From the IMG/VR virus record IMGVR_UViG_2651869694_000011: a DNA stretch of 17,082 nucleotides. One strand, given 5' to 3'. Of the stretch, positions 1 to 17,082 are shown one piece after another. How positions within the stretch are numbered: position 1 is the first letter of the stretch; each line of letters opens with the position of its first letter. Made by a program: the position numbers and the translations under genes. The notes beneath the pieces were generated by a model. That model was given only the letters and a program-made list of their open reading frames with translations, had not been told where the DNA came from and did not search any database. The DNA is from a virus. Taxonomy: Duplodnaviria > Heunggongvirae > Uroviricota > Caudoviricetes.

Positions 1-468
1 ATGCCAGATCAAAAAGAAAGTGAGAACACCAAACTCACTTGTGAAGAACAAAAGGATAATGAACTGGTTTCTCGAGTAATCGAAAATCCAGAGGTCTTAA
101 ACAGGGTTTTGGATAGTCCGCAGGTGCGGGCTATTGTTTGCCAGCATTTTCAGGGGCCTGTTCCGCCACCTTCAATGCTTAAAAAGTATGATCAACTAGT
201 GCCTGGGCTTGCAAATCGACTTGTTGAGTTGACCGAAAAAGAGCAGGCTCATCGCCATAAAACAGTGGCTGATAGCATTGATATTGCCAGAGATGGTCAA
301 ACAAAGGCTTTTTGGTTGGCAATATTGATCATCTTAGCTGCCACTGTCTTTGGCGTCATGGGGGAGACAGTTCTTGCCGGAACTCTCGTTTCAATAGATC
401 TTGTTGCATTGGTTACGGCATTTATTGTTGGAAAACATTATTCTAAGCAGGAACCTGATCAAGATTAG
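1..468 (+). CDS. DUF2335-like small membrane protein (two predicted C-terminal transmembrane helices); may be host-encoded or a prophage-end moron
   Basis: ORF starts at window position 1 (ATG). Hydrophobic segments AFWLAILIILAATVFGVMG and TLVSIDLVALVTAFIVG near the C-terminus. Followed by a hairpin plus T-run at 475-500. Family assignment is from memory, not a search. Confidence 0.55.
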   Translation: MPDQKESENTKLTCEEQKDNELVSRVIENPEVLNRVLDSPQVRAIVCQHFQGPVPPPSMLKKYDQLVPGLANRLVELTEKEQAHRHKTVADSIDIARDGQTKAFWLAILIILAATVFGVMGETVLAGTLVSIDLVALVTAFIVGKHYSKQEPDQD

Positions 469-474
469 TCTCCG

Positions 475-500
475 AACCCCGGTTGATGCCGGGGTTTTTA
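475..500 (+). terminator. Rho-independent terminator after the first gene
   Basis: Inverted repeat aaccccgg / ccggggtt (475-482 and 489-496) with a 6-nt loop, followed by ttttta. Confidence 0.6.
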
Positions 501-544
501 CACTAGCAAAGCAATATCAACATTTTTCAGCTGCATTTATTTCG

Positions 545-1663
545 TCAAACAACCAATTTAACCCATTCCTGACCACGAGTATCGTTATAACGATCGGTGG
601 TTGCCTGGACTTTATGTCCCAGTAATGTTTTTGTATCAATACCCTGCGCGCGGTACAGTCGTTCTGACAGGGAGCGTTGTTCATGAAATGTTGGCGGAGT
701 TTTTCCTGCTGGTGGAGTTATCCCAGCCAGATCCCGTGCTTTGGCAAAGTAGTCGCTCAGGTTGTCTTTACTCATCGGCTTTGGTTGTTTCTGGTGCCGA
801 CTATGGATTAGATATGGACTTAATATTCTGTCTCGGCACCCATCAATAACTTCTTTTAACGTTATCCCAATGGCATCACAGCGTAGTGTAAGCGGTAACG
901 CCAGACGCATTCCGGTTTTTCCCTGGGTGATATGCAAGTGTTCGTTCCACACATCTGAAAAACGCATGTGGCAAATGTCATCACGGCGCTGACCAGTAAC
1001 AATCGCAAGAAGCATTGCGTTACGGATAAAGTGTTTTTCAGGCGTTGCGTTGTAAATTTTTTGCCAGTCTTCCAGGGTGAGCCTGGCTCTAGTTACTTTA
1101 GGGATCGGTTTACGGGTAGCCTCCGGAGGATTCCATCCAGGAGGAACTTCCCCTGCATGCTGTGCTTCTTTATAAATATCAACCCATAATCCACGATTTA
1201 CTCTCGCTGTGCTGACCATGTCTTTATCCAGCCACTCATCCAGTATTAATGCAAAGTCTCTTACTTCCAGTTCTTTCAATGGGTGGTTTCCCAGACGGGA
1301 AACCAGGTATGCAGCCATTCGGGCTTTTTCTTTGTGAGTTGTAGCTGCAATATCTCCATTTTTCAGTCGCGTGTCCTGTATTTTCAGATATCGATCAACC
1401 CATGCCTTTAATCTGATACCCCGACGTTTTGTTGCTGACGGACTTTCATCAATTTTGCGCATGAAATATTCAGCTTCTGCTGCAGCTATCCGCTGATTGG
1501 CTGTGGAAGCGATTTTTTCTGCCTTACCTTTGTCTGTTCCGAGTCCGTGAAATTTTCCAGTCACAGGATTTTTATACTGGTAGTAAACTCTGCCAGTTCT
1601 GCGATCAAACTTTTCGTAAAGACCGGCTACGTCAGTGCTGTTTTTTCGTGGCCTCGGTGACAT
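545..1663 (-). CDS. int: Phage tyrosine integrase, lambda Int family (closest in my memory to e14/phage 21 integrases)
   Basis: 372-aa ORF. N-terminus MSPRPRKN...GLYEKFDRRTGRVYYQYKNPVTGKFHGLGTD and C-terminal catalytic region HEQRSLSERLY...LLGHK...TDRYNDTRGQEW match the lambda-type Int architecture (R..HxxR..Y). AAGGAG lies 10 nt upstream of the ATG. Overlaps the xis 3' end as in lambda. Confidence 0.95.
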   Translation of the reverse strand: MSPRPRKNSTDVAGLYEKFDRRTGRVYYQYKNPVTGKFHGLGTDKGKAEKIASTANQRIAAAEAEYFMRKIDESPSATKRRGIRLKAWVDRYLKIQDTRLKNGDIAATTHKEKARMAAYLVSRLGNHPLKELEVRDFALILDEWLDKDMVSTARVNRGLWVDIYKEAQHAGEVPPGWNPPEATRKPIPKVTRARLTLEDWQKIYNATPEKHFIRNAMLLAIVTGQRRDDICHMRFSDVWNEHLHITQGKTGMRLALPLTLRCDAIGITLKEVIDGCRDRILSPYLIHSRHQKQPKPMSKDNLSDYFAKARDLAGITPPAGKTPPTFHEQRSLSERLYRAQGIDTKTLLGHKVQATTDRYNDTRGQEWVKLVV

Positions 1664-1901
1664 GAGTTAAAATCTCCTTCAGTGCATCATCATCGCCAGT
1701 ATGAATTTCCGGCGCAATTCCCGTTTCACCAGGCCCAACAAATACTGCTCGGCGATCTATCAGCCAACGCCCACGAATTTTTTGTGGTCTTGGAACGATG
1801 TATCCTAGTTTTCCGTATTTCACCAGGGTAGTGTTTGTTATTGGGAGACTGAACCGTTTTGGTTTCCACTCGTCGAGCGTTATCAGGTACTGTTCGCTCA
1901 T
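1632..1901 (-). CDS. xis: Excisionase (Xis)
   Basis: Small ORF directly upstream of int and overlapping it. YLTLDEWKPKRFSLPITNTTLVKYGKLGYIVPRPQKIRGRWLIDRRAV resembles lambda Xis. I place the start at the ATG at 1901 (GGAG 8 nt upstream) rather than the in-frame GTG at 1910 used by the ORF track. Confidence 0.85.
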   Translation of the reverse strand: MSEQYLITLDEWKPKRFSLPITNTTLVKYGKLGYIVPRPQKIRGRWLIDRRAVFVGPGETGIAPEIHTGDDDALKEILTHVTEATKKQH

Positions 1902-1962
1902 GGCTATCACTCCGGAACGCGCCAGTTGCAGAATATCAACGACAACTGGCGACGGTTGAACA

Positions 1963-4434
1963 TTAAAAATCAGCCTGACTCGGGATCAGTTTTTGCCAGA
2001 TAACTGAAACGTATTTTGCCTGGTAACGGGCGTCATCAAGTGCATTATGGCGCTCACCTTCGAATGGAATAGCCGTTCTGGCATCGAAGTCTATGGCTTT
2101 CCCCAGCTCAACGATTGTGCGTACATCGCGATCGTTGTAGTAACGCCACGGGCAGGGGATCCCCTGCCGTTCGTATGAACGGCGCAAAATCGTGTTGTCG
2201 AAGTTGGCTCCATTTCCCCAGACCTGAACAAAAAATTCACCGGAGTTTTCGTCGATAAATTCCCGCAATTGTAACAGTGCATCATCTAACGGGATTTCAT
2301 CGGTCATAATGGCAGATTGCGCTTCGCGTGATTGCTTAAGCCACCATTTAATGGTGTCCCGATCAATGACTCCGCCAGCAGTTTCCAGATCGATAGTCTT
2401 ACTAAATTCCGGTCCCATATCTCCGGTTTGCGGATCGAAAAATATTGCACCTATTGAGATGATCGGGGCATCAGGATTTTTTCCCATGGTTTCAAGGTCG
2501 ATCATTAGATGGTCACACGTCCTGCTGGTGGATGTGATTTCTTGATGACCGTTCACCTTAATTGAGTGATCTGCCGTCTCGCCAGTTTCATTATCGCTAT
2601 CGTGATGCTGATTGCCGCCAGTGTTCTCCTTGTGTGGATGTTCAGCGCCTTCCATTTTCTCCGGATCATCTTCCTGAACTTCAACCTGATACTCTTCATC
2701 GAATGTTTCCTGGTATGTTGCGTCGCCCATCACTGCGCCACAATCAGGGCAGTTGCCGCCGCCGGTCTGACCGCAGGCGGTGCAGACCTTTTCCACTTCC
2801 TGTTGCACCACTGGTTCAGGCTGTTTCGTTTCTGGCTCGTTTTGTAACGCATTTGGGCTGTTTTGTTCCGCTTTCTGGTAGTTCCGTTCCGATTCATGCT
2901 GGTTCTGGTTCACAGAATCGCGGGTCTGGATCCCCTTAACCCATTTCGGATCATTCGGGTCGCTAATCCCTGCAACAAATTCACCACGAGAGACAGCAAG
3001 CAACTCATCGGCGTCAGGCTGGCTGATATTGGCTGCCTGCATAATTTTGTTTACTTCGTCAGCGGTAACTTTTACCGACCCTGGTTGTGCGGTCGTGTCA
3101 GATGCACCAGTATTTTGTTGTGAACCTGAGTATGTACCGTTTTTGCGGGCGAAATATTCTTCTTTCGTGATTTCAGTAGCCCCAGCAGACAGCGCCTTAT
3201 CCAGACCAGAAAGTTTGTTTGCGCGACCGTATTTTTCGCCATCCTTGTCGGTGAAGAGGAAGTAGAACGGCCCCTCACGCTCTACAGATGGTTCGACTTC
3301 CACTTTGCATTCGGTTTTTTCGTTGTCCGGAATTGCCGTTTCCACTGCATCAGTTTCTGGTACTGGCGACGAGAGAGTATCAGTTGCGCTCTGATTTGTT
3401 CCTTCATCTTCAAACACGCCCTTTGTAGTCAGGTATTCAGTAATGTATTTGTTCAGTGCCACAGGGTCTTTGTGAATGTCGATCGGACGTTCACGGACAA
3501 GGCCAAAAATAGTCTGGCGGTCGTAGCGAAGGGCATCAGGCTGTTTGCGCATTGATGCCGAGATACGCTTCCAGTCTTCGCGGTCGTTGTCGATAACTTC
3601 ATTTTTTGCCCAGCGATGGATGCTGCCGTCAATGTTTCCGGCATCCACATCACCAGGCCAGAGAGCGTAGGCCAGTTCGTCATCCAGTGTTTTCCATGTC
3701 TGCTTGTATTCGCGATGAATGGCAGCAATGACCGGGTTGATTTTTCCTGTTGAATTTTCAGTGTGCTGTTGATTGGCTCTGGCGCGGGCGAGATCAACAA
3801 CAGACGTGTATTTTCCGGCTTCCTTGCGTTCACCTTCGCGACGTTTTTTCCAGATGCGCATCTCTGCCTGAATTTCGGGCCATTTGGCACCAGGCTTACA
3901 TTTATGCTTAACCCACCCGATGGCATGCAGCTTAAGCTCCGGATACATAGCGTTAACTTCTGGCATTTTCATCAACGCTTCAACGATATGGCCGTCGAAT
4001 GTTGCCATGTCTTCCTGCAACAATTCCTGTGCGCTAATCACCATATCAACAGTGATGTTTTCACATGTGTCGAACTTAACCATGACAGCGTTCTGTACTT
4101 CAGGGGCTAGGTTGTCAAAAGTGACGTTCATCGGATCGGATTCAGTCTCAACCGGGACAAAAGAAGCAGACTCCTCATCCCAGCGGTTTTCCTGCATATA
4201 TTCAGCATCCCATGAATCGAGGGCAGGGCGGGGTATGCCAGGTTTATCCTCGCAGACAATAAATTTATAAGCGCAGTCCTGAGCAGCCGGATAATGTTCC
4301 AGGAATTGCCAGTGAAATTTTGCGCGGGCGCGACATTCATCACCGGCTTCAATGGCAGTGGCTACAGCGACTGCACCTTCTTCCTTTATTGCCTGTTCGT
4401 CCGGAATGGCGGCGCAAATAAAGACTTTACTCAT
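1963..4434 (-). CDS. Large prophage exonuclease: RecE-like N-terminal/central region fused to a C-terminal DnaQ-like (DEDDh) 3'-5' exonuclease domain
   Basis: 823-aa ORF. The C-terminal ~200 aa carry the three DEDDh motifs (IDLETMG; WGNGANFDNTIL; HNALDDARYQAKY). The central segment LLAVSRGEFVAGISDPNDPKWVKGIQTRD matches a conserved stretch of E. coli RecE as I recall it. CTACGQTGGGNCPDCG is a CxxC...CxxC zinc-ribbon-like motif. GAGGT lies 4 nt upstream of the ATG. Confidence 0.85.
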   Translation of the reverse strand: MSKVFICAAIPDEQAIKEEGAVAVATAIEAGDECRARAKFHWQFLEHYPAAQDCAYKFIVCEDKPGIPRPALDSWDAEYMQENRWDEESASFVPVETESDPMNVTFDNLAPEVQNAVMVKFDTCENITVDMVISAQELLQEDMATFDGHIVEALMKMPEVNAMYPELKLHAIGWVKHKCKPGAKWPEIQAEMRIWKKRREGERKEAGKYTSVVDLARARANQQHTENSTGKINPVIAAIHREYKQTWKTLDDELAYALWPGDVDAGNIDGSIHRWAKNEVIDNDREDWKRISASMRKQPDALRYDRQTIFGLVRERPIDIHKDPVALNKYITEYLTTKGVFEDEGTNQSATDTLSSPVPETDAVETAIPDNEKTECKVEVEPSVEREGPFYFLFTDKDGEKYGRANKLSGLDKALSAGATEITKEEYFARKNGTYSGSQQNTGASDTTAQPGSVKVTADEVNKIMQAANISQPDADELLAVSRGEFVAGISDPNDPKWVKGIQTRDSVNQNQHESERNYQKAEQNSPNALQNEPETKQPEPVVQQEVEKVCTACGQTGGGNCPDCGAVMGDATYQETFDEEYQVEVQEDDPEKMEGAEHPHKENTGGNQHHDSDNETGETADHSIKVNGHQEITSTSRTCDHLMIDLETMGKNPDAPIISIGAIFFDPQTGDMGPEFSKTIDLETAGGVIDRDTIKWWLKQSREAQSAIMTDEIPLDDALLQLREFIDENSGEFFVQVWGNGANFDNTILRRSYERQGIPCPWRYYNDRDVRTIVELGKAIDFDARTAIPFEGERHNALDDARYQAKYVSVIWQKLIPSQADF

Positions 4435-4526
4435 TTTGTTTTACCTCATTACAGATTTAAGGGTGAACAAATCCCTGCCATTGCTGGCATATAAGAATGA
4501 AACCGGATATTTATTACGGAACTGTT

Positions 4527-4718
4527 TTAAAGACCTGCCGGGATTTCGTTATTATCCTGGTGAATAACTTTATCGACCGGGTAACAGTTACCGGGAATTT
4601 TCTGTTCGGTTGCTGCAGTCACACACTCCTGCATTGTCCTGTGAACACTGACTGCAATATCAACTGGCTCTCCGGAAACAAGAAAAACTGTCAGAACAAG
4701 TGCAAATGCTGTATTCAT
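4527..4718 (-). CDS. ydfD: YdfD-like small membrane protein (63 aa)
   Basis: Start ATG overlaps the dicB stop in an ATGA arrangement (plus-strand tcat at 4715-4718). N-terminal hydrophobic segment MNTAFALVLTVFLVSGEP. Sequence and length match my recollection of Qin prophage YdfD. The track ORF 4527..4772 is a longer in-frame extension. Confidence 0.7.
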   Translation of the reverse strand: MNTAFALVLTVFLVSGEPVDIAVSVHRTMQECVTAATEQKIPGNCYPVDKVIHQDNNEIPAGL

Positions 4719-4903
4719 TGCCAGCATCCTTTTTGTATCGGACGTAAACGGGCCAGCATTGAAAGAATGCATATTTTATTTAATAACTCCCGTTCGTGTT
4801 TTCTCTTGTTAATGGCATCTTCAGTAAATACAGGGTTACTGATAGTGACACCAATTTCAAAACAACCTTCAGACGTATTAACGTTTGGTAATAACGTTTC
4901 CAT
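4715..4903 (-). CDS. dicB: DicB-like cell division inhibitor (62 aa)
   Basis: Internal ATG of track ORF 4715..5008 gives METLLPNVNTSEGCFEIGVTISNPVFTEDAINKRKHERELLNKICILSMLARLRPIQKGCWQ, near-identical to E. coli Qin DicB as I recall it. dicF lies immediately upstream, as in Qin. Confidence 0.85.
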   Translation of the reverse strand: METLLPNVNTSEGCFEIGVTISNPVFTEDAINKRKHERELLNKICILSMLARLRPIQKGCWQ

Positions 4904-5072
4904 TATCGCGTCCTCAACAATGAATTTTGTGATGCGGTGCCTGGTGCCTCCAGGTGACGTTAACCAGTTAACAATTAACGCCGGATACAGAGAATCCCCC
5001 CATAACACTGTTTTTGGTTTTAACTGTTCCGCGTGCGCTCAGCCGCATTCACCGCATCACAAAATTCACTTT

Positions 5073-5130
5073 AAAAAGGGCGGCAGAGCAGTCACGGAGT
5101 AAAACTGATACCGCCAAACGTCACCAGAAA
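5073..5130 (-). ncRNA. dicF: DicF small regulatory RNA
   Basis: The reverse complement of 5073-5130 reads tttctggtgacgtttggcggtatcagttttactccgtgactgctctgccgccctttttaa, which matches the E. coli DicF sRNA sequence from memory, including the terminal hairpin and U-run. Position directly upstream of dicB is as in the Qin dicB operon. Confidence 0.8.
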
Positions 5131-5393
5131 ATTGATAACAGAGGGCGTTGCAGCGGGGTTGTCACTTAAGCGTATGGTCAACCTGACAACCCGGTGTCCT
5201 CAACGGGGGAAGGAATAACCCCGCCATACTTACCGCCGCGCCATTTCGCGGATTGCCACAACCAGAAGCGCACGGTCGAATTAAATTTAACGACGACCTA
5301 TACAGAGAGACTAACTTCGCCGTGCGCTTTCGTGTTATGCCCTGACTTTTCAGGGTAAATTAACCTGTGGAAACCTGTTTTTACTGGCGCTAA

Positions 5394-5546
5394 TCAGTTA
5401 GCGTTTCTTGCTAACCAGCGATGCGCGCCAGCTTCGGTTTTAAACGTTTTACTTCTGGTATACGTCATCGCGGTAAACGTGCCGTCGTGGTTGGGGAATA
5501 CTCCGCACACCAGAGATTCATTGTTGCCAAGATTGAGCATATCCAT
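5394..5546 (-). CDS. Candidate small ORF (50 aa) in the early leftward operon, possibly YdfA-like
   Basis: Minus-strand ATG at 5546 with GAGGT 4 nt upstream. Translation MDMLNLGNNESLVCGVFPNHDGTFTAMTYTRSKTFKTEAGAHRWLARNAN. Below the ORF-track size cut-off. Identity to YdfA is unverified. Confidence 0.35.
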   Translation of the reverse strand: MDMLNLGNNESLVCGVFPNHDGTFTAMTYTRSKTFKTEAGAHRWLARNAN

Positions 5547-5726
5547 GTTGACCTCATTTACCCTTAACGCCGGGTCGCGGAACTAAAAACCTGCTGCGCT
5601 GTTATACAAAGTGTTCCCGCCGTCATGTTCATACGCCTCGGGCTGGCTACTTAACCCCTGACCACTGCCGGGTAACTCGAGGTATTGCCCGACGTTCTGT
5701 GGGGCGAGGTAGGGTGGTATGTAATA

Positions 5727-5770
5727 AATCTAAAAGTATTTAGTTTTTCAGTCAAGATAAATCTAGATTA
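5727..5770 (-). promoter_or_regulatory. Candidate leftward early promoter (pL-like) with OL-like operator palindromes
   Basis: Minus-strand -35 TTGACT (plus coords 5750-5755) and -10 TAGATT (5727-5732) with 17-bp spacing. ATCTAAAAGTATTTAG (5728-5743) is near-identical to the OR palindrome at 6534-6551. A second palindrome AATCTAGATT sits at 5760-5769. Confidence 0.45.
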
Positions 5771-5774
5771 ATTT

Positions 5775-5800
5775 AAAAAAAAAGGTCGGCATTGCCGACC
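5775..5800 (-). terminator. Rho-independent terminator downstream of the repressor gene
   Basis: Hairpin ggtcggc-att-gccgacc (5784-5800) preceded on the plus strand by an A9 run (U-run on the minus strand), 22 nt past the cI stop. Confidence 0.65.
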
Positions 5801-5821
5801 TCAAGTAAAGGACGTGGCGGG

Positions 5822-6469
5822 TTATAAGTTGAACTGTACACCTTTTGCTACGGCAACAATTTTACACTCTGGTGTAAGTAAGGATGACTGATAGCGTGGA
5901 TTGAGAGGGCTTAAATACACAAGCTTCCCATCAATAACTAATTTCTTTATAGTCATAGATGGTTCATTTTTAAGCGGATCCGGAACTATTACAGCGACGA
6001 TGCTGCCATTTTTATAACTTTCTCCTGGCCTTAGGATCACAGTAGCACCAACTGGGATACTCGGTGATCCTGATGGGTTATGCATTGTGTCATCAGGCAT
6101 TGAAACGGCAAAATCACCTTCCTCGACATCAAAGAATGTGGTGATCCTATCGACATTTCCCATTGTTTTCTCTCCTTTTAAGATTAGGAAAGAAATCGCC
6201 TCACCCCACGAAAGGTAGGGGATCTTGGTGCCTGAGGTACTTTGTACAAAAGATAATTCAGGAGACGATACTCCATATAGGAGATAGGACTCAGTAGTTC
6301 CTAATGCCTGGGCTAACTTACTTAGAGCTTTGCTACCTGGTTCGTTTAGATCTTTCTCCCAGTACCCTATAGTAACCCCAGTCACGCCTGAAAGCTTACC
6401 CAGTTCTACTTGGGTCAGCCCCTTATCTTTTCTAAGTCTCTTAAGCCTGATGCCAAGGCTTTCCATCAT
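5822..6469 (-). CDS. CI-like phage repressor: N-terminal XRE-type HTH plus C-terminal S24 (LexA-like) peptidase domain
   Basis: HTH region GLTQVELGKLSGVTGVTIGYWE. C-terminal domain aligns with lambda cI (AVSM vs GNSM catalytic Ser; IKKLVIDGKLVYLSPLNPRYQ vs [21 protein letters not shown] with catalytic Lys). AGGAG precedes ATG ATG at 6469/6466; the track start at 6481 is a TTG. Confidence 0.9.
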   Translation of the reverse strand: MMESLGIRLKRLRKDKGLTQVELGKLSGVTGVTIGYWEKDLNEPGSKALSKLAQALGTTESYLLYGVSSPELSFVQSTSGTKIPYLSWGEAISFLILKGEKTMGNVDRITTFFDVEEGDFAVSMPDDTMHNPSGSPSIPVGATVILRPGESYKNGSIVAVIVPDPLKNEPSMTIKKLVIDGKLVYLSPLNPRYQSSLLTPECKIVAVAKGVQFNL

Positions 6470-6481
6470 TTTCTCCTGCAA

Positions 6482-6563
6482 ATTGAATATAAATTATTTT
6501 AGATTGCATTGACCTAAAAAAAATTATCTTGTAATCTAAAAATACTTAGATTTAGGAGGTAAA
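6482..6563. promoter_or_regulatory. Divergent immunity promoter/operator region (pRM/pR/OR equivalent)
   Basis: AT-rich 82-bp interval between divergent repressor and cro-like genes. Perfect inverted repeat ATCTAA-N6-TTAGAT at 6534-6551. Candidate pR -35 TTGACC (6509-6514) and -10 TAATCT (6532-6537). GGAGG precedes the cro-like ATG. Confidence 0.5.
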
Positions 6564-6791
6564 ATGCGAGTTGATGAACTTGTCCAGTTTTTTGGTTCTG
6601 TTCAGAGGGTTGCCGATTTTTATGGGATAACCCGCGAAGCTATTTACATGTGGCGTAAGCGTCCTGGTGAAACAGTTCCGAAGGGGAGGGCTGCGGAAGC
6701 TGCTGCATACTCCAAGGGGAAATTATCTTTGAACCCAGAACTTTACAAAAAGAAGGATACCACTCAGGGCGAAGGAAAGGGGGATTCATGA
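6564..6791 (+). CDS. Cro/DicC/YdaS-like small HTH regulator
   Basis: 75-aa ORF divergent from the repressor, with a strong RBS (aggaggtaaaATG). Motif FGSVQRVADFYGITREAIYMWRK parallels DicC (FGSKTKLAQAAGIRLASLYSWK) as recalled. Confidence 0.8.
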   Translation: MRVDELVQFFGSVQRVADFYGITREAIYMWRKRPGETVPKGRAAEAAAYSKGKLSLNPELYKKKDTTQGEGKGDS

Positions 6792-7213
6792 AAATCAAAC
6801 ATGAGCACATCCGCATGGCGATCAATGCCTGGGCCTATCCGGACGGTGAGAAAGTTCCTGCAGCTGAAATAGCCCGGACTTATTTCGAGCTGGGGATGAC
6901 GTTCCCGGAACTGTACGACGACAGCCATCCGGAAGCCCTGGCTCGTAATACCCAGAAAATTTTCCGTTGGCTGGATAAAGACACCCCTGATGCTGTTGAA
7001 AAAATTCAGGCTCTGTTACCGGCGATCGAAAAGGCAATGCCGCCTCTGCTGGTGGCCCGTATGCGCAGTCACAGCTCTGAATATTACCGTGAGATCGTCG
7101 AACGGAGGGATCGGCTGGTGAAAGATGTGGATGATTTTGTCGCAGCGGCGATCGCCTGGGGCACCCTGACTAACAGTGGTGGTCAGCCAGGTAATGCTGT
7201 TGTCGTGCATTGA
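6788..7213 (+). CDS. ydaT: YdaT-like protein (CII-analogue regulator of Rac-type immunity regions)
   Basis: 141-aa ORF whose ATG overlaps the cro-like stop (ATGA). The sequence MKIKHEHIRMAINAWAYPDGEKVPAAEIARTYFELGMTFPELYDDSHPEALARNTQKIFRW matches my recollection of Rac YdaT. SD aaggggga upstream. Confidence 0.8.
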   Translation: MKIKHEHIRMAINAWAYPDGEKVPAAEIARTYFELGMTFPELYDDSHPEALARNTQKIFRWLDKDTPDAVEKIQALLPAIEKAMPPLLVARMRSHSSEYYREIVERRDRLVKDVDDFVAAAIAWGTLTNSGGQPGNAVVVH

Positions 7214-7281
7214 CCAACAATATTCATGCCGGATTTCTTCCGGATGTTCGAGGGTAAAGTTCGGTATCAGATGAGGTGAGT

Positions 7282-8319
7282 ATGGCTAATGCCTGGCTCA
7301 GATTGTGGCATGACATGCCAAATGATCCCAAATGGCGAACCATTGCCAGGGTCTCAGGACAGCCAATCGCAACAGTGATGGCGGTGTATATCCACCTTCT
7401 GGTGAGTGCGTCACGAAATGTCACGACATGTCACGGCGTGTCACTACGTGGTCACATTGATGTCACGACGGAAGATTTAGCAAGTGCGCTTGATGTGACG
7501 GAAGACGTGATTGATTCAATTTTGCATGCAATGCAGGGGCGAGTTCTGGATGGTGATCTTATTTCCGGATGGGAAAAACGCCAGGTGATGAAGGAGGATA
7601 ACGGTAATGTTTCGCAAACCGCAAAATCCCCGGCAGAGCGCAAGAGAGCGCAGCGGGAGCGGGAAAGACTGCGGAAGCAGAACACTGATTGTCACGATGA
7701 GTCACGACGCGTCACGCATATGTCACGACAAATCACGACAGATACAGATACAGATAAAGAATTAAACCCCACACATAACGCGCGCATGCGCGAGAGTGCT
7801 ACGACCGGTGAGTTGAATGACGCGTCGTTGCAGACAGCCGAACCTGAATACCTGGACGGCCTGAGCGAACCGATCGGGAAATTTCCGATGACTGGAGTCT
7901 GGCAACCGTCGCCGGATTTTCGACAGCGGGCAGCAGTGTGGGGTATGGCTCTGCCTGAGCCTGAGTTTACACCTGCTGAGCTTGCCGCATTCCGGGATTA
8001 CTGGATGGCGGAGGGGAAGGTTTTCACGCAGGTTCAGTGGGAGCAGAAATTTGCCCGCCACGTGCAGCACGTCAGGGCACAGGTAAAACCAGTCAGCAAG
8101 GGGGTAAGCCATGCAGCACCAGGTGGCACCGCATCACGGGCAGTTCAGGAAATCCGGGCTGCACGCGAACAGTGGGAACGTGAAAACGGATTTATCAGCA
8201 ACGGAAACGGCCTGGAAGCTGTGGGAGCTTATGGGGGAGGTGTATTCGAACCGCTGGACTCAGAAGAACGGGGCTGCGCCGTCGAAACTCTGGATTGCTC
8301 AGATTGGCGCGATGACTGA
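7282..8319 (+). CDS. Replication initiator, lambda O-like / DnaT-like replisome organiser, carrying origin iterons in its coding sequence
   Basis: 345-aa ORF from the ATG at 7282 (GAGGTGAG upstream; the track start 7276 is a GTG). Two clusters of 10-bp-phased GTCACG repeats inside the gene. Followed by a P-like gene, as in lambda O-P. Confidence 0.8.
   Translation: MANAWLRLWHDMPNDPKWRTIARVSGQPIATVMAVYIHLLVSASRNVTTCHGVSLRGHIDVTTEDLASALDVTEDVIDSILHAMQGRVLDGDLISGWEKRQVMKEDNGNVSQTAKSPAERKRAQRERERLRKQNTDCHDESRRVTHMSRQITTDTDTDKELNPTHNARMRESATTGELNDASLQTAEPEYLDGLSEPIGKFPMTGVWQPSPDFRQRAAVWGMALPEPEFTPAELAAFRDYWMAEGKVFTQVQWEQKFARHVQHVRAQVKPVSKGVSHAAPGGTASRAVQEIRAAREQWERENGFISNGNGLEAVGAYGGGVFEPLDSEERGCAVETLDCSDWRDD
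7408..7470. repeat. Iteron cluster A: six direct repeats of GTCAC(G/T/A) at ~10-bp phasing
   Basis: GTCACG at 7410, 7420, 7430 and 7462; GTCACT at 7440; GTCACA at 7451. Confidence 0.6.
7689..7766. repeat. Iteron cluster B: five direct repeats of (G/A)TCACG at 10-bp phasing, followed by GATACA repeats and an A+T-rich stretch (candidate origin)
   Basis: GTCACG at 7691, 7701, 7711 and 7722; ATCACG at 7732; then gatacagatacagataaagaattaaa (7741-7766). Confidence 0.6.
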
Positions 8320-8773
8320 ACAGCAAATCCGGCAGATCTGCCGTCGGTGCATGGACCGCTGCCGGGCGGGTGAAACGTGGCCTCCGGATCTGGCTGAGTT
8401 TGTGGCGTTGATTTCGGAGAGCGGGGCAAATCCATTTGGCCTGACGGTGGATGCCGTGATGGAGGAATACCGTCGCTGGAGGAATGAATCCTGGCGGTAC
8501 GACGGGAGTGATAAATACCCGTGGCCACAGCCGGTGCTGTACCACATTTGCCTCGAGATGCGTTCAAAGGGGATTGAGCGCCAGATGACCGAAGGGGAGT
8601 TAAAACGGCTTGTGGAAAGGCAGCTGACGAAATGGGCAAAGCATGTTGGTAATGGCCTCAGTGTTCCGCCAGTCCGGCGACAACTGGCAGCACCCAAACG
8701 CCCGCCAGGGCCAACGCCAATTGAATTGCTGAAACAGGAATATGAGCGCCGGAAGGCGGCCGGTTTTGTCTGA
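8111..8773 (+). CDS. Lambda P-like replication protein (DnaB helicase loader family)
   Basis: Aligns with lambda P from memory: [18 protein letters not shown] vs PSPGQFVAWCREEASVTAG, and [16 protein letters not shown] vs SYPWKSNAHYWLVTNL. The ATG at 8111 has a good SD (aagggggtaagccATG) but overlaps the O-like gene by ~200 nt; alternative starts at 8231 and 8312. Confidence 0.7.
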
Positions 8774-8807
8774 GTTGAGAAGTAATTTTTACCGGGAGGA
8801 AAATTTA

Positions 8808-8960
8808 ATGGAAACCGTTTTTGACGCACTGAAAGCACTGAAAAAAGCCTCGTCGCACGAGATTGCAGCCCGTCTTGAAATCAGCCGTGACGATGCTGTT
8901 ACCGAACTCTGGAAGCTGAAGCGTCGTGGCGAAGCTGATAATGTGGTGGCTGACGAGTGA
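8808..8960 (+). CDS. Small hypothetical protein (50 aa), possible winged-helix fold; may be the 5' part of a frameshifted longer gene
   Basis: Strong RBS (GGGAGG then 8 nt to ATG at 8808). Protein [50 protein letters not shown]. The fold assignment is an inference. Confidence 0.55.
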
Positions 8961-9495
8961 GGCAACTGAAGCGGCCCCAAAAACCACTGCAGAGATGCTG
9001 ATTAACGCGATTGAACAGCATGGTCCTCAGTCGGCTGACGAACTGGCGTTAATGTTCGGGATTACCTCCCGCCGGGCGAATTCATCACTGGCGATGGCTG
9101 TCAGCAAAGGTCGTCTGATTCGCGTAAATCAGGACGGTAAATATCGTTACTGCATACCGGGCGATAATTTACCGGCAGAGCCGAAAGCTGCATCGGTAAC
9201 GGAAACCGATGGTAAAGCCTTTCCTCAGCCGGCAGGTGTTGCGTTACCAGTCCGGGAAGCGGAAACACAGGAAGAAATTAAAACTGAAAGTGTGGCGGTC
9301 ACAGTGCAGTCACAGTCGTCGTTCATCAGAAAGCATCCGGATGGTCTGATTTTACCATCGCTGCATGTGGCTAACCGCGAGCTGCGCCGGGCAAAAGGTC
9401 AGGTTCAGAAGTGGGAGCGCTTATGCGCCGCGCTGCGGGAAATTAATAAGCATCGTGATGTCATACAGAAAATAACGACAGGAGATAACGGGTAA
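8941..9495 (+). CDS. Hypothetical protein; its N-terminal region repeats the pattern of the preceding small ORF
   Basis: ORF in the +1 frame relative to 8808..8960, overlapping its last 20 nt. Contains [45 protein letters not shown], similar in pattern to the upstream ORF. Start is uncertain (GTG 8926, ATG 8941 or ATG 8995). Confidence 0.5.
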
Positions 9496-9516
9496 TTTTT
9501 ACAGCAGGGTGATGAT

Positions 9517-9741
9517 ATGAAAATCAGATATCATGATTTCGGCCCCGTGTCACATATGCTTATTTCCAGTACGGTGCTGGAAACAAGAAAACATAATCAC
9601 ATACTGGATATGCTGCGTCTTGCTGACCCGTATCTGGTAATAAACACCAGTGGAATTTTCTTTCTGAGAAGCACTGTGTCAGGAAAAACATCGCATGTGC
9701 TTCGGGCATATAAAACAGCAGTGCGGGAGGAAGGAGAATGA
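9517..9741 (+). CDS. Hypothetical small protein (74 aa)
   Basis: First ORF of a run of four co-directional ORFs with 4-nt start/stop overlaps. Modest RBS. Confidence 0.5.
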   Translation: MKIRYHDFGPVSHMLISSTVLETRKHNHILDMLRLADPYLVINTSGIFFLRSTVSGKTSHVLRAYKTAVREEGE

Positions 9742-10094
9742 GCGAGATTAACTATCAGGAGCTGCGTGTTGAGCTGGGAGCAGCAAAAAAACGCATAGAA
9801 GAGCTGGAGGCTAATCGTGTGGTGCTTGAGGTGGAAAATGAGAGGTTGAAACACGCAATGGCCGTAGCCCTTGAGCATATATCCGTCACAGATGCAGGAC
9901 AGGCAGGTGTCGCTGCAATGATTATCTATGATGCCATGTACCACAGTGAAAAAACTGACCCCTACGCTTTTCTGGCAGAATTGCGGGCGCAGGGTGTGGA
10001 GATGGTGCGCGAACATCCAGCAATCAAACTTTGCTCTTTGACGCACATATGTGACGAGTTAGTCGCAGAGCTTCGCAAAGGAGGCAACAAGTGA
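9738..10094 (+). CDS. Hypothetical protein (118 aa) with a probable N-terminal coiled coil
   Basis: Strong RBS (ggaggaaggagaATG). ATGA overlap with the upstream ORF. Heptad-like N-terminus ELRVELGAAKKRIEELEANRVVLEVENERLKHAM. Confidence 0.7.
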   Translation: MSEINYQELRVELGAAKKRIEELEANRVVLEVENERLKHAMAVALEHISVTDAGQAGVAAMIIYDAMYHSEKTDPYAFLAELRAQGVEMVREHPAIKLCSLTHICDELVAELRKGGNK

Positions 10095-10279
10095 GTAAAA
10101 CGAATCCGGGCTGGGCAAGGCCACTTATGGCGAAAAAACATCATTATTTTGCTGAAGGTGAAATAACAAGTATTTGCGGTGGGTGGATCTATTTTGGCAA
10201 TGAGCGTGAGCCGGATACATTCGAAAGTCCAGATGATTGTAAAAAGTGTCGTAGAAAATTAAATAAGGGGGGTAAATGA
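10091..10279 (+). CDS. Hypothetical small Cys/His-containing protein (62 aa)
   Basis: GTG start with SD AAGGAGG 7 nt upstream; GTGA overlap with the upstream ORF. Contains SICGG and DCKKCRRK. Confidence 0.6.
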   Translation: MSKTNPGWARPLMAKKHHYFAEGEITSICGGWIYFGNEREPDTFESPDDCKKCRRKLNKGGK

Positions 10280-10587
10280 GCGCAATTAAAGAAATGCCAG
10301 TGGAACGTAATGAATATGGCTGCTGGACGCATCCTGAATATGAAAAATTCTGTGATGGTCGGGAATATATTTCAACGGAAGAGTTTAACGCCTGGATGGA
10401 GAAAAATAATCTTCAGTGGGCTATCCGTAGTATGGATGAAGATGATTTTAATCTGGACGCAGATGGCCCTGATATTTCAGCATGGGAACCTGAGCGACCA
10501 GAAGGTGAGGGATGGTTTATCGGTTCGATACATGACACCGAAGATGGTCCTGTTTGTGTATGGCTGAGAAATAAGGCCGAAGCATAA
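10276..10587 (+). CDS. Hypothetical strongly acidic protein (103 aa)
   Basis: Strong RBS (aaggggggtaaATG). ATGA overlap with the upstream ORF. About 25 Asp/Glu versus about 9 Lys/Arg, with an acidic patch MDEDDFNLDADGPDISAWEPERPEGEG. Confidence 0.7.
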   Translation: MSAIKEMPVERNEYGCWTHPEYEKFCDGREYISTEEFNAWMEKNNLQWAIRSMDEDDFNLDADGPDISAWEPERPEGEGWFIGSIHDTEDGPVCVWLRNKAEA

Positions 10588-10713
10588 AGGCTATAAACCA
10601 ACAACTAAACACTGAAAATTTAAATCAGAAATGATTTTTATTAAATCCTTAACCGGAGGGATTCCTGCACCCTCAGAACATCAGGAGACCGCCCGAAAGG
10701 GCGGTAGTGAAAA

Positions 10714-11277
10714 ATGACTGAATTAACCAAAGAATGGCTACAGAACACGATTACCGGAATTGAGTCATCACGGGATGAAATACCGTTCGGACTCGATGAA
10801 GATCAAAACAACATGCTTACCGCATTAAAAATTGCACTGGCATCACTGGCATCAGTATCGGATGAACGGGCAGCCTATGAATTATTTATGGAGAAGCGTT
10901 TCGGGGAATCTGTAGATCGCCGCAGAGCAAAAAATGGCGATAGAGAATACATGGCATGGGATATGGCGCTTGGCTGGATTATCTGGTGTCACCGCGCCGC
11001 CATGCTTCAGGCTGGAAACTTTCGGGAAAATAAGGGTTCGTCAACCAATAATTTTCGGATAATCTCGGAAACGTCAACCAACTCTCCGGCAATCCCTGAT
11101 GAGGTGTTGTCCGCAATCCTGAAGGTCGCCAGGCTTCGTGCAGATTTCGATGCTTCTGAAGTGGACAGGCGAGGTATCGGTAGTTGTCTGGATGAGGCCG
11201 AGCAAGAACTTATCGTTACCATTAACGAATACGCCAGTCAGATCGCAGTAGAAGCGACACAGGGGGAGAACCAATGA
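10714..11277 (+). CDS. Hypothetical protein (187 aa)
   Basis: Long ORF with no competing frame. Preceded by a perfect 7-bp hairpin with GAAA loop (10688-10705) between an AGGAG motif and the ATG. Confidence 0.65.
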   Translation: MTELTKEWLQNTITGIESSRDEIPFGLDEDQNNMLTALKIALASLASVSDERAAYELFMEKRFGESVDRRRAKNGDREYMAWDMALGWIIWCHRAAMLQAGNFRENKGSSTNNFRIISETSTNSPAIPDEVLSAILKVARLRADFDASEVDRRGIGSCLDEAEQELIVTINEYASQIAVEATQGENQ

Positions 11278-11386
11278 GCCGGCCAGATGCATTTGCAGGC
11301 GTTGCTATAGCTATTGCTTTTCTAGTATATGTTATTTGTCGGTGGGGGTAAAAACGTTCGCCGGGATTCACACCAAGGGAGGGAAT

Positions 11387-11491
11387 ATGTCGGATGATAT
11401 TTCACTGGTAATGGAAGGCGCTCTGGCTGTTATTGCTGTTGTGGGTGTTTACTGCCTGGTTGTGTTTTTGATGGAGCGCCTGGGGAACTGA
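11387..11491 (+). CDS. Candidate small hydrophobic protein (34 aa, single predicted transmembrane helix)
   Basis: Not in the ORF track (too short). Strong SD AAGGGAGGG 3-5 nt before the ATG at 11387. Translation MSDDISLVMEGALAVIAVVGVYCLVVFLMERLGN. Candidate promoter upstream (-35 TTGCTA 11302-11307, -10 TATATG 11326-11331). Confidence 0.45.
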   Translation: MSDDISLVMEGALAVIAVVGVYCLVVFLMERLGN

Positions 11492-11531
11492 ATTCATTCC
11501 GTATGGGAATTCCCATATCGGGCAAAACGGT

Positions 11532-11559
11532 TTGCTGTAAAGCGAGAGTTAAGTAGAAT
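11532..11559 (+). promoter_or_regulatory. Candidate sigma70 promoter for the hok mRNA
   Basis: -35 TTGCTG (11532-11537), 16-bp spacer, -10 TAGAAT (11554-11559). The predicted transcript 5' end (~11563-11577) is complementary to the 3' UTR at 11940-11955. Confidence 0.4.
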
Positions 11560-11734
11560 TGCTGCGGGTGCTTGAGGCTGTCTGCCTCGGGCATGCCACC
11601 GTAAGGCAGACAGAGAAAAGCCCCAGTTAACATTACGCGTCCTGCAAGACGCTTAACATTAATCTGAGGCCCAATCTATGCTTCACAAACGTAGGTTAGC
11701 CTCTTACGCGCCGAAAGGCAAGGAGAAGCAGGTT

Positions 11735-11890
11735 ATGAAGCAGCAAAAGGCGATGTTAATCGCCCTGATCGTCATCTGTTTAACCGTCATAGTGACGGCA
11801 CTGGTAACGAGGAAAGACCTCTGCGAGGTACGAATCCGAACCGGCCAGACGGAGGTCGCTGTCTTCACAGCTTACGAACCTGAGGAGTAA
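11735..11890 (+). CDS. hokD: Hok/Gef family type I toxin (HokD/RelF-like, 51 aa)
   Basis: MKQQKAMLIALIVICLTVIVTALVTRKDLCEVRIRTGQTEVAVFTAYEPEE matches the Hok family and E. coli HokD as recalled. SD AAGGAGAAG 9 nt upstream. Track ORF 11678..11890 is an in-frame upstream extension. Confidence 0.9.
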   Translation: MKQQKAMLIALIVICLTVIVTALVTRKDLCEVRIRTGQTEVAVFTAYEPEE

Positions 11891-11958
11891 GAGACCAGGC
11901 GGGGGAGAAATCCCTCGCCACCGCTGATGTGTCAGGCATCCTCAACGCACCCGCACTT

Positions 11959-11985
11959 AACCCGCTTCGGCGGGTTTTGTTTTTT
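11959..11985 (+). terminator. Rho-independent terminator of the hok transcript
   Basis: Hairpin cccgc-ttcg-gcggg (11961-11974) followed by ttttgtttttt. Confidence 0.75.
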
Positions 11986-12057
11986 CTGGTCGTTCTGGTT
12001 TACAATCCATCCGTCAGCCTGAACAACTGGCACCTGCTGCGCCAGCAGAGAAAACAG

Positions 12058-12336
12058 ATGGCGCACGATACCAAATTTTACAATTCGGATAACTCTGCCG
12101 CCCCTGCCAGCAGGCACGGGCGGCGTTCTCATGCATTCAAATCTGACTGGTATCAGCACGACCCCTGCACCGAAGAACAGGCTGAATGGCTGATTCAGTA
12201 TTACCGCAGGCGCGGATACGAGGTTAAGAAAGCCCTCAGTCTCGATTATCGTCACTGGATAATCTCCGTCAGGCTTCCTTACTCCGAACGCCCACCGCGT
12301 CCGTCCCGCACATTCCAGCAACGCATCTGGAGGTAA
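12058..12336 (+). CDS. Hypothetical basic protein (92 aa)
   Basis: ATG at 12058 is the first start downstream of the hok terminator within track ORF 11929..12336. Weak RBS. The stop lies 2 nt before the DUF968 start. In Qin the gene between hokD and ydfU is rem, but identity is unverified. Confidence 0.45.
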   Translation: MAHDTKFYNSDNSAAPASRHGRRSHAFKSDWYQHDPCTEEQAEWLIQYYRRRGYEVKKALSLDYRHWIISVRLPYSERPPRPSRTFQQRIWR

Positions 12337-12337
12337 C

Positions 12338-13387
12338 GTGCGGGTATTACTTCGACCTGTTCTGGTACCGGAACTCGGGCTGGTGATCGTTAAGCCGGGC
12401 CGTGAATCCATGCCGGTATTCCACAATACCCGGGTACTGGTGGAGCCGGAACCGAAAAGCATGCGTAATCTGCCGTCCGGGGTCGTTCCTGCCGTTCGCC
12501 AGCCGCTGGCGGAGGATAAATCATTACTGCCATTTTTCAGCGACGAACGAGTGATTCGTGCTGCTGGTGGCGCTGGCGCATTGTCTGACTGGTTACTGCG
12601 CCATGTTAAATCCTGCCAGTGGCCACACGGCGATTATCACCACAGTGAAACCGTCATTCACCGTTATGGTACCGGCGCAATGGTGTTGTGCTGGCACTGC
12701 GACAACCAGTTGCGTGACCAGACCTCCGAATCACTTGAGCAACTTGCTCACCAAAACTTGTCAGCATGGATGATTGACGTCATTCGTCACGCAATGAATG
12801 GCACACAGGAGCGTGAATTATCGCTGGCTGAATTATCCTGGTGGGCGGCCTGCAATCAGGTGGTGGATGCACTACCTGAGGCAGTAGCGCGTCGTTCGCT
12901 GGGATTACCAGCGGAAAAAATCCGCTCCGTATACCGTGAGAGTGACATCGTACCGGGAGAACAGACAGCCATCAGCATACTGAAGCAGCGCACAAAAAAT
13001 ATTGCGCTGCCACTTCACGTCCACCAGCAACAAAATCCACCACAGAAAAAAACGGTTGTCAGTATCGCCGTTGATCCGGAGTCTCCTGAATCGTTCATGA
13101 GGCGGCCTAAACGTTGCCGTTGGGTTAATGAGAAATACACACGCTGGGTAAAGACACAGCCGTGTGCGTGTTGTGGTAAGCCAGCGGACGATCCTCATCA
13201 TCTGATTGGTCATGGTCAGGGCGGAATGGGAACAAAATCCCACGATATTTTCACGCTACCGCTGTGTCGGGAGCATCACAACGAGCTTCATGCGGATCCG
13301 CTGGCGTTCGAAGAAAAGCATGGTTCCCAGGTTGATTTAATTTTTCGTTTTCTTGATCACGCCTTTGCGACTGGCGTGCTCGGGTAA
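12338..13387 (+). CDS. DUF968 family protein with a C-terminal HNH-like motif (YdfU / phage P1 Ref-like putative nuclease)
   Basis: 349-aa ORF, GTG start with GGAGG 4 nt upstream. C-terminal motif QPCACCGKPADDPHHLIGHGQGGMGTKSHDIFTLPLCREHHNELH is characteristic of DUF968/Ref-type HNH proteins. Confidence 0.85.
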   Translation: MRVLLRPVLVPELGLVIVKPGRESMPVFHNTRVLVEPEPKSMRNLPSGVVPAVRQPLAEDKSLLPFFSDERVIRAAGGAGALSDWLLRHVKSCQWPHGDYHHSETVIHRYGTGAMVLCWHCDNQLRDQTSESLEQLAHQNLSAWMIDVIRHAMNGTQERELSLAELSWWAACNQVVDALPEAVARRSLGLPAEKIRSVYRESDIVPGEQTAISILKQRTKNIALPLHVHQQQNPPQKKTVVSIAVDPESPESFMRRPKRCRWVNEKYTRWVKTQPCACCGKPADDPHHLIGHGQGGMGTKSHDIFTLPLCREHHNELHADPLAFEEKHGSQVDLIFRFLDHAFATGVLG

Positions 13388-13399
13388 AAGAGGTGACTG

Positions 13400-13759
13400 A
13401 TGCTCATAGATTTGGTTTTACCTTACCCGCCGACGGTGAACACTTACTGGCGACGCCGTGGCAGCACATATTTTGTATCAAAAGCCGGGGAGCGTTATCG
13501 CCGGGCAGTGGTGCTTATTGTTCGCCAGCAGCGACTGAAATTAAGCCTGTCCGGACGGCTGGCAATAAAAATTATTGCAGAGCCACCGGATAAGCGTCGT
13601 CGTGACCTGGACAATATTCTGAAAGCACCGCTGGATGCGCTGACGCATGCGGGAGTGTTAATGGACGATGAGCAGTTTGATGAAATCAATATTGTACGTG
13701 GTCAGCCAGTATCTGGTGGACGGCTGGGTGTGAAGATTTACAAAATTGAGAGTGAGTGA
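13400..13759 (+). CDS. rusA: RusA Holliday junction resolvase
   Basis: 119-aa ORF. LPYPPTVNTYWRRRG and PDKRRRDLDNILKAPLDALTHAGVLMDDEQ match RusA motifs (E. coli RusA: PPSNNRYY and [30 protein letters not shown]). SD GAGGTGA upstream. Confidence 0.9.
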   Translation: MLIDLVLPYPPTVNTYWRRRGSTYFVSKAGERYRRAVVLIVRQQRLKLSLSGRLAIKIIAEPPDKRRRDLDNILKAPLDALTHAGVLMDDEQFDEINIVRGQPVSGGRLGVKIYKIESE

Positions 13760-13767
13760 GCGTAAAT

Positions 13768-14298
13768 ATGATATATCCGGAAATTACAGGCAAAAGCGGC
13801 GAACATTTACGCCTGAACACGCTGGAAGCAGTCTGGATCCAGGGGAAATTACGGATGTGGGGGCGGTGGTCGTATATCGGTGGGGGTAAATCCGGAAATA
13901 TGTTTAACCGGTTACTGGTTTCGAAAAAGCTGACGAAAACAGCAGTTAATGAGGTTTTACGCAGCATGAAGAAATCCGGGCTGGAAAAACCGGAACTTGA
14001 GGCATTTTTTCGGGATATGACCAGAGGGAAGCAGAAGAGCTGGTTGTCACATTGTACAGACACAGAGGCGTTGATTATTGATCGCGTTATCAGTGAGGTG
14101 CTTGGGGAATATCCCGGGCTAATCAATATTCTCCGGCAAAGGTACGAAGGACGGGGAATGAGTAAGAGAAAAATGGCAGAATGTTTAAATCGTACTCACC
14201 CGGAATGGTGTTTCAGCACATGTGAGAAACGTATTGCAGGTTGGTTAGCCGTGGCTGAACACATGCTTTATGTACCTATGCACGATTCATTTCGATAA
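13768..14298 (+). CDS. Putative late-gene antiterminator (Q-like); product assignment is tentative
   Basis: Sits immediately after rusA and before a promoter/terminator region and the tRNA genes, which is the canonical Q location. LRMWGRWSY weakly resembles the ERWGAWA motif of an E. coli prophage Q family. Start is either ATG 13768 or the upstream GTG 13756. Confidence 0.5.
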   Translation: MIYPEITGKSGEHLRLNTLEAVWIQGKLRMWGRWSYIGGGKSGNMFNRLLVSKKLTKTAVNEVLRSMKKSGLEKPELEAFFRDMTRGKQKSWLSHCTDTEALIIDRVISEVLGEYPGLINILRQRYEGRGMSKRKMAECLNRTHPEWCFSTCEKRIAGWLAVAEHMLYVPMHDSFR

Positions 14299-14392
14299 AA
14301 AAAGCTTGCTTTTTTACGCAGAAACAGCTTGAATTCCTGTAAGCTTCGCAAAGCTGTATCGCGAGGCGAAATGCAAGTTTTTTCGCACAAGG

Positions 14393-14419
14393 AAGCCACC
14401 GGAAGGTGGTTTTTTTGTG
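14393..14419 (+). terminator. Rho-independent terminator ~100 nt downstream of the Q-like gene (tR'-like)
   Basis: Hairpin ccacc-ggaa-ggtgg (14396-14409) followed by a T7 run (14410-14416). Confidence 0.6.
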
Positions 14420-14539
14420 TCCGTAATATACAGCAGCGCAATAAATTCGCTGGTGGTTATTAATACCGTTCTTTCAGGTTGCTGGCTTTTTCGACAAGAG
14501 TTATTGGTGTGTCACGTTAACCGGAAAAGGGAAAAAGAC

Positions 14540-14737
14540 ATGCTGAAACAGCAGGATATGACAGAAACCGCCAGAGTGGTGTTTAATGAATTAAGCGTTA
14601 CCGACCCGGCGACAGTCGGGGAGATTGCGCAGAATACTTACCTTTCACGCGAACGCTGCCAGTTAATACTGACCCAGCTGGTTATGGCGGGTCTGGCAGA
14701 CTATCAGTTTGGTTGTTACAGACGCCTTCAGTCCTGA
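14540..14737 (+). CDS. Hypothetical small protein (65 aa), possible HTH
   Basis: ATG at 14540 within track ORF 14417..14737. Sequence TVGEIAQNTYLSRERCQLILTQLVMAGLAD. The stop lies inside a strong terminator hairpin. Confidence 0.5.
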   Translation: MLKQQDMTETARVVFNELSVTDPATVGEIAQNTYLSRERCQLILTQLVMAGLADYQFGCYRRLQS

Positions 14738-14752
14738 AGGCTTTTTTATTTG
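14724..14752 (+). terminator. Rho-independent terminator
   Basis: 8-bp stem gccttcag / ctgaaggc (14724-14741) followed by ttttttatttg. Confidence 0.75.
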
Positions 14753-14855
14753 TGGTAAATGGGCGGCTGGTGGGTGTAAGGGGCACCCACCAGCCATCTG
14801 CTCATGCGTTGGGTTCACAAGCAAACCTCAGGCCCACTGCTTTGCGCAAAAGCAG

Positions 14856-15071
14856 AATGAGCCTATCGAAAAACCGGCAGAAATGTTGCAGCAGATAATC
14901 AGCGCAAGCAGTCGTCCGGGAGACCTGGTTGCAGATTTCTTCATGGGGTCGGGGTCGACAGTGAAAGCAGCGATGGCGCTGGGACGTCGTGCAACTGGCG
15001 TTGAACTGGAGACTGAACGTTTTGAGCAGACGGTGCGGGAAGTACAGGATTTAATCATTCGTAACGGATGA
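14856..15071 (+). pseudogene. 3' fragment of a DNA N6-adenine/N4-cytosine methyltransferase gene (retains motif I, lacks the catalytic motif IV region)
   Basis: C-terminal ~70 codons of track ORF 14709..15071: EKPAEMLQQIISASSRPGDLVADFFMGSGSTVKAAMALGRRATGVELE matches the HPTQKP...DPFxGSGTT SAM-binding region of beta-class MTases. No (D/N)PP(Y/F) motif upstream; the upstream ORF residues look unrelated. Confidence 0.6.
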
Positions 15072-15111
15072 GATTGCGGAGTTAATCACGCGTCGTTATT
15101 ATTCAGCAATC

Positions 15112-15187
15112 GGCCCTTTAGCTCAGTGGTGAGAGCGAGCGACTCATAATCGCCAGGTCGCTGGTTCAAATCCAGCAAGGGCCACCA
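15112..15187 (+). tRNA. tRNA with CAU anticodon, most similar to E. coli tRNA-Ile2 (ileX/ileZ type); could alternatively be annotated tRNA-Met
   Basis: Manual cloverleaf: acceptor GGCCCTT/AAGGGCC, D-arm GCTC/GAGC, anticodon loop CTCATAA, T-loop GGTTCAAATCC, 3' CCA encoded. One A-C mismatch at the base of the anticodon stem. Confidence 0.9.
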
Positions 15188-15267
15188 ACCGCCACTAGCT
15201 CATCAGGAAAGAACGTCACCCTGTGCGAGATTCGGAGTCCCCGATGGCGGTCCATTATCGGTATTCT

Positions 15268-15344
15268 GCGTTGTTAGCTCAGCCGGACAGAGCAATTGCC
15301 TTCTAAGCAATCGGTCACTGGTTCGAATCCAGTACAACGCACCA
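15268..15344 (+). tRNA. tRNA-Arg (anticodon UCU, reads AGA/AGG)
   Basis: Manual cloverleaf: acceptor GCGTTGT/ACAACGC, D-arm GCTC/GAGC, anticodon stem ATTGC/GCAAT with loop CTTCTAA, T-arm ACTGG-TTCGAAT-CCAGT, discriminator A plus CCA. Confidence 0.9.
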
Positions 15345-15662
15345 CACCACACTTATCTGCCCTGACTCTCTTTTGCGGGCTTTTTATTACAGGAAAGACA
15401 CCGGACAGTGAAATGTTAAATGCCTCACAATTCAGGCAGTTGACTGTTGCCTGACATGCTGAGCGTTTGTTAAAAAAATCCTGCATGATGAATCCCCCTG
15501 AGCGGCGGGGCATAATGACAGATGTTTGGTTGCGTATTGTATAGGCAAGTTGCGGATTCTGTCTGGTCATTGCAGAATTCACCGGGAGGCACCCGGCATC
15601 ATGCTGTATACAGAGATTAGGCATATATCCAGGCTTCTCATCGCAGGAGCCTTTTTACATGC

Positions 15663-15688
15663 AAAAAAAAGCCCGAGTGGGTTCGGGC
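15663..15688 (-). terminator. Rho-independent terminator oriented on the minus strand, with no annotated upstream minus-strand gene
   Basis: Plus strand shows an A8 run (15663-15670) then hairpin gcccga-gtgggt-tcgggc (15671-15688), which reads as hairpin plus U8 on the minus strand. Confidence 0.55.
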
Positions 15689-15748
15689 AACAGCATGAGA
15701 TACTTGCATTGTCATTTTTATCGTGTGGATTTTAACCAGGGTTTATAA

Positions 15749-15780
15749 GGCTGCGCAACTGCGCGGCCTTTTTCGTTTTG
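15749..15780 (+). terminator. Rho-independent terminator upstream of nanS-p
   Basis: 9-bp stem ggctgcgca / tgcgcggcc (one G-U pair) followed by tttttcgttttg. Confidence 0.7.
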
Positions 15781-15867
15781 CGGGCTGCGGTTCTCCTCTT
15801 TTGATTCTCCTTGTGGCCGGACCGTGGCCCGCAACTGTTGAGGAAAATCCCGGAAAGGGGAGGAATA

Positions 15868-17082
15868 ATGGCATTTAAACACTATGACGTGGTCAGGGCG
15901 GCGTCGCCGTCAGACCTTGCGGAAAAGCTGACACACAAACTGAAAGAGGGCTGGCAGCCGTTTGGTAGTCCGGTGGCCATAACCCCTTATACCCTGATGC
16001 AGGCGATTGCAGCAGAAGGTGATGTGGTGGTCAGTGGTGCAACTGAGCCGGATTGGTACTACGTCATCGTACTGGCCGGGCAGTCCAATGCAATGGCTTA
16101 CGGGGAAGGGCTTCCGCTTCCGGATTCATACGATGCTCCGGATCCGCGCATTAAACAGCTGGCGCGCCGCAGTACAGTTACGCCGGGTGGGGCTGCCTGC
16201 AGATATAACGATATTATTCCGGCCGACCACTGCCTGCATGATGTGCAGGATATGAGTACGCTGAATCATCCGAAGGCAGACCTGAGCAAAGGGCAGTACG
16301 GCTGTGTCGGCCAGGGCTTACATATTGCCAAAAAACTGCTTCCGTATATCCCGAATAACGCGGGGATCCTGCTGGTACCATGCTGTCGTGGTGGTTCTGC
16401 ATTCACCCAGGGCGCTGAGGGGACATTCAGTGCGGACACGGGGGCCAGCCAGGATTCGGCACGCTGGGGTGTGGGTAAACCGTTATATCAGGACCTGATT
16501 GCGCGCACTAAAGCTGCATTACAGAAGAACCCGAAAAATGTGTTGCTGGCGGTGTGCTGGATGCAGGGAGAGTTTGACATGAGCGCCGCCACCCACGCAC
16601 AGCAACCTGCGCTGTTTACAGCCATGCTGACACAGTTTCGTGCTGACCTCTCCGTGTTTAACGCGCAGTGCCATGGTGGCAGTGCTGCAGATGTGCCGTG
16701 GATTTGTGGTGACACGACGTATTACTGGAAAAATACCTACGGCACGCAGTACAACACCATTTACGGGGCGTACAAAAACAGGGAGAGTGAGGGCGTTTAT
16801 TTTGTGCCCTTCATGACAGACGGTAACGGCGTCAATACCGCCACTAACGCGCCGGCAGAAGATCCGGATATTCCGGCATCAGGATATTACGGTGCGGCAT
16901 CGAGAACGAATGGAAACCAGGTATCATCAAACCGCCCGACACATTTCAGTTCATGGGTGCGCAGGAGCATTATTCCGGATCGTATGGCAACCGCTATTCT
17001 GAACGCAGCCGGGCGCACCTCAGCCTTCATCAGTGGTAAGGCACCGGAAATCAAACCCTCGCCCGGCGGCAACACGCCATCG
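15868..17082 (+). CDS. nanS: Prophage sialate 9-O-acetylesterase NanS-p-like protein (N-terminal DUF1737-like extension plus SASA/SGNH esterase domain); 3' end outside the window
   Basis: Open reading frame without a stop from the ATG at 15868 to the window end (405 codons, hand-translated; absent from the ORF track because it has no stop). Strong SD GGGGAGG. YYVIVLAGQSNAMAYGEGLPLPDS...RIKQLAR...NDIIP...HDVQDM...ILLVPCCRGGSAF...CWMQGEFD closely parallels E. coli NanS (YjhS) as recalled. Confidence 0.85.
   Translation, partial: MAFKHYDVVRAASPSDLAEKLTHKLKEGWQPFGSPVAITPYTLMQAIAAEGDVVVSGATEPDWYYVIVLAGQSNAMAYGEGLPLPDSYDAPDPRIKQLARRSTVTPGGAACRYNDIIPADHCLHDVQDMSTLNHPKADLSKGQYGCVGQGLHIAKKLLPYIPNNAGILLVPCCRGGSAFTQGAEGTFSADTGASQDSARWGVGKPLYQDLIARTKAALQKNPKNVLLAVCWMQGEFDMSAATHAQQPALFTAMLTQFRADLSVFNAQCHGGSAADVPWICGDTTYYWKNTYGTQYNTIYGAYKNRESEGVYFVPFMTDGNGVNTATNAPAEDPDIPASGYYGAASRTNGNQVSSNRPTHFSSWVRRSIIPDRMATAILNAAGRTSAFISGKAPEIKPSPGGNTPS

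Follow-up and report, generated by a model that had tools for sequence, protein, structure and literature searches.

The window analysed here, a 17,082-nucleotide stretch of a Caudoviricetes virus genome (IMG/VR record IMGVR_UViG_2651869694_000011), carries an intact open reading frame of 823 codons plus a stop codon on its minus strand (positions 1963-4434, ATG start). The initial annotation described the product as an orphan exonuclease, in which a RecE-like body is joined to a nuclease domain of a different type and is not accompanied by an annealase. It also raised the question of what such an enzyme does in this slot. As a sequence feature the gene is ordinary; it is a very common and already catalogued prophage gene of E. 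coli. Its existing annotation consists of PHROG 2082, the Pfam families YdfE_N (PF27430) and YdfE_C (PF27432), and the Rv2179c-like family; for the two YdfE families, the matches are precomputed ones, recorded for homologues that share 89-98% identity with the query. Genes that are 98.9% identical carry the RefSeq names 'exonuclease' or '3′-5′ exonuclease'. Literature searches on PF16473, on Rv2179c in prophages and on a ydfE/dicB exonuclease returned nothing, and no functional study of ydfE in the Qin prophage was found in the same way.

Of 5426 complete E. coli genomes, 4069 carry the form with the DEDDh nuclease (8111 copies, often several per genome) and 1750 carry the cassette of RecE nuclease and recT. 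The DEDDh form outnumbers the textbook RecET module by about four to one. The term 'orphan' is thus apt for the absent partner and misleading as to rarity, since roughly 75% of complete E. coli genomes carry the gene. This ubiquity and the existing annotation were not part of the initial annotation, nor was the point that the 'exoribonuclease' family label also covers T4 DexA. The structural claims made there were all reproduced, with the sole exception of the spacing of the zinc ribbon.

The C-terminal domain was recognised by a profile search, in which PF16473 matches residues 642-813 over profile positions 2-177 of 177 (E-value 2.3e-67; 226.5 bits against a gathering cut-off of 27 bits). 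The DEDDh motifs are DLET (Exo I, D646 and E648), FDN (Exo II, D746) and HNALDD (Exo III, H796 and D801), and the catalytic residues vary little or not at all across 75 distinct homologues. An AlphaFold2 (AF2) model covering residues 352-823 gives pLDDT values of 70-92 for the DEDDh part. The top Foldseek matches are T4 DexA (8kel) and RNase T, and a probability of 1.00 is assigned to DexA, RNase T, Orn and a DnaQ domain. Profile and fold searches therefore agree that a DEDDh domain stands in place of the PD-(D/E)XK fold of RecE, as had been proposed from the motifs. Membership of this family points to a 3′-5′ polarity.

T4 DexA, itself a member of PF16473, is the best match to the domain in the PDB both by sequence and by fold. 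In a direct sequence search of the PDB with the domain, Rv2179c gave no match at E≤1. Among the PADLOC-DB defence models, the sole match was weak and generic, to a DEDDh model of the CRISPR-associated kind (E 1.7e-5). T4 DexA is a proven DNA exonuclease, and RNase T also cuts DNA. The sequence does not reveal whether DNA or RNA is preferred, and the family namesake, Rv2179c of Mycobacterium tuberculosis, is an RNase (an exoribonuclease in the Pfam description). On balance, we read the 823-residue protein as a probable DexA-like exonuclease of DNA 3′ ends and not as a recombinase.

The remainder of the protein resembles RecE in its central part. BLASTP aligns residues 262-625 with residues 278-591 of K-12 RecE (E 5e-63), with 40% identity overall and about 80% or near identity from residue 474 onwards, which bears out the proposed RecE-like stretch. 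The equivalog model for RecE (NCBIfam NF007259) scores 282 bits against a cut-off of 1269 and covers model positions 271-602 of 877 only. PF12684, the PD-(D/E)XK domain of K-12 RecE and of a further RecE protein (P0092), was absent from the 823-residue protein in a Pfam scan. The protein is very probably built from small folded units, five in number (modules A to D and the zinc ribbon), which are set on disordered acidic linkers; B, D and the ribbon are as in RecE. Structure prediction of the N-terminal region, which the initial annotation had recommended, gave a confident model for residues 1-350 that matches no known fold; module A has no structural relative in the PDB or BFVD. The ribbon (CTACGQTGGGNCPDC) lies at residues 551-565 with a spacing of N7 and not the N9 first reported. 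Its cysteines are kept in 74-75 of 75 distinct homologues, and residues 548-575 have a dN/dS of 0.13. The acidic low-complexity tracts were likewise recovered, with Asp plus Glu making up 30-33% of residues 361-400 (30%) and 561-600; they are predicted to be disordered and evolve near neutrality.

Table 1. Features of the 823-codon gene and its surroundings, in window positions.
Feature	Positions	Strand	Basis
Excisionase and integrase genes, directly downstream	545-1910	-	ORF listing and scans
Whole gene: YdfE/RecE-type body fused to DEDDh exonuclease, 823 aa	1963-4434	-	ORF listing; full-length PHROG 2082 'exonuclease' match; RefSeq genes
DEDDh 3′-5′ exonuclease domain, residues 641-823, DexA/Rv2179c-like; catalytic D646, E648, D746, H796, D801	1966-2514	-	PF16473; AF2/Foldseek; motifs
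Acidic, His-rich disordered tract, residues 576-640; its last 20 aa are a linker that only the DEDDh form has	2515-2709	-	pLDDT <50; dN/dS 0.85
DNA-homology breakpoint against RecE-type genes, residue 622/623; body to the right, DEDDh cassette to the left	2566-2568	-	blastn
Zinc ribbon CxxC-N7-CxxC, residues 551-565, common to K-12 RecE	2740-2784	-	BLASTP; AF2 of low confidence here
Module D, residues 450-510, helical; motif RGEFVxGISDPNDPKW nearly identical in RecE	2905-3087	-	BLASTP; AF2; dN/dS 0.16
Module C, residues 385-440, small beta-hairpin/helix domain	3115-3282	-	AF2 pLDDT 73-95; dN/dS 0.10; in other body homologues
Acidic disordered linker, residues 346-384	3283-3399	-	pLDDT <50; dN/dS 0.81
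Module B, residues 246-345, all-helical, common to RecE (about 278-350)	3400-3699	-	AF2 pLDDT 93-98; BLASTP; dN/dS 0.20
Module A, residues 1-205, alpha/beta part then helices; Pfam YdfE_N in near-identical proteins	3820-4434	-	AF2 pLDDT 87-98; dN/dS 0.11
Shine-Dalgarno GAGG, 9 nt 5′ of the ATG at 4434	4444-4447	-	Read from sequence
Upstream partners: DUF1482/ydfD-like ORF (4527-4772), dicB (4715-5008 as listed), DicF sRNA (5078-5129)	4527-5129	-	Same order in K-12 Qin
pL-like sigma-70 consensus match, sole promoter-like site upstream on the gene's strand	5727-5755	-	Consensus match only

The relationship to RecE (exonuclease VIII) of the K-12 Rac prophage is partial. Both genes occupy the early-left slot and share the ribbon and acidic tracts, whereas their homology stops essentially at the start of the RecE nuclease part (PMC11611040). 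The 823-residue protein has a DEDDh domain (3′-5′) where RecE has PF12684 (5′-3′), and it begins with YdfE_N where K-12 RecE has PF06630. In addition, the recT, lar/ralR-type and rcbA-type genes are not found downstream of it. In blastn comparisons with Rac recE (L003) and two other loci (L004 and L005), DNA homology ends at nucleotide 2568 in all three cases. Proteins of 900 and 1057 residues (P0092 and P0048) share this body (residues 1-622) at 92-94% identity and carry PF12684 as their nuclease domain. Unlike the 823-codon gene, these have recT immediately downstream; dicB and DUF1482 lie upstream in one case, as they do here. Because the same body carries PF12684 with RecT alongside elsewhere, and because DNA homology ends where it does, we consider it highly probable that the gene is modular and arose by a cassette swap. 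A block containing the PD-(D/E)XK domain and recT, with or without the lar/ralR-type and rcbA-type genes, would have been exchanged at residue 622/623 for a DEDDh domain.

The DEDDh domain also occurs as a free-standing gene of 190 codons in other lambdoid phages, where it sits at the int end. In phage PhiR55_1 such a gene, misannotated 'exodeoxyribonuclease VIII', lies in the early-left operon, lacks the RecE-type body, is 59% identical and begins at the fusion point (MNNLMIDLET). Genes of this kind are comparable to the 'sporadic DnaQ-type nuclease genes near int' described previously (PMC12315714). An internal start at Met644, which would release a free DEDDh domain from the 823-codon gene, was rejected as it has no Shine-Dalgarno sequence upstream. 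The YdfE pseudogene of the K-12 Qin prophage (b1577), the source of the Pfam names YdfE_N and YdfE_C, is the same gene in the same dicF-dicB-ydfD context. K-12 has no copy of the DEDDh domain there because IS2 truncates ydfE, so that everything past roughly residue 256-306 is missing.

The early-left operon reads DicF, dicB, ydfD-like, the 823-codon gene, xis and int, with the 823-codon gene as its last large member. This supports the placement after dicB-ydfD under the early leftward promoter, given the pL-like consensus match upstream; a sigma-70 consensus scan found no promoter on the coding strand just 5′ of the gene itself. Only 52 nucleotides separate its stop codon from xis, and there is therefore no room for an annealase gene between them. 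No annealase family was detected in Pfam or PHROG scans of the unassigned ORFs from int to the Q-like gene, or among the genes annotated in RefSeq for a prophage of 98.8% identity. Similarly, RecT, the sole annealase searched for there, does not occur within 6 kb in any of 84 related loci whose DEDDh domain is recognisable. An integrase gene begins about 300-370 bp past the stop codon in most of these 84 loci, with at least three integrase types represented. The same prophage encodes RusA and a DUF968/HNH protein.

With no annealase adjacent and a catalytic domain from a family expected to be 3′-5′, the protein differs from two-component recombinases of the RecET/Red type. It would not act as one, because this polarity is wrong for single-strand annealing and because no annealase is found next to it in the window and no RecT in the related loci. 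The closest characterized relatives offer another function. The domain shares PF16473 and the DEDDh residues with T4 DexA (8kel) and with the E. coli prophage protein EcD ('HREX', PMC12153337), to which residues 641-823 are about 26% and 39% identical, respectively. Both relatives are free-standing (189-227 aa), and EcD resides in a P2-like early operon. EcD degrades 5hmC-containing DNA and protects against T4 (PMC12153337). The idea that EcD is the very same domain was rejected, as the published primers lead to a 189-residue protein of a P2-like prophage that is only 39% identical. The tryptophan said to stack on 5hmC and so to recognize it (W152 in DexA) is Tyr766 here and is kept as such in 72 of 75 homologues, while D90, the tetramer residue of DexA, is retained as D718, its loss being the criterion for the EcD type. 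For these two reasons the specificity of EcD is not transferable. The position aligned with D169 of DexA, an acidic residue in 5hmC recognition, differs between alignments.

Our preferred explanation as a whole, a swapped DEDDh nuclease with a role like that of DexA and EcD, seems to us about evenly balanced between right and wrong. Transcription from pL once repressor is lost would yield the protein together with DicF, dicB and ydfD. The RecE-type body might multimerise the nuclease or bring it to DNA ends, where the DEDDh domain would trim free 3′ ends by two-metal catalysis via D646, E648, D746 and D801, with H796 presumed by homology to be the general base. The enzyme would then degrade or trim linear DNA, whether of competing phage or of broken host DNA, in the manner of T4 DexA and EcD; we put forward this physiological role only tentatively. 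A standing defence role fits poorly, since the gene appears to be controlled by pL and hence silent in the lysogen. The recombination that phage growth requires might fall to host RecBCD, which would work at the many oriented Chi sites of the phage. Chi occurs at 0.30 per kb in DEDDh loci, 96% in one orientation, versus 0-0.17 per kb in RecET-type early regions, although only three or four RecET-type loci were compared and the DEDDh loci are related and not independent. A similar Chi pattern has been reported for lambdoid phages that lack a Rec module (PMC12315714).

If the DEDDh form is an exclusion nuclease like the related EcD, then a very widespread prophage-borne defence, carried by about three in four complete E. 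coli genomes and commoner than the textbook RecET module, would be added to the E. coli repertoire. To our knowledge, reviews of recombineering enzymes still give no function for the large N-terminal region of RecE. The identity of what binds the shared N-terminal region would explain the difference in behaviour between full-length RecE and the nuclease domain by itself, and might lead to better tools for recombineering. A broader conjecture, which we think is probably wrong, is that the RecE/YdfE body serves generally to deliver nuclease 'warheads' that can be exchanged for one another: PD-(D/E)XK accompanied by RecT, DEDDh by itself, or none that is recognisable. The DEDDh majority form would then be a prophage exclusion or anti-phage nuclease, or a shaper of RecBCD/Chi-dependent growth, whose mechanism is unlike defined defence systems, and the body would have a new fold, with a binding partner that accounts for the first 600 residues of RecE, long without an explanation.

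A recombination-linked role is kept in play because the body is common to a genuine recombination nuclease and because full-length RecE has recombination phenotypes (PMC11611040). During lytic growth, the body would bring the 3′-5′ exonuclease to stalled forks or to double-strand ends, and 3′ tails or flaps would be trimmed there for host RecA/RecBCD or for replication restart, making the protein a one-component replacement for RecET that relies on host functions. The operon slot is that of RecE, the RecE body affects linear-linear recombination (PMC11611040), DnaQ-type nucleases are tightly packed within some lambdoid Rec modules (PMC12315714), and RusA and the DUF968/HNH protein are encoded in the same prophage. 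However, homologous recombination is usually inhibited by 3′-5′ exonucleases, and DnaQ-type genes near int are left out of the count of Rec module genes, and they are often found alongside complete Rec modules (PMC12315714). Moreover, the DEDDh domain is never linked to the annealase RecT in related loci and, when free-standing, behaves as a movable accessory gene. We therefore regard this role as unlikely.

Less probable again is an exoribonuclease resembling Rv2179c, ISG20 or 'TONDO', which would attack the 3′ ends of host or phage transcripts (e.g. the DicF-dicB operon) or the genomes of RNA phages. The Pfam and NCBI family labels read 3′-5′ exoribonuclease, the fold is close to those of RNase T and Orn, the DicF sRNA is part of the same transcript, and defence against MS2 and Qbeta is provided by prophage proteins that combine DEDDh with auxiliary domains (PMC13344964). 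The TONDO screen was restricted to proteins shorter than 500 residues, however, and its authors set TONDO apart from other defence-associated DEDDh domains. The nearest characterized relatives by sequence and fold, DexA and EcD, are DNA exonucleases, the body is borrowed from a DNA exonuclease, and the activity of RNase T itself extends to DNA.

That the gene is a decaying leftover of a RecET module without a function of its own, as the many defective carrier prophages and the IS2-cut ydfE of K-12 might suggest, is hardly credible and is rejected because of the pattern of selection, in keeping with the thousands of copies recorded and the near-invariant catalytic and zinc-binding residues. Of 87 loci searched, 81 have the 823-residue ORF intact. 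Every folded module has a dN/dS of 0.10-0.22, compared with ~0.8-1.6 in three of the four linkers and 0.41 in the fourth, a contrast indicating purifying selection on all the folded modules but not on the linkers, and hence a nuclease that has stayed functional.

The window includes one end of a lambdoid prophage, and the integration site adjoins potC/potD. Read along the window, int and xis come first, then the 823-aa ORF, a DUF1482/ydfD-like ORF, dicB, the DicF sRNA, a DUF1391 ORF, and a LexA-family repressor gene. Beyond the repressor are cro, a YdaT-like gene, a DnaT-like replication gene, a P-like loader, small genes, hok/sok, DUF968 (HNH), RusA, a Q-like antiterminator, two tRNAs, and a SASA esterase gene. 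The ORF begins with an ATG codon with GAGG 9 nt upstream, and its stop codon is 52 nt short of xis. No sigma-70-like site is present on its strand between the ORF and the upstream genes. Because the nearest such site is a pL-like match adjoining the repressor gene, the ORF can be taken as the final large gene in the early-left operon, in agreement with its placement under pL in the initial annotation. Elsewhere in the window, the early-right region encodes a sok antitoxin RNA together with a hokD-type toxin. In the late-promoter region, Rfam gives matches to two sRNAs, STnc100 and AgvB (anti-GcvB), which adjoin the two tRNA genes and lie upstream of the gene for the SASA esterase. Residues 16-89 of a DUF1627 protein match the AlkZ-like DNA glycosylase family below threshold (E 3.9e-5).

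Coordinates of window features and of segments of the 823-aa protein, with dN/dS by segment
Feature	Position	Strand	dN/dS	AF2 model
int	545-1663			
xis	about 1632-1910			
823-aa ORF	1963-4434	-		
DicF sRNA	5078-5129			
pL-like match	5755-5727	-		
DUF1627 gene	8926-9495	+		
sok with hokD-type gene	11566-11740	+		
tRNA genes	15112-15184, 15268-15341			
STnc100	15454-15662	+		
AgvB	15664-15723	-		
Chi	708, 2524, 7048, 12563, 14449, 14766	+		
Chi	13021, 14787	-		
Module A	residues 1-205		0.11	1-350
Module B, all-helical	residues 246-345		0.20	1-350
Module C, small	about residues 390-431		0.10	352-823
Module D, two helices	about residues 458-482		0.16	352-823
Zinc ribbon			0.13	
DEDDh domain			0.22	
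Linkers			0.41-1.6	

Residues 642-813 match the Pfam family PF16473 (Rv2179c-like 3'-5' exonuclease; E 2.3e-67) and include the DEDDh residues D646, E648, D746, H796, and D801. A PDB sequence search returned T4 DexA (8kel/8ken) as its sole match (E 1.5e-6). In an AlphaFold2 (AF2) model of residues 352-823, the DEDDh part has pLDDT values of 70-92, and Foldseek ranks DexA, RNase T, Orn, and a Cas2-linked DnaQ domain as the closest structural matches. These results, with DexA as the best fold match, bear out the DnaQ-type C terminus proposed in the initial annotation. T4 DexA also passes the PF16473 threshold, and thus the 'exoribonuclease' label stems from one member and leaves the substrate unsettled. 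From knowledge of the family, 3'-5' polarity and two-metal catalysis would be expected.

The RecE-like central stretch described earlier is confirmed by alignment of residues 262-625 with residues 278-591 of K-12 RecE (BLASTP, E 5e-63). Identity is about 80% from residue 474 onward, including the zinc ribbon (CTACGQTGGGNCPDC in the 823-aa protein versus CNACGQTGGDNCPDC in RecE). The ribbon is present as first described, but its spacing is CxxC-N7-CxxC rather than N9; apart from this detail the description is accurate and the feature is real. The NCBIfam RecE equivalog aligns by its middle third alone, with a score far under the cut-off, and Pfam does not find PF12684, the PD-(D/E)XK domain of RecE, in the protein.

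Neither Pfam nor PHROG revealed RecT, Red-beta, Erf, or Rad52-type families in the unassigned ORFs that lie between int and the Q-like gene. No annealase family appears in what RefSeq annotates for a prophage with 98.8% identity. We also surveyed 80 viral contigs and eight genome loci, all retrieved by searching with the entire protein. None of the 84 loci with a recognizable DEDDh domain has a homologue of RecT, the sole annealase searched, within 6 kb, and the only RecT-bearing locus in the survey is a PD-(D/E)XK form. The integrases downstream are of at least three types, and in most of the 84 loci the integrase starts about 300-370 bp past the exonuclease stop, leaving no room for another gene. 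The missing annealase partner noted initially is therefore upheld in the window, in the 98.8% identical prophage, and, for RecT, across the DEDDh loci.

Residues 1-640, used as a query, recovered many near-identical proteins of 823-826 aa with PF27430 (YdfE_N), PF27432 (YdfE_C), and PF16473, as well as 900-aa and 1057-aa proteins that have PF12684 in place of PF16473 and 92-94% identity across 97-98% of the body. Directly downstream of the latter genes is RecT, then a Lar-family and/or DUF1187 gene, Exc, and Int, and one of these PF12684-type loci has the dicB-DUF1482 pair upstream as in the window. In all three comparisons, DNA homology of the window with PF12684-type loci and Rac recE ends at nt 2568 (residue 622/623, about RecE 588/589), past which are a 20-residue linker and the DEDDh domain. 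A Chi site (2524-2531) lies inside this DEDDh-form-specific linker, 37 bp from the homology end, and may be a coincidence. The early-left operon of phage PhiR55_1, also without an annealase, carries a free-standing 190-aa gene whose product starts MNNLMIDLET and is 59% identical to the DEDDh domain. The simplest history would be in-frame fusion of a free-standing dexA-like accessory gene to a RecE-type body, with displacement of the PD-(D/E)XK domain and recT. This module-swap relation to RecE is already visible in existing domain databases.

Homologues of the body comprise only 249 representatives among 1.84 billion clusters. They form a mosaic with modules A to E in varied combinations and a C terminus that is DEDDh, PD-(D/E)XK, or none that Pfam recognizes. 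Homologues of 700-790 aa (P0125, P0129, P0134, P0140, P0165, P0183, P0187, P0216) carry modules A, B and/or C without a Pfam-recognizable C-terminal domain, and this group probably corresponds to the 'RecE-2' proteins, which lack a nuclease, of an earlier study (PMC12315714). In an 810-aa protein named 'integrase' (P0081), the exonuclease is continuous with a tyrosine-recombinase domain, probably through a frameshift or gene-calling artefact spanning the exo-xis-int junction.

AF2 models residues 1-350 with confidence (mean pLDDT 91.7) and places a flexible linker between modules A and B. In the model of residues 352-823, module C is confident, the zinc ribbon is poorly modelled, and the acidic linkers are long and disordered. 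Low module dN/dS values (75 distinct homologues drawn from the 84 loci), an intact 823-aa ORF in 81 of 87 loci searched, and essentially invariant catalytic and zinc-binding residues among homologues indicate that selection maintains the entire protein, nuclease and rest alike.

Eight Chi sites (GCTGGTGG) occur in the 17 kb of the window, six of them rightward. The 80 viral DEDDh loci contain 231 in 782 kb (0.30 per kb), with 223 on the strand opposite the exonuclease gene. Early regions of the RecET type contain 0-2 per 10-12 kb, in a small comparison of loci related to one another. The carrier prophages, Chi-rich and strongly oriented, match the class of lambdoid phages described as 'no Rec module, many Chi' (PMC12315714), which suggests that recombination in these phages is left to RecBCD.

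DnaQ-like 3'-5' nucleases have been reported from lambdoid early-left operons (PMC12315714, Genome Res 2025), where sporadic examples are very near int, often alongside canonical Rec modules, and were excluded from Rec module genes. One E. coli homologue of DexA, EcD, breaks down 5hmC DNA and confers protection against T4 (PMC12153337). We recovered it from the published primers as a 189-aa, PF16473-type protein with Ala78 as described there, and it has 39% identity to the DEDDh domain of the 823-aa protein. Within the early operon of a P2-like prophage, its gene lies between cox and the gene for a Dam methylase (order Cox-like, DUF4761, EcD, Dam methylase, DUF4406), a prophage origin absent from that report. 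Like that of the window gene, this operon is expected to be repressed in the lysogen. EcD-type loci include L118 (5679-6248, minus strand), L100, L105, L115, L116, and L121. The proposed 5hmC-recognition pattern is not matched in the 823-aa protein, where W152 corresponds to Tyr766 and D90 is retained, and EcD specificity is therefore not transferable. The 'TONDO' proteins, ISG20-like DEDDh exonucleases with auxiliary domains, block RNA phages (PMC13344964) and are, with EcD, recent functional precedents for DEDDh nucleases of prophages.

The 823-aa protein is selected and modular, has an intact DEDDh active site, belongs to a pL operon, and is never paired with an annealase. We favour an accessory role in which the protein would act as a DexA-like exonuclease on DNA 3' ends and degrade or trim linear DNA; such degradation could serve the exclusion of other phages. 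A recombination helper ranks next, followed by an RNase, and a relic is effectively excluded.

The gene is a ubiquitous prophage gene that is already annotated. Among 5426 complete E. coli genomes, DEDDh-domain DNA is found at 8111 places in 4069 genomes, modules A+B at 6970 places in 4008, and the RecE-nuclease plus recT cassette at 1841 places in 1750. K-12 ydfE (Qin prophage, after dicF-dicB-ydfD) is a copy truncated by IS2. PHROG 2082 spans the protein end to end, and RefSeq names include 'exonuclease', '3'-5' exonuclease', and '3'-5' exoribonuclease domain-containing protein'; we found no experimental study of it in the literature. In phage records, DEDDh genes, whether free-standing or fused (comparison locus L006 4998-5570, H24, H43), are often annotated 'exodeoxyribonuclease VIII' despite lacking the RecE nuclease fold, a propagating annotation error. 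An Escherichia-type copy with an IntR-like integrase in a metagenome bin labelled Veillonella parvula (L011, contig JAGZPX010000007.1) is most likely a binning contaminant.

Follow-up and report, generated by a model that had tools for sequence, protein, structure and literature searches.

The window analysed here, a 17,082-nt stretch of the Caudoviricetes record IMGVR_UViG_2651869694_000011, very probably carries an intact and ordinary copy of the dicBF cassette of Qin-type lambdoid prophages within a leftward early (pL-type) operon, and the left arm of the prophage, from the repressor to the integrase, looks complete. The Qin-type dicF-dicB-ydfD module proposed by the first-pass annotation was confirmed with a covariance model and HMMs and by a nearly identical K-12 sequence; in the alignment with the K-12 dicF/dicB locus, DicF was identical at 53 of 53 positions, and DicB and YdfD showed 89% and 94% identity, respectively. 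Chance matches are ruled out as the source of this identification. The limits of the module, 4527-5130, coincide exactly with the stop codon of ydfD and the 5′ end of DicF. Likeness to the Qin dicBF region of K-12 extends from ~5350 to ~4415 (~950 nt, roughly at least 97% identity as judged by eye, with scattered mismatches) and ends just within the exonuclease gene, the start codon of which is at 4434.

The cassette is abundant. Of 5426 complete E. coli genomes, 4758 matched part of the 4400-5850 region, at a median of 2 and at most 10 places per genome, and over its entire length the window shares 96–99% identity with prophages from O55:H7, O26 and strains related to them. The module had already been placed ahead of xis and int, and the gene order dicF-dicB-ydfD-exonuclease-xis-int, all on one strand, agrees with the ORF map and with the annotation. 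The biology of the dicBF cassette is already published for K-12 Qin, EHEC prophages and phages mEp460 and Tritos, and the functions of DicF, DicB and YdfD have been described (PMC5069750, PMC10448788, PMC9438474, PMC6832061, PMC8835842).

DicF and its leader

DicF is among the earliest bacterial regulatory RNAs described. The reverse complement of 5073-5130 had been taken for DicF essentially base for base; of this segment, 5130..5078 (minus strand) equals dicF of K-12 MG1655 at all 53 nt. Since the annotated 53-nt dicF corresponds to 5130..5078 and the TTTTT directly 3′ of it, at 5077..5073 on the same strand, is the U5 tract of the DicF intrinsic terminator, the segment represents DicF plus its U-tract. 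Using cmscan, Rfam RF00039 was placed at 5129..5078 (minus strand) with 76.7 bits against a gathering score of 48 (E 9.7e-16), and the model was complete from 1 to 52. The 5′ single-stranded region and the 3′ pairing regions are identical to those of the characterised K-12 RNA (b1574), and the 3′ end forms a terminator hairpin of -15.9 kcal/mol followed by UUUUU, as in a Rho-independent terminator that serves as an Hfq-binding module.

Upstream of DicF, we identified a leader hairpin at 5257..5334 (minus strand; -25.1 kcal/mol, z -2.1), which is near the K-12 sequence except in its variable loop and is the expected RNase III site that gives the 190-nt precursor. Going by the position reported in PMC10448788, a 190-nt precursor ending at 5078 would begin near 5267, in the 3′ strand of this hairpin. 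The 3′ end of the 72-nt DicF reported for K-12 maps to 5059, within the closing helix of the spacer that follows. The leader hairpin, terminator and closing helix that direct processing in K-12 are all kept here, and the positions expected for the published 190-, 53- and 72-nt species coincide with kept helices.

Two ORFs in this region were treated as spurious: a 31-aa ORF in the non-coding leader, and a plus-strand ORF at 4497-5102 (201 aa) that lies opposite known genes and RNA elements. Other weak Rfam matches in 4400-5900 (STnc50, STnc430, sroD, tsr32 and snoRNAs) were regarded as chance, being far under their gathering scores with E above 0.1.

dicB and ydfD

The dicB gene (4903..4715, minus strand) encodes 62 aa that match Pfam DicB (PF05358) over residues 1-62 of both protein and profile (E 1.7e-37; 127.4 bits against a cut-off of 27). 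Of its 62 residues 7 differ from K-12 DicB, and 5 of these 7 are clustered in the last eight residues, at which K-12 RLRLMPKGCAQ reads RLRPIQKGCWQ here. DicB of K-12 is a MinC-dependent division inhibitor and a ManYZ blocker (PMC6832061); by analogy, dicB of the window would be a gene of the same function.

The ydfD gene (4718..4527, minus strand) encodes 63 aa matching Pfam DUF1482 (PF07358; E 3.7e-25, 88 bits against a cut-off of 25), with both C32 and C45 of K-12 YdfD kept. At 4718..4715 the stop codon of dicB overlaps the start codon of ydfD (ATGA), which is the overlap noticed earlier. On the other hand, the description of the two products as division inhibitors stands for DicB only, as YdfD is a lysis protein that binds and inhibits IspG (PMC8835842). 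Identical proteins, DicB WP_000449192.1 and YdfD WP_001090200.1, are annotated at the same locus in the two closest genomes (H1 and an O55:H7 strain).

Promoter, operators and the leftward operon

A pL-type promoter, TTGACT-17-TAGATT, was predicted by a consensus scan at 5755..5727 (minus strand) with a start near 5720; it was the sole minus-strand sigma-70-like site that the scan gave in 4300-6700, and it is analogous by position to K-12 dicBp (TTGACC-17-TAATCT, read from the alignment). Its -10 hexamer is overlapped by a predicted operator OL, AATCTAAAAGTATTTAGTTT (5727..5746; repeat families D1, I2 and I3). Two predicted rightward operators, at 6486-6505 and 6533-6552, are found in the repressor-cro intergenic region and flank the predicted cro promoter (TTGACC-17-TAATCT, within 6486..6552), which was read by eye and was absent from the list of the consensus scan. 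The 20-bp palindrome AATCTAA-N6-TTAGATT occurs at 3 sites in the window, against 0.06 expected. The early leftward control claimed for the module is thus supported by the sequence, with a predicted promoter after the repressor gene and an operator that is also present in the repressor-cro gap.

The first ORF of the operon is a ydfA-like DUF1391 gene (5394..5546, minus strand; Pfam DUF1391 1.3e-28), and ydfB and ydfC of K-12 are missing in the K-12 alignment. No N-type antiterminator gene was found, the DUF1391 gene being the first ORF; by eye, no nut-like site was detected between the promoter and dicF, nor a boxA-like sequence in 5720-5546. The operon is pL-like in position and control, but not lambda-like in antitermination. 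HK022-type put antiterminator RNA was rejected as the identity of the spacer or the leader, as putL and putR are without the spacer motif and the covariance model R1 (see below) misses HK022.

Between ydfD and the exonuclease gene, a pattern scan detected a weak terminator-like hairpin with a U-rich tail (4476..4489, minus strand), which folds no better than shuffled sequences (z -0.33) and is near-identical in K-12. Data from K-12 suggest an end just after ydfD, the longest transcript seen there being ydfABC-dicFB-ydfD (PMC10448788); by arithmetic, the K-12 transcript of 1,608 nt (PMC10448788) would end near this hairpin.

The exonuclease gene that follows (1963..4434, minus strand; 823 aa) is the intact form of the K-12 pseudogene ydfE. 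Over the first 255 aa, as far as the IS2 insertion in K-12, its product shares 96% identity with K-12 YdfE, and the C-terminus carries a Pfam Rv2179c-like 3′-5′ exonuclease domain (2.3e-67). The excisionase gene (1632..1910, minus strand) has an uncertain start codon, with PGAP calling 270 nt in a relative; its product matches Pfam Exc at the curated cut-off (7.8e-05), and an excisionase is annotated in the related loci L003 and L001. The last gene of the leftward arm (545..1663, minus strand) encodes an integrase of 372 aa (Pfam Arm-DNA-bind_1 3.7e-21, Phage_integrase 4.1e-19), annotated as such in a 98.8%-identical O55:H7 prophage.

The repressor and alternative explanations

The cI-type repressor gene (5822..6466, minus strand; 214 aa) encodes an HTH domain (Pfam HTH_3 2e-12), with an N-terminus that resembles P22 C2, and an S24-like C-terminal domain (Peptidase_S24 5.5e-11) that resembles lambda cI. 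It is followed by an intrinsic terminator (5782..5802, minus strand; a 9-bp stem with 6 GC pairs, then T9), and a cro-like gene is divergent from it (6564..6791, plus strand; Pfam P22_Cro 2.7e-10). At the nucleophile position, in place of the G-x-S-M motif, Thr is aligned to lambda cI Ser149 (DDTM vs GNSM), whereas the general-base Lys is kept (Lys192, in a KKL that is invariant in the alignment). At the position of Ala111-Gly112, where, in the linker, the alignment is not as secure as at the catalytic motifs, E-A-I is found here, A-[I/M/K/T] in the clade and Q-A-G in distant homologues and lambda cI. The Thr and the loss of Ala-Gly are common to the whole clade, to ~50% identity, in E. coli, Salmonella, Yersinia, Sodalis and Arsenophonus, while more distant relatives keep GDSM and VQAG. 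This pattern fits a repressor lineage that gave up self-cleavage, and the repressor here is probably unable to self-cleave.

These features bear on how the operon is switched on. The classic SOS route, with RecA-stimulated self-cleavage of the repressor, was assumed by the first-pass annotation in the SOS-induction experiment that it proposed, and the S24 peptidase-like domain with its kept Lys speaks for it; however, direct cleavage is doubtful because of the Thr at the nucleophile position and the lost Ala-Gly, both of which are clade-wide, and Qin DicA and the Gifsy repressors are under antirepressor control. We thus consider this route unlikely. The LexA box pattern (CTGT-N8-ACAG) was found neither in the window nor across 22.5 kb of the O55:H7 relative. 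A Rem-like antirepressor between hokD and the DUF968 gene, its position in K-12, was provisionally rejected, as the ORF within 11929-12336 has no evident likeness to K-12 Rem by eye. That DicF is made from a promoter of its own, independent of the leftward early promoter, seems very improbable. An earlier claim, cited in PMC10448788, that a promoter lies upstream of dicB and the close similarity to K-12 of the 220-nt non-coding leader upstream of dicF would favour it, but the processing hairpin explains the conservation of the leader without such a promoter. Furthermore, experiments in K-12 (primer extension and northern blotting) detected no internal promoter; RNase III cleavage makes the 5′ end of the 190-nt species, and DicF comes solely from dicBp, the promoter equivalent to the one here (PMC10448788). 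In the window, the consensus scan gave no minus-strand promoter-like site between 5727 and 5130, nor down to 4903, and an internal promoter for dicF or dicB was rejected. It is hardly credible that this copy is a decaying, inactive remnant. Many dicBF copies do lie in defective prophages, such as K-12 Qin with its IS2 in ydfE and its pseudogene integrase, and ydfB and ydfC are missing here; yet the three genes are full length, DicF matches the active RNA of K-12 at every position, no interruption is seen in the promoter, operators, repressor, cro, exonuclease, xis or int, and the same DicB and YdfD proteins are annotated in H1 and the O55:H7 strain.

The remaining alternative is a question of purpose and is compatible with the same anatomy: the cassette may mainly serve the lysogen rather than the lytic programme, through leaky or stochastic expression that would give DicB exclusion of ManYZ-dependent phages and let DicF regulate metabolism and, in EHEC, also virulence (pchA, LEE). 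We regard this possibility as evenly balanced. DicB gives ~100-fold lambda resistance via ManYZ (PMC6832061), DicF builds up in stationary phase and ~1% of cells spontaneously switch dicBp on (PMC10448788), and pchA is activated by DicF in EHEC (PMC9438474). That 4758 of 5426 genomes retain the cassette, frequently with more than one copy, and that it is also kept in defective prophages such as Qin, points the same way. On the other hand, the same cassette is found at the same operon position in the phage records Tritos and mEp460_ev081, and since this is the position of lambda kil and Rac kilR, a role in lytic growth can be argued as well; the sequence alone does not tell the two apart.

The dicF-dicB spacer and the STnc100/PasD family

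The 174-nt spacer between dicF and dicB, a known RNase III target, contains a structured multibranch RNA at 4915..5072 (minus strand), the RNase III substrate, closed by a 21-bp helix in which 5070-5050 pairs with 4939-4919. Its minimum free energy is -91 kcal/mol (z -4.87). Among the spacer homologues, the collection of which was seeded with a 19-nt motif and is hence biased, the consensus drawn from 12 diverse copies contains 44 pairs, with compensatory changes in 5. Against Rfam STnc100 (RF02076) the spacer scored 39.7 bits (E 1.8e-07 in a 291-nt search), and as this is under the gathering score of 47 it should not be filed as STnc100. The reciprocal covariance model R1 gave 174.9 bits for the spacer, 167 bits for the Rac spacer and 48.5 bits for the STnc100 of the window; this supports structural homology between the spacer and the STnc100/PasD family of phage sRNAs.

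The spacer resembles STnc100 (RF02076), EcOnc27 and PasD in its multibranch fold with a GGUGAAU...CACC closing helix, in the reciprocal covariance-model matches and in an invariant CACCNGGAGGCACCNGGCA hairpin, with an N-N pair that shows compensatory changes. Unlike them, it is without its own promoter or terminator, it lies in the early left operon and not downstream of the tRNA and stx position, and it is closed by a longer helix (16-21 bp) than the free-standing sRNAs of the family (6-9 bp). Nor does it look like a free-standing sRNA: the part that corresponds to the STnc100 3′ terminator falls, unsupported, on the dicB ribosome-binding site and start, and the element is inside the operon. 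In leftward early operons, it invariably follows the terminator of an sRNA, DicF or KilS, and precedes the next gene, which in most copies is a small division inhibitor gene (dicB or kilR), while L018-type loci have an IsrK-C4-Rha insert first. The KilR-like ORF of locus L013 had no Pfam match, and its identity comes instead from the annotated K-12 Rac locus.

Tentatively, the dicF-dicB spacer could be an embedded, RNase III-excised member of the structured-RNA superfamily to which STnc100, EcOnc27 and PasD, Hfq-binding prophage sRNAs of the late region, belong, but we give this reading less than even weight. If true, the family would amount to a mobile RNA module that comes in three formats: an sRNA standing on its own, ~253-nt tandem arrays and an intercistronic element with a 16-21-bp closing helix; RNase III cuts on both strands would free a ~125-nt multi-hairpin RNA, which could have a trans-acting role of its own. 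An incomplete literature search returned no paper linking the DicF or KilS spacers to STnc100 or PasD, and the STnc100/PasD-like spacer, recurring between KilS and kilR in Rac, may be a new result.

Proposed course of expression

Judging from the sequence, the cI-type repressor (6466..5822) would bind the 20-bp operator over the -10 of the 5755..5727 promoter and keep the operon near silent, and once repression is lifted transcription would run from ~5720 through the ydfA-like ORF and a 265-nt leader. As demonstrated experimentally in K-12, RNase III would then cut the leader hairpin to give the 190-nt precursor, RNase E would make the 5′ end at 5130, and termination at the DicF hairpin and U5 tract would yield 53-nt DicF. 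In read-through RNA with the 174-nt spacer, RNase III would be expected to cut the 21-bp closing helix, giving 72-nt DicF, the end of which is that known from K-12, and presumably a free dicB-ydfD mRNA, at which the ATGA overlap may couple the translation of the two genes.

If the products act as in experiments with K-12 and EHEC, DicF with Hfq would block ftsZ translation, with manX, xylR and pykA as further targets and pchA activated in EHEC. DicB, as established in K-12, would bind MinC and bring it to ZipA at midcell, so that Z rings are dissolved, and its block of ManYZ would exclude lambda-like phages. YdfD would bind IspG and lyse dividing cells, an effect that is masked by DicB in K-12.

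Significance and comparison with known systems

The cassette itself is nothing new, since the DicB and YdfD targets are defined and multiple dicBF copies in EHEC and other E. coli prophages are published. In the window the operon, which is disrupted in K-12 Qin, is seen in its undamaged state: the ydfE exonuclease gene, xis and int are all intact. As the cassette is coupled to a repressor clade that is probably without self-cleavage, SOS-induction experiments may fail or work only via an antirepressor. The dicF-dicB and KilS-kilR spacers tie two well-known early-operon cassettes to STnc100/PasD, which bears on the origin and movement of prophage sRNAs. The practical value of these three points, i.e. 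the undamaged operon, the repressor clade and the spacer link, is modest.

The dicBF operon of K-12 Qin (ydfABC-dicF-dicB-ydfDE) shares with the window the ATGA overlap, the leader hairpin, the terminator, the spacer with its RNase III helix and the post-ydfD hairpin, as well as the placement of the module downstream of a cI-like repressor that is divergent from a cro-like gene. The immunity regions, on the other hand, are unrelated: here a 214-aa repressor with HTH and S24-like domains and other operators is found, while Qin has the 135-aa DicA. The window also differs from Qin in its intact 823-aa YdfE exonuclease, xis and int, in being without ydfB and ydfC, in having no Rem-like antirepressor at the hokD position as seen by eye, and in its integrase and insertion site.

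EHEC prophages (CP-933M, O and P; Sakai Sp) and phages mEp460_ev081 and Tritos have the same cassette at the same operon position, with exonuclease, xis and int after it. The Tritos genome record contains cI, ydfABC, DicF, dicB, ydfD, exonuclease, xis and int, and that of mEp460_ev081 the dicB-to-exonuclease part. Essentially nothing sets the window apart from these, as it is another mosaic of immunity region, dicBF cassette and integrase.

In K-12 Rac, the cassette (ydaG-ydaF, KilS, a homologous spacer and kilR) follows the same order of repressor, DUF1391 gene, sRNA, ~175-nt spacer, small FtsZ-directed inhibitor gene, exonuclease, xis and int; its sRNA ends ...CCGCCCTTTTT, as DicF does, and its spacer has the same closing helix and the CACCUGGAGGCACCAG motif. 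However, the 98-nt KilS body differs, with no DicF match at gathering score in Rac-like loci, and KilR is unrelated to DicB. The lambda kil gene lies between the recombination genes and the immunity region in the pL operon. It is likewise a small host division inhibitor gene in a leftward early operon, but it has neither a sequence relationship to the cassette nor an sRNA partner, and the lambda pL operon has N and nut antitermination, neither of which was found here. In function, the dicBF cassette corresponds to lambda pL kil and to KilS-kilR of Rac.

Identity of the cassette and functions of its products

The minus strand of 4527-5130 was confirmed to carry dicF, dicB and ydfD. The Rfam DicF model (RF00039, gathering score 48) matched 5129..5078 over its full length (76.7 bits, E 9.7e-16), and in the alignment to the Qin prophage of K-12 MG1655 the annotated 53-nt dicF corresponded to 5130..5078 with no base differing, in line with the base-for-base match proposed in the first-pass annotation. 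As TTTTT directly follows at 5077..5073, the interval named there, 5073-5130, is DicF plus the terminator U-tract. We identified dicB (4903..4715, 62 aa), which matched Pfam DicB over its whole length (E 1.7e-37) with 89% identity to K-12 DicB, and ydfD (4718..4527, 63 aa), which matched Pfam DUF1482/YdfD (E 3.7e-25) with 94% identity to K-12 YdfD; the predicted ATGA overlap of the dicB stop and the ydfD start is found at 4718..4715. Between about 5350 and a point just beyond the next gene's start codon (4434), the alignment to Qin showed only scattered mismatches. The dicBF cassette is already known and is textbook material.

DicF, with Hfq, blocks ftsZ translation and also acts on manX, xylR and pykA, while it activates pchA in EHEC (PMC9438474). 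DicB brings MinC to ZipA at the septum and, by blocking ManYZ, excludes lambda-like phages (PMC6832061). YdfD binds to IspG and causes lysis of dividing cells, an effect that is masked by DicB (PMC8835842). Thus, the proposal of two division inhibitors ahead of xis and int holds for the gene order and for DicF and DicB, which are the two inhibitors, and not for YdfD, which is a lysis factor.

Prophage context and probable early leftward control

The window covers the left and central parts of a lambdoid prophage. In leftward order, the minus strand carries a cI-type repressor gene with HTH and S24-like domains (6466..5822; Pfam), its intrinsic terminator (5802..5782; pattern scan) and a predicted promoter, TTGACT-17-TAGATT (5755..5727), which was the sole minus-strand consensus site detected within 4300-6700. 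Next come a ydfA-like DUF1391 gene (5546..5394; Pfam), a non-coding leader of 265 nt, DicF, a spacer of 174 nt, dicB, ydfD and the genes for the 823-aa exonuclease (4434..1963), the excisionase and the integrase (all three by Pfam). A matching gene order is annotated in an O55:H7 prophage (98.8% identity) and in a relative with a 99.9%-identical dicBF region. Cro-like and YdaT-like genes (Pfam) diverge rightward.

A 20-bp palindrome, AATCTAA-N6-TTAGATT, occurred 3 times in the window (0.06 expected): one copy, at 5727-5746, overlaps the leftward promoter at its -10 hexamer, and two, at 6486-6505 and 6533-6552, lie between the repressor and cro genes. These three predicted operators form the classic OL/OR arrangement, and because of these shared operators the early leftward control suggested in the first-pass annotation, from a pL-type promoter, is accepted as the probable reading. 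K-12 lends support, as DicA there represses dicBp, which is the equivalent promoter and the sole source of DicF (PMC10448788).

As to the neighbouring genes, the one in the cII position (6788-7213, plus strand) is, like its counterpart in Rac, a YdaT-family gene (Pfam YdaT_toxin, 7.4e-11) rather than a homologue of lambda cII. The C-terminal domain of the 823-aa protein is a Rv2179c-like DEDD 3'-5' exonuclease; several records label the protein exonuclease VIII, and the Pfam scan gave no match to a RecE-type family. A hok/sok type I toxin-antitoxin locus (11566-11890, plus strand; sok 114.9 bits, hokD-like ORF annotated in relatives) lies at the relative position of hokD in Qin.

Repressor and inducing signal

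When the C-terminal domain of the repressor was aligned to lambda cI, Thr was found at the Ser149 position (DDTM vs GNSM), with Lys192 retained. Two changes are common to the clade down to about 50% identity, namely the Thr and Ala-[Ile/Met/Lys/Thr] vs the lambda Ala-Gly. Among the members of the clade are proteins from E. coli, Salmonella, Yersinia, Sodalis and Arsenophonus, and GDSM and VQAG were retained in homologues further removed. From these alignments, it looks as if the lineage has given up RecA-stimulated self-cleavage, and RecA-mediated cleavage is improbable for the clade. Neither the window nor 22.5 kb of its closest relative contained a LexA box, and no Rem-like antirepressor was evident in the window at the K-12 position. 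SOS induction, named in the first-pass annotation, is thus only a possible trigger.

Processing of DicF and read-through

Since the relevant K-12 sequence is near-identical, the mechanism published for it can be applied to the window. In K-12, an RNase III cut gives a 190-nt precursor and RNase E the mature 5' end, while the 53-nt DicF arises by intrinsic termination and a 72-nt form by RNase III from read-through transcripts (PMC9438474, PMC5069750, PMC10448788). By arithmetic from the published lengths, set against predicted helices, the 5' end of a 190-nt species whose 3' end is at 5078 would fall near 5267, within the 3' arm of the long hairpin at 5334..5257, and the 72-nt species would end at 5059, mid-way in a 21-bp helix predicted to close the whole spacer (5070-5050 paired with 4939-4919; fold z = -4.87; consensus fold of 12 diverse copies).

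Further downstream, dicB may be co-transcribed with xis and int. The transcripts detected in K-12 reached no further than ydfABC-dicFB-ydfD (PMC10448788); by arithmetic, the 3' end of the 1,608-nt species would lie at a hairpin followed by a U-rich tail. This hairpin, kept here at 4489..4476, is weak and folds no better than shuffles. Neither an N-like gene nor a nut-like site was evident by eye between the leftward promoter and dicF. The put RNAs of HK022 were considered as relatives of the RNA elements of the window and proved unrelated.

The dicF-dicB spacer and STnc100

At a relaxed threshold, the spacer (4915-5072, minus strand) matched Rfam STnc100 with 39.7 bits (E 1.8e-07 in a 291-nt search), below the gathering score of 47, and a full STnc100 is present in the late region (15454-15662, plus strand; 175 bits), the two having the motif CACCNGGAGGCACCNGGCA in common. 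At least 141 copies of this motif were found in viral contigs. Among the matches listed, there are two variants, G..C (104) and U..A (37), which amount to a compensatory change at one pair of a 5-bp hairpin; the U..A copies lie mostly 5' of dicB, and in other loci 5' of other small genes or RNAs, and the sRNA terminator preceding them ends in ...CCGCCCTTTTT, with one copy (L086) as the sole exception.

With a pairing-blind anchor, the closing helix averaged 7.6 contiguous bp over 63 distinct sequences among the matches listed, vs 5.8 for permuted partners (maximum 6.4 over 200 permutations). It spans 16-21 bp in intercistronic copies vs 6-9 bp in free-standing sRNAs, and the longer helices fit intercistronic copies being RNase III substrates. 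A covariance model made from twelve intercistronic spacers alone (R1) scored 48.5 bits on the STnc100 of the window (roughly calibrated E of about 2e-11) and also matched the tested free-standing copies; HK022 gave no match to it. The seeding of the copy collection with the common 19-nt motif inflates the similarity among copies.

Judging from sequence, the spacer is probably homologous to STnc100/PasD. A recent preprint relates STnc100 to PasD; DicF is named neither there nor in the other STnc100 literature examined, and the homology is possibly unreported so far; its interest is modest. That these RNAs make up a superfamily, with a possible excised RNA product, is a tentative and rather doubtful proposal.

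STnc100-like head-to-tail arrays, with a period of ~253 nt and a terminator per unit, were observed in contigs L031 (375-987), L051 (1811-2335) and L015 (2332-3272). In contig L018 (4294-6230), the order is a ydfA-like gene, DicF, the spacer, IsrK, the C4 antisense RNA, a Rha-domain regulatory-protein gene, dicB-like and ydfD-like genes, which indicates that an IsrK-C4-Rha gene block, presumably resembling the immI region of phage P1, was inserted between the spacer and dicB. In the window, an AgvB (anti-GcvB sRNA) match (15664-15723, minus strand; 56.6, gathering score 56) lies on the opposite strand immediately past the STnc100 terminator. The site is downstream of two phage tRNA genes (15112-15187 and 15268-15344, plus strand; anticodons CAT and TCT), where Stx phages carry stx. 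ARAGORN called the first tRNA Met, and PGAP called its homologue in relatives tRNA-Ile; we interpret it as the lysidine-modified type.

Distribution and comparison with known cassettes

Part of 4400-5850 was matched in 4758 of 5426 complete E. coli genomes, at a median of two and a maximum of ten places, and multiple dicBF copies have been published for EHEC prophages (PMC5069750). The same dicBF block occurs with varied integrases and sites, by rspB (as Qin), by potC and by a DUF2335 gene. In the window, the left flank (1-540) carries the gene for the DUF2335 membrane protein, an arrangement shared with O103:H2 strain 12009 and ~200 other genomes. The 98.8%-identical O55:H7 prophage instead adjoins potC; the prophage with the 99.9%-identical dicBF region has another integrase and lies by rspB, the Qin site. 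The varied flanks are mosaic exchange of integration modules, that is, ordinary lambdoid mosaicism.

Phage Tritos is annotated with the architecture of the window, cI-ydfABC-DicF-dicB-ydfD-exonuclease-xis-int, and mEp460_ev081 has its dicB-to-exonuclease part. Rac of K-12 (L126 5246-5503, minus strand) has a parallel cassette, in which the sRNA annotated as KilS is followed by a homologous spacer of ~175 nt (R1 score 167 bits) and by kilR, the FtsZ inhibitor gene; as in the window, a DUF1391 gene lies upstream. Of the known systems, the dicBF operon of K-12 Qin is the closest, and the window differs from it in that ydfB and ydfC are absent, the immunity region is unrelated and the downstream arm is undamaged. 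K-12 YdfE (255 aa to the IS2 insertion) showed 96% identity to the N-terminus of the 823-aa exonuclease, and ydfE, a pseudogene in K-12, is intact in the window (1963-4434, minus strand).

Follow-up and report, generated by a model that had tools for sequence, protein, structure and literature searches.

Candidate operators of a P22-type immunity switch on both sides of the repressor gene of an E. coli lambdoid prophage

The stretch of DNA analysed here, called the window throughout, is the 17,082-nt Caudoviricetes record IMGVR_UViG_2651869694_000011, which is part of an E. coli lambdoid prophage. Prophages of many strains carry its immunity region (5550-6800) at 99.9-100% identity, among them the one that adjoins potC in O26:H11 str. 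11368. Of 5426 complete E. coli genomes, 474 (about 9%) give one single match over 80% or more of the 1251-bp immunity-region query. The gene order given here comes from the RefSeq annotation of the identical region together with our own scans. On the minus strand lie int (545-1663), xis, an exonuclease gene (1963-4434), a ydfD-like gene, dicB (4715-4903), the DicF sRNA (5078-5129; 76.7 bits in Rfam), a ydfA-like gene of the DUF1391 family (5394-5546; 1.3e-28) and a cI-like repressor gene (5822-6469). The plus strand carries a cro-like gene (6564-6791), a YdaT/CII-like gene (6788-7213) and, downstream of the latter, the replication genes. The promoter-proximal cargo of the leftward promoter pL (4715-5546) thus consists of the ydfA-like gene, which comes first, DicF and dicB, and the dicB product is nearly identical to K-12 DicB. 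Of these prophage products, DicF and DicB affect division of the host cell, and the literature credits them with effects on metabolism and phage resistance as well.

The two regulatory genes at the centre of this region are divergent and 94 bp apart. The repressor gene encodes 215 aa (RefSeq places the start at 6466), with an HTH_3 domain (1.9e-12) followed by an S24-like C-terminal domain (Peptidase_S24, 5.3e-11); the protein matches the repressor family phrog_4, and the closest solved structure is the DNA-binding N-terminal domain of P22 c2 (E = 3e-7). The 75-aa product of the cro-like gene belongs to the P22_Cro family (2.7e-10). The RefSeq entries are WP_000444615.1 for the repressor and WP_001261752.1 for Cro.

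A first-pass annotation of this DNA had called attention to a palindromic motif that occurs on both sides of the repressor gene, and its coordinates are borne out by the sequence: ATCTAAAAATACTTAGAT lies at 6534-6551, ATCTAAAAGTATTTAG at 5728-5743 and a shorter palindrome, AATCTAGATT, at 5760-5769. The two long sites had been credited with identity at 16 of 18 positions. When the left site is written as the full 18-mer (ATCTAAAAGTATTTAGTT, 5728-5745, which is ATCTAAAAGTATTTAG plus TT), the actual figure is 15 of 18, with differences at positions 9, 12 and 17, and over the 16-mer it is 14 of 16. The annotation had also passed over the second-best copy of the motif, at 6487-6504, and two weaker copies at 6512-6529 and 5761-5778. 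With these included, OR has three sites, starting at 6487, 6512 and 6534 with 25 and 22 bp between the starts, and OL has at least two (5728 and 5761).

The individual sites differ in how well they match ATCTAA-N6-TTAGAT and in what they cover. OR1 (6534-6551, ATCTAAAAATACTTAGAT) is a perfect match that overlaps the -10 and start region of the candidate promoter pR, OR2 (6512-6529, ACCTAAAAAAAATTATCT) is a weak match with three mismatches, and OR3 (6487-6504, ATATAAATTATTTTAGAT), the site closest to the cI start, has a single mismatch. On the left, OL1 (5728-5745, one mismatch) covers the spacer and -10 of the candidate pL, and OL2 (5761-5778, ATCTAGATTAATTTAAAA, three mismatches) lies just upstream of the pL -35, with its right half overlapping the T-run of the cI terminator.

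Candidate pR (6509-6537, plus strand) consists of TTGACC (6509-6514), a 17-bp spacer and TAATCT (6532-6537). It scores 8/12, just below the threshold of the consensus scan, and was read from the sequence; its last three -35 nucleotides are the first three of OR2, and its -10 has four nucleotides in common with OR1. It would drive cro together with the YdaT/CII-like gene and the replication genes O/P. The consensus scan detected candidate pL (5755-5727, minus strand), which consists of TTGACT (5755-5750), a 17-bp spacer and TAGATT (5732-5727), the -10 being formed by an operator half-site. The reported overlap of the two long sites with the pR and pL -10 hexamers therefore stands, for pL with a promoter above the scan threshold and for pR with one below it. 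The consensus scan found no promoter on the strand of the maintenance promoter pRM. OR3 contains a putative pRM -10, TAAAAT (6501-6496, minus strand), and OR2 a poor -35, in register with the annotated pRM of P22. This pRM would be an activator-dependent maintenance promoter, which is consistent both with the absence of a consensus promoter on that strand and with the published dicA promoter, which is weak and activated by DicA (PMC3441716). Transcription from pR, pL and pRM is predicted to start near 6544, 5720 and 6490, respectively. Read leftward from the cI stop codon (5822), the order is: intrinsic terminator of the cI transcript (5802-5782, minus strand), OL2, pL -35 and OL1. Within the 180-nt pL leader there was no Rfam match near threshold, and its folding was not unusual (z-score +0.5).

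The 10-bp palindrome AATCTAGATT is where the first-pass annotation placed it, but it does not hold up as an element of its own, being the left end of OL2. It reads AATCTAAATT in a clade of 92% identity and AATATAAATA in another, and the G-to-A change that breaks the palindrome in other E. coli clades improves the 18-bp OL2, which has two mismatches in the 92%-identity clade. An alternative register for OL2 (5751-5768, GTCAAG-N6-CTAGAT) was rejected because the left half is a poor fit to the motif and the right half gets worse in the variants. No third OL site was found; the cI terminator occupies the position equivalent to P22 OL3.

Comparison within E. coli drew on 35 distinct haplotypes of 84-100% identity. 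Polymorphic columns make up 28% of the half-site positions, as against 55% of other intergenic positions and 56% of third-codon positions in cI. Across the haplotypes OR1 is near-invariant and OR3 is invariant in all 35, and since OR as a whole varies little in E. coli, conservation within the species cannot single out the OR operators. At OL1 the central 6 bp vary (AAGTAT, ATCTAT, GAATAT, AATAAT) while the half-sites hold, as one would expect of an operator whose centre is not contacted.

A broader comparison is provided by homologues of the repressor in Arsenophonus nasoniae (51% identity), Ca. Phlomobacter (50%), Xenorhabdus hominickii (46%), Xenorhabdus santafensis (45%) and phage mEp460 (41%). 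In Arsenophonus, Phlomobacter and the two Xenorhabdus the helix-turn-helix is almost unchanged, GV(T/S)GVT(I/V)GYWEKDLNEP, whereas the remaining protein and the flanking DNA have diverged. All four loci have three copies of the motif upstream of cI, with starts 22-30 bp apart; a site equivalent to OR2 is present in every genus, and the site equivalent to OR1 is perfect in Xenorhabdus. Downstream of cI, two copies 33-35 bp apart flank a -35-like hexamer in Arsenophonus and both Xenorhabdus, where pL is again built with a -10 from the half-site (TTGCAT-17-TAGATT in Xenorhabdus, TTGCAA-17-TATATT in Arsenophonus). X. santafensis has an extra gene inserted between cI and OL and has kept the OL pair, and Phlomobacter has only a single match with three mismatches downstream of cI. 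The same motif and layout thus accompany the DNA-binding domain of the repressor in these genera and in mEp460. When inverted repeats of every possible hexamer (4096 in all), separated by gaps of 0-10, were enumerated blindly in the OR and OL regions of five lineages, ATCTAA-N6 ranked first, and the next ranks were shifted or one-off versions of it. The 40 half-sites read A37, T22/A12, C31, T38, A40, A39, followed by degenerate positions, and from these counts the predicted consensus of the 18-bp operators is A(T/A)CTAA-N6-TTAG(A/T)T.

Whether the sites could be chance palindromes in AT-rich intergenic DNA depends on how strict a match is demanded. With up to three mismatches allowed, the window holds five matches against 5.4 expected, a total that agrees with a chance origin; yet all five cluster within 216 bp flanking the repressor gene, for which a local null that keeps the AT-rich composition of both intergenic regions gives 0.36 (P about 5e-5). 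With at most one mismatch, the 17-kb window contains three matches (5728, 6487 and 6534) where 0.03 are expected, and the similarity is therefore beyond chance. None of 200 shuffles of the whole window gave three such matches; the local null expects 0.004, and none of 20,000 trials reached three. The pattern was defined by one of its three matches, and the real test lies in the other two. A search across the prophage, as the first-pass annotation had proposed, found no further site with at most one mismatch in 64 kb (the O26:H11 str. 11368 prophage with its flanks), so that the objection of a motif recurring at many unrelated positions falls away. The sites are furthermore conserved across genera, and the chance explanation, to which we give almost no credence, is effectively refuted.

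Common promoter elements could also produce similarity on two sides without any operators, in that TAGATT and TAATCT -10 hexamers with an AT-rich spacer would resemble each other: the half-site TTAGAT plus T gives the pL -10, and T plus AATCT gives the pR -10. Such an origin, which we consider very improbable, leaves unexplained the dyad symmetry and the second half-site 12 bp away, the position of OR3 outside pR and of OL2 upstream of the -35, and the three regularly spaced copies in all relatives. Somewhat less improbable, and still unlikely, is that Cro, or some other factor, for instance a nucleoid protein (Fis, IHF or H-NS on AT-rich DNA), is the main occupant of the sites in vivo and that the cI-like protein has a different target. 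The sequence by itself does not show which of the two HTH proteins is the binder, Cro is conserved in the relatives as well, and the regions are 61-78% AT. However, the conserved C/G at positions 3 and 16 amid AT, the exact dyad and the fixed 6-bp gap point to a dimeric HTH protein and not to a nucleoid protein; the hexamer enumeration detected no other repeated dyad in these regions; and the site pattern moves with the conserved helix-turn-helix of the repressor from genus to genus. To our knowledge, operators are common to CI and Cro in every lambdoid switch that has been studied, which also counts against this explanation.

The proposal that the sites are OL and OR operators of the CI-like repressor is supported by these results. 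A gene with HTH_3 and S24 domains lies between the sites, a P22_Cro-family gene is divergent from it, and the motif is confined to the two intergenic regions flanking the repressor gene and recurs beside homologues that are 41-51% identical. We conclude with considerable confidence that these sites serve as operators in a lambdoid immunity switch of the P22 type, of the standard CI/Cro kind, carried by an E. coli prophage. The analysis itself establishes where the sites lie, how they stand out statistically, how far they are conserved, which domains the proteins have and which hexamers resemble promoters; repressor binding, its cooperativity, the order of occupancy and the position of pRM are what we infer from this arrangement.

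The switch would most likely work as follows. Dimers of the cI-like repressor would recognise the 18-bp sites, and the P22_Cro-family Cro would presumably be a second ligand of the same operators, with the opposite preference. Repressor on OR1 and OR2 would occlude pR and silence cro, the CII-like/YdaT gene and the replication genes, and occupancy of OR2 probably helps the weak pRM. Binding to OR3 would shut pRM off at high levels of repressor or Cro, resulting in autoregulation. Repressor on OL1 and OL2 would likewise silence the operon of the ydfA-like gene, DicF, dicB, the exonuclease gene, xis and int. OR2 and OL2 call for some caution, as each is a weak match with three mismatches, and conservation of the right half of OL2 could have another cause because it coincides with the T-run of the terminator. 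Furthermore, two of three sequence-predicted DicA operators of K-12 were unbound by DicA in vivo (PMC3441716), so weak predicted sites may be non-functional. It is plausible that the operators set immunity specificity, as the first-pass annotation had suggested, although the half-site of mEp460 (AACTAA) is nearly the same and its recognition helix differs somewhat.

This is conceptually a routine lambdoid switch, and its sole mildly unexpected element is an apparently non-cleavable repressor. In an alignment to P22 c2, six residues (WVSAGQ) that include the Ala-Gly cleavage site are missing from the repressor, and DDTM stands opposite GDSM of P22 c2, so that a Thr is found where P22 c2 has its nucleophilic Ser; the Lys (KKLV) is retained. 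Loss of the Ala-Gly site together with the Thr is found in all 52 copies of the E. coli clade and in Arsenophonus and Phlomobacter, and the Xenorhabdus repressors keep the Ser but are also without Ala-Gly. These residues suggest that the repressor may be incapable of self-cleavage. It is possible, though we would put it below an even chance, that this repressor subfamily has kept the S24-like domain for dimerisation and cooperativity and has lost self-cleavage, and that the switch is not directly inducible by SOS/RecA. If self-cleavage has been lost, induction would depend on an antirepressor or on Cro-driven bistability. None of ten early-region proteins matched a PHROG antirepressor, and a 92-aa ORF between hokD and the DUF968 gene, the position of rem in K-12, has no similarity to the Rem antirepressor. 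Searching the window for a LexA box (CTGT-N8-ACAG) through which an antirepressor might be controlled gave seven one-mismatch matches against 5.2 expected, none of them convincing.

An operator set can now be given for the immunity type present in those 474 of 5426 complete E. coli genomes, O26:H11 EHEC included. If the model is true, DicF and DicB are kept repressed by this switch in about 9% of complete E. coli genomes, O26 EHEC among them. Prophages of this type and of the mEp460 type might also cross-regulate one another's dicBF operons, because mEp460-type repressors use an almost identical half-site. A literature search for the operator strings and for the phages vB_EcoS-689R5 and vB_EcoM-606R7 found no papers.

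There are particularly close parallels between this module and the immC region of P22. Both have a repressor with HTH and S24-type domains and a P22_Cro-family Cro, the operators of both are 18 bp long, with outer half-sites of 6 bp around a variable centre, and in both cI lies directly between OL and OR, which are about 0.8 kb apart. OR3, OR2 and OR1 of P22 start at 2165, 2190 and 2213 of its annotated immC region, a spacing of 25/23 as compared with 25/22 here; the P22 pR -35 (TTGACT) likewise overlaps OR2 by three nucleotides, OL1 again falls in the pL spacer and -10 with OL2 on the far side of the -35, at a distance of 35 bp (33 bp here), and the annotated P22 pRM -10 is inside OR3, as proposed here. 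The differences lie in the specificity elements and in the left arm. The P22 half-site is ATTTAAG (operator ATTTAAG...CTTAAAT) and not ATCTAA, and the recognition helix is SNVAISQWE as opposed to TGVTIGYWE, with five positions differing. P22 has OL1-3, whereas only two OL sites were found here, and the N-like gene 24 next to pL in P22 is absent, the first gene here being ydfA-like. Judged by these half-sites and helices, the module should be heteroimmune to P22.

Phage lambda follows the same logic, with divergent cI and cro and a tripartite OR over pR and pRM, and its CI has a related S24-like C-terminal domain. However, the lambda operators are 17 bp long and unrelated in sequence, rexAB lies between cI and OL, and the N-terminal domain of lambda CI is of a different HTH subfamily. 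Phage mEp460 is closer: its 41%-identical cI has the GYWEKD helix end in common with the repressor here, its operators are AACTAA-N6-TTAGAT at both OR (AACTAAGTTTTATTAGAT and AACTAAGATTACTTAGTA) and OL (AACTAAGTTAAGTTAGAT), and it has a similar pL leader element. Its helix 3 reads SDVAV where the repressor here has TGVTI, three positions being different, and, unlike that repressor, mEp460 cI still has its cleavage site in canonical form (SWVQAGQF) and, in GDSM, the catalytic serine.

The Qin prophage of K-12, whose DicA/DicC module controls the dicBF operon, has the same gene order, namely a cro-like gene, a repressor gene, a promoter, ydfA, dicF, dicB and ydfD, and the TTGACC-17-TAATCT hexamers recur with their spacing just upstream of K-12 ydfA, where the dicBF promoter dicBp has been reported (PMC10448788). 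That promoter is repressed by DicA (PMC10448788, PMC3441716), and DicA has an experimentally supported operator, Oc (TTGTTAGTCATAACTAACAA), which lies at the homologous position and is likewise built as 6-N6-6 (PMC3441716). The operator sequences differ, TGTTAG-N6-CTAACA for DicA and ATCTAA-N6-TTAGAT here, and DicA, which has 135 aa and no S24 domain, is 30% identical to the repressor over the HTH only (63 aa). By sequence, the module appears to be a heteroimmune one in which Qin-like cargo stands under a different operator.

The repressor that is flanked by the candidate operators (gene at 5822-6469, minus strand) carries an S24 domain, and two features of that domain bear on self-cleavage. 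Within residues about 85-130 the Ala-Gly cleavage segment is missing, in a 6-aa deletion relative to the P22 c2 repressor, and the catalytic Ser is replaced by Thr (DDTM). Both changes were found in all 52 of the E. coli-clade repressor copies examined. Judged from its sequence, the protein is possibly non-self-cleaving. Searches of the window revealed neither an antirepressor nor a convincing LexA box.

The center of the weak candidate operator OR2 (6515-6523), which lies inside the spacer of the candidate promoter pR, contains a run of A residues that ranges from 7 to 9 across related contigs. A change in the length of this run would make the pR spacer longer or shorter and would also shift the distance between the OR2 half-sites. 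The variation may be genuine, or the draft assemblies may contain sequencing errors at this homopolymer.

An insertion of about 0.6 kb separates the repressor gene from the OL pair in Xenorhabdus santafensis (L008, about 3140-3900). The insertion contains an ORF in opposite orientation that ends in HTH-like sequence, and on its far side OL1, OL2 and pL are all still present. This E. coli-type immunity region, at 96% protein identity, is present on a 1.8-kb contig labelled MAG: Collinsella sp. (Actinomycetota), and this contig (L004) is most likely a binning contaminant. The copy of the prophage in O26:H11 11368 (L063, NC_013361.1 1487000-1536000) is probably defective, since its portal gene is frameshifted and its tail-fibre gene is split by an IS66 element, though it bears virulence cargo in that the type III effector gene espK is carried at its distal end.

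Rfam searches detected further small RNAs at the early/late junction of the window, in 11566-11901 and 15112-15723. These are the sok antitoxin with hokD (11566-11740 and downstream), two tRNAs (15112-15184 and 15268-15341), STnc100 (15454-15662) and, with a score just at threshold, the anti-GcvB sRNA AgvB (15664-15723, minus strand).

The stretch beneath pL (4715-5546, minus strand) is an operon of the dicBF type, comprising a ydfA-like DUF1391 gene (5394-5546), the DicF sRNA (5078-5129; Rfam, 76.7 bits) and dicB (4715-4903), whose product is near-identical to K-12 DicB, all on the minus strand. The 180-nt leader from pL to the ydfA-like gene contains the element TTAAGTAGCCAGCCCGAGGCGTATGAACATGACGGC (about 5616-5654, minus strand). 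Arsenophonus and Phlomobacter conserve its nucleotide sequence downstream of pL, as phage mEp460 does more loosely, but the element is lacking from the K-12 dicB leader. It includes an ATG preceded by GAGG, with short ORFs that differ in length between lineages; Rfam gave no match to this leader, and its folding was not unusual. Because the pL operon is of the dicBF type, the candidate operators would gate cell-division inhibitors, as DicA likewise does in the Qin prophage of K-12.

Follow-up and report, generated by a model that had tools for sequence, protein, structure and literature searches.

Positions 8808-9495 of the window, as we term the whole 17,082-nucleotide stretch of prophage DNA analysed here, hold a single gene of the ydaW family that was broken by an 11-bp deletion in the genome itself. 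We consider loss of the full-length protein the most likely outcome, and no recoding event rejoins the two open reading frames (ORFs) into which the gene now falls. The features of the locus are these:

8808-9495, plus strand: the whole frameshifted gene of the ydaW family (DUF1627), 688 bp, against 699 bp and 232 codons in the intact allele
8794-8799, plus strand: Shine-Dalgarno sequence GGGAGG, 8 nt upstream of the native ATG at 8808, from its duplex energy with the 16S 3' end
8808-8960, plus strand: ORF of the 5' fragment, by translation a 50-aa product (METVF...) with an ATG start and a TGA stop at 8958-8960
8940/8941, plus strand: deletion junction at which 11 bp (ACAAGGGGTCG) are missing, from alignment to the intact allele and re-insertion
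8941-9495, plus strand: ORF of the 3' fragment, by translation 184 aa in the native frame, starting at native Met49 (MWWLTSE...)
8989-9153, plus strand: second winged helix (WH2) in the structural model, intact residues 65-119, pLDDT 91-96
9361-9492, plus strand: C-terminal long helix in the structural model, intact residues about 189-232 (~45 residues), pLDDT 88-94

Translation of the window confirms both ORFs, of 50 and 184 codons, at the coordinates given for them in the first-pass annotation. The 5' product consists of native residues 1-45 of a first winged helix (WH1; H1-b1-H2-H3-b2), followed by the out-of-frame residues VVADE and the TGA, while the 3' product carries the last wing strand of WH1 and a linker, then WH2, which a disordered linker connects to the long C-terminal helix. 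Relative to the 5' ORF, the 3' ORF is read in +1, with 20 nt shared by the two. When the gene is aligned with the intact allele of O157:H7, a single 11-bp gap separates them across 699 columns, and the other 688 of 688 positions are identical. The missing bases may equivalently be placed one base to the right, as CAAGGGGTCGA, the endpoints sharing a 1-bp microhomology, and there is neither a homopolymer nor a repeat around the deletion. Re-insertion of ACAAGGGGTCG yields exactly the intact 232-aa protein of O157:H7, which is encoded by the 699-bp CDS of O157:H7 PV15-279 named "DUF1627 domain-containing protein" (WP_000450610.1); the window gene is identical to WP_000450610.1 apart from the 11 bp. 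Codons K46-G47-S48 are removed and the frame is shifted by +1, such that the split falls inside the wing of WH1 and not between WH1 and WH2. The first-pass annotation had pointed to the single T at 8958, whose removal does fuse the frames into one ORF of 228 codons, but this base is not the lesion, which sits 17 nt upstream of it at 8940/8941. The frame break is a derived genomic 11-bp deletion within one gene of 232 codons. Its frameshifted state was already known: coordinates 8808-9495 are those of a feature called "DUF1627 domain-containing protein, frameshifted" (pseudogene) by PGAP in the complete genome NZ_CM136167.1, and the change is an ordinary frameshifting indel rather than a novel one.

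The identity of the gene is established by both its neighbourhood and its homologues. In the window it follows a DnaT-like gene (7282-8319) and P (8312-8773) and precedes small hypothetical genes. The wider order is constant, running from a cI-like repressor through cro, ydaT, a DnaT-like O and P to the ydaW-family gene and the small genes of the nin region, and it is shared by O157, the Rac prophage of K-12 and all loci that carry the deletion; Rac has the DnaC-like ydaV in place of P upstream of ydaW. No RNA family of Rfam falls within 8808-9495. The locus is one YdaW gene (DUF1627; PF07789, phrog_630), which a Rac/lambda-like E. coli prophage carries just downstream of its replication genes. 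At the protein level, the 3' ORF matches PF07789 with 264.6 bits (E 3e-79; gathering score 28.1 bits) over residues 24-178 and profile positions 1-155 of 155, and the intact protein with 263.7 bits over residues 72-226, the rest of the intact protein showing only weak winged-HTH matches in Pfam. Residues 1-47 of the 5' fragment match phrog_16668 and phrog_630 in PHROGs; together the two fragments cover positions 1-46 and 76-248 of the 253 in phrog_630, the intact protein (P0001) covers positions 1-252, and the phrog_630 matches range from E 1e-85 to 1e-112. The orthologue is named ydaW in phage records, as is b1361 of K-12. Instead of one uninterrupted ORF of about 230-240 codons, the window copy is split into 50 and 184 codons; it is a member of the YdaW family by descent, but a broken one.

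Comparison with orthologues, which had been proposed as a check for a single fused ORF, found the fused form and no orthologues made of two genes. Among 5.8 billion proteins searched, 2269 proved homologous, and nearly every one of those listed is a single ORF of 232-241 aa, carries the conserved motif GEADNKG(S/P)MWWLT and is named as a DUF1627 protein. The family is small (139 clusters in a filter-free search of 50%-identity representatives), and its members retain both domains in the full-length arrangement at identities as low as about 20-30%. Within a diverse alignment of 26 members Met1, Leu34 and Trp50 are invariant; of these, Trp50, the first of the two Trp in the MWWL strand that directly follows the deletion, is left in the downstream frame. 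These single ORFs, and the PGAP call on an identical allele, bear out the pseudogenising indel that the first-pass annotation had listed among its options. Shorter relatives of the gene exist as well. Separate PHROGs (phrog_16668, phrog_11856, phrog_29124 and phrog_1888) hold an N-terminal winged helix alone (59 aa), a C-terminal segment of 160 aa, one of 72 aa and a short form; phrog_1888 is a 118-aa form in which the N-terminal winged helix is joined to the C-terminal helix without WH2, and many representatives of 50-110 aa match residues 1-60 only. These short or partial families may reflect natural modularity, or they may stem from further broken copies. Two other E. coli alleles carry in-frame tandem duplications, of 13 aa inside WH1 (P0278) and of 49 aa covering the C-terminal helix (P0282), which suggests that the gene may be prone to indels or tolerant of changes in length. 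At 90% identity, the 50-aa fragment clusters under a representative of 476 aa (P0261), together with six further members of 476 aa; P0261 has no visible similarity to the fragment, and this grouping, which looks like a clustering artefact, was set aside.

The intact product is predicted to be a tandem winged-helix protein. A first AlphaFold model, for which the alignment was shallow (17 close homologues), was poor (pLDDT 59) and was replaced by an AF2 model built on the diverse 26-sequence alignment, with a mean pLDDT of 81.8. WH1 in this model comprises H4-11, b13-15, H16-23, H27-40, b43-46 and b49-52 (pLDDT 94-97), and WH2 comprises H65-75, H80-87, H91-103, b108-112 and b115-119. A disordered segment of about 45 residues separates WH2 from the C-terminal helix (H189-233), which in the alignment is the most conserved segment of the family (IPSF..PDDL..P...IS.EIRRTK..L..LE.LR) and is presumed to be an oligomerisation helix. 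It had been claimed that the two halves show the same sequence pattern. Pairwise, this does not hold: BLASTP gives no alignment of WH1 with WH2, and a Smith-Waterman comparison against 5000 shuffles is not significant (z = 0.68, p = 0.24). At the level of profiles and of the AlphaFold fold the likeness does emerge, HHalign giving a probability of 94.8% (E = 5e-8, 53 columns) against 1.8% and 0.3% for controls. The modelled product is therefore read as two successive, homologous H-b-H-H-b-b winged-helix units. WH2 has weak matches to HTH_24, TrmB, FeoC and MarR-like domains and one marginal sequence match in the PDB, the winged-HTH regulator 2d1h (E 0.015). The best PDB matches of Foldseek to the intact model are tandem winged-helix proteins (E 8e-5 to 1e-2, probability about 1.0), namely ScpB, SelB WH3-4, ESCRT-II, UFL1/DDRGK1, AlkX/YcaQ and MarR-like regulators. 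ScpB, SelB WH3-WH4, Vps22/Vps25 of ESCRT-II, AlkX/YcaQ and the MarR-like proteins share two consecutive winged helices with the predicted fold, but identity to them is only 12-20%, and as neither the geometry between the domains nor the C-terminal part can be superposed, TM-scores stay low, at 0.2-0.25. The likeness is one of shared fold and not of family membership, and it lends no support to kleisin binding, RNA binding or glycosylase activity. The intact product most probably forms dimers and serves in nucleic-acid binding or as an adaptor.

With respect to expression, the deletion takes out the beta-hairpin turn (K46-G47-S48) of the WH1 wing and shifts the frame at the same point. The native ATG at 8808 is preceded by a Shine-Dalgarno sequence of -10.3 kcal/mol, a strength that places it among the best 4% of plus-strand ATGs in the window. 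There is no Shine-Dalgarno sequence at ATG 8941, whose -1.9 kcal/mol is weaker than that of 69% of those ATGs, and the one at GTG 8926 is weak (-3.3 kcal/mol). Translation from ATG 8808, the only good ribosome-binding site, accordingly ends after 50 residues at the TGA of 8958-8960; the resulting peptide, deprived of the hairpin turn and of the last wing strand with its invariant Trp, would probably be unstable or inactive. The 184-codon remainder is open from Met49. Since Met49 has no Shine-Dalgarno sequence, its product would be made at a low level at most, by termination-reinitiation across the 20-nt overlap, a route that is likely to be inefficient. The likeliest outcome is loss of the full-length protein, leaving a recent pseudogene or split remnant in a narrow prophage lineage. 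That the downstream ORF is fully open and has no second lesion is expected of a young pseudogene, and a tolerated or functional split would fit it too.

The deletion is rare. With positions 8700-9600 as the query, megablast located the region in 2362 of the 5426 complete E. coli genomes searched, and 570 genomes cover at least 80% of the query. A single record among the 5426 genomes is 100% identical, the next-best records spanning 912 bp against 901 bp, and a 48-mer specific to the junction is present in one of the 5426. The one complete genome with the deletion is NZ_CM136167.1, from human faeces in Tanzania. It is distinct from the genome of the window and aligns to the window over 1919-17082 only, at 99.5% identity with 71 mismatches. 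An exact-sequence look-up returned the 50-aa product as indexed in 35 blocks, with 24 contigs read, and the 184-aa ORF comes next after the 50-aa ORF in every locus listed. Each of the split products is recorded on 12 contigs, whereas the exact intact protein is on at least 1000, and the frame break is present in no more than about 1% of alleles. Outside NZ_CM136167.1, the junction or its products occur on at least 12 further contigs, which come from isolates, metagenomes and assemblies of raw reads. The deletion loci that were fetched are 99.8-100% identical to the window. Of the 13 gene copies with the deletion that were compared, 11 are identical to the window and two, on metagenome contigs, differ from it by 1 and 2 SNPs. 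These three SNPs (1 synonymous and 2 non-synonymous, with codons read manually) all lie in the disordered linker and are too few for inference from dN/dS, and no further disabling mutation was seen in the 13 copies. The deletion thus represents an allele that is real, recent and of low frequency, within a narrow lineage of prophages.

Narrow as it is, this lineage is mosaic. The integrase module of NZ_CM136167.1 is unlike that of the window, which places the deletion allele in at least two mosaic prophages. Positions 1-1918 of the window, its integrase/excisionase end (int at 545-1663, minus strand), are unmatched in NZ_CM136167.1 and show 99.9% identity to prophages of, among others, O103:H2 12009. 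Two ENA metagenome contigs (L006 and L008) have an 89.8%-identical module downstream of about 11959 (window 11959-13611), and their P gene (window 8312-8773) is called as 140 aa against 153 aa, with one gap in the alignment to the window; these differences suggest that the mosaicism goes further or that a second small indel lies close to the overlap of O and P. Overall, the mosaic backgrounds of the allele number two or three at the least. From the several backgrounds, distinguished by the int modules of the window and NZ_CM136167.1 and by the downstream region of L006/L008, it follows that the allele has persisted long enough for recombination in its flanks.

This persistence bears on the first alternative to a broken gene, namely that the deletion created two functional genes, a truncated winged helix of 50 aa and a protein of 184 aa with WH2 and the C-terminal helix, which would be translationally coupled as ribosomes terminating at 8960 re-initiate at the AUG of 8941, 17-20 nt upstream. 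We regard such a split as unlikely. In its favour, the 184-aa ORF begins at a native Met in the native frame with its 20-nt overlap of the upstream stop, and it keeps the whole Pfam DUF1627 region; the 13 copies have gathered no visible disabling change and the allele has come to lie in more than one mosaic prophage. The family is itself modular, given the joining of N-terminal winged helix and C-terminal helix in phrog_1888 and the separate N- and C-terminal PHROGs. Against these points stand the missing Shine-Dalgarno sequence of ATG 8941, the absence from the 50-aa fragment of the last wing strand with the invariant Trp50, the rarity of the allele (12 contigs against at least 1000) and the fused form kept by all diverged orthologues, and the near invariance of the deletion-bearing copies provides no signal of selection either way. 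A more specific form of the idea, in which reinitiation yields a naturally domain-split YdaW, that is, a protein of WH2 plus coiled coil without WH1 whose activity would be altered or dominant-negative, strikes us as improbable. Were it true, such a domain-split YdaW might act, for example, in the reported blocking of the retron-Sen2 toxin by ydaW or in the regulation of the prophage, and its activity could account for the persistence of the allele across several mosaic backgrounds.

It is much less credible still that the real genome has the 11 bp and that sequencing or assembly lost them, another option that had been raised for this locus. Read support is not visible from a single window and indels are a common class of assembly error, but the loss of 11 bp from sequence that is neither repetitive nor homopolymeric would be untypical of platform errors, and the identical junction lies in the complete Tanzanian genome, which differs from the window elsewhere. 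The allele moreover recurs across many independent assemblies: contigs with the 50-aa product include at least 5 NCBI isolate assemblies, 4 ENA metagenome assemblies from different samples and 1 Logan read-set assembly, and the junction is found on one IMG/VR contig as well. Among the assemblies that bear the deletion are GCA_002485025.1, GCA_017117805.1, GCA_001283145.1, GCA_007646545.1, GCA_000258785.1 and those of strains BvCmsKSP044 and BvCmsKSP071; strain PRO_A-1443-6M-A_ESBL likewise carries the allele.

Least tenable of all, to the point of being negligible, is programmed +1 ribosomal frameshifting or transcriptional slippage that joins the frames into a full-length protein, which the first-pass annotation had favoured in its title. 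It has the geometry of the locus on its side, with a second frame at +1 and an overlap of 20 nt, and nothing further; as the frame break is derived and rare (single ORFs in essentially all orthologues; 1 of 5426 genomes) and the overlap holds no signal, we reject programmed recoding. The overlap, GAT AAT GTG GTG GCT GAC GAG TGA, has no prfB-like CUU-UGA-C motif, no suitably placed internal Shine-Dalgarno sequence, no X XXY YYZ heptamer and no hungry-codon motif, nor does a homopolymer of 4 or more bases precede its stop. Its final codons, GAC GAG TGA, make +1 re-pairing impossible, and a fused product would be without the K46-S48 hairpin, with out-of-frame residues standing where the strand with invariant Trp50 should be. 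A programmed +1 site would be expected to show a conserved frame break and a shift-prone P-site codon with an upstream Shine-Dalgarno-like stimulator, and neither is found here. With +1 frameshift genes of the prfB/RF2 type the locus shares only an upstream ORF that ends at UGA and a continuation in the +1 frame; unlike them, it lacks a frameshift conserved among orthologues, a slippery P-site codon of the CUU type and a Shine-Dalgarno sequence 3 nt upstream.

Beyond this gene, the window carries several RNA features, called at the Rfam gathering score: a DicF sRNA (5078-5129, minus strand), a sok antitoxin RNA (11566-11740, plus), an STnc100 sRNA (15454-15662, plus), the anti-GcvB sRNA AgvB (15664-15723, minus) and two tRNAs (15112-15184 and 15268-15341, plus), which are Ile and Arg tRNAs in a related record. 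The sok antitoxin RNA adjoins hokD (about 11735-11890). This set is typical cargo of EHEC-type lambdoid prophages. According to the annotation of a related complete genome, a partial pseudogene of a site-specific DNA methyltransferase that lacks its N-terminus lies at about 14862-15071 on the plus strand; if so, this remnant is another decayed gene in the same prophage.

Like the YdaW of the Rac prophage of K-12 (b1361) and the full-length orthologues in Rac-like, Stx and PPompW prophages, the window gene lies directly downstream of replication genes; its nucleotide identity to ydaW of phage Rac is about 79%, and the K-12 protein is a shorter form of 186 aa without the window's frameshifting 11-bp deletion. 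In the literature, ydaW is a predicted transcription factor (PMC9308461), K-12 ydaW was recovered in a genetic screen as a blocker of the retron-Sen2 toxin RcaT (bioRxiv 10.1101/2020.06.22.160242), and the gene also figures as a marker near the PasA/PasC sRNAs. A search of NCBIfam gave no match for function, and among the PADLOC defence models a match of 15.7 bits, at the level of chance, was the only one, which gives no ground for counting the gene among defence or anti-defence systems.

For the biology of the prophage the import of the locus is low, in that it adds one more decaying or variant accessory gene to an E. coli lambdoid prophage. A candidate for recoding can be dismissed, and the lesion is placed precisely at 8940/8941 rather than in a change of 1 nt at 8958. 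The deletion allele is a real lineage marker, carried by several isolates and metagenomes. For the family, the analysis describes YdaW/DUF1627 as a tandem winged-helix protein, as modelled, with a conserved C-terminal helix, and this provides a starting point for follow-up of the screen hit as a retron blocker.

What the first reader, a model, noticed from the sequence alone, without database searches (positions are those of the whole stretch)
9517..10587. Four translationally coupled small genes of unknown function (74, 118, 62 and 103 aa)
Three consecutive 4-nt start/stop overlaps (ATGA at 9738, GTGA at 10091, ATGA at 10276) with strong RBSs suggest stoichiometric co-expression. The set includes a coiled-coil protein, a small Cys/His protein and a highly acidic protein, and I recognise none of them. 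Position between the replication module and the hok locus is a typical site for accessory, defence or anti-defence cargo in lambdoid prophages. This is my best candidate for an undescribed module, but it could equally be ordinary nin-region-type early genes.
Basis: partly seen in the sequence, partly recalled or inferred. Interest (0 to 1): 0.6.

Follow-up and report, generated by a model that had tools for sequence, protein, structure and literature searches.

The report
Four unlinked small prophage early genes
The four tightly packed small genes are real, but they are four separate, independently shuffled accessory genes of a lambda-like E. coli prophage, not a conserved four-part system, so the finding is largely ordinary.

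Summary
Four + strand ORFs (g1 9517-9741, g2 9738-10094, g3 10091-10279, g4 10276-10587) are joined by three 4-nt start/stop overlaps, each with its own Shine-Dalgarno. They lie between the replication genes and hok/sok in a lambdoid prophage at tRNA-Ser/mtfA of O157:H7-type E. coli.

The four genes occur together only in near-identical (>=99%) copies of this one prophage. Among diverged homologues in viral contigs, partners are almost always absent:
- g1: 0 of 62 loci carry g2, g3 or g4.
- g2: g4 in 2 of 62 loci.
- g3: g4 in 1 of 32 loci.
- g4: g3 in 1 of 64 loci.

g4 is preceded by at least five unrelated genes, usually with the same kind of overlap. Runs of 4-nt overlaps also link unrelated genes in lambda, P22, D6 and Fels-1.

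- g2 is a shortened Ead/Ea22-like ("eae-like") coiled-coil protein.
- g1 belongs to a family that normally sits beside xis-int.
- g3 is a small His/Cys protein.
- g4 is an acidic domain found in many phages, with no relative of known fold.

None matches a defence model. Best reading: independent mosaic early accessory genes. Interest is low.

The parts
9517..9741 (+). g1: 74-aa basic protein (pI 9.6), PHROG 1001, function unknown. Its family normally lies at the distal end of the early-left operon, next to xis-int.
   Evidence: ORF. phrog_1001 E=9e-24. Homologues at 35-49% identity in Fels-1, Stx and Klebsiella phages. In Fels-1 and phi367 the homologue sits just upstream of xis/int. Of 62 diverged IMG/VR loci, 50 have an integrase within 3 kb downstream on the same strand. 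No Pfam, NCBIfam, PADLOC or PDB match.
9738..10094 (+). g2: 118-aa short Ead/Ea22-like ('eae-like') coiled-coil protein. It lacks the N-terminal globular domain of full-length family members.
   Evidence: The identical protein is named 'eae-like protein' by NCBI (P0283). Many homologues at 50-60% identity carry PF13935. Residues 1-10 match the N-terminus of the 206-aa Ead/Ea22-like protein P0328, and residues 19-118 match its residues 94-206 (54% identity, E=2e-34). g2 itself scores 18.1 bits on PF13935, below the cut-off of 27; 8 of 27 aligned homologues match at E<=0.01. The mosaic alignment is A3.
10091..10279 (+). g3: 62-aa basic protein (GTG start) with invariant His/Cys residues, probably metal-binding. 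PHROG 2358, function unknown.
10276..10587 (+). g4: 103-aa acidic protein (pI 4.2) of a large, uncharacterised phage domain family (PHROG 1372), with the motif W-P-x2-P-x-G-x-GWF-x-GSIHDTEDGP-x-C-x-WLR.
10588..10713 (+). Spacer between g4 and the next gene (g5, 10714-11277), with a stable GC hairpin at 10688-10705. It marks the end of the overlapped run.
   Evidence: Sequence. RNA fold -31.6 kcal/mol, z = -3.28 against shuffles. No T-run follows the hairpin and no terminator was called there.

Best explanation
The four ORFs are four independent, single-gene cassettes in the variable accessory part of the early-right (pR) operon of a lambdoid prophage. This is the stretch between the replication genes (DnaT-domain O-like, P, DUF1627) and hok/sok, DUF968, RusA and Q, the positional equivalent of the lambda nin region.

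Shown:
- Each gene is real and conserved on its own.
- Each has been exchanged separately among phages, with homology breakpoints at the gene junctions.
- The four are found together only in one near-clonal prophage lineage.
- The 4-nt overlaps are the usual packing of such regions, whichever gene happens to lie upstream.

Inferred:
- The genes are transcribed only from pR after induction or infection, because no promoter or terminator signal above background lies in or just before the block.
- Each is translated from its own Shine-Dalgarno, with some re-initiation coupling.
- They act early, singly, as non-essential modulators of the host or of the lysis-lysogeny decision.

Gene by gene:
- g2 most likely works like other Ead/Ea22-like proteins. 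It would be a coiled-coil oligomer whose C-terminal part contacts a host factor. Lambda and Stx-phage Ea22 favour lysogeny (PMC7093339, PMC10834534).
- g1 belongs to a family that normally sits in the exo-xis region next to xis-int. That region as a whole alters lysogenisation and induction (PMC3824215).
- g3 is probably a small His/Cys metal-binding adaptor.
- g4 is probably a small acidic binding domain for a host protein or a nucleic-acid-related ligand.
- The targets of g1, g3 and g4 are unknown.
For: Context: the window matches the prophage at tRNA-Ser/mtfA of O157:H7 strain 493/89. The gene order there is cro, YdaT, DnaT-like, P, DUF1627, four hypotheticals, one further hypothetical, hokD, DUF968, RusA, Q. 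sok RNA and DicF were confirmed.

Co-occurrence in IMG/VR viral contigs:
- All four genes are together in the 16 loci with g4 at >=99% identity, except one that lacks g1. Of 64 loci with g4 at 83-91%, g3 is present in 1, a distant g1-like gene in 5, and g2-like pieces at varying distances in 13.
- Of 32 diverged g3 loci, g4 is present in 1.
- Of 62 diverged g1 loci, none has g2, g3 or g4. Of 62 diverged g2 loci, g4 is present in 2 and g1 and g3 in none.

Other distribution evidence:
- tblastn against 50,697 phage records gives almost disjoint host-phage sets for the four proteins.
- E. coli complete genomes: g1 in 349, g2 in 467, g3 in 347, g4 in 793 genomes (1219 places), the whole block in 332, nearly all at >=99% identity.
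- g4 is preceded by at least five unrelated ORFs, with -4 or -8 nt overlaps or a 13-nt gap.
- DNA homology to mEp460 and Rac-SA53 starts at the g3/g4 junction (query position 875). Homology to ev099 and Ro157c2 ends at the g2/g3 junction.

Overlaps are the norm in such regions.

g2 family. g1 beside integrase.

Promoter-like sites number 8, against 4.4 +/- 2.2 in shuffles, and none lies immediately upstream of g1. No terminator was called in 9517-10713.

No defence model matched.
Against: No experiment or expression data were examined, so transcription only from pR and early timing are inferred from position and from the absence of consensus signals. The simple promoter scan could miss a weak promoter.

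The functional statements for g1, g3 and g4 rest on context only. For g2 they rest on family membership, which fails the Pfam cut-off for g2 itself. g2 also lacks the family's N-terminal domain and the lambda-type C-terminal domain.

Lack of co-occurrence does not exclude that the four proteins interact in this particular phage. g3-g4 adjacency recurs twice in diverged form (L020, L127). One metagenomic protein (P0139) fuses a g2-like part to a g4-like part.
Confidence: 0.8

Rival explanations
1. The four genes form one functional module, a multi-protein complex made in fixed ratios through translational coupling, acting as a defence or anti-defence system.
For: There are three consecutive 4-nt overlaps with good ribosome-binding sites. 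The block sits in a variable accessory region. None of the proteins has a known function. The block is intact in about 332 E. coli genomes.
Against: Those genomes carry one allele at >=99% identity, so the block has no evolutionary depth. Diverged homologues of each gene almost never have the others nearby. g4 overlaps in the same way with at least five unrelated upstream genes. Equal or longer runs of overlaps link unrelated genes in lambda and P22. No PADLOC hit was found. No own promoter was detected.
Confidence: 0.04
2. Only a sub-pair is a functional unit: g3+g4, or g4 with the downstream gene g5 (10714-11277).
For: g3 and g4 are adjacent in L020 (95% and 91% identity, without g1 or g2) and in L127 (71% and 65%). 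g5-like segments lie within about 0.1-1.6 kb downstream of g4 in roughly 25 of 64 diverged loci. One protein, P0195, carries a g4-like domain and a g5-like segment in one chain.
Against: g3 accompanies diverged g4 in only 1 of 64 loci, and g4 accompanies diverged g3 in only 1 of 32. g5 is itself a mosaic whose pieces also accompany g2-like genes without g4, in 13 of 62 loci. Only 1 of 146 g4-family representatives contains a g5-like piece. In mEp213, PY54, PseuP_224 and Burkholderia RY5 the neighbours of g4 all differ.
Confidence: 0.1
3. One or more of the genes, g4 above all, is a single-gene anti-defence factor: an acidic mimic, or a binder of a nucleic acid or nucleotide signal, made early to disarm host immunity.
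For: g4 is strongly acidic (pI 4.2) and small. It is very widespread in temperate phages of many Proteobacteria, always in early accessory regions. In two representatives its domain is fused to enzymes that degrade short RNA or nucleotides: an Rv2179c-like 3'-5' exoribonuclease in P0213 and a DHHA1 domain in P0198. g3 homologues occur in strictly lytic phages, as expected for a host-takeover function.
Confidence: 0.15
4. The overlapping small genes include a toxin-antitoxin pair.
For: The genes are small and adjacent with overlapping start and stop codons. They pair acidic with basic proteins (g3 pI 9.2, g4 pI 4.2) and lie in a prophage that also carries hok/sok and a YdaT-family gene.
Against: No Pfam, NCBIfam or PADLOC toxin or antitoxin model matches. 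The pairs are not conserved. No own promoter was found.
Confidence: 0.02

Closest known systems
Lambda nin region and P22 nin region (small early genes between the replication genes and Q)
   Same: The block has the same position in the pR operon, between P and Q. It has the same dense packing with 4-nt overlaps between genes of unrelated function, and the same gene-by-gene mosaic exchange.
   Different: None of g1-g4 is homologous to a named lambda or P22 Nin protein; tblastn against both genomes gave nothing below E=0.09.
Ead/Ea22-like family (Pfam PF13935; lambda Ea22, P22 EaD/EaE)
   Same: g2 shares 54% identity over 100 residues with proteins that pass PF13935. It has the coiled-coil segment and the highly conserved core ...LKHAMAVxLEHxSVTDAGQAGVAAMII...RAQGVEM plus the tail ELRKGGNx. 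NCBI names the identical protein 'eae-like'. Lambda and Stx-phage Ea22 are pro-lysogenic, and lambda Ea22 is a tetramer (PMC7093339, PMC10834534).
   Different: g2 is 118 aa, against about 150-206 aa for the family, and lacks the N-terminal domain. It scores below the Pfam cut-off. It does not match the solved lambda Ea22 C-terminal domain, either as a single sequence or as a profile. It lies in the pR operon rather than in the exo-xis region of pL.
exo-xis region genes of lambdoid and Stx phages (orf60a, orf61, orf63, orf73, ea22)
   Same: The g1 family occupies that region: it sits next to xis/int in Fels-1, phi367 and 50 of 62 diverged loci. g2's family is the region's largest gene. Both sets are strings of small, early, non-essential genes that influence lysogenisation and induction (PMC3824215).
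   Different: No sequence similarity of g1, g3 or g4 to anything in the lambda early region searched was found. g1 has no cysteine, so from my own knowledge of that family it cannot be a TraR/Orf73-type zinc-finger protein (family described in PMC9239242). In this prophage the genes have moved to the pR operon.

Membership tests
Multi-gene defence or anti-defence system (conserved operon) | The component genes co-occur as neighbours across diverged genomes. | tested here: not met
   Diverged g1 loci: 0 of 62 have g2, g3 or g4. Diverged g2 loci: g4 in 2 of 62. Diverged g3 loci: g4 in 1 of 32. Diverged g4 loci: g3 in 1 of 64.
Multi-gene defence or anti-defence system (conserved operon) | Match to a model of a known or candidate defence protein. 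| tested here: not met
   PADLOC-DB gave no hit at E<=1 for g1-g5.
Multi-gene defence or anti-defence system (conserved operon) | Own promoter, allowing expression in the lysogen. | tested here: inconclusive
   The consensus scan found no site just upstream of g1, and the number of promoter-like sites is not above shuffles (8 against 4.4 +/- 2.2). No expression data were examined.
Ead/Ea22-like family, PF13935 (for g2) | Scores above the Pfam gathering threshold. | tested here: not met
   g2 scores 18.1 bits against a cut-off of 27, E=0.004, covering only model positions 75-138 of 139.
Ead/Ea22-like family, PF13935 (for g2) | Clear homology to proteins that are members. | tested here: met
   54% identity over residues 19-118 with P0328 (E=2e-34), which carries PF13935. 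Of 27 aligned homologues, 8 match PF13935, with a best E-value of 8e-26.
Ead/Ea22-like family, PF13935 (for g2) | N-terminal domain of the family (model positions 1-74). | tested here: not met
   Only the first 10 residues are retained. Residues about 11-93 of P0328 have no counterpart in g2.
Ead/Ea22-like family, PF13935 (for g2) | Lambda-type C-terminal domain (solved by NMR). | tested here: not met
   No PDB match for g2 or for the profile of A3 at E<=1 other than noise. The paper itself says this domain sets lambda Ea22 apart from Stx-phage homologues (PMC10834534).
Ead/Ea22-like family, PF13935 (for g2) | Oligomeric coiled coil and pro-lysogenic activity. | not testable with these tools
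   This needs biochemistry and lysogenisation assays.
nin-region-type early accessory genes of lambdoid phages | Located in the pR operon between the replication genes and Q. | tested here: met
   The gene order is confirmed, with ORFs.
nin-region-type early accessory genes of lambdoid phages | Homology to named Nin proteins of lambda or P22. | tested here: not met
   tblastn of g1-g5 against lambda 27-46 kb and the whole of P22 gave no hit in the nin genes.
nin-region-type early accessory genes of lambdoid phages | Single-gene mosaic exchange with breakpoints at gene boundaries. | tested here: met
   Homology blocks start or end at the g2/g3 and g3/g4 junctions. The upstream partners of g4 vary.
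Type II toxin-antitoxin pair | Conserved two-gene pair with recognisable toxin or antitoxin domains. | tested here: not met
   No domain hits and no conserved pair.

The most novel reading that the evidence does not exclude
The g4 family may be a new kind of early phage effector domain, for example a binder that neutralises a host immune protein or a nucleotide or oligonucleotide signal. The family is acidic, about 100 aa, and has invariant H19, H86 and W/G residues and a near-invariant C94. It comprises 957 clusters at 50% identity across Proteobacterial phages and has no relative of known fold. In some phages it is fused to a DEDD-type exoribonuclease or a DHH/DHHA1 phosphoesterase. g3, a His/Cys mini-protein shared with lytic phages, could be a second such effector. 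The four-gene 'module' itself would still not exist.
Probability: 0.12. Interest if true: 0.6.

Novelty: new member of a known kind. Interest (0 to 1): 0.2.

Why it matters
The practical lesson is for genome scans. In lambdoid early operons, start/stop overlaps and good ribosome-binding sites do not mark a functional module. They are the default packing, and they persist whichever gene recombination places upstream.

The block adds one more example of gene-by-gene mosaicism. Families typical of the exo-xis region (g1, g2) have been relocated into the pR operon.

The only part with some forward value is g4. It belongs to a large, structurally unassigned phage domain family present in hundreds of E. 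coli genomes, often in several copies per genome. A function for it would annotate many "hypothetical" prophage genes in EHEC and beyond.

Tried and rejected
- Pfam, NCBIfam and PADLOC scans of g1-g5 gave only a sub-threshold Ead_Ea22 hit for g2. PHROGs gave families with no known function.
- PDB searches with single sequences (g2, g4) and with profiles of all four proteins gave only noise.
- The afdb50 fold library was not available.
- Fusion partners of the g4 domain: 18 of 20 long representatives had no significant Pfam partner. The two useful ones carried Rv2179c-like and DHHA1 domains. PHROG scans of fused proteins gave only 'unknown function' families.
- A Rosetta-stone link was sought between g4 and g1, g2, g3 or g5 among 146 representatives. 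Only one g5-like piece turned up, plus one g2-like::g4-like chain at PHROG level. That is too little to claim a link.
- Literature searches for PHROG numbers, RefSeq protein accessions and Sakai/EDL933 locus tags found nothing relevant.
- tblastn against lambda and P22 gave no homologues except a weak g2-EaE/EaD similarity.
- The window-wide Rfam scan found nothing inside the block.
- The 149-aa antisense ORF at 9597-10046 was considered and set aside as a likely shadow ORF, because all cross-phage protein conservation is in the + strand frames.

Full report
**What is there.** The window is a lambdoid prophage. Its closest annotated relative among the records examined is the prophage at tRNA-Ser/mtfA of E. 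coli O157:H7 strain 493/89. The gene order there is int, exonuclease, dicB, repressor, cro, YdaT, DnaT-domain protein, P, DUF1627, four 'hypothetical proteins', one further hypothetical, hokD, DUF968, RusA, Q. Rfam confirms DicF, sok, two tRNAs, STnc100 and AgvB in the window.

The junctions are ATGA, GTGA and ATGA. Shine-Dalgarno-like sequences precede g2, g3 and g4, with a weaker one before g1.

The protein descriptions are also right:
- g2 has a coiled-coil-like N-terminus.
- g3 has invariant H17 H18 C29 C50 C53.
- g4 has pI 4.2.

PGAP starts g3 at a downstream ATG. The conserved GWARP motif upstream of that ATG in homologues of 62-70 aa supports the longer GTG form, and hence the overlap. 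All four are real genes, because each has protein-level homologues at low identity in unrelated phages.

**Are the overlaps special?** No. In the same window, cro-like->YdaT and RusA->Q also overlap by 4 nt. In lambda, 7 of the 11 junctions from O to Q are 4-nt overlaps. In P22, 8 of the 12 junctions from gene 18 to gene 23 are, including a run of four that links the initiator, the helicase, NinA, NinB and NinD. Phage D6 has a run of three that joins a g4 homologue to a Ser/Thr phosphatase. The Fels-1 early-left operon is a chain of such overlaps. Overlap is therefore the default packing of these operons and says nothing about stoichiometric partnership.

**Is the block a conserved unit?** No.
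- At the DNA level, the whole block is present in 332 of 5426 complete E. coli genomes, nearly all at >=99% identity, so it is one prophage allele.
- Taken singly, g1 is in 349 genomes, g2 in 467 and g3 in 347. g4 is in 793 genomes at 1219 places, so most copies of g4 lack the other three.
- In IMG/VR viral contigs, the four genes are together in the loci with g4 at >=99% identity, except one that lacks g1. Among 64 loci with g4 at 83-91%, g3 is present once, a distant g1-like gene five times, and g2-like pieces 13 times at varying distances.
- Among 32 diverged g3 loci, g4 is adjacent once.
- Among 62 diverged g1 loci, none has g2, g3 or g4. Among 62 diverged g2 loci, g4 appears twice and g1 and g3 never.
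- tblastn against 50,697 phage genomes gives almost disjoint sets:
  - g1: Stx phages, Fels-1 and Klebsiella phages.
  - g2: D6, ev099, HK629 and Ro157c2.
  - g3: lytic Wifcevirus-type myoviruses, Sf11 and a Mu-like element.
  - g4: mEp460, Rac-SA53, D6, mEp213, PY54 and phages of Erwinia, Pseudomonas, Burkholderia, Vibrio and Acinetobacter.
- The gene immediately upstream of g4 is one of at least five unrelated ORFs, mostly with a -4 or -8 nt overlap.
- DNA homology to other phages starts or stops at the g2/g3 and g3/g4 junctions.

This is the classical gene-by-gene mosaicism of lambdoid phages (background: PMC2327257, PMC3945230).

**g1.** PHROG 1001, no other match. In Fels-1 and the Stx phage phi367 the homologue lies in the early-left operon, two or three genes upstream of xis/int. 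Of 62 diverged loci, 50 have an integrase within 3 kb downstream on the same strand. So g1 belongs to a family typical of the exo-xis region that here sits in the pR operon.

**g2.** The identical protein is called 'eae-like protein' by NCBI, and many homologues at 50-60% identity carry PF13935, Ead/Ea22-like. Residues 1-10 match the N-terminus of a 206-aa member, and residues 19-118 match its residues 94-206 at 54% identity. g2 therefore looks like a family member that has lost the N-terminal domain. That explains why g2 itself scores below the Pfam cut-off, while 8 of 27 aligned homologues match the family.

The alignment is strikingly mosaic. A nearly invariant core and a conserved tail, ELRKGGNx, are joined to several alternative N-termini and inserts. 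In the window, the codons of that tail contain the AGGAGG that serves g3. g2 does not match the solved lambda Ea22 C-terminal domain. This is consistent with the statement in PMC10834534 that this domain sets lambda Ea22 apart from Stx-phage homologues. Ea22 proteins favour lysogeny (PMC7093339).

About 40% of the top representatives are standalone proteins, and the rest carry extensions. Of 20 long ones scanned, one has an Rv2179c-like 3'-5' exoribonuclease domain and one a DHHA1 domain. This is a hint, no more, of a link to RNA or nucleotide metabolism. Its neighbours differ in mEp213 (early-left operon, after N), PY54, a Pseudomonas phage and a Burkholderia phage.

**How it most likely works.** I found no promoter signal above background and no terminator in or just before the block. 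The four genes are therefore most simply part of the long pR transcript: silent in the repressed lysogen and made early after induction or infection. This is inferred. Each has its own ribosome-binding site, and the overlaps may add some re-initiation coupling (also inferred).

Functionally, I take them to be independent, non-essential early modulators of the kind known from the exo-xis and nin regions. g2 is probably an oligomeric coiled-coil protein acting like Ea22. g1, g3 and g4 have unknown targets. The exo-xis region as a whole is known to change lysogenisation and induction (PMC3824215). Silence in the lysogen argues against a defence role, which would need expression in the lysogen. 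An anti-defence or host-takeover role for single genes, g4 above all, remains possible but is unsupported by any match.

**Comparison with what is known, and novelty.** In position, packing and mosaic behaviour, the block is the equivalent of the lambda and P22 nin region. It has no homology to the named Nin proteins. g2 is a truncated relative of the Ead/Ea22-like family, and g1's family is an exo-xis-region family. All four families are already catalogued as PHROGs and annotated as hypothetical proteins in hundreds of genomes. The finding is thus a new, uncharacterised set of members of a known kind of region, not a new system.

**Verdict.**
- Observation: confirmed.
- 'Module' interpretation: not supported.
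- Interest: 0.2. The residual value lies in the g4 domain family, which is large, structurally unassigned and untested.

Noticed in passing
window 8742-9495: The DUF1627 gene upstream of the block is split into two overlapping ORFs (8742-8960 and 8926-9495). In O157:H7 strain 493/89 it is one intact 232-aa ORF. The reading frames part around ...RRGEADN, so the window copy carries a frameshift and is probably a pseudogene.
   Followed up: partly
window 10688-10705 (spacer 10588-10713): A stable GC hairpin, ACCGCCC-GAAA-GGGCGGT, lies 8 nt before the start of g5. The spacer folds well below shuffles (-31.6 kcal/mol, z -3.28). No T-run follows, so it does not look like an intrinsic terminator. It could be a processing or stability element, or could modulate g5 translation. 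The spacer travels with g4 in mEp460 and Rac-SA53.
   Followed up: partly
window 10714-11277 (g5): The next gene (187 aa, acidic) is itself a mosaic of PHROG pieces (phrog_3323/5117, 660, 14306, 60). Its pieces turn up downstream of diverged g4 genes (about 25 of 64 loci) and of diverged g2 genes (13 of 62 loci). One metagenomic protein (P0195) joins a g4-like domain, a g5-like segment and a further C-terminal domain in one chain.
   Followed up: partly
window 10070-10094 and alignment A3: The C-terminal tail ELRKGGNx is conserved across otherwise mosaic Ead/Ea22-like proteins. In the window its codons (aaa gga ggc aac aag tga) contain the Shine-Dalgarno for the downstream gene. It may serve as a conserved boundary sequence at which cassettes are exchanged.
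   Followed up: no
window 10091-10279 vs L001 10728-10880: RefSeq/PGAP annotates g3 as 50 aa from an internal ATG (window 10127). Conservation of the upstream GWARP motif in homologues suggests the true start is the GTG at 10091, so the public annotation is probably too short.
   Followed up: yes
proteins P0213 and P0198 (g4-family representatives): The g4-type domain occurs at the C-terminus of a protein with an Rv2179c-like 3'-5' exoribonuclease domain, and of a protein with a DHHA1 domain. The two g4-type domains are close to each other in sequence. This is a possible functional hint for the family.
   Followed up: partly
protein P0139 (g4-family representative): This 277-aa protein joins an Ead/Ea22-like (phrog_492) part to a g4-like part in one reading frame. 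It may be a true fusion, or a frameshift or gene-calling artefact of two adjacent genes.
   Followed up: no
window 9597-10046, minus strand: A 149-aa antisense ORF overlaps g1 and g2. All cross-phage protein conservation is in the + strand frames, so it is most likely a shadow ORF.
   Followed up: no
window 15454-15723: Rfam finds STnc100 (15454-15662, +) and the anti-GcvB sRNA AgvB (15664-15723, -), next to two tRNA genes (15112-15184, 15268-15341) downstream of Q. DicF lies at 5078-5129 (-) and the sok/hok region at 11566-11740.
   Followed up: no

Follow-up and report, generated by a model that had tools for sequence, protein, structure and literature searches.

A 34-amino-acid open reading frame just upstream of the hok promoter in a lambdoid prophage, here called ORF-B, is a genuine protein-coding gene under purifying selection on its peptide. 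We consider it probable that ORF-B encodes a single-pass inner-membrane micropeptide and forms the first cistron of an extended prophage-type hok/sok moron. The gene is already known to databases as a hypothetical protein; what is new is its strict tie to prophage hok cassettes, a widespread 30-aa form that bears no annotation in the records inspected, and a relic on the Shigella plasmid pINV.

Results

Genomic context

The window, by which we mean the whole 17,082-nt stretch of DNA that was analysed (IMG/VR record IMGVR_UViG_2651869694_000011, Caudoviricetes), belongs to a lambdoid prophage of STEC-type E. coli and is its early-right (nin) region. Over 751 nt around ORF-B, many chromosomes of O157:H7 and other STEC match it at 100% identity, and the gene order given by RefSeq runs through repressor, cro, O/P-like replication genes, several hypothetical genes, ORF-B, hokD, a DUF968 gene, rusA, Q and tRNAs. 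The features around ORF-B are the following.

11274-11351, plus strand: ORF-A, a 25-aa hydrophobic ORF absent from the RefSeq annotation, whose start overlaps the stop of a 187-aa gene (ATGA)
11376-11384, plus strand: Shine-Dalgarno (SD) region AAGGGAGGG of ORF-B, with the core GGAGG at 11378-11382
11387-11491, plus strand: ORF-B, gene for a 34-aa predicted single-pass membrane peptide, WP_001278460.1 (direct reading and RefSeq)
11499-11522, no strand assigned: palindrome with a perfect core of 16 bp at 11502-11517 and, around it, an imperfect hairpin of 24 bp that has one bulge (sequence reading and folding)
11532-11559, plus strand: hok promoter, -35 TTGCTG (11532-11537), 16-nt spacer, -10 TAGAAT (11554-11559)
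11566-11740, plus strand: hok mRNA leader / sok region (Rfam RF01794, 114.9 bits, E = 5.6e-27)
11678-11890, plus strand: mok (70 aa), with hok (51 aa) nested from 11735 (ORF list; RefSeq annotates hokD)
11959-11986, plus strand: intrinsic terminator after hok

ORF-B had been placed just upstream of the hok promoter by an earlier, sequence-only reading of the locus, and this is indeed where it lies: ORF-B and the palindrome are directly followed by the TTGCTG/TAGAAT promoter, which ends 7 nt before the Rfam leader match begins. The promoter scan did not flag the promoter of the window, which was identified by eye on reading the sequence, but it did flag the homologous promoter in mEp460 (TTGGCG-17-TAGAAT) and likewise in pWR100, where the spacer is 18 nt. 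ORF-B itself falls outside the hok/sok cassette proper, as it ends at 11491, while the DNA homology to hokW of 933W starts near 11524 and the Rfam match at 11566. A terminator scan of positions 10700-12400 found none between ORF-B and hok; the site after hok was the sole terminator-like one in that interval and is thus the first terminator downstream of ORF-B. Rfam also gave a sub-threshold isrK match (27.2 bits against a gathering score of 50) on the plus strand at 11899-11980, over the 3' end of hok and its terminator, which is probably just terminator similarity.

The peptide and its start site

Direct reading bears out a 34-aa ORF on the plus strand, with its ATG at 11387, a TGA at 11489-11491 and the peptide MSDDISLVMEGALAVIAVVGVYCLVVFLMERLGN. 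The description of this ORF as unannotated was mistaken, since RefSeq lists exactly ORF-B as WP_001278460.1, hypothetical protein; the exact peptide occurs on at least 1000 contigs and is held in UniProt as A0A0K4ZJX7, an uncharacterised protein. The ribosome-binding site is as strong as had been proposed, with a GGAGG core 4 nt before the ATG and an anti-SD duplex of -11.8 kcal/mol, an energy that ranks in the top 1.3% among the window's 307 plus-strand ATGs. The SD is kept as AAAGGAGGG in other alleles of ORF-B, and the 30-aa forms carry AGGAGG (mEp460/Tritos/pINV) or a weaker GGAG (locus L090) 4-6 nt before their GTG or ATG start. Structure in the SD/start region was not significant (folding z -0.9 and +0.15).

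One transmembrane helix is predicted, in agreement with the earlier reading: the Kyte-Doolittle 19-residue maximum is 2.72 (residues 11-29), well over the usual transmembrane threshold. The 34-aa form carries a net charge of -3, the 30-aa form one of 0. Sequence searches against Pfam, PHROGs, NCBIfam, PADLOC and PDB returned no match above noise, and ORF-B gave no profile match to the Hok/Gef family (PF01848).

Family and distribution

An exhaustive HMMER search covering 1.84 billion representative proteins yielded only 14 clusters for the ORF-B family. It occurs in two forms, one of 34 aa (MSDDISL...) and one of roughly 30 aa (for example MLAALKGFVAILAVVAIYCLVVVLMDRLSD), with about 50% identity between them, and all copies that we traced are in E. 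coli or Shigella, whether on chromosomes, in prophages, in phages or on plasmids. The 34-aa form is present in 732 of 5426 complete E. coli genomes (13%) and the 30-aa form in 1973 of the same 5426 (36%); among the matches listed for the latter, none of 30 records carries any annotation at the matching position.

An intact 30-aa copy with its SD is also present on 141 Shigella/EIEC pINV plasmids, beside a decayed, truncated hok leader and just upstream of icsP. In pWR100 of Shigella flexneri M90T (L091, 2499-2591), and likewise in 140 other pINV-type plasmids, the homologue is intact and unannotated; it reads MLVLKGTLAIAAVMTIYCLIVVLMERFSD and has an AGGAGG SD, and the hok promoter and leader that come after it are decayed and truncated, with icsP about 290 nt downstream. 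A 1-nt deletion in S. dysenteriae pSLG231 changes the C-terminus of the 30-aa homologue. The other plasmid matches in tblastn were three E. coli plasmids at 85-100% and one weak match in Burkholderia, so few that R1/F-type plasmid hok loci appear, from these searches, to lack ORF-B.

Selection and translation

Reading frame, length and stop position are maintained in homologues of about 50% identity, and the SD is strong in all of them except L090. We calculated dN/dS by the Nei-Gojobori method in the ORF-B frame and in the five other frames. Ratios in the ORF-B frame were 0.12-0.21 when 34-aa alleles were compared with one another, 0.16-0.36 for 30-aa alleles and 0.35-0.5 for one form against the other, whereas the other five frames gave ratios of about 0.5-1.3, or held stop codons where the ratio was low. 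The synonymous excess is significant even in single pairs (Fisher p ~0.001), and the 10 variable sites among mEp460/Tritos-like alleles comprise six synonymous third positions and four nonsynonymous changes (A/T, I/V, M/T, C/Y). Seven residues (A, V, Y-C-L, L and R) are invariant across nine aligned homologues, the R within a (D/E)-R-x-(S/G)-(D/N) tail. The conservation and synonymous-site analysis that had been suggested as a check thus came out in favour of the ORF, with a conserved frame and purifying selection in that frame only.

A paralogue of ORF-B has been reported as translated. XECs145 of E. coli O157:H7 Sakai was described as a 'novel small gene' (Hücker et al., 2017, PLoS One, PMC5597208), with an RNA RPKM of 79.1, a ribosome-footprint RPKM of 346.1, a ribosome coverage value (RCV) of 4.35 and a coverage of 0.99 in LB (S2 Table of PMC5597208), and an RNA RPKM of 121.3, a footprint RPKM of 150.1 and an RCV of 1.14 in BHI (PMC5597208). 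RNA and footprints were both present in uninduced EHEC cultures. XECs145 (...MSDDISLAMEGALAVIAVVGVYCLVVFLMDRLGN) carries the 34-aa core of ORF-B with two substitutions, V8A and E30D; it belongs to the same family, lies in a similar prophage and was predicted to be an inner-membrane protein, but its ORF was called from a start further upstream, at 54 aa, and it is a copy other than the window's. Since the footprints come from a paralogue, in a genome with several near-identical copies, they are supporting evidence and not proof for the exact copy of the window. Our literature search (accession, peptide strings, hok-upstream ORFs) found XECs145 as the sole description of the ORF-B family, and that report, which treats it in ribosome-profiling and prediction tables only, mentions neither the link to hok nor the 30-aa form nor the pINV copy (PMC5597208). 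Taken with the frame and SD kept at about 50% identity and the low dN/dS, the footprints on the paralogue uphold the earlier suggestion of a membrane-peptide gene.

Linkage to hok

Every copy of ORF-B examined lies directly 5' of a prophage-type hok promoter (decayed on pINV) and in the same orientation. Where there was enough downstream sequence to judge, the hok leader followed in 75/75 loci with the 34-aa form, the hok start lying 243-246 nt after the ORF-B stop, and in 74/74 loci with the 30-aa form, hok lying about 211 nt downstream; hok was broken by an insertion sequence (IS) in two of the former and four of the latter. The outer flanks differ considerably. The window has the 187-aa gene and ORF-A upstream and rem/DUF968 downstream; L090 has an ORF6N gene upstream and methyltransferases downstream with the ORF-B-hok arrangement unchanged; mEp460 has a divergent 449-aa gene upstream of ORF-B and Tritos has ImmA downstream; and in L094 the arrangement is found in a defective chromosomal prophage. 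Such a constant 5' position, across diverged lineages with differing outer flanks, speaks for membership of the proposed extended hok moron.

The reverse does not hold, as hok cassettes lacking ORF-B are common, including hokW of 933W. Nor did we find any covariation of Hok with the type of ORF-B, Hok being essentially identical beside either type or beside none, and DNA identity between the types is about 60% across ORF-B versus >90% across hok. That Hok is the same whatever lies upstream points to a recombination boundary between the two genes, and on these comparisons ORF-B and hok are linked by position without co-evolving. In six IMG/VR prophages (L011, L050, L099, L128, L138 and L147) two different ISs sit exactly at the SD/start codon of hok with ORF-B and the hok leader intact, which resembles the IS inactivation known from chromosomal hok loci.

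The promoter scan found no convincing promoter for the 34-aa form. The 30-aa form of the mEp460/Tritos/pINV lineage has a weak conserved candidate, TTGA(A/G)T-17-CATATT (8/12), which the scan did not flag; the upstream region that holds it is missing from L090. A promoter-like site on the minus strand, TTTACC-17-TATACT (9/12), runs from 11352 to 11324 inside ORF-A and points away from ORF-B.

ORF-A and the in-frame fusions

ORF-A (MSRPDAFAGVAIAIAFLVYVICRWG) is hydrophobic and conserved, with homologues in 99 phage records that follow the pattern M-x-W-P-E-A-F-A...V-Y-x-I-C-R-W and often stand behind Ea22/EaA/DUF551-type genes, far from hok. In 933W it directly precedes the hokW promoter, ORF-B being absent. 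ORF-A is probably a second real micropeptide gene, and it belongs to the upstream module and not to ORF-B. Three database proteins (P0005, P0008 and P0009) are nonetheless in-frame fusions of the two, and either one more G in TGGGGGTAA or tRNA-Gly slipping by -1 on the G run before the ORF-A stop would give exactly that product, so that ORF-B might supply the C-terminal half of a two-helix protein of 74 aa, whose halves a frameshift has separated or programmed slippage unites. We find this hardly credible. The split G5 state is found in 80/80 IMG/VR loci; the divergent allele L086 has the ORF-A stop in frame with ORF-B, so that no frameshift can join them; ORF-A is wholly missing from loci of the 30-aa type and occurs without ORF-B in 933W and at other positions in many phages; and the fusions are on 1-2 contigs each, for which homopolymer errors are the simplest account. 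A single 74-aa gene was rejected on these grounds.

In the commonest allele a direct repeat, GGGTAAAAACG, flanks ORF-B and the palindrome together (about 165 bp; in the window 11343-11351 versus 11520-11530), and in 933W (L084) ORF-A is joined straight to TAAAAACGGTTTGCGG and the hok promoter. Compared with 933W, the segment looks like an insertion or deletion between short repeats. The repeat is lost in the divergent L086, and we treat it as a possible recombination joint only, having set aside its reading as an insertion footprint.

The palindrome downstream of ORF-B

The palindrome is perfect over 16 bp, as had been described (TATGGGAATTCCCATA, 11502-11517), and is separated from the stop codon by 10 nt where 11 had been counted. 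By chance, 17 kb of sequence should contain about 0.26 perfect 16-bp palindromes, so that one of this length is weak evidence by itself, but the element is real, because other alleles carry perfect versions of 22 bp (the commonest allele), 24 bp (PPompW phages) and 26 bp (L194). One base is gone from the left arm in the window's allele, so that only the 16-bp core is perfect and the hairpin (-12.8 kcal/mol, z -3.1) is bulged; across alleles the hairpin energies range from -12.8 to -17.9 kcal/mol. In the L086, L077 and L070 variants the palindrome is degenerate, its symmetry broken without compensation, and it is absent from all loci of the 30-aa type and from 933W.

The earlier proposal of a protein-binding site or a hairpin holds up as far as the hairpin goes, which can form at the energies given. 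An operator of fixed geometry is unlikely, as anywhere between about 14 and about 40 nt separate the palindrome from the hok -35, and a repeated operator was rejected since the palindrome is single in the window, with no second copy even when three mismatches are allowed. We also considered an intrinsic terminator, with which the palindrome shares a stable stem-loop; CGGGCAAAACGG comes after the hairpin, which has no U-tract and escaped the terminator scan, so the palindrome is not a canonical terminator. It may act as an RNA hairpin that limits or processes read-through. The palindrome and hok promoter are found in three left contexts, after ORF-B, after paa/adfO without ORF-B and after another gene. 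As hok with the palindrome but without ORF-B and hok with ORF-B but without the palindrome both occur, the palindrome is not part of ORF-B, and from its distribution we read it as a left-edge element or mosaic joint of one hok-cassette subtype.

The exact 16-mer TATGGGAATTCCCATA was also seen in at least 43 distinct contexts away from hok (IMG/VR loci L176-L294, for example L241 4377-5181, L189 and L227), many of them ORFs with a KilA-N-type motif, two of which were confirmed against Pfam PF04383. There the 16-mer encodes (D/V/N)MGIPI(S/T/L), and the palindrome extends by at least 2 bp per side in 32/43 of the non-hok contexts (about 6% expected by chance) through reverse-complement pairs of flanking codons (GAT/ATC, GTT/AAC, AAT/ATT), which looks as if selection or a mutation bias favoured palindromy within a coding motif. 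An identical 16-24-mer (coding for DMGIPIS) thus lies inside the KilA-N domain genes of many phages, where it is coding, whereas at the hok locus it is non-coding and sits at a mosaic boundary. Its presence in KilA-N genes of unrelated phages means that the sequence is not unique to the hok locus.

Discussion

Small single-helix membrane peptides had been put forward in the sequence-only reading as typical type I toxins or membrane-targeting phage factors; for ORF-B the gene for such a peptide beside hok stands, and the type I toxin is not supported. As a toxin, ORF-B would be a second depolarising peptide beside hok, checked by an antisense or divergent sRNA. It resembles the type I toxins (Hok/Gef PF01848, Ldr, TisB, ZorO, ShoB), which are peptides of about 30-50 aa with one hydrophobic helix found on mobile elements, and here it directly adjoins the classical type I system hok/sok; many small transmembrane peptides, moreover, are toxic on overproduction. 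Yet consensus scans found no minus-strand promoter-like sites inside or just after ORF-B in the window, mEp460 or pWR100, Rfam gives no match over ORF-B and no conserved complementary segment for a divergent or trans-acting sRNA was found, so that the antisense transcript proposed as a check did not materialise in these sequence scans. There is no sequence match to the known toxins either (Pfam, NCBIfam and PADLOC), the SD is strong and exposed instead of being sequestered in structure, the peptide is acidic or neutral where type I toxins are mostly cationic, and the paralogue is translated in exponentially growing, uninduced cells with an RCV of 4.35 (PMC5597208). The absence of an sRNA and its promoter, the unstructured start, the charge and the heavy ribosome occupancy together make a poor fit to a tightly silenced toxin. 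By our own estimate it is quite unlikely that ORF-B is itself a toxin, and the scheme of a second depolarising peptide under RNA control fares no better. Another way to account for the conservation would be that ORF-B is non-functional, its DNA or RNA being kept as an upstream regulatory part of the hok promoter and the open frame being incidental. The last 25 or so nt of the ORF are indeed highly conserved as DNA in loci of the 30-aa type, at about -40 to -70 from the hok transcription start. This we regard as very improbable, given that substitutions pile up at synonymous sites in the ORF-B frame only, that SD and start codon are conserved across deep divergence and that footprints cover 99% of the paralogue (PMC5597208).

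A further question is whether the peptide has anything to do with Hok. It may be a membrane factor of the phage or lysogen unrelated to hok, which modulates a host membrane protein or serves superinfection exclusion, the adjacency being no more than inherited gene order. ORF-B is intact where hok has been destroyed (on pINV and where an IS disrupts hok), Hok does not covary with ORF-B type, and a recombination boundary separates ORF-B (about 60% DNA identity) from hok (>90%). Hok cassettes also work without ORF-B, as hokW-sokW of 933W/Sp5 does (PMC8621323), and since such loci are both common and functional, a specific partnership with Hok is not required and the adjacency could be inherited synteny. 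Against this, about 150 loci and 141 plasmids yielded not one copy that lacks a neighbouring hok leader, despite their differing outer flanks, and the apparent lack of ORF-B at R1/F-type plasmid hok loci means that it tracks one hok lineage specifically. We rate this alternative as unlikely, though well above those considered so far. Our preferred account of ORF-B as first cistron of an extended hok moron has its own difficulty, in that the two types of ORF-B differ by about 50% beside a nearly invariant Hok. Asked separately about the role of the peptide, we would put independence from hok at only a little under an even chance, and a role tied to hok as a tentative but distinctly possible one.

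On the account of ORF-B as a micropeptide gene at the head of a hok moron, transcripts of the 34-aa form would arise by read-through from upstream nin genes, and those of the 30-aa form in the mEp460/Tritos/pINV lineage from the weak TTGA(A/G)T-17-CATATT promoter; both would continue into the hok leader and stop at the hok terminator (11959-11986). The peptide is predicted to enter the inner membrane through its conserved A-x3-V-x3-Y-C-L helix together with the (D/E)-R-x-(S/G)-(D/N) tail. There it may bind and modulate a membrane partner, possibly Hok or a host protein, as other bacterial small membrane proteins do, and would not be a stand-alone toxin. The palindrome downstream would be a separate element, either a left-edge hairpin or a mosaic joint of its cassette subtype. 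ORF-B is akin in build to characterised single-pass inner-membrane proteins of enterobacteria such as MgrB, AcrZ and MgtS and to phage morons expressed in the lysogen, with its 30-34 aa, one helix and short polar ends. It may be moron-like also in being expressed without prophage induction (as judged from the paralogue), and it lies between conserved phage genes, beside a cassette with its own promoter and terminator. It differs from both groups in having no sequence relationship to them, in using the hok terminator and not one of its own, and in its very narrow distribution.

Since the 1980s the hok/sok locus has been the textbook case of type I toxin-antitoxin, and it is usually drawn with hok, mok and sok only. 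A bolder proposal, which we hold to be doubtful, is that ORF-B is a third, protein-level part of prophage hok/sok, either modulating Hok, for example as a co-factor, as an inhibitor or via the invariant transmembrane Tyr-Cys, or acting through its translation or read-through to tune the hok promoter and leader. If this were true, a two-part type I system would have a conserved three-gene form in many E. coli genomes, with a relic on the Shigella virulence plasmid; if instead the peptide is unrelated to Hok, it would be one more uncharacterised phage micropeptide.

In summary, prophage copies of hok can have a translated, selectively maintained micropeptide gene set directly against their promoter, which offers a lead for the small-protein and toxin-antitoxin fields. 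Our analysis also flags a small gene that has been consistently missed, including an intact copy upstream of icsP on the Shigella pINV plasmid.

Follow-up and report, generated by a model that had tools for sequence, protein, structure and literature searches.

The paradigm of its family, the hok/sok locus (parB), is carried by plasmid R1 and serves in post-segregational killing. In the model for its control, the full-length hok mRNA is closed by pairing between the translational activator element (tac) and the fold-back inhibitory element (fbi), and the upstream complementary box (ucb) sequesters the Shine-Dalgarno sequence of the mok frame (PMC9841398). Slow trimming of the 3' end then removes fbi, tac pairs with ucb and the mok Shine-Dalgarno (SDmok) pairs with a downstream complementary box (dcb), and the mRNA can from then on be translated and be targeted by the antisense Sok RNA; mutations in the last stem-loop of the truncated hok mRNA abolish toxicity (PMC9841398). 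A second described system, hokW-sokW, is carried by the Stx2 prophage Sp5 (VT2-Sakai) of E. coli O157:H7 and has been shown by experiment to encode a toxin and an RNA antitoxin (PMC8621323). HokW is toxic, mutation of the sokW -10 region unmasks that toxicity, the -10 region is needed for antitoxin activity, and sokW supplied in trans partially rescues growth (PMC8621323). The hokW and sokW RNAs are both detectable; after mitomycin C treatment sokW RNA vanishes and HokW appears in a RecA-dependent manner, and deletion of hokW-sokW halves phage release (PMC8621323).

The window analysed here, a stretch of 17,082 nucleotides, is a lambdoid (lambda-like) prophage adjoining potC in E. coli of the EHEC/EPEC (enterohaemorrhagic-type) lineage. 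Its genes run from integrase, excisionase, exonuclease, dicB with DicF, a LexA-family repressor, cro and ydaT through the replication genes O and P, several small nin-region genes, hokD, a DUF968 gene and rusA to a DUF1133 gene, tRNAs and a SASA esterase, placing the hokD locus within the nin region. An earlier note, made from the letters alone, had described positions 11532-11990 as a complete hok/sok-type locus with complementary 5' and 3' ends. That call proved accurate: a Pfam-matched toxin, a mok frame, an RF01794 leader, the tac/fbi pair and a predicted Sok gene are all present and conserved. We conclude with high confidence that the region is an intact type I toxin-antitoxin locus of the hok/sok family, representing the complete form of hokD and closely related to hokW-sokW. 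Judged from its sequence, the locus is of an already catalogued kind, an RNA-controlled toxin-antitoxin module with all the textbook regulatory RNA elements in place. Little about it is new, as hok/sok loci, tac/fbi fold-back and the abundance of such loci in pathogenic E. coli prophages are already documented; its worth is the modest one of a clean reference for an intact hokD locus, because the namesake copy in K-12 is a 5'-truncated remnant. A literature search for a described 'sokD/mokD' and for inventories of O157 hok loci found nothing specific.

The toxin gene occupies 11735-11890 on the + strand and is preceded by a Shine-Dalgarno sequence, GGAG, at 11722-11725. Its 51-aa product matched Pfam PF01848 (HOK_GEF) over the full model at 82.9 bits (cut-off 22), as a small membrane toxin of the Hok/Gef type with the usual length of about 50 aa. 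Matches to the NCBIfam Hok models all fell below their curated cut-offs (48.5 bits vs 73), so that Pfam was the decisive profile. The product is identical to HokD (RelF) of K-12, WP_000813254.1, which is annotated as HokD in O157:H7, O55:H7 and K-12 DH5alpha. Overlapping hok and in frame with it is a mok frame of 70 codons (11678-11890, + strand), which amounts to a 19-codon N-terminal extension of hok and has its own Shine-Dalgarno sequence, GAGG at 11665-11668, 9 nt upstream of the mok ATG at 11678. Translation of hok is presumably coupled to that of mok. The in-frame extension of 19 codons is kept in 26 of 41 related loci (see below) and longer in-frame extensions occur in four more; it is missing in the remaining 11, and in the R1-like plasmid locus mok lies in another frame.

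Control elements of the hok mRNA, all on the + strand, flank these frames on both sides. The predicted hok promoter (11532-11559) consists of a weak -35 hexamer, TTGCTG (11532-11537), a 16-nt spacer and a -10 hexamer, TAGAAT (11554-11559). Nearly all related loci have a -10-like hexamer (TAGAAT, TATAAT, TACAAT, TATATT or TAGTAT) at a constant distance from tac, and the sequence upstream of it is unrelated among them. A scan for consensus promoters reported neither this promoter nor that of Sok; the hok -35 escaped it because TTGCTG matches the consensus at only three of six positions. The tac element, TGCGGGTGCTTGAGG, lies at 11563-11577 and forms the 5' end of the mRNA, whose transcription start we infer to be at 11564-11566; within tac, GGG.GCTT is nearly invariant across the 41 loci. 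It is followed by a 5' stem-loop (11578-11613) that is also part of the Rfam consensus structure and consists of a 10-bp inverted repeat and its loop. The repeat (11578-11587/11604-11613), which had been noticed from the letters alone, is exact and forms the core of a 21-nt imperfect repeat.

Next in the leader is ucb, an anti-Shine-Dalgarno box with the sequence AAAGCCCC (11617-11624), recognized from its conservation and from the folds, and then the long Sok-target hairpin (11619-11672), whose arms hold both copies of TTAACATTA. The duplication of TTAACATTA had been recorded before, correctly for the first copy (11627-11635); the second copy is at 11653-11661, 3 nt away from the 11656-11664 given for it. 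As TTAACATTAA is nearly its own reverse complement, the direct repeat of TTAACATTA acts as an inverted repeat. A promoter-like site on the + strand at 11653-11682 (TTAACA-18-TATGCT) was dismissed as a chance match, being located inside the Sok-target hairpin and belonging to a class of sites whose count equalled the shuffle expectation. The dcb element, GCCTC (11699-11703), was identified from conservation, the fold of the truncated RNA and the Rfam consensus. Rfam RF01794 matched the + (hok) strand at 11566-11740 over its full length (model positions 1-157) with 114.9 bits, the gathering score being 59, and the tac/ucb stem, the Sok-target hairpin and the SDmok/dcb stem that characterize the conserved hok leader were each found. 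Downstream of hok, a GC-rich stem-loop of 9 bp (11898-11919) is present in the folds of both the full-length and the shortened RNA, and its stem is conserved in the alignment. By analogy with R1, this stem-loop is likely to form the 3' end of the processed, active mRNA, a role suggested by the effect of the R1 stem-loop mutants cited above (PMC9841398). Beyond it lie fbi, CCTCAACGCACCCGCA (11940-11955), which covaries with tac, and an intrinsic terminator of the hok transcript (11959-11986) with a 7-bp stem followed by a T-rich tail.

The central claim of the earlier note, that 11563-11577 is complementary to 11940-11955 with one bulged C, was borne out: tac and fbi can form 15 bp interrupted by the single bulged C at 11946. 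The repeat finder returned this helix as a perfect 9-nt pair (11563-11571/11947-11955) and a pair covering TTGAGG/CCTCAA, with the bulged C between them. The duplex between tac and the 3' UTR has a computed stability of -27.7 kcal/mol, whereas 3' UTRs shuffled with their dinucleotide content preserved averaged -16.7 (sd 2.4), and the fbi site is the best partner for tac on the + strand of the entire 17-kb window. Both the minimum-energy (MFE) and the centroid folds of the full-length transcript (11563-11985) pair the 5' end with the 3' end; the MFE is -180.5 kcal/mol (z = -7.97), a value reached by none of 100 shuffles. The fold thus joins tac to fbi in the manner expected of the fold-back architecture of hok mRNAs, as had been proposed. 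In this predicted closed form, GCC.CCAG (ucb) is paired with CUG.AGGC (SDmok), and the mok ribosome-binding site is sequestered. A different structure was obtained when the RNA was truncated at 11924, removing 11925-11985: GGG.GCUU (tac) is then paired with AAGCCCC (ucb), SDmok (GAGGC) with dcb (GCCUC), and the loop CUUCACAAA is complementary to the 5' tail of Sok. This MFE fold reproduces the leader stems of the Rfam RF01794 consensus, in which the SDmok/dcb pairing also appears. Minimum-energy folds are predictions, and they suggest that the mRNA would refold from a closed to an open form upon shortening of its 3' end.

Conservation of the complementarity among homologous loci, named in advance as a test of the proposal, was examined, and the proposal passed. 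Fifty-three loci encoding Hok relatives were taken from species-representative genomes, and 41 non-identical full-length loci from Escherichia, Shigella, Kluyvera, Pseudocitrobacter, Citrobacter, Photorhabdus, Pantoea, Erwinia and Kalamiella were aligned with MAFFT without reference to the tac/fbi pairing. Two loci (L035 and L045) were excluded since their tac-like match does not adjoin the hok gene that had drawn the locus in. Counts of pairs on the raw MAFFT alignment were too low in the distal half of the tac/fbi helix, where sequences lacking the bulge are displaced by one column; pairs were therefore re-derived for each sequence by running RNAduplex on the aligned segments. By this measure tac positions 4-15 are paired in 39 of the 41 loci, and the retained pairing extends over at least eight genera. 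The six pairs of the core (GGGUGC/GCACCC) are formed in 39-41 of the 41 sequences. Compensatory changes were observed at two positions. At tac position 7, U-A gives way to C-G in 10 sequences and to U-G in four; at position 15, G-C in 24 sequences alternates with A-U in 14, a compensatory exchange, and with G-U in three. Paired cells made up 80.9% in register, as opposed to 35-55% when the partners were slid by 1-3 columns, and cells changed on both sides numbered 23 in register and 0-14 when slid.

The two loci without the pairing are both damaged. In one, a hokC of the K-12 type (L015), the 3' UTR departs from those of the other loci just past the stem-loop and fbi is missing; what stands there instead is presumably the end of an IS186 element. 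The other (L047) is a frameshifted, decayed copy from Shigella. The variable tac positions (7 and 12-15) are those that the alternative tac/ucb stem places in bulges or an internal loop. The ucb sequence is unchanged in 39 of the 41 loci, all but L025, which has lost one base, and the decayed Shigella copy, and dcb is identical in 40. Variation confined to tac positions that do not pair with ucb, together with near-constancy of ucb and dcb, is what a two-state switch predicts. The predicted closure of the full-length mRNA by pairing of its ends is accompanied by covariation.

A Sok-like antisense RNA had been placed in the leader, with 11640-11740 as the interval to probe. A convergent promoter and a hairpin RNA are indeed predicted there, but in other positions. 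The predicted Sok RNA covers 11612-11686 on the minus strand, starting at about 11686, some 7 nt downstream of the -10 hexamer, with both ends inferred; it would begin with a single-stranded 5' tail (about 9 nt), continue as a long hairpin and end in a CUUUUCUCU tail. Its fold has an energy of -30.7 kcal/mol (z = -4.74), both copies of TTAACATTA fall within the arms of the hairpin, and the RNA covers the mok ATG as well as the mok Shine-Dalgarno sequence. The predicted promoter (11693-11721, minus strand) has a -35 hexamer TTGCCT (11721-11716), a 17-nt spacer and a -10 hexamer TAACCT (11698-11693). These hexamers are identical in Sp5 hokW-sokW, and hexamers and 17-nt spacer are conserved in the 41 loci. 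The primers used to build the promoter-less sokW mutant replace exactly the hexamer called the Sok -10 here, and the segment 11657-11686 differs from the sense-strand sokW probe YO-592 at five of 30 positions (PMC8621323). All parts of an antisense gene, namely promoter, 5' tail, hairpin, U-tail and overlap with the mok start, can thus be recognized in the predicted Sok. Within the leader, variability peaks at 11673-11692, the complement of the Sok 5' tail (1.2-1.3 bits, compared with 0.3-0.5 in the flanks), which fits a role of this segment as a specificity determinant among co-resident copies.

The namesake, hokD (relF) of the K-12 Qin prophage, encodes the identical 51-aa protein; an alignment to the E. 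coli hokD/sokD locus had been suggested in the earlier note. The two DNAs share 98% identity beginning at 11721, a stretch that takes in fbi and the terminator, and in both cases the gene lies in a nin region upstream of a DUF968 (ydfU-like) gene. In K-12, however, relBE stands immediately upstream and homology begins only at 11721, so that the hok promoter, tac, ucb, the Sok-target hairpin, the mok start and the Sok -10, all of which the window has, are absent. The window gene is not found directly downstream of relBE and possesses its own leader and sok; the genes are orthologous and their arrangements are different. Because the K-12 copy lacks the 5' elements that the window keeps, the window carries the intact form of the locus.

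Sp5 hokW-sokW is 92% identical to the window locus at the nucleotide level, likewise resides in a lambdoid prophage and has an in-frame mok; tac, ucb, dcb, fbi, the Sok promoter hexamers and the hok -10 are identical in the two. The differences are a few substitutions at the C-terminus of the toxin and four in the 14-nt Sok 5'-tail/target segment (11673-11686), and hokW lacks the terminator hairpin that directly follows fbi in the window. Function has been shown by experiment for hokW-sokW only, whereas the window copy is known from sequence. R1 hok/sok shares with the window locus both the succession of elements (promoter, tac, 5' hairpin, ucb, Sok-target hairpin, SDmok and mok, then dcb with the Sok promoter, hok, the 3' stem-loop and fbi) and the predicted switch between closed and open forms. 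Its toxin is about 43% identical to that of the window, its mok is in a different frame from hok, and it is borne by a plasmid, whereas the window copy belongs to a prophage. The hokC (gef)/mokC/sokC locus and other chromosomal Escherichia hok loci share the family, the architecture and the in-frame mok. Toxins of the hokC type (L014-L021) are about 80% identical to that of the window, but these loci occupy a different chromosomal site and have a shorter Sok-target hairpin; the hairpin in the window has an extra GC-rich tip of about 16-20 nt beyond the Rfam consensus and the hokC-type loci.

Three other readings of the region were weighed. The complementarity of the ends could be fortuitous, or an inverted repeat related to the terminator, leaving nothing but a small toxin gene. 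One of 2000 shuffled 3' UTRs did form an equally stable duplex with tac, and hence a single sequence would be no proof; against this stand the equivalent location of the pairing in 39 of 41 loci and its compensatory changes, the finding that both exceptions are damaged, and the position of fbi as the best tac partner in the window and the dominant one in the MFE and centroid folds. We rejected this reading, which is extremely improbable, on the basis of the shuffles, the whole-window scan and the covariation. Equally improbable is that 11566-11740 encodes the antitoxin RNA on its + strand, a reading invited by the Rfam label 'sok antitoxin' and by the orientation of the RF01794 match. The RF01794 consensus opens with tac (GGGUGCUUGAGG) and closes with the hok Shine-Dalgarno and AUG, so what the family describes is the leader of the hok mRNA, on the hok strand, and not the antisense RNA. 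In addition, the sokW probe is a sense-strand oligonucleotide, the mutations in the sokW promoter are on the other strand, and it is the minus strand that carries the conserved -35/-10 pair and the hairpin with its U-tail. The + strand candidate was discarded.

The third reading accepts the structure and denies it a role: the locus would be intact but physiologically silent, a relic that is never activated, either because the toxin is too weakly expressed or because Sok is always in excess, and that persists through its prophages. The truncated hokD of K-12 is carried at no obvious cost, and the hok promoter of the window has a weak -35. As cited in bioRxiv 10.1101/2025.08.07.668861, the intact chromosomal hokA, hokB and hokC loci have been reported to give no post-segregational killing and no response to rifampicin; integrity of sequence therefore does not guarantee an active killer. 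Constraint is nevertheless evident on all regulatory elements, including the compensatory changes in tac/fbi and the near-unchanged ucb and dcb, and is not expected of a neutral relic. Moreover, the 92%-identical hokW-sokW is active and is triggered by prophage induction, and phage release depends on it in part, as described above. We regard a silent relic as unlikely. The preferred reading, an intact hok/sok-family locus, agrees with the earlier description of the module as functional rather than decayed in one sense: nothing is disrupted, unlike in K-12 hokD, where everything 5' of 11721 is lost, and all elements are under evident constraint. Since the support is at the level of sequence, 'functional' is warranted in that sense solely; transcripts, processing, toxicity and biological role would follow by homology.

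By that homology, with plasmid R1 hok/sok and Sp5 hokW-sokW, the intact locus may work as follows. A constitutive promoter (-10 TAGAAT) would give an mRNA of about 420 nt, from about 11564-11566 to the terminator at about 11986. With tac bound to fbi in the full-length RNA, ucb would be available to mask the mok ribosome-binding site, and the RNA would hence be neither translated nor bound by Sok. Slow exonucleolytic 3' trimming to the stem-loop at 11898-11919 would strip off fbi, after which tac would pair with ucb and an SDmok-dcb hairpin would form with a loop complementary to the Sok 5' tail. In this open form mok would become translatable, hok would follow by translational coupling, and the Sok target would be created. 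Sok, a short and unstable RNA running from about 11686 to 11612 on the minus strand across the mok start, would block translation of mok and hok and trigger cleavage of the duplex by RNase III for as long as it is made; once its synthesis stopped, the 51-aa membrane toxin HokD would be produced.

The orientation of the locus allows a more speculative proposal. The hok gene shares its direction with the early rightward operon (cro, O, P, hok and a Q-like gene), and the Sok promoter faces head-on into that operon. Upon induction, strong antiterminated rightward transcription might silence the Sok promoter by interference, and Hok might then act as an auxiliary device for lysis timing or exit, the hypervariable Sok 5' tail preventing cross-protection among co-resident copies. 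We offer this tentatively and consider it rather doubtful; if true, it would explain the RecA-dependent loss of sokW RNA that the hokW-sokW study left open.

Matches to the locus are common in E. coli. A 501-bp query around it was found at 100% identity in O157:H7 chromosomes, where the identical CDS is annotated as 'type I toxin-antitoxin system toxin HokD', and 3858 of 5426 complete E. coli genomes contain a match with at least 80% query cover. Genomes with any match to the query have it at a median of two places. In phage records, the same gene appears under the labels 'host killer protein', 'MokW' and 'gef homolog'.

The most variable part of the hok leader across homologues is the segment at 11673-11692, which takes in the mok start and first codons and is complementary to the 5' tail of Sok, the predicted minus-strand antisense RNA. 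Within 11673-11686, four of 14 positions differ between the window and hokW of Sp5. Taken together, the variability of this segment and the differences from Sp5 hokW suggest copy-specific recognition by Sok where one genome carries several hok loci.

Pairing between tac (11563-11577) and fbi (11940-11955), the 5' and 3' elements of the hok mRNA, is missing in only two of the 41 aligned loci, and both of these are damaged. In the Shigella flexneri locus (L047), hok carries a frameshift and the ucb element is mutated, and the E. coli K-12-type hokC locus (L015) departs from the other loci right after the 3' stem-loop. The divergent sequence beyond that stem-loop is probably an IS186 end. An intrinsic terminator hairpin lies 3' of fbi in the window (11959-11986) and is also found in K-12 hokD, whereas the hokW locus of Sp5 (VT2-Sakai; L057), on which the experiments have been done, is without one; the 3' end of its transcript must therefore be made differently.

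Within the hok reading frame, the heptamer TTACGAA (11872-11878), which includes the Tyr47 codon TAC (11873-11875), does not vary by a single nucleotide across the 41 aligned loci, even at third codon positions. It provides the tRNA-Arg-like UACG context in which TadA edits A to I. Recoding of the corresponding Tyr to Cys has been reported for hokB, hokC, hokD, and hokE (bioRxiv 10.1101/2025.08.07.668861).

A perfect 16-bp palindrome, TATGGGAATTCCCATA, is located at 11502-11517, ∼15 nt 5' of the hok -35 element; it is common only to the closest relatives and is absent from Sp5 hokW. Directly 5' of the hok promoter is a hydrophobic 34-residue ORF (11387-11491; MSDDISLVMEGALAVIAVVGVYCLVVFLMERLGN), which is annotated in related genomes as the hypothetical protein WP_001278460.1 and gave no match in a Pfam search.

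Other RNA genes are also present in the prophage. The antisense sRNA DicF (5078-5129, minus strand; Rfam, 76.7 bits) adjoins dicB; this stretch is an immunity and cell-division-inhibitor region of the Qin type. Two tRNA genes (15112-15187 and 15268-15344), a CAT-anticodon tRNA and a tRNA-Arg(tct), come after the Q-like region; the former is called Met by ARAGORN but tRNA-Ile in the annotation of a related genome. About 100 nt or more 3' of the tRNA genes are two directly adjoining matches, the sRNA STnc100 (15454-15662, plus strand; Rfam, 175 bits) and the anti-GcvB sponge AgvB (15664-15723, minus strand), the latter only 0.6 bit over the Rfam threshold.

Follow-up and report, generated by a model that had tools for sequence, protein, structure and literature searches.

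A convergent pair of small RNA genes and a vacant cargo slot between the tRNA genes and nanS-p of a toxin-less lambdoid prophage

Convergent pairs of small RNA (sRNA) genes were found 3′ of PR′ in eight prophages of the Sakai strain of Escherichia coli O157:H7 (Tree et al. 2014, PMC4104026), and a 2021 review gave such pairs the name "dyads." Table S2 of the original study assigned EcOnc28, on the plus strand, and EcOnc03, on the minus strand, to prophage Sp9 (Tree et al. 2014, PMC4104026). [quoted passage not shown] 2014, PMC4104026). PasD1 and PasD2 of EPEC E2348/69 are reported to share a common ancestor and a fold with the STnc100 family; their genes reportedly lie directly 5′ of a sialate esterase gene in lambdoid prophages, BLAST does not link them to STnc100, and the seed regions of the two differ (Zhu, Shabalina, and Storz, 10.64898/2026.05.13.724894).

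The window analyzed here is a 17,082-nucleotide stretch of viral DNA, and the interval of interest within it runs from 15345 to 15867. BLAST indicated 100% identity between the interval and Sp9 of Sakai, with zero differences. Outside the interval, the window lacks 874 bp of a DNA methylase gene that is present in Sp9, and seven substitutions separate the two between 14867 and 16000. The Sp9 gene order matches that of the window, namely, methylase, tRNA-Ile, tRNA-Arg, the sRNA pair, and a nanS-p-like open reading frame (ORF), and the tRNA-Arg gene anchors the locus on its left side (Table 1). The interval occurs at ≥99% identity in 356 E. coli records, and at least 80% of it was found in 491 of 5,426 complete E. 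coli genomes, in which the RefSeq annotation places no feature there. We conclude that the interval very probably belongs to a lambdoid prophage without toxin genes, as the "moron" region of its late operon, and that it houses a described convergent pair of Hfq-binding sRNAs. The EcOnc28/EcOnc03 pair is already known at this locus, and the finding is real but ordinary.

Table 1. Features in and around the interval, in window coordinates
Feature	Position	Strand	Basis or remark
tRNA, CAU anticodon	15112-15187		5′ of tRNA-Arg; named ileZ in the Sakai annotation
tRNA-Arg, anticodon UCU, argO-type	15268-15344	+	ARAGORN; Rfam tRNA; Sakai Sp9 annotation
tRNA-Arg trailer	15345-15385	+	Common to Stx2 phages and Sp10 (BLAST)
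Vacant cargo (moron) junction, 39 nt	15386-15424	.	Alignment with Stx phages
Conserved block 5′ of sRNA promoter, AAATGTTAAAT-N3-TCACAATTCAG-N3-GTTGA	15411-15446	+	
Predicted sigma-70 promoter of STnc100-family sRNA	15447-15476	+	Conserved motif (predicted)
STnc100-family sRNA, EcOnc28 of Sp9	~15483-15657	+	Rfam; RNAalifold; published Hfq-CRAC/CLASH
EcOnc03, prophage anti-sRNA family	15663-15723	-	Exact published sequence; Rfam; terminator
Predicted EcOnc03 promoter	15729-15758	-	Sequence (predicted)
Intrinsic terminator between sRNA pair and nanS-p	15747-15780	+	Stem; T-rich tail
Long hairpin in nanS-p leader, GCGGGCUGCGGUUC...GGACCGUGGCCCGC	15778-15834	+	Fold; RNAalifold
Small stem UCCC/GGGA and nanS-p start	15848-15870	+	Fold; RefSeq CDS start

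The cargo slot and its stx boundaries

Alignment with Stx2a phages matched positions 15263 to 15385 of the window to tRNA-Arg and its trailer, and from 15425 on the window aligned with the sequence that begins 46 nt after the stx2B stop codon. Both flanks are homologous, and the 39 nt between them replace 1,341 nt bearing stx2AB in Sp5 and phi191. Homology to Stx1a phages began at ~15402 to 15411, and thus the junction ends earlier in that comparison, at ~15401 to 15410. Neither stxA nor stxB was present in the alignment between the late-region tRNAs and the sRNA pair and nanS-p of this locus. The original prediction had held that stxAB occupies exactly this slot in Stx-converting phages and that the ~520 bp found here could be an empty cargo site or encode a small RNA. 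Both flanks indeed fit the boundary of an stx insertion, at 15385/15425 for Stx2a, but other elements take up ~440 bp of the interval, so that the vacant site, although real, is much smaller than proposed, ~39 nt rather than 520 bp. Likewise, the position of stxAB corresponds to the first ~40 to 80 nt after the tRNA trailer, the rest lying 3′ of stx, and the small RNA alternative is borne out by the known STnc100/EcOnc28 and EcOnc03 pair but does not extend to the vacant ~39 nt.

A spacing of 109 nt between the tRNA and STnc100 was also seen in 25 of 120 IMG/VR loci, and in Sp10 the cargo slot is filled by a TerB-like coding sequence (CDS). The strong intrinsic terminator that Stx2 phages and Sp10 carry at the tRNA-Arg trailer has decayed in the window: Sp5 and Sp10 have GGCTCGC-TTTT-GCGGGCC-T6, and the window has just GCCC...GGGC-T5, with a trailer fold of -6 kcal/mol (z score, -1.4). 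The locus provides a base-level reference for a vacant stx slot, which aids the calling of stx gain or loss.

The two convergent sRNA genes

Comparison of the plus strand with the Rfam STnc100 model (RF02076) gave 175.2 bits (gathering score, 47; E value, 4e-41), and the match covered the full length of the model (positions 1 to 206 of 206; window 15454 to 15662). RNAalifold analysis of 13 diverse STnc100 copies indicated 35 base pairs, 8 of them with changes on both sides, arranged in a closing helix (GCAUGGUG/CACCAUGC), a CCCCC/GGGGG stem, a CCGGG/CCCGG stem, and a terminator. The closing helix starts at G15483, and the window carries a compensatory GCAUGAUG/CAUCAUGC version of it. A hairpin that the original prediction had noted at 15582 to 15598 is real and corresponds to CCGGG-AGGCA-CCCGG, a stem-loop that is invariant in the STnc100 model, and EcOnc28 has its own terminator, a stem at 15631 to 15652 followed by a U run, that the prediction had not listed. 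The published Hfq-CRAC peak of EcOnc28 in Sakai maps to ~15561 to 15606 (Tree et al. 2014, PMC4104026), and the read of the one published EcOnc28 CLASH hybrid, also from Sakai, equals window positions ~15520 to 15581. The case for EcOnc28 as an expressed Hfq-binding RNA is made by that peak and that hybrid, and for the pair as a whole transcription and Hfq dependence are known solely from what has been published for Sakai, whose sequence is identical.

Sequences consistent with a sigma-70 promoter were identified upstream of the closing helix, with a -35 element TTGCCT at 15447 to 15452, an 18-nt spacer, and an extended -10 element TGT-TAAAAA at 15468 to 15476. The motif TTG(C/T)CT-N18-TGT-TA(A/G)AAA, located 5 to 7 nt 5′ of GCATG, recurs in almost every variant, and Sp17 has the same layout. 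It replaced an initial scan match, CTGACA-N17-AAAAAT, which was dropped because its spacing varies in Stx1-type copies. Initiation at the predicted promoter would imply an EcOnc28 of ~175 nt, a length that fits EcOnc06 but not EcOnc27. Immediately upstream, the block at 15411 to 15446 is conserved across unrelated contexts (tRNA, stx1B, stx2B, and others), whereas the AgvB-type loci of Sp10 and Sp17 lack it, and RNAalifold predicted no base pairs within it. The block could function as a regulator or UP-type site, or it could represent a 5′ extension of longer isoforms. Another hairpin of the original prediction, at ~15434 to 15457, does fold as 8 bp (15432 to 15439 with 15447 to 15454) and overlaps the predicted -35 element, but it was not significant (z score, -1.6) and not consistently maintained in homologues, and it was rejected as a conserved RNA element.

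On the minus strand, the window contains the published EcOnc03 sequence exactly, and the published CLASH reads of both EcOnc28 and EcOnc03 agree with the window base for base, those of EcOnc03 from Sakai beginning GATAAAAATGACAATG. EcOnc03 consists of a variable 5′ region (15723 to ~15704), the family core GUAUCUCAUGC (15703 to 15693), which is common to all prophage anti-sRNAs, and a terminator with the stem GCCCGA-ACCCAC-UCGGGC (15688 to 15671) followed by U8, the complement of A15663 to A15670 of the plus strand. The original prediction was right that a minus-strand terminator exists here and wrong that no minus-strand gene lies upstream of it, as it terminates EcOnc03. The RNA folds at -13.9 kcal/mol (z score, -2.2). 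A predicted promoter comprises a -35 element TTGCGC (15758 to 15753), an 18-nt spacer, and a -10 element TAAAAT (15734 to 15729), with a putative start at C15723 or G15722; ATTTTAACCAG of this promoter is kept in EcOnc03, AsxR, and AgvB loci, and phi296-type loci have the same -35 element and spacing with TATTAT as the -10 element. From the predicted start to the U run is ~56 to 60 nt, and members of the family measure 51 to 60 nt.

The anti-sRNA family is defined by a highly conserved 3′ part of ~42 nt and a variable 5′ part of 14 to 18 nt, a description that EcOnc03 fits. Its position is also that of the family, 3′ of PR′, between tRNA-Arg and nanS-p, and convergent with an STnc100 copy. From GUAUCUC on, EcOnc03 differs from AsxR at two positions and from AgvB at three, and the 5′ ends are unrelated. 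The score against the Rfam AgvB model (RF02702), 56.6 bits, barely reached the gathering score of 56, and did so because of the shared 3′ part; that against AsxR (RF02703), 46.8 bits, fell below the gathering score of 63. The CACAACA motif, a mimic of GcvB R1 targets, is absent from EcOnc03, for which RNAduplex gave -14.5 kcal/mol with GcvB (z score, -0.5), a value matched by 88 of 300 shuffles, while the positive control, AgvB with GcvB, gave -21.0 kcal/mol (z score, -2.5; 3 of 300 shuffles as good). With FnrS, the z score of EcOnc03 was 0.0 and AsxR was weakly positive. Thus, EcOnc03 was rejected as AgvB proper, an anti-GcvB RNA, for want of the motif and of a stand-out duplex, and as AsxR proper, an anti-FnrS RNA, in view of the Rfam score, the FnrS result, and a locus without stx. 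Since the 5′ region paired with none of the three sRNAs compared by RNAduplex (GcvB, FnrS, and RyhB) better than shuffled sequences did (z scores for this region, ≥0), the "anti-sRNA" role of EcOnc03 is assigned by analogy only. The published CLASH partners, ompC and eptB, are mRNAs rather than sRNAs, and no core-genome sRNA partner of EcOnc03 was found in the literature. Homology with AgvB and AsxR suggests that EcOnc03 is most likely an Hfq-associated base-pairing RNA.

The eptB product adds phosphoethanolamine to the Kdo of lipopolysaccharide. The minus-strand anti-sRNA core (15703 to 15693) is complementary, over 11 nt and without a mismatch, to the start region of eptB, from -2 to +9 around the AUG. 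Moreover, a published RNase E-CLASH table lists hybrids of EcOnc03, AgvB1, and AsxR, each with eptB (ECs4425), which the main-text discussion of that paper does not mention and which we did not find elsewhere in the literature searched. Given the complement and the hybrids, the anti-sRNAs might repress eptB directly. We put forward direct repression of eptB by the multicopy anti-sRNAs as a tentative idea, more doubtful than probable. If it is true, eptB repression would come on top of any sponge function, and the candidate repressors would include the anti-sRNA of this toxin-less prophage.

A third terminator and the nanS-p leader

Three terminator-like sites were found in the 523-bp interval, on the plus strand at 15631 to 15652 and 15747 to 15770 and on the minus strand at 15688 to 15671. 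By sequence, all three belong to the class of intrinsic terminators, in which a G+C-rich hairpin directly precedes a U tract. A scan of the whole 2 kb returned six such sites, compared with 2.2 ± 1.5 in shuffled sequences. The two sRNA terminators stand back to back, 6 nt apart. The third, which the original prediction had correctly located, has a 10-bp stem with seven G-C pairs followed by the tail TTTCGTTTTG (-18.3 kcal/mol) and is present in Stx1a, Stx2a, stx-less, and AgvB loci. Its conservation was judged on loci found independently, as the search pattern of the first IMG/VR set had itself imposed invariance. Two further sRNAs were considered and rejected: a third Hfq-bound sRNA ending at this terminator, for which Table S2 shows no peak (Tree et al. 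2014, PMC4104026), and an upstream StxS-type PR′-tR′ sRNA, as the window has no similarity to StxS. In lysogens, the third terminator would most likely shield nanS-p and the lysis genes from transcription arriving from upstream.

Downstream of the terminator, the nanS-p leader (15778 to 15868) has a minimum free energy of -36.5 kcal/mol (z score, -2.1), and RNAalifold analysis of the leader hairpin in 15 variants, which represent few independent lineages, indicated three pairs changed on both sides. A small stem, UCCC/GGGA, covers part of the Shine-Dalgarno sequence GGAGG (15859 to 15863); the start codon at 15868 to 15870 is taken from the RefSeq annotation of a 99.8%-identical O111 prophage. 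UCCC-N4-6-GGGA is invariant in all variants and is therefore uninformative for or against pairing. No description of a terminator or leader upstream of nanS-p was found in the literature, and the leader elements appear undescribed. Separately from the eptB proposal and just as tentatively, the terminator, hairpin, and stem could make up a cis-regulatory leader that has not been described.

Working of the locus and its relatives

One could take the whole 520 bp as an empty cargo site without function, or as the scar of a past stx loss, with its hairpins as leftovers. The absence of stx, the match of the flanks to the stx2 boundaries, and the decayed post-tRNA terminator would suit that account, which is nevertheless already contradicted and very improbable: Stx1 and Stx2 phages still have ~440 of the 523 bp on the 3′ side of stx, the sequence matches curated RNA families with compensatory changes, Hfq-bound RNAs derive from the identical Sakai sequence, and near-identical copies recur in the 356 E. 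coli records. Hardly credible is a protein-coding interval, in which small proteins would come from a 116-aa minus-strand ORF (15274 to 15624) and a 69-aa plus-strand ORF (15526 to 15735). Some phage records do annotate a hypothetical CDS here, and there are PHROG matches (phrog_27294, phrog_24488, phrog_4647, and phrog_23494; E values of 7.5e-5 down to 1e-18), but these families are entries of unknown function, 39 to 83 aa long and covered only in fragments, Pfam gave zero matches, and RefSeq annotates nothing. The 116-aa ORF, the longest in the interval, lies antisense to tRNA-Arg and crosses the stx junction and is therefore impossible in Stx phages, and a 7-nt net indel relative to phi296 falls inside it. 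In a set of 76 unique homologous segments, both the strand and the length (41 to 119 aa) of the longest ORF vary, and no ORF is conserved. On these grounds the protein-coding reading was rejected; the original prediction had likewise seen no convincing ORF, and the conserved gene that would have spoken against it was not found in Pfam or among the 76 segments.

Two other alternatives concern the sRNA and terminator signals themselves. The STnc100-type RNA could be cut, wholly or partly, from longer upstream transcripts, such as those of the tRNA operon, PR′ read-through, or stx mRNA, in which case it would resemble a 3′-trailer- or 3′-UTR-derived sRNA. EcOnc27 is 60 to 70 nt longer than the predicted promoter allows, an excess that corresponds to the conserved block from 15411, and the terminator after tRNA-Arg has decayed in this prophage; moreover, a shared upstream promoter is unlikely because the upstream contexts differ completely. 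Processing nonetheless seems unlikely, if deserving of some weight, as the first helix is preceded, at a suitable distance, by a well-conserved -35/extended -10 motif, structure begins exactly at 15483 with nothing paired 5′ of there, and Sp17 lacks the upstream block yet makes a ~177-nt RNA. The hairpin at 15747 to 15770, in turn, could have been kept merely as the container of the EcOnc03 -35 element and not as a working plus-strand terminator. Indeed, TTGCGC lies inside the hairpin, and the stem shows no true compensatory changes. The loop variants AATA, TATT, and TTAT, however, lose the TTG of the -35 element and keep the stem and T run, the sole changes in the stem are G-C to G-U, and the site has the G-C-rich 10-bp stem and T-rich tail of a terminator. 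We consider a container role improbable.

The preferred reading is a vacant cargo slot of ~39 nt right after the phage tRNAs, followed by the intact module that otherwise follows stx. EcOnc28 would be made on the plus strand from its own conserved extended -10 promoter and end at its own terminator, and EcOnc03 would likewise use its own promoter and terminator on the minus strand. The variable 5′ end of EcOnc03 would set partner specificity, and its conserved core could pair with shared targets. During lysogeny, the third terminator and the structured leader would most likely keep sRNA, tRNA, or moron transcripts out of nanS-p and the lysis genes, and after induction all three terminators would be overridden by Q-modified polymerase coming from PR′.

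In toxin-less lambdoid prophages, as this locus shows, the Hfq-dependent RNA module found beside stx in Stx phages is preserved, and such prophages can therefore still rewire host gene regulation. The practical value of the analysis is in annotation, as some phage records and PHROG families carry spurious small ORFs over sRNA and tRNA genes; current understanding is unchanged.

The order of cargo, STnc100, anti-sRNA, plus-strand terminator, and nanS-p is common to Stx1a, Stx2a, and stx-less phages. The architecture and order recur in the EcOnc27 (sRNA103)/AsxR pair 3′ of stx2AB in Sp5, 933W-like phages, and phi191, complete with two terminators standing back to back, the further one on the plus strand, and the leader of nanS-p. 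Those loci are ~76% identical to the window from 46 nt after stx2B onward, have stx2AB and its 5′ region (1,341 nt) in place of the 39 nt, and encode AsxR, which targets FnrS and differs from EcOnc03 in the 5′ region. The Stx1a locus (Stx1_14040, Shigella phage 75/02 Stx) agrees with the window in its plus-strand terminator and in its anti-sRNA, whose sequence and Rfam scores are those of EcOnc03; it differs in having stx1AB upstream, no tRNAs immediately upstream, and a distinct middle part of the STnc100 copy, and its homology to the window starts ~30 to 40 nt after stx1B. The EcOnc06/AgvB pairs of Sp10 and Sp17 share the convergent layout and promoter motifs, and their plus-strand terminator differs by one G-C to G-U change. 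AgvB, an anti-GcvB sponge, shares its 3′ ~37 nt with EcOnc03, with three differences, and has the CACAACA mimic of GcvB targets that EcOnc03 lacks. EcOnc28 itself is a homologue of EcOnc27/sRNA103 and of the PasD relatives, PasD1 and PasD2 being related to STnc100 by their published description.

Identity of the interval between tRNA-Arg and nanS-p

A scan with all Rfam families indicated that the interval 15345-15867 contains a full-length match to STnc100 on the plus strand (15454-15662; 175.2 bits, gathering score 47, E 4e-41) and a match to the prophage anti-sRNA AgvB (anti-GcvB) on the minus strand (15664-15723; 56.6 bits, gathering score 56), and that a match to the related AsxR (anti-FnrS) fell below threshold (46.8 bits vs 63). 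Across the interval, the window and prophage Sp9 of E. coli O157:H7 Sakai share 100% identity; in Sp9 the gene order is DNA methylase, tRNA-Ile(CAU), tRNA-Arg(UCU), and a nanS-p-like ORF. Sp9 has two Hfq-CRAC peaks, EcOnc28 on the plus strand and EcOnc03 on the minus strand (Tree et al. 2014, Table S2; PMC4104026). The minus-strand RNA of the window, CGAUAAAAAUGACAAUGCAAGUAUCUCAUGCUGUUGCCCGAACCCACUCGGGCUUUUUUU, includes an exact copy of EcOnc03 as published (Tree et al. 2014, Fig. S4; PMC4104026), and EcOnc03 gives northern bands of 56, ~54, and 51 nt and loses stability when hfq is mutated (Tree et al. 2014; PMC4104026). When older Sakai coordinates were calibrated with a CLASH read starting GATAAAAATGACAATG at 1774552, the Hfq-CRAC peaks fell at ~15561-15606 (plus) and ~15667-15720 (minus), and ~15520-15581 corresponded to a CLASH read assigned to EcOnc28. 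The plus-strand RNA has a homologue in Sp5, EcOnc27 (sRNA103); the STnc100 copies of both Sp5 and phi191 are matched by the northern probe used for it. Convergent sRNA pairs have been reported 3' of PR', at the moron site, in Sp3, Sp4, Sp5, Sp9, Sp10, Sp11, Sp15, and Sp17 (Tree et al. 2014; PMC4104026); a later review terms them dyads of Hfq-binding sRNAs, with the late promoter on one side and the lysis genes on the other, and a 2026 preprint (10.64898/2026.05.13.724894) links STnc100 to PasD sRNAs upstream of an esterase gene. The small RNA that the original prediction offered as one option is thus present on each strand, and because Hfq-CRAC, northern, and CLASH data exist for identical Sakai DNA, the proposed RNA-seq check of transcription on both strands is already answered. 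We conclude that an Sp9-type toxin-less prophage carries the known EcOnc28 (STnc100)/EcOnc03 dyad here, following a vacant stx/moron slot of ~39 nt; the finding is real yet already explained.

A protein-coding reading of the interval was rejected, in keeping with the original view that it holds no convincing ORF. Its ORFs had no Pfam match, and their PHROG matches were fragmentary, to families of 39-83 aa and unknown function. The longest ORF of the region reaches 116 aa and passes through the tRNA gene in antisense orientation. In 76 unique homologous segments, ORF size and orientation were not kept: the longest ranged from 41 to 119 aa and switched strands. PHROG families phrog_27294, phrog_24488, phrog_4647, and phrog_23494 match ORFs overlying the tRNA-Arg, STnc100, and EcOnc03 genes (15274-15735) and are most likely families of miscalled ORFs. 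RefSeq carries no annotation on the interval. Of 5426 complete E. coli genomes, 491 contain at least 80% of it, and in 356 records of that search identity is 99% or higher. A consensus scan found six terminator-like sites in the surrounding 2 kb, vs 2.2 +/- 1.5 in shuffles; the two oppositely oriented terminators predicted originally (15688-15671 and 15747-15770) were recovered, and a further plus-strand site (15631-15652) had been overlooked.

Features of the interval and its borders (window positions)
Feature	Position	Strand	Detail
tRNA-Arg(UCU)	15268-15344		left border of the interval
Predicted promoter motif, plus-strand sRNA	TTGCCT 15447-15452; TGT-TAAAAA 15468-15476	plus	conserved motif
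Terminator-like site	15631-15652	plus	consensus scan
Terminator-like site	15688-15671	minus	consensus scan
Predicted EcOnc03 promoter	-35 TTGCGC 15758->15753; -10 TAAAAT 15734->15729; +1 15723/15722	minus	18-nt spacer
Terminator-like site	15747-15770	plus	consensus scan
Long hairpin	15778-15834		nanS-p leader; 3 pairs changed on both sides among 15 variants, which represent few independent lineages
UCCC/GGGA stem	15848-15870		overlaps part of the nanS-p Shine-Dalgarno
nanS-p-type esterase gene	start codon at 15868		right border of the interval

Predicted promoters, structure, and pairing of the two sRNAs

RNAalifold analysis of 13 diverse STnc100 family members predicted 35 pairs, 8 with compensatory changes, in a structure that begins exactly at G15483 with no pairing upstream, and the closing helix in the window is the compensatory GCAUGAUG/CAUCAUGC version. 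Nearly all variants carry TTG(C/T)CT-N18-TGT-TA(A/G)AAA 5-7 nt ahead of GCATG. Because this conserved motif lies directly upstream of the structure start, we infer a putative sigma-70 promoter with an extended -10 element, from which a transcript of ~175 nt would extend to the 15631-15652 terminator. The predicted length agrees with that of EcOnc06 of Sp17 (~177 nt) but not with that of EcOnc27 (~235/247 nt). In most, unrelated cargo contexts, STnc100 copies are preceded by the conserved block 15411-15446, AAATGTTAAAT-N3-TCACAATTCAG-N3-GTTGA. This block is absent in Sp10 and Sp17, and RNAalifold predicts no pairing for it; it could act as a regulator site, or longer and possibly processed isoforms could include it as their 5' part. 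By family membership, the plus-strand RNA would be an Hfq-binding, trans-acting sRNA, and for sRNA103 the literature reports only overexpression effects, on fimZ and espA. In some viral contigs the invariant STnc100 motif TCACCGGGAGGCACCCGGCA recurs in head-to-tail arrays (comparison sequences L144 457-982, L154 1810-2335, and L183 4463-5453) that repeat every ~253-255 nt or ~484 nt, which suggests tandemly repeated sRNA units.

The predicted EcOnc03 start site agrees with CLASH 5' ends, the -10 region is shared with the AsxR and AgvB loci, and EcOnc03 has the structural hallmarks of the anti-sRNA family. AgvB carries a CACAACA motif, whereas EcOnc03 does not. The 5' variable region of EcOnc03 alone paired with GcvB, FnrS, and RyhB no better than shuffles (z 0.0 to +1.0), as did its 26-nt 5' segment with GcvB (z -0.5), and the AgvB-GcvB control duplex stood out in both tests (z -2.2 and -2.5, respectively). 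Because the motif is missing and 5' pairing with GcvB, FnrS, and RyhB does not stand out, the Rfam "AgvB" label on EcOnc03 is family-level only.

No published partner of EcOnc03 was found in the literature. In the CLASH table, EcOnc03 is joined to ompC in 7 reads (pairing GCUGUUGCCC/GGGCAACAGC) and also to ECs4425, which is eptB, and GO enrichment of the EcOnc03 CLASH data points to cation and iron homeostasis, with the genes mntH, fieF, and bfr. The core GUAUCUCAUGC (15693-15703, minus), common to EcOnc03, AgvB, and AsxR, is complementary over 11 nt, without a mismatch, to Sakai eptB from -2 to +9, and AgvB1 and AsxR also form eptB hybrids in the published table; no discussion of this complementarity was found in the literature. 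Since we estimate that about 50 such 11-mers would occur genome-wide by chance and the EcOnc03-eptB shuffle z-score is only -1.3, the candidate eptB pairing is a lead and not a result.

In phi296-type loci (L004 2672-2770 and about 45 IMG/VR loci), the EcOnc03 position is taken by a different small minus-strand unit that ends in a terminator (GCCCGCGUCUCCCAGCGCGGGC) and has a U/G-rich body GUUUUGUUGUUUAUU and the same -35 and spacing as EcOnc03; the unit had no Rfam match at E < 0.01. The anti-sRNA of 9 IMG/VR loci (among L008-L127) has a fourth kind of 5' end, CGAUUAUAAAAAUGUAUAUCUCAUGCUGUUGCCCGAACCC..., unlike those of AgvB, AsxR, and EcOnc03.

The 15747-15770 terminator, the nanS-p leader, and other prophage features

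The hairpin at 15747-15770 and its T-rich tail were found in Stx1a, Stx2a, stx-less, and AgvB-type loci. Invariance in the first IMG/VR sample proves nothing, because that sample was chosen by this motif itself. In independently found loci the loop varies (AACT, AATA, ATTT, TATT, and TTAT), the stem and T-run stay, and the sole stem changes are G-C to G-U. The hairpin might be conserved merely as an element of the minus-strand promoter; that explanation was rejected because loop variants abolish the -35 TTG and keep the stem. No Hfq peak is reported at the site (Tree et al. 2014, Table S2; PMC4104026). We infer that 15747-15770 is an insulating terminator, which in lysogens would keep transcripts of the sRNA or tRNAs, or from moron promoters, out of nanS-p and the lysis genes; Q-modified polymerase would override it.

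In the leader that follows, UCCC-N4-6-GGGA is present in all variants with differing loops and, because it never varies, is uninformative on pairing. None of the Rfam families covers this stem or the 15778-15834 hairpin, and no papers on either were found in the literature. Leads remain for the 5' end of the plus-strand sRNA, the EcOnc03 partner, the eptB complementarity, and the undescribed nanS-p leader.

Elsewhere in the prophage, the DUF1133/Q-like ORF (13756-14298) is followed after ~100 nt by a hairpin at 14396-14416 (CCACCGGAAGGTGG) with seven T behind it, which resembles a tR'-type terminator for the transcript from the late promoter. This hairpin shows no similarity to StxS, an sRNA of Stx phages. 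In 14700-15071 (junction 14867), the DNA methyltransferase gene is shorter by 874 bp than in Sakai Sp9 and an O111 prophage; its start is missing, and just a 3' remnant is present, fused into a chimeric 120-aa ORF. Gathering-level Rfam matches were also found to sok antitoxin RNA (11566-11740, plus; 114.9 bits) and DicF (5078-5129, minus; 76.7 bits).

The stx slot compared with Stx phages

Stx1a, Stx2a, and stx-less phage loci were fetched and scanned with Rfam. In every scanned Stx locus, an STnc100 copy starts 74-78 nt past the stxB stop codon and an anti-sRNA comes next. BLAST aligned 15263-15385 to the tRNA-Arg and trailer of Stx2 phages and the window from 15425 on to sequence beginning 46 nt after stx2B. 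Thus, the flanks match the stx2 boundary at 15385/15425, and 39 nt (15386-15424) stand in for the 1341 nt that contain stx2AB in Stx2 phages. The empty cargo site of the original prediction therefore holds for ~40 nt only and not for the remainder of the interval. Among 120 IMG/VR loci, 25 had the 109-nt spacing between tRNA-Arg and STnc100 seen in the window, 25 carried stx2B, 7 carried stx1B, and the rest carried other cargo.

Sp5 and Sp10 have a strong terminator right after tRNA-Arg, GGCTCGC-TTTT/TTCG-GCGGGCC-T6 (L007 1518-1555 and L129 659-700). The terminator is degenerate in the window prophage (15358-15385), and therefore tRNA transcripts might run on into the sRNA region. In Stx1a phages, homology to the window begins at ~15402-15411 and the anti-sRNA copy is identical to EcOnc03, whereas in Stx2a phages the anti-sRNA is AsxR. 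Across the junction, the window and the stx-less phage phi296 are colinear, and in Sp10 a TerB-like CDS occupies the slot.
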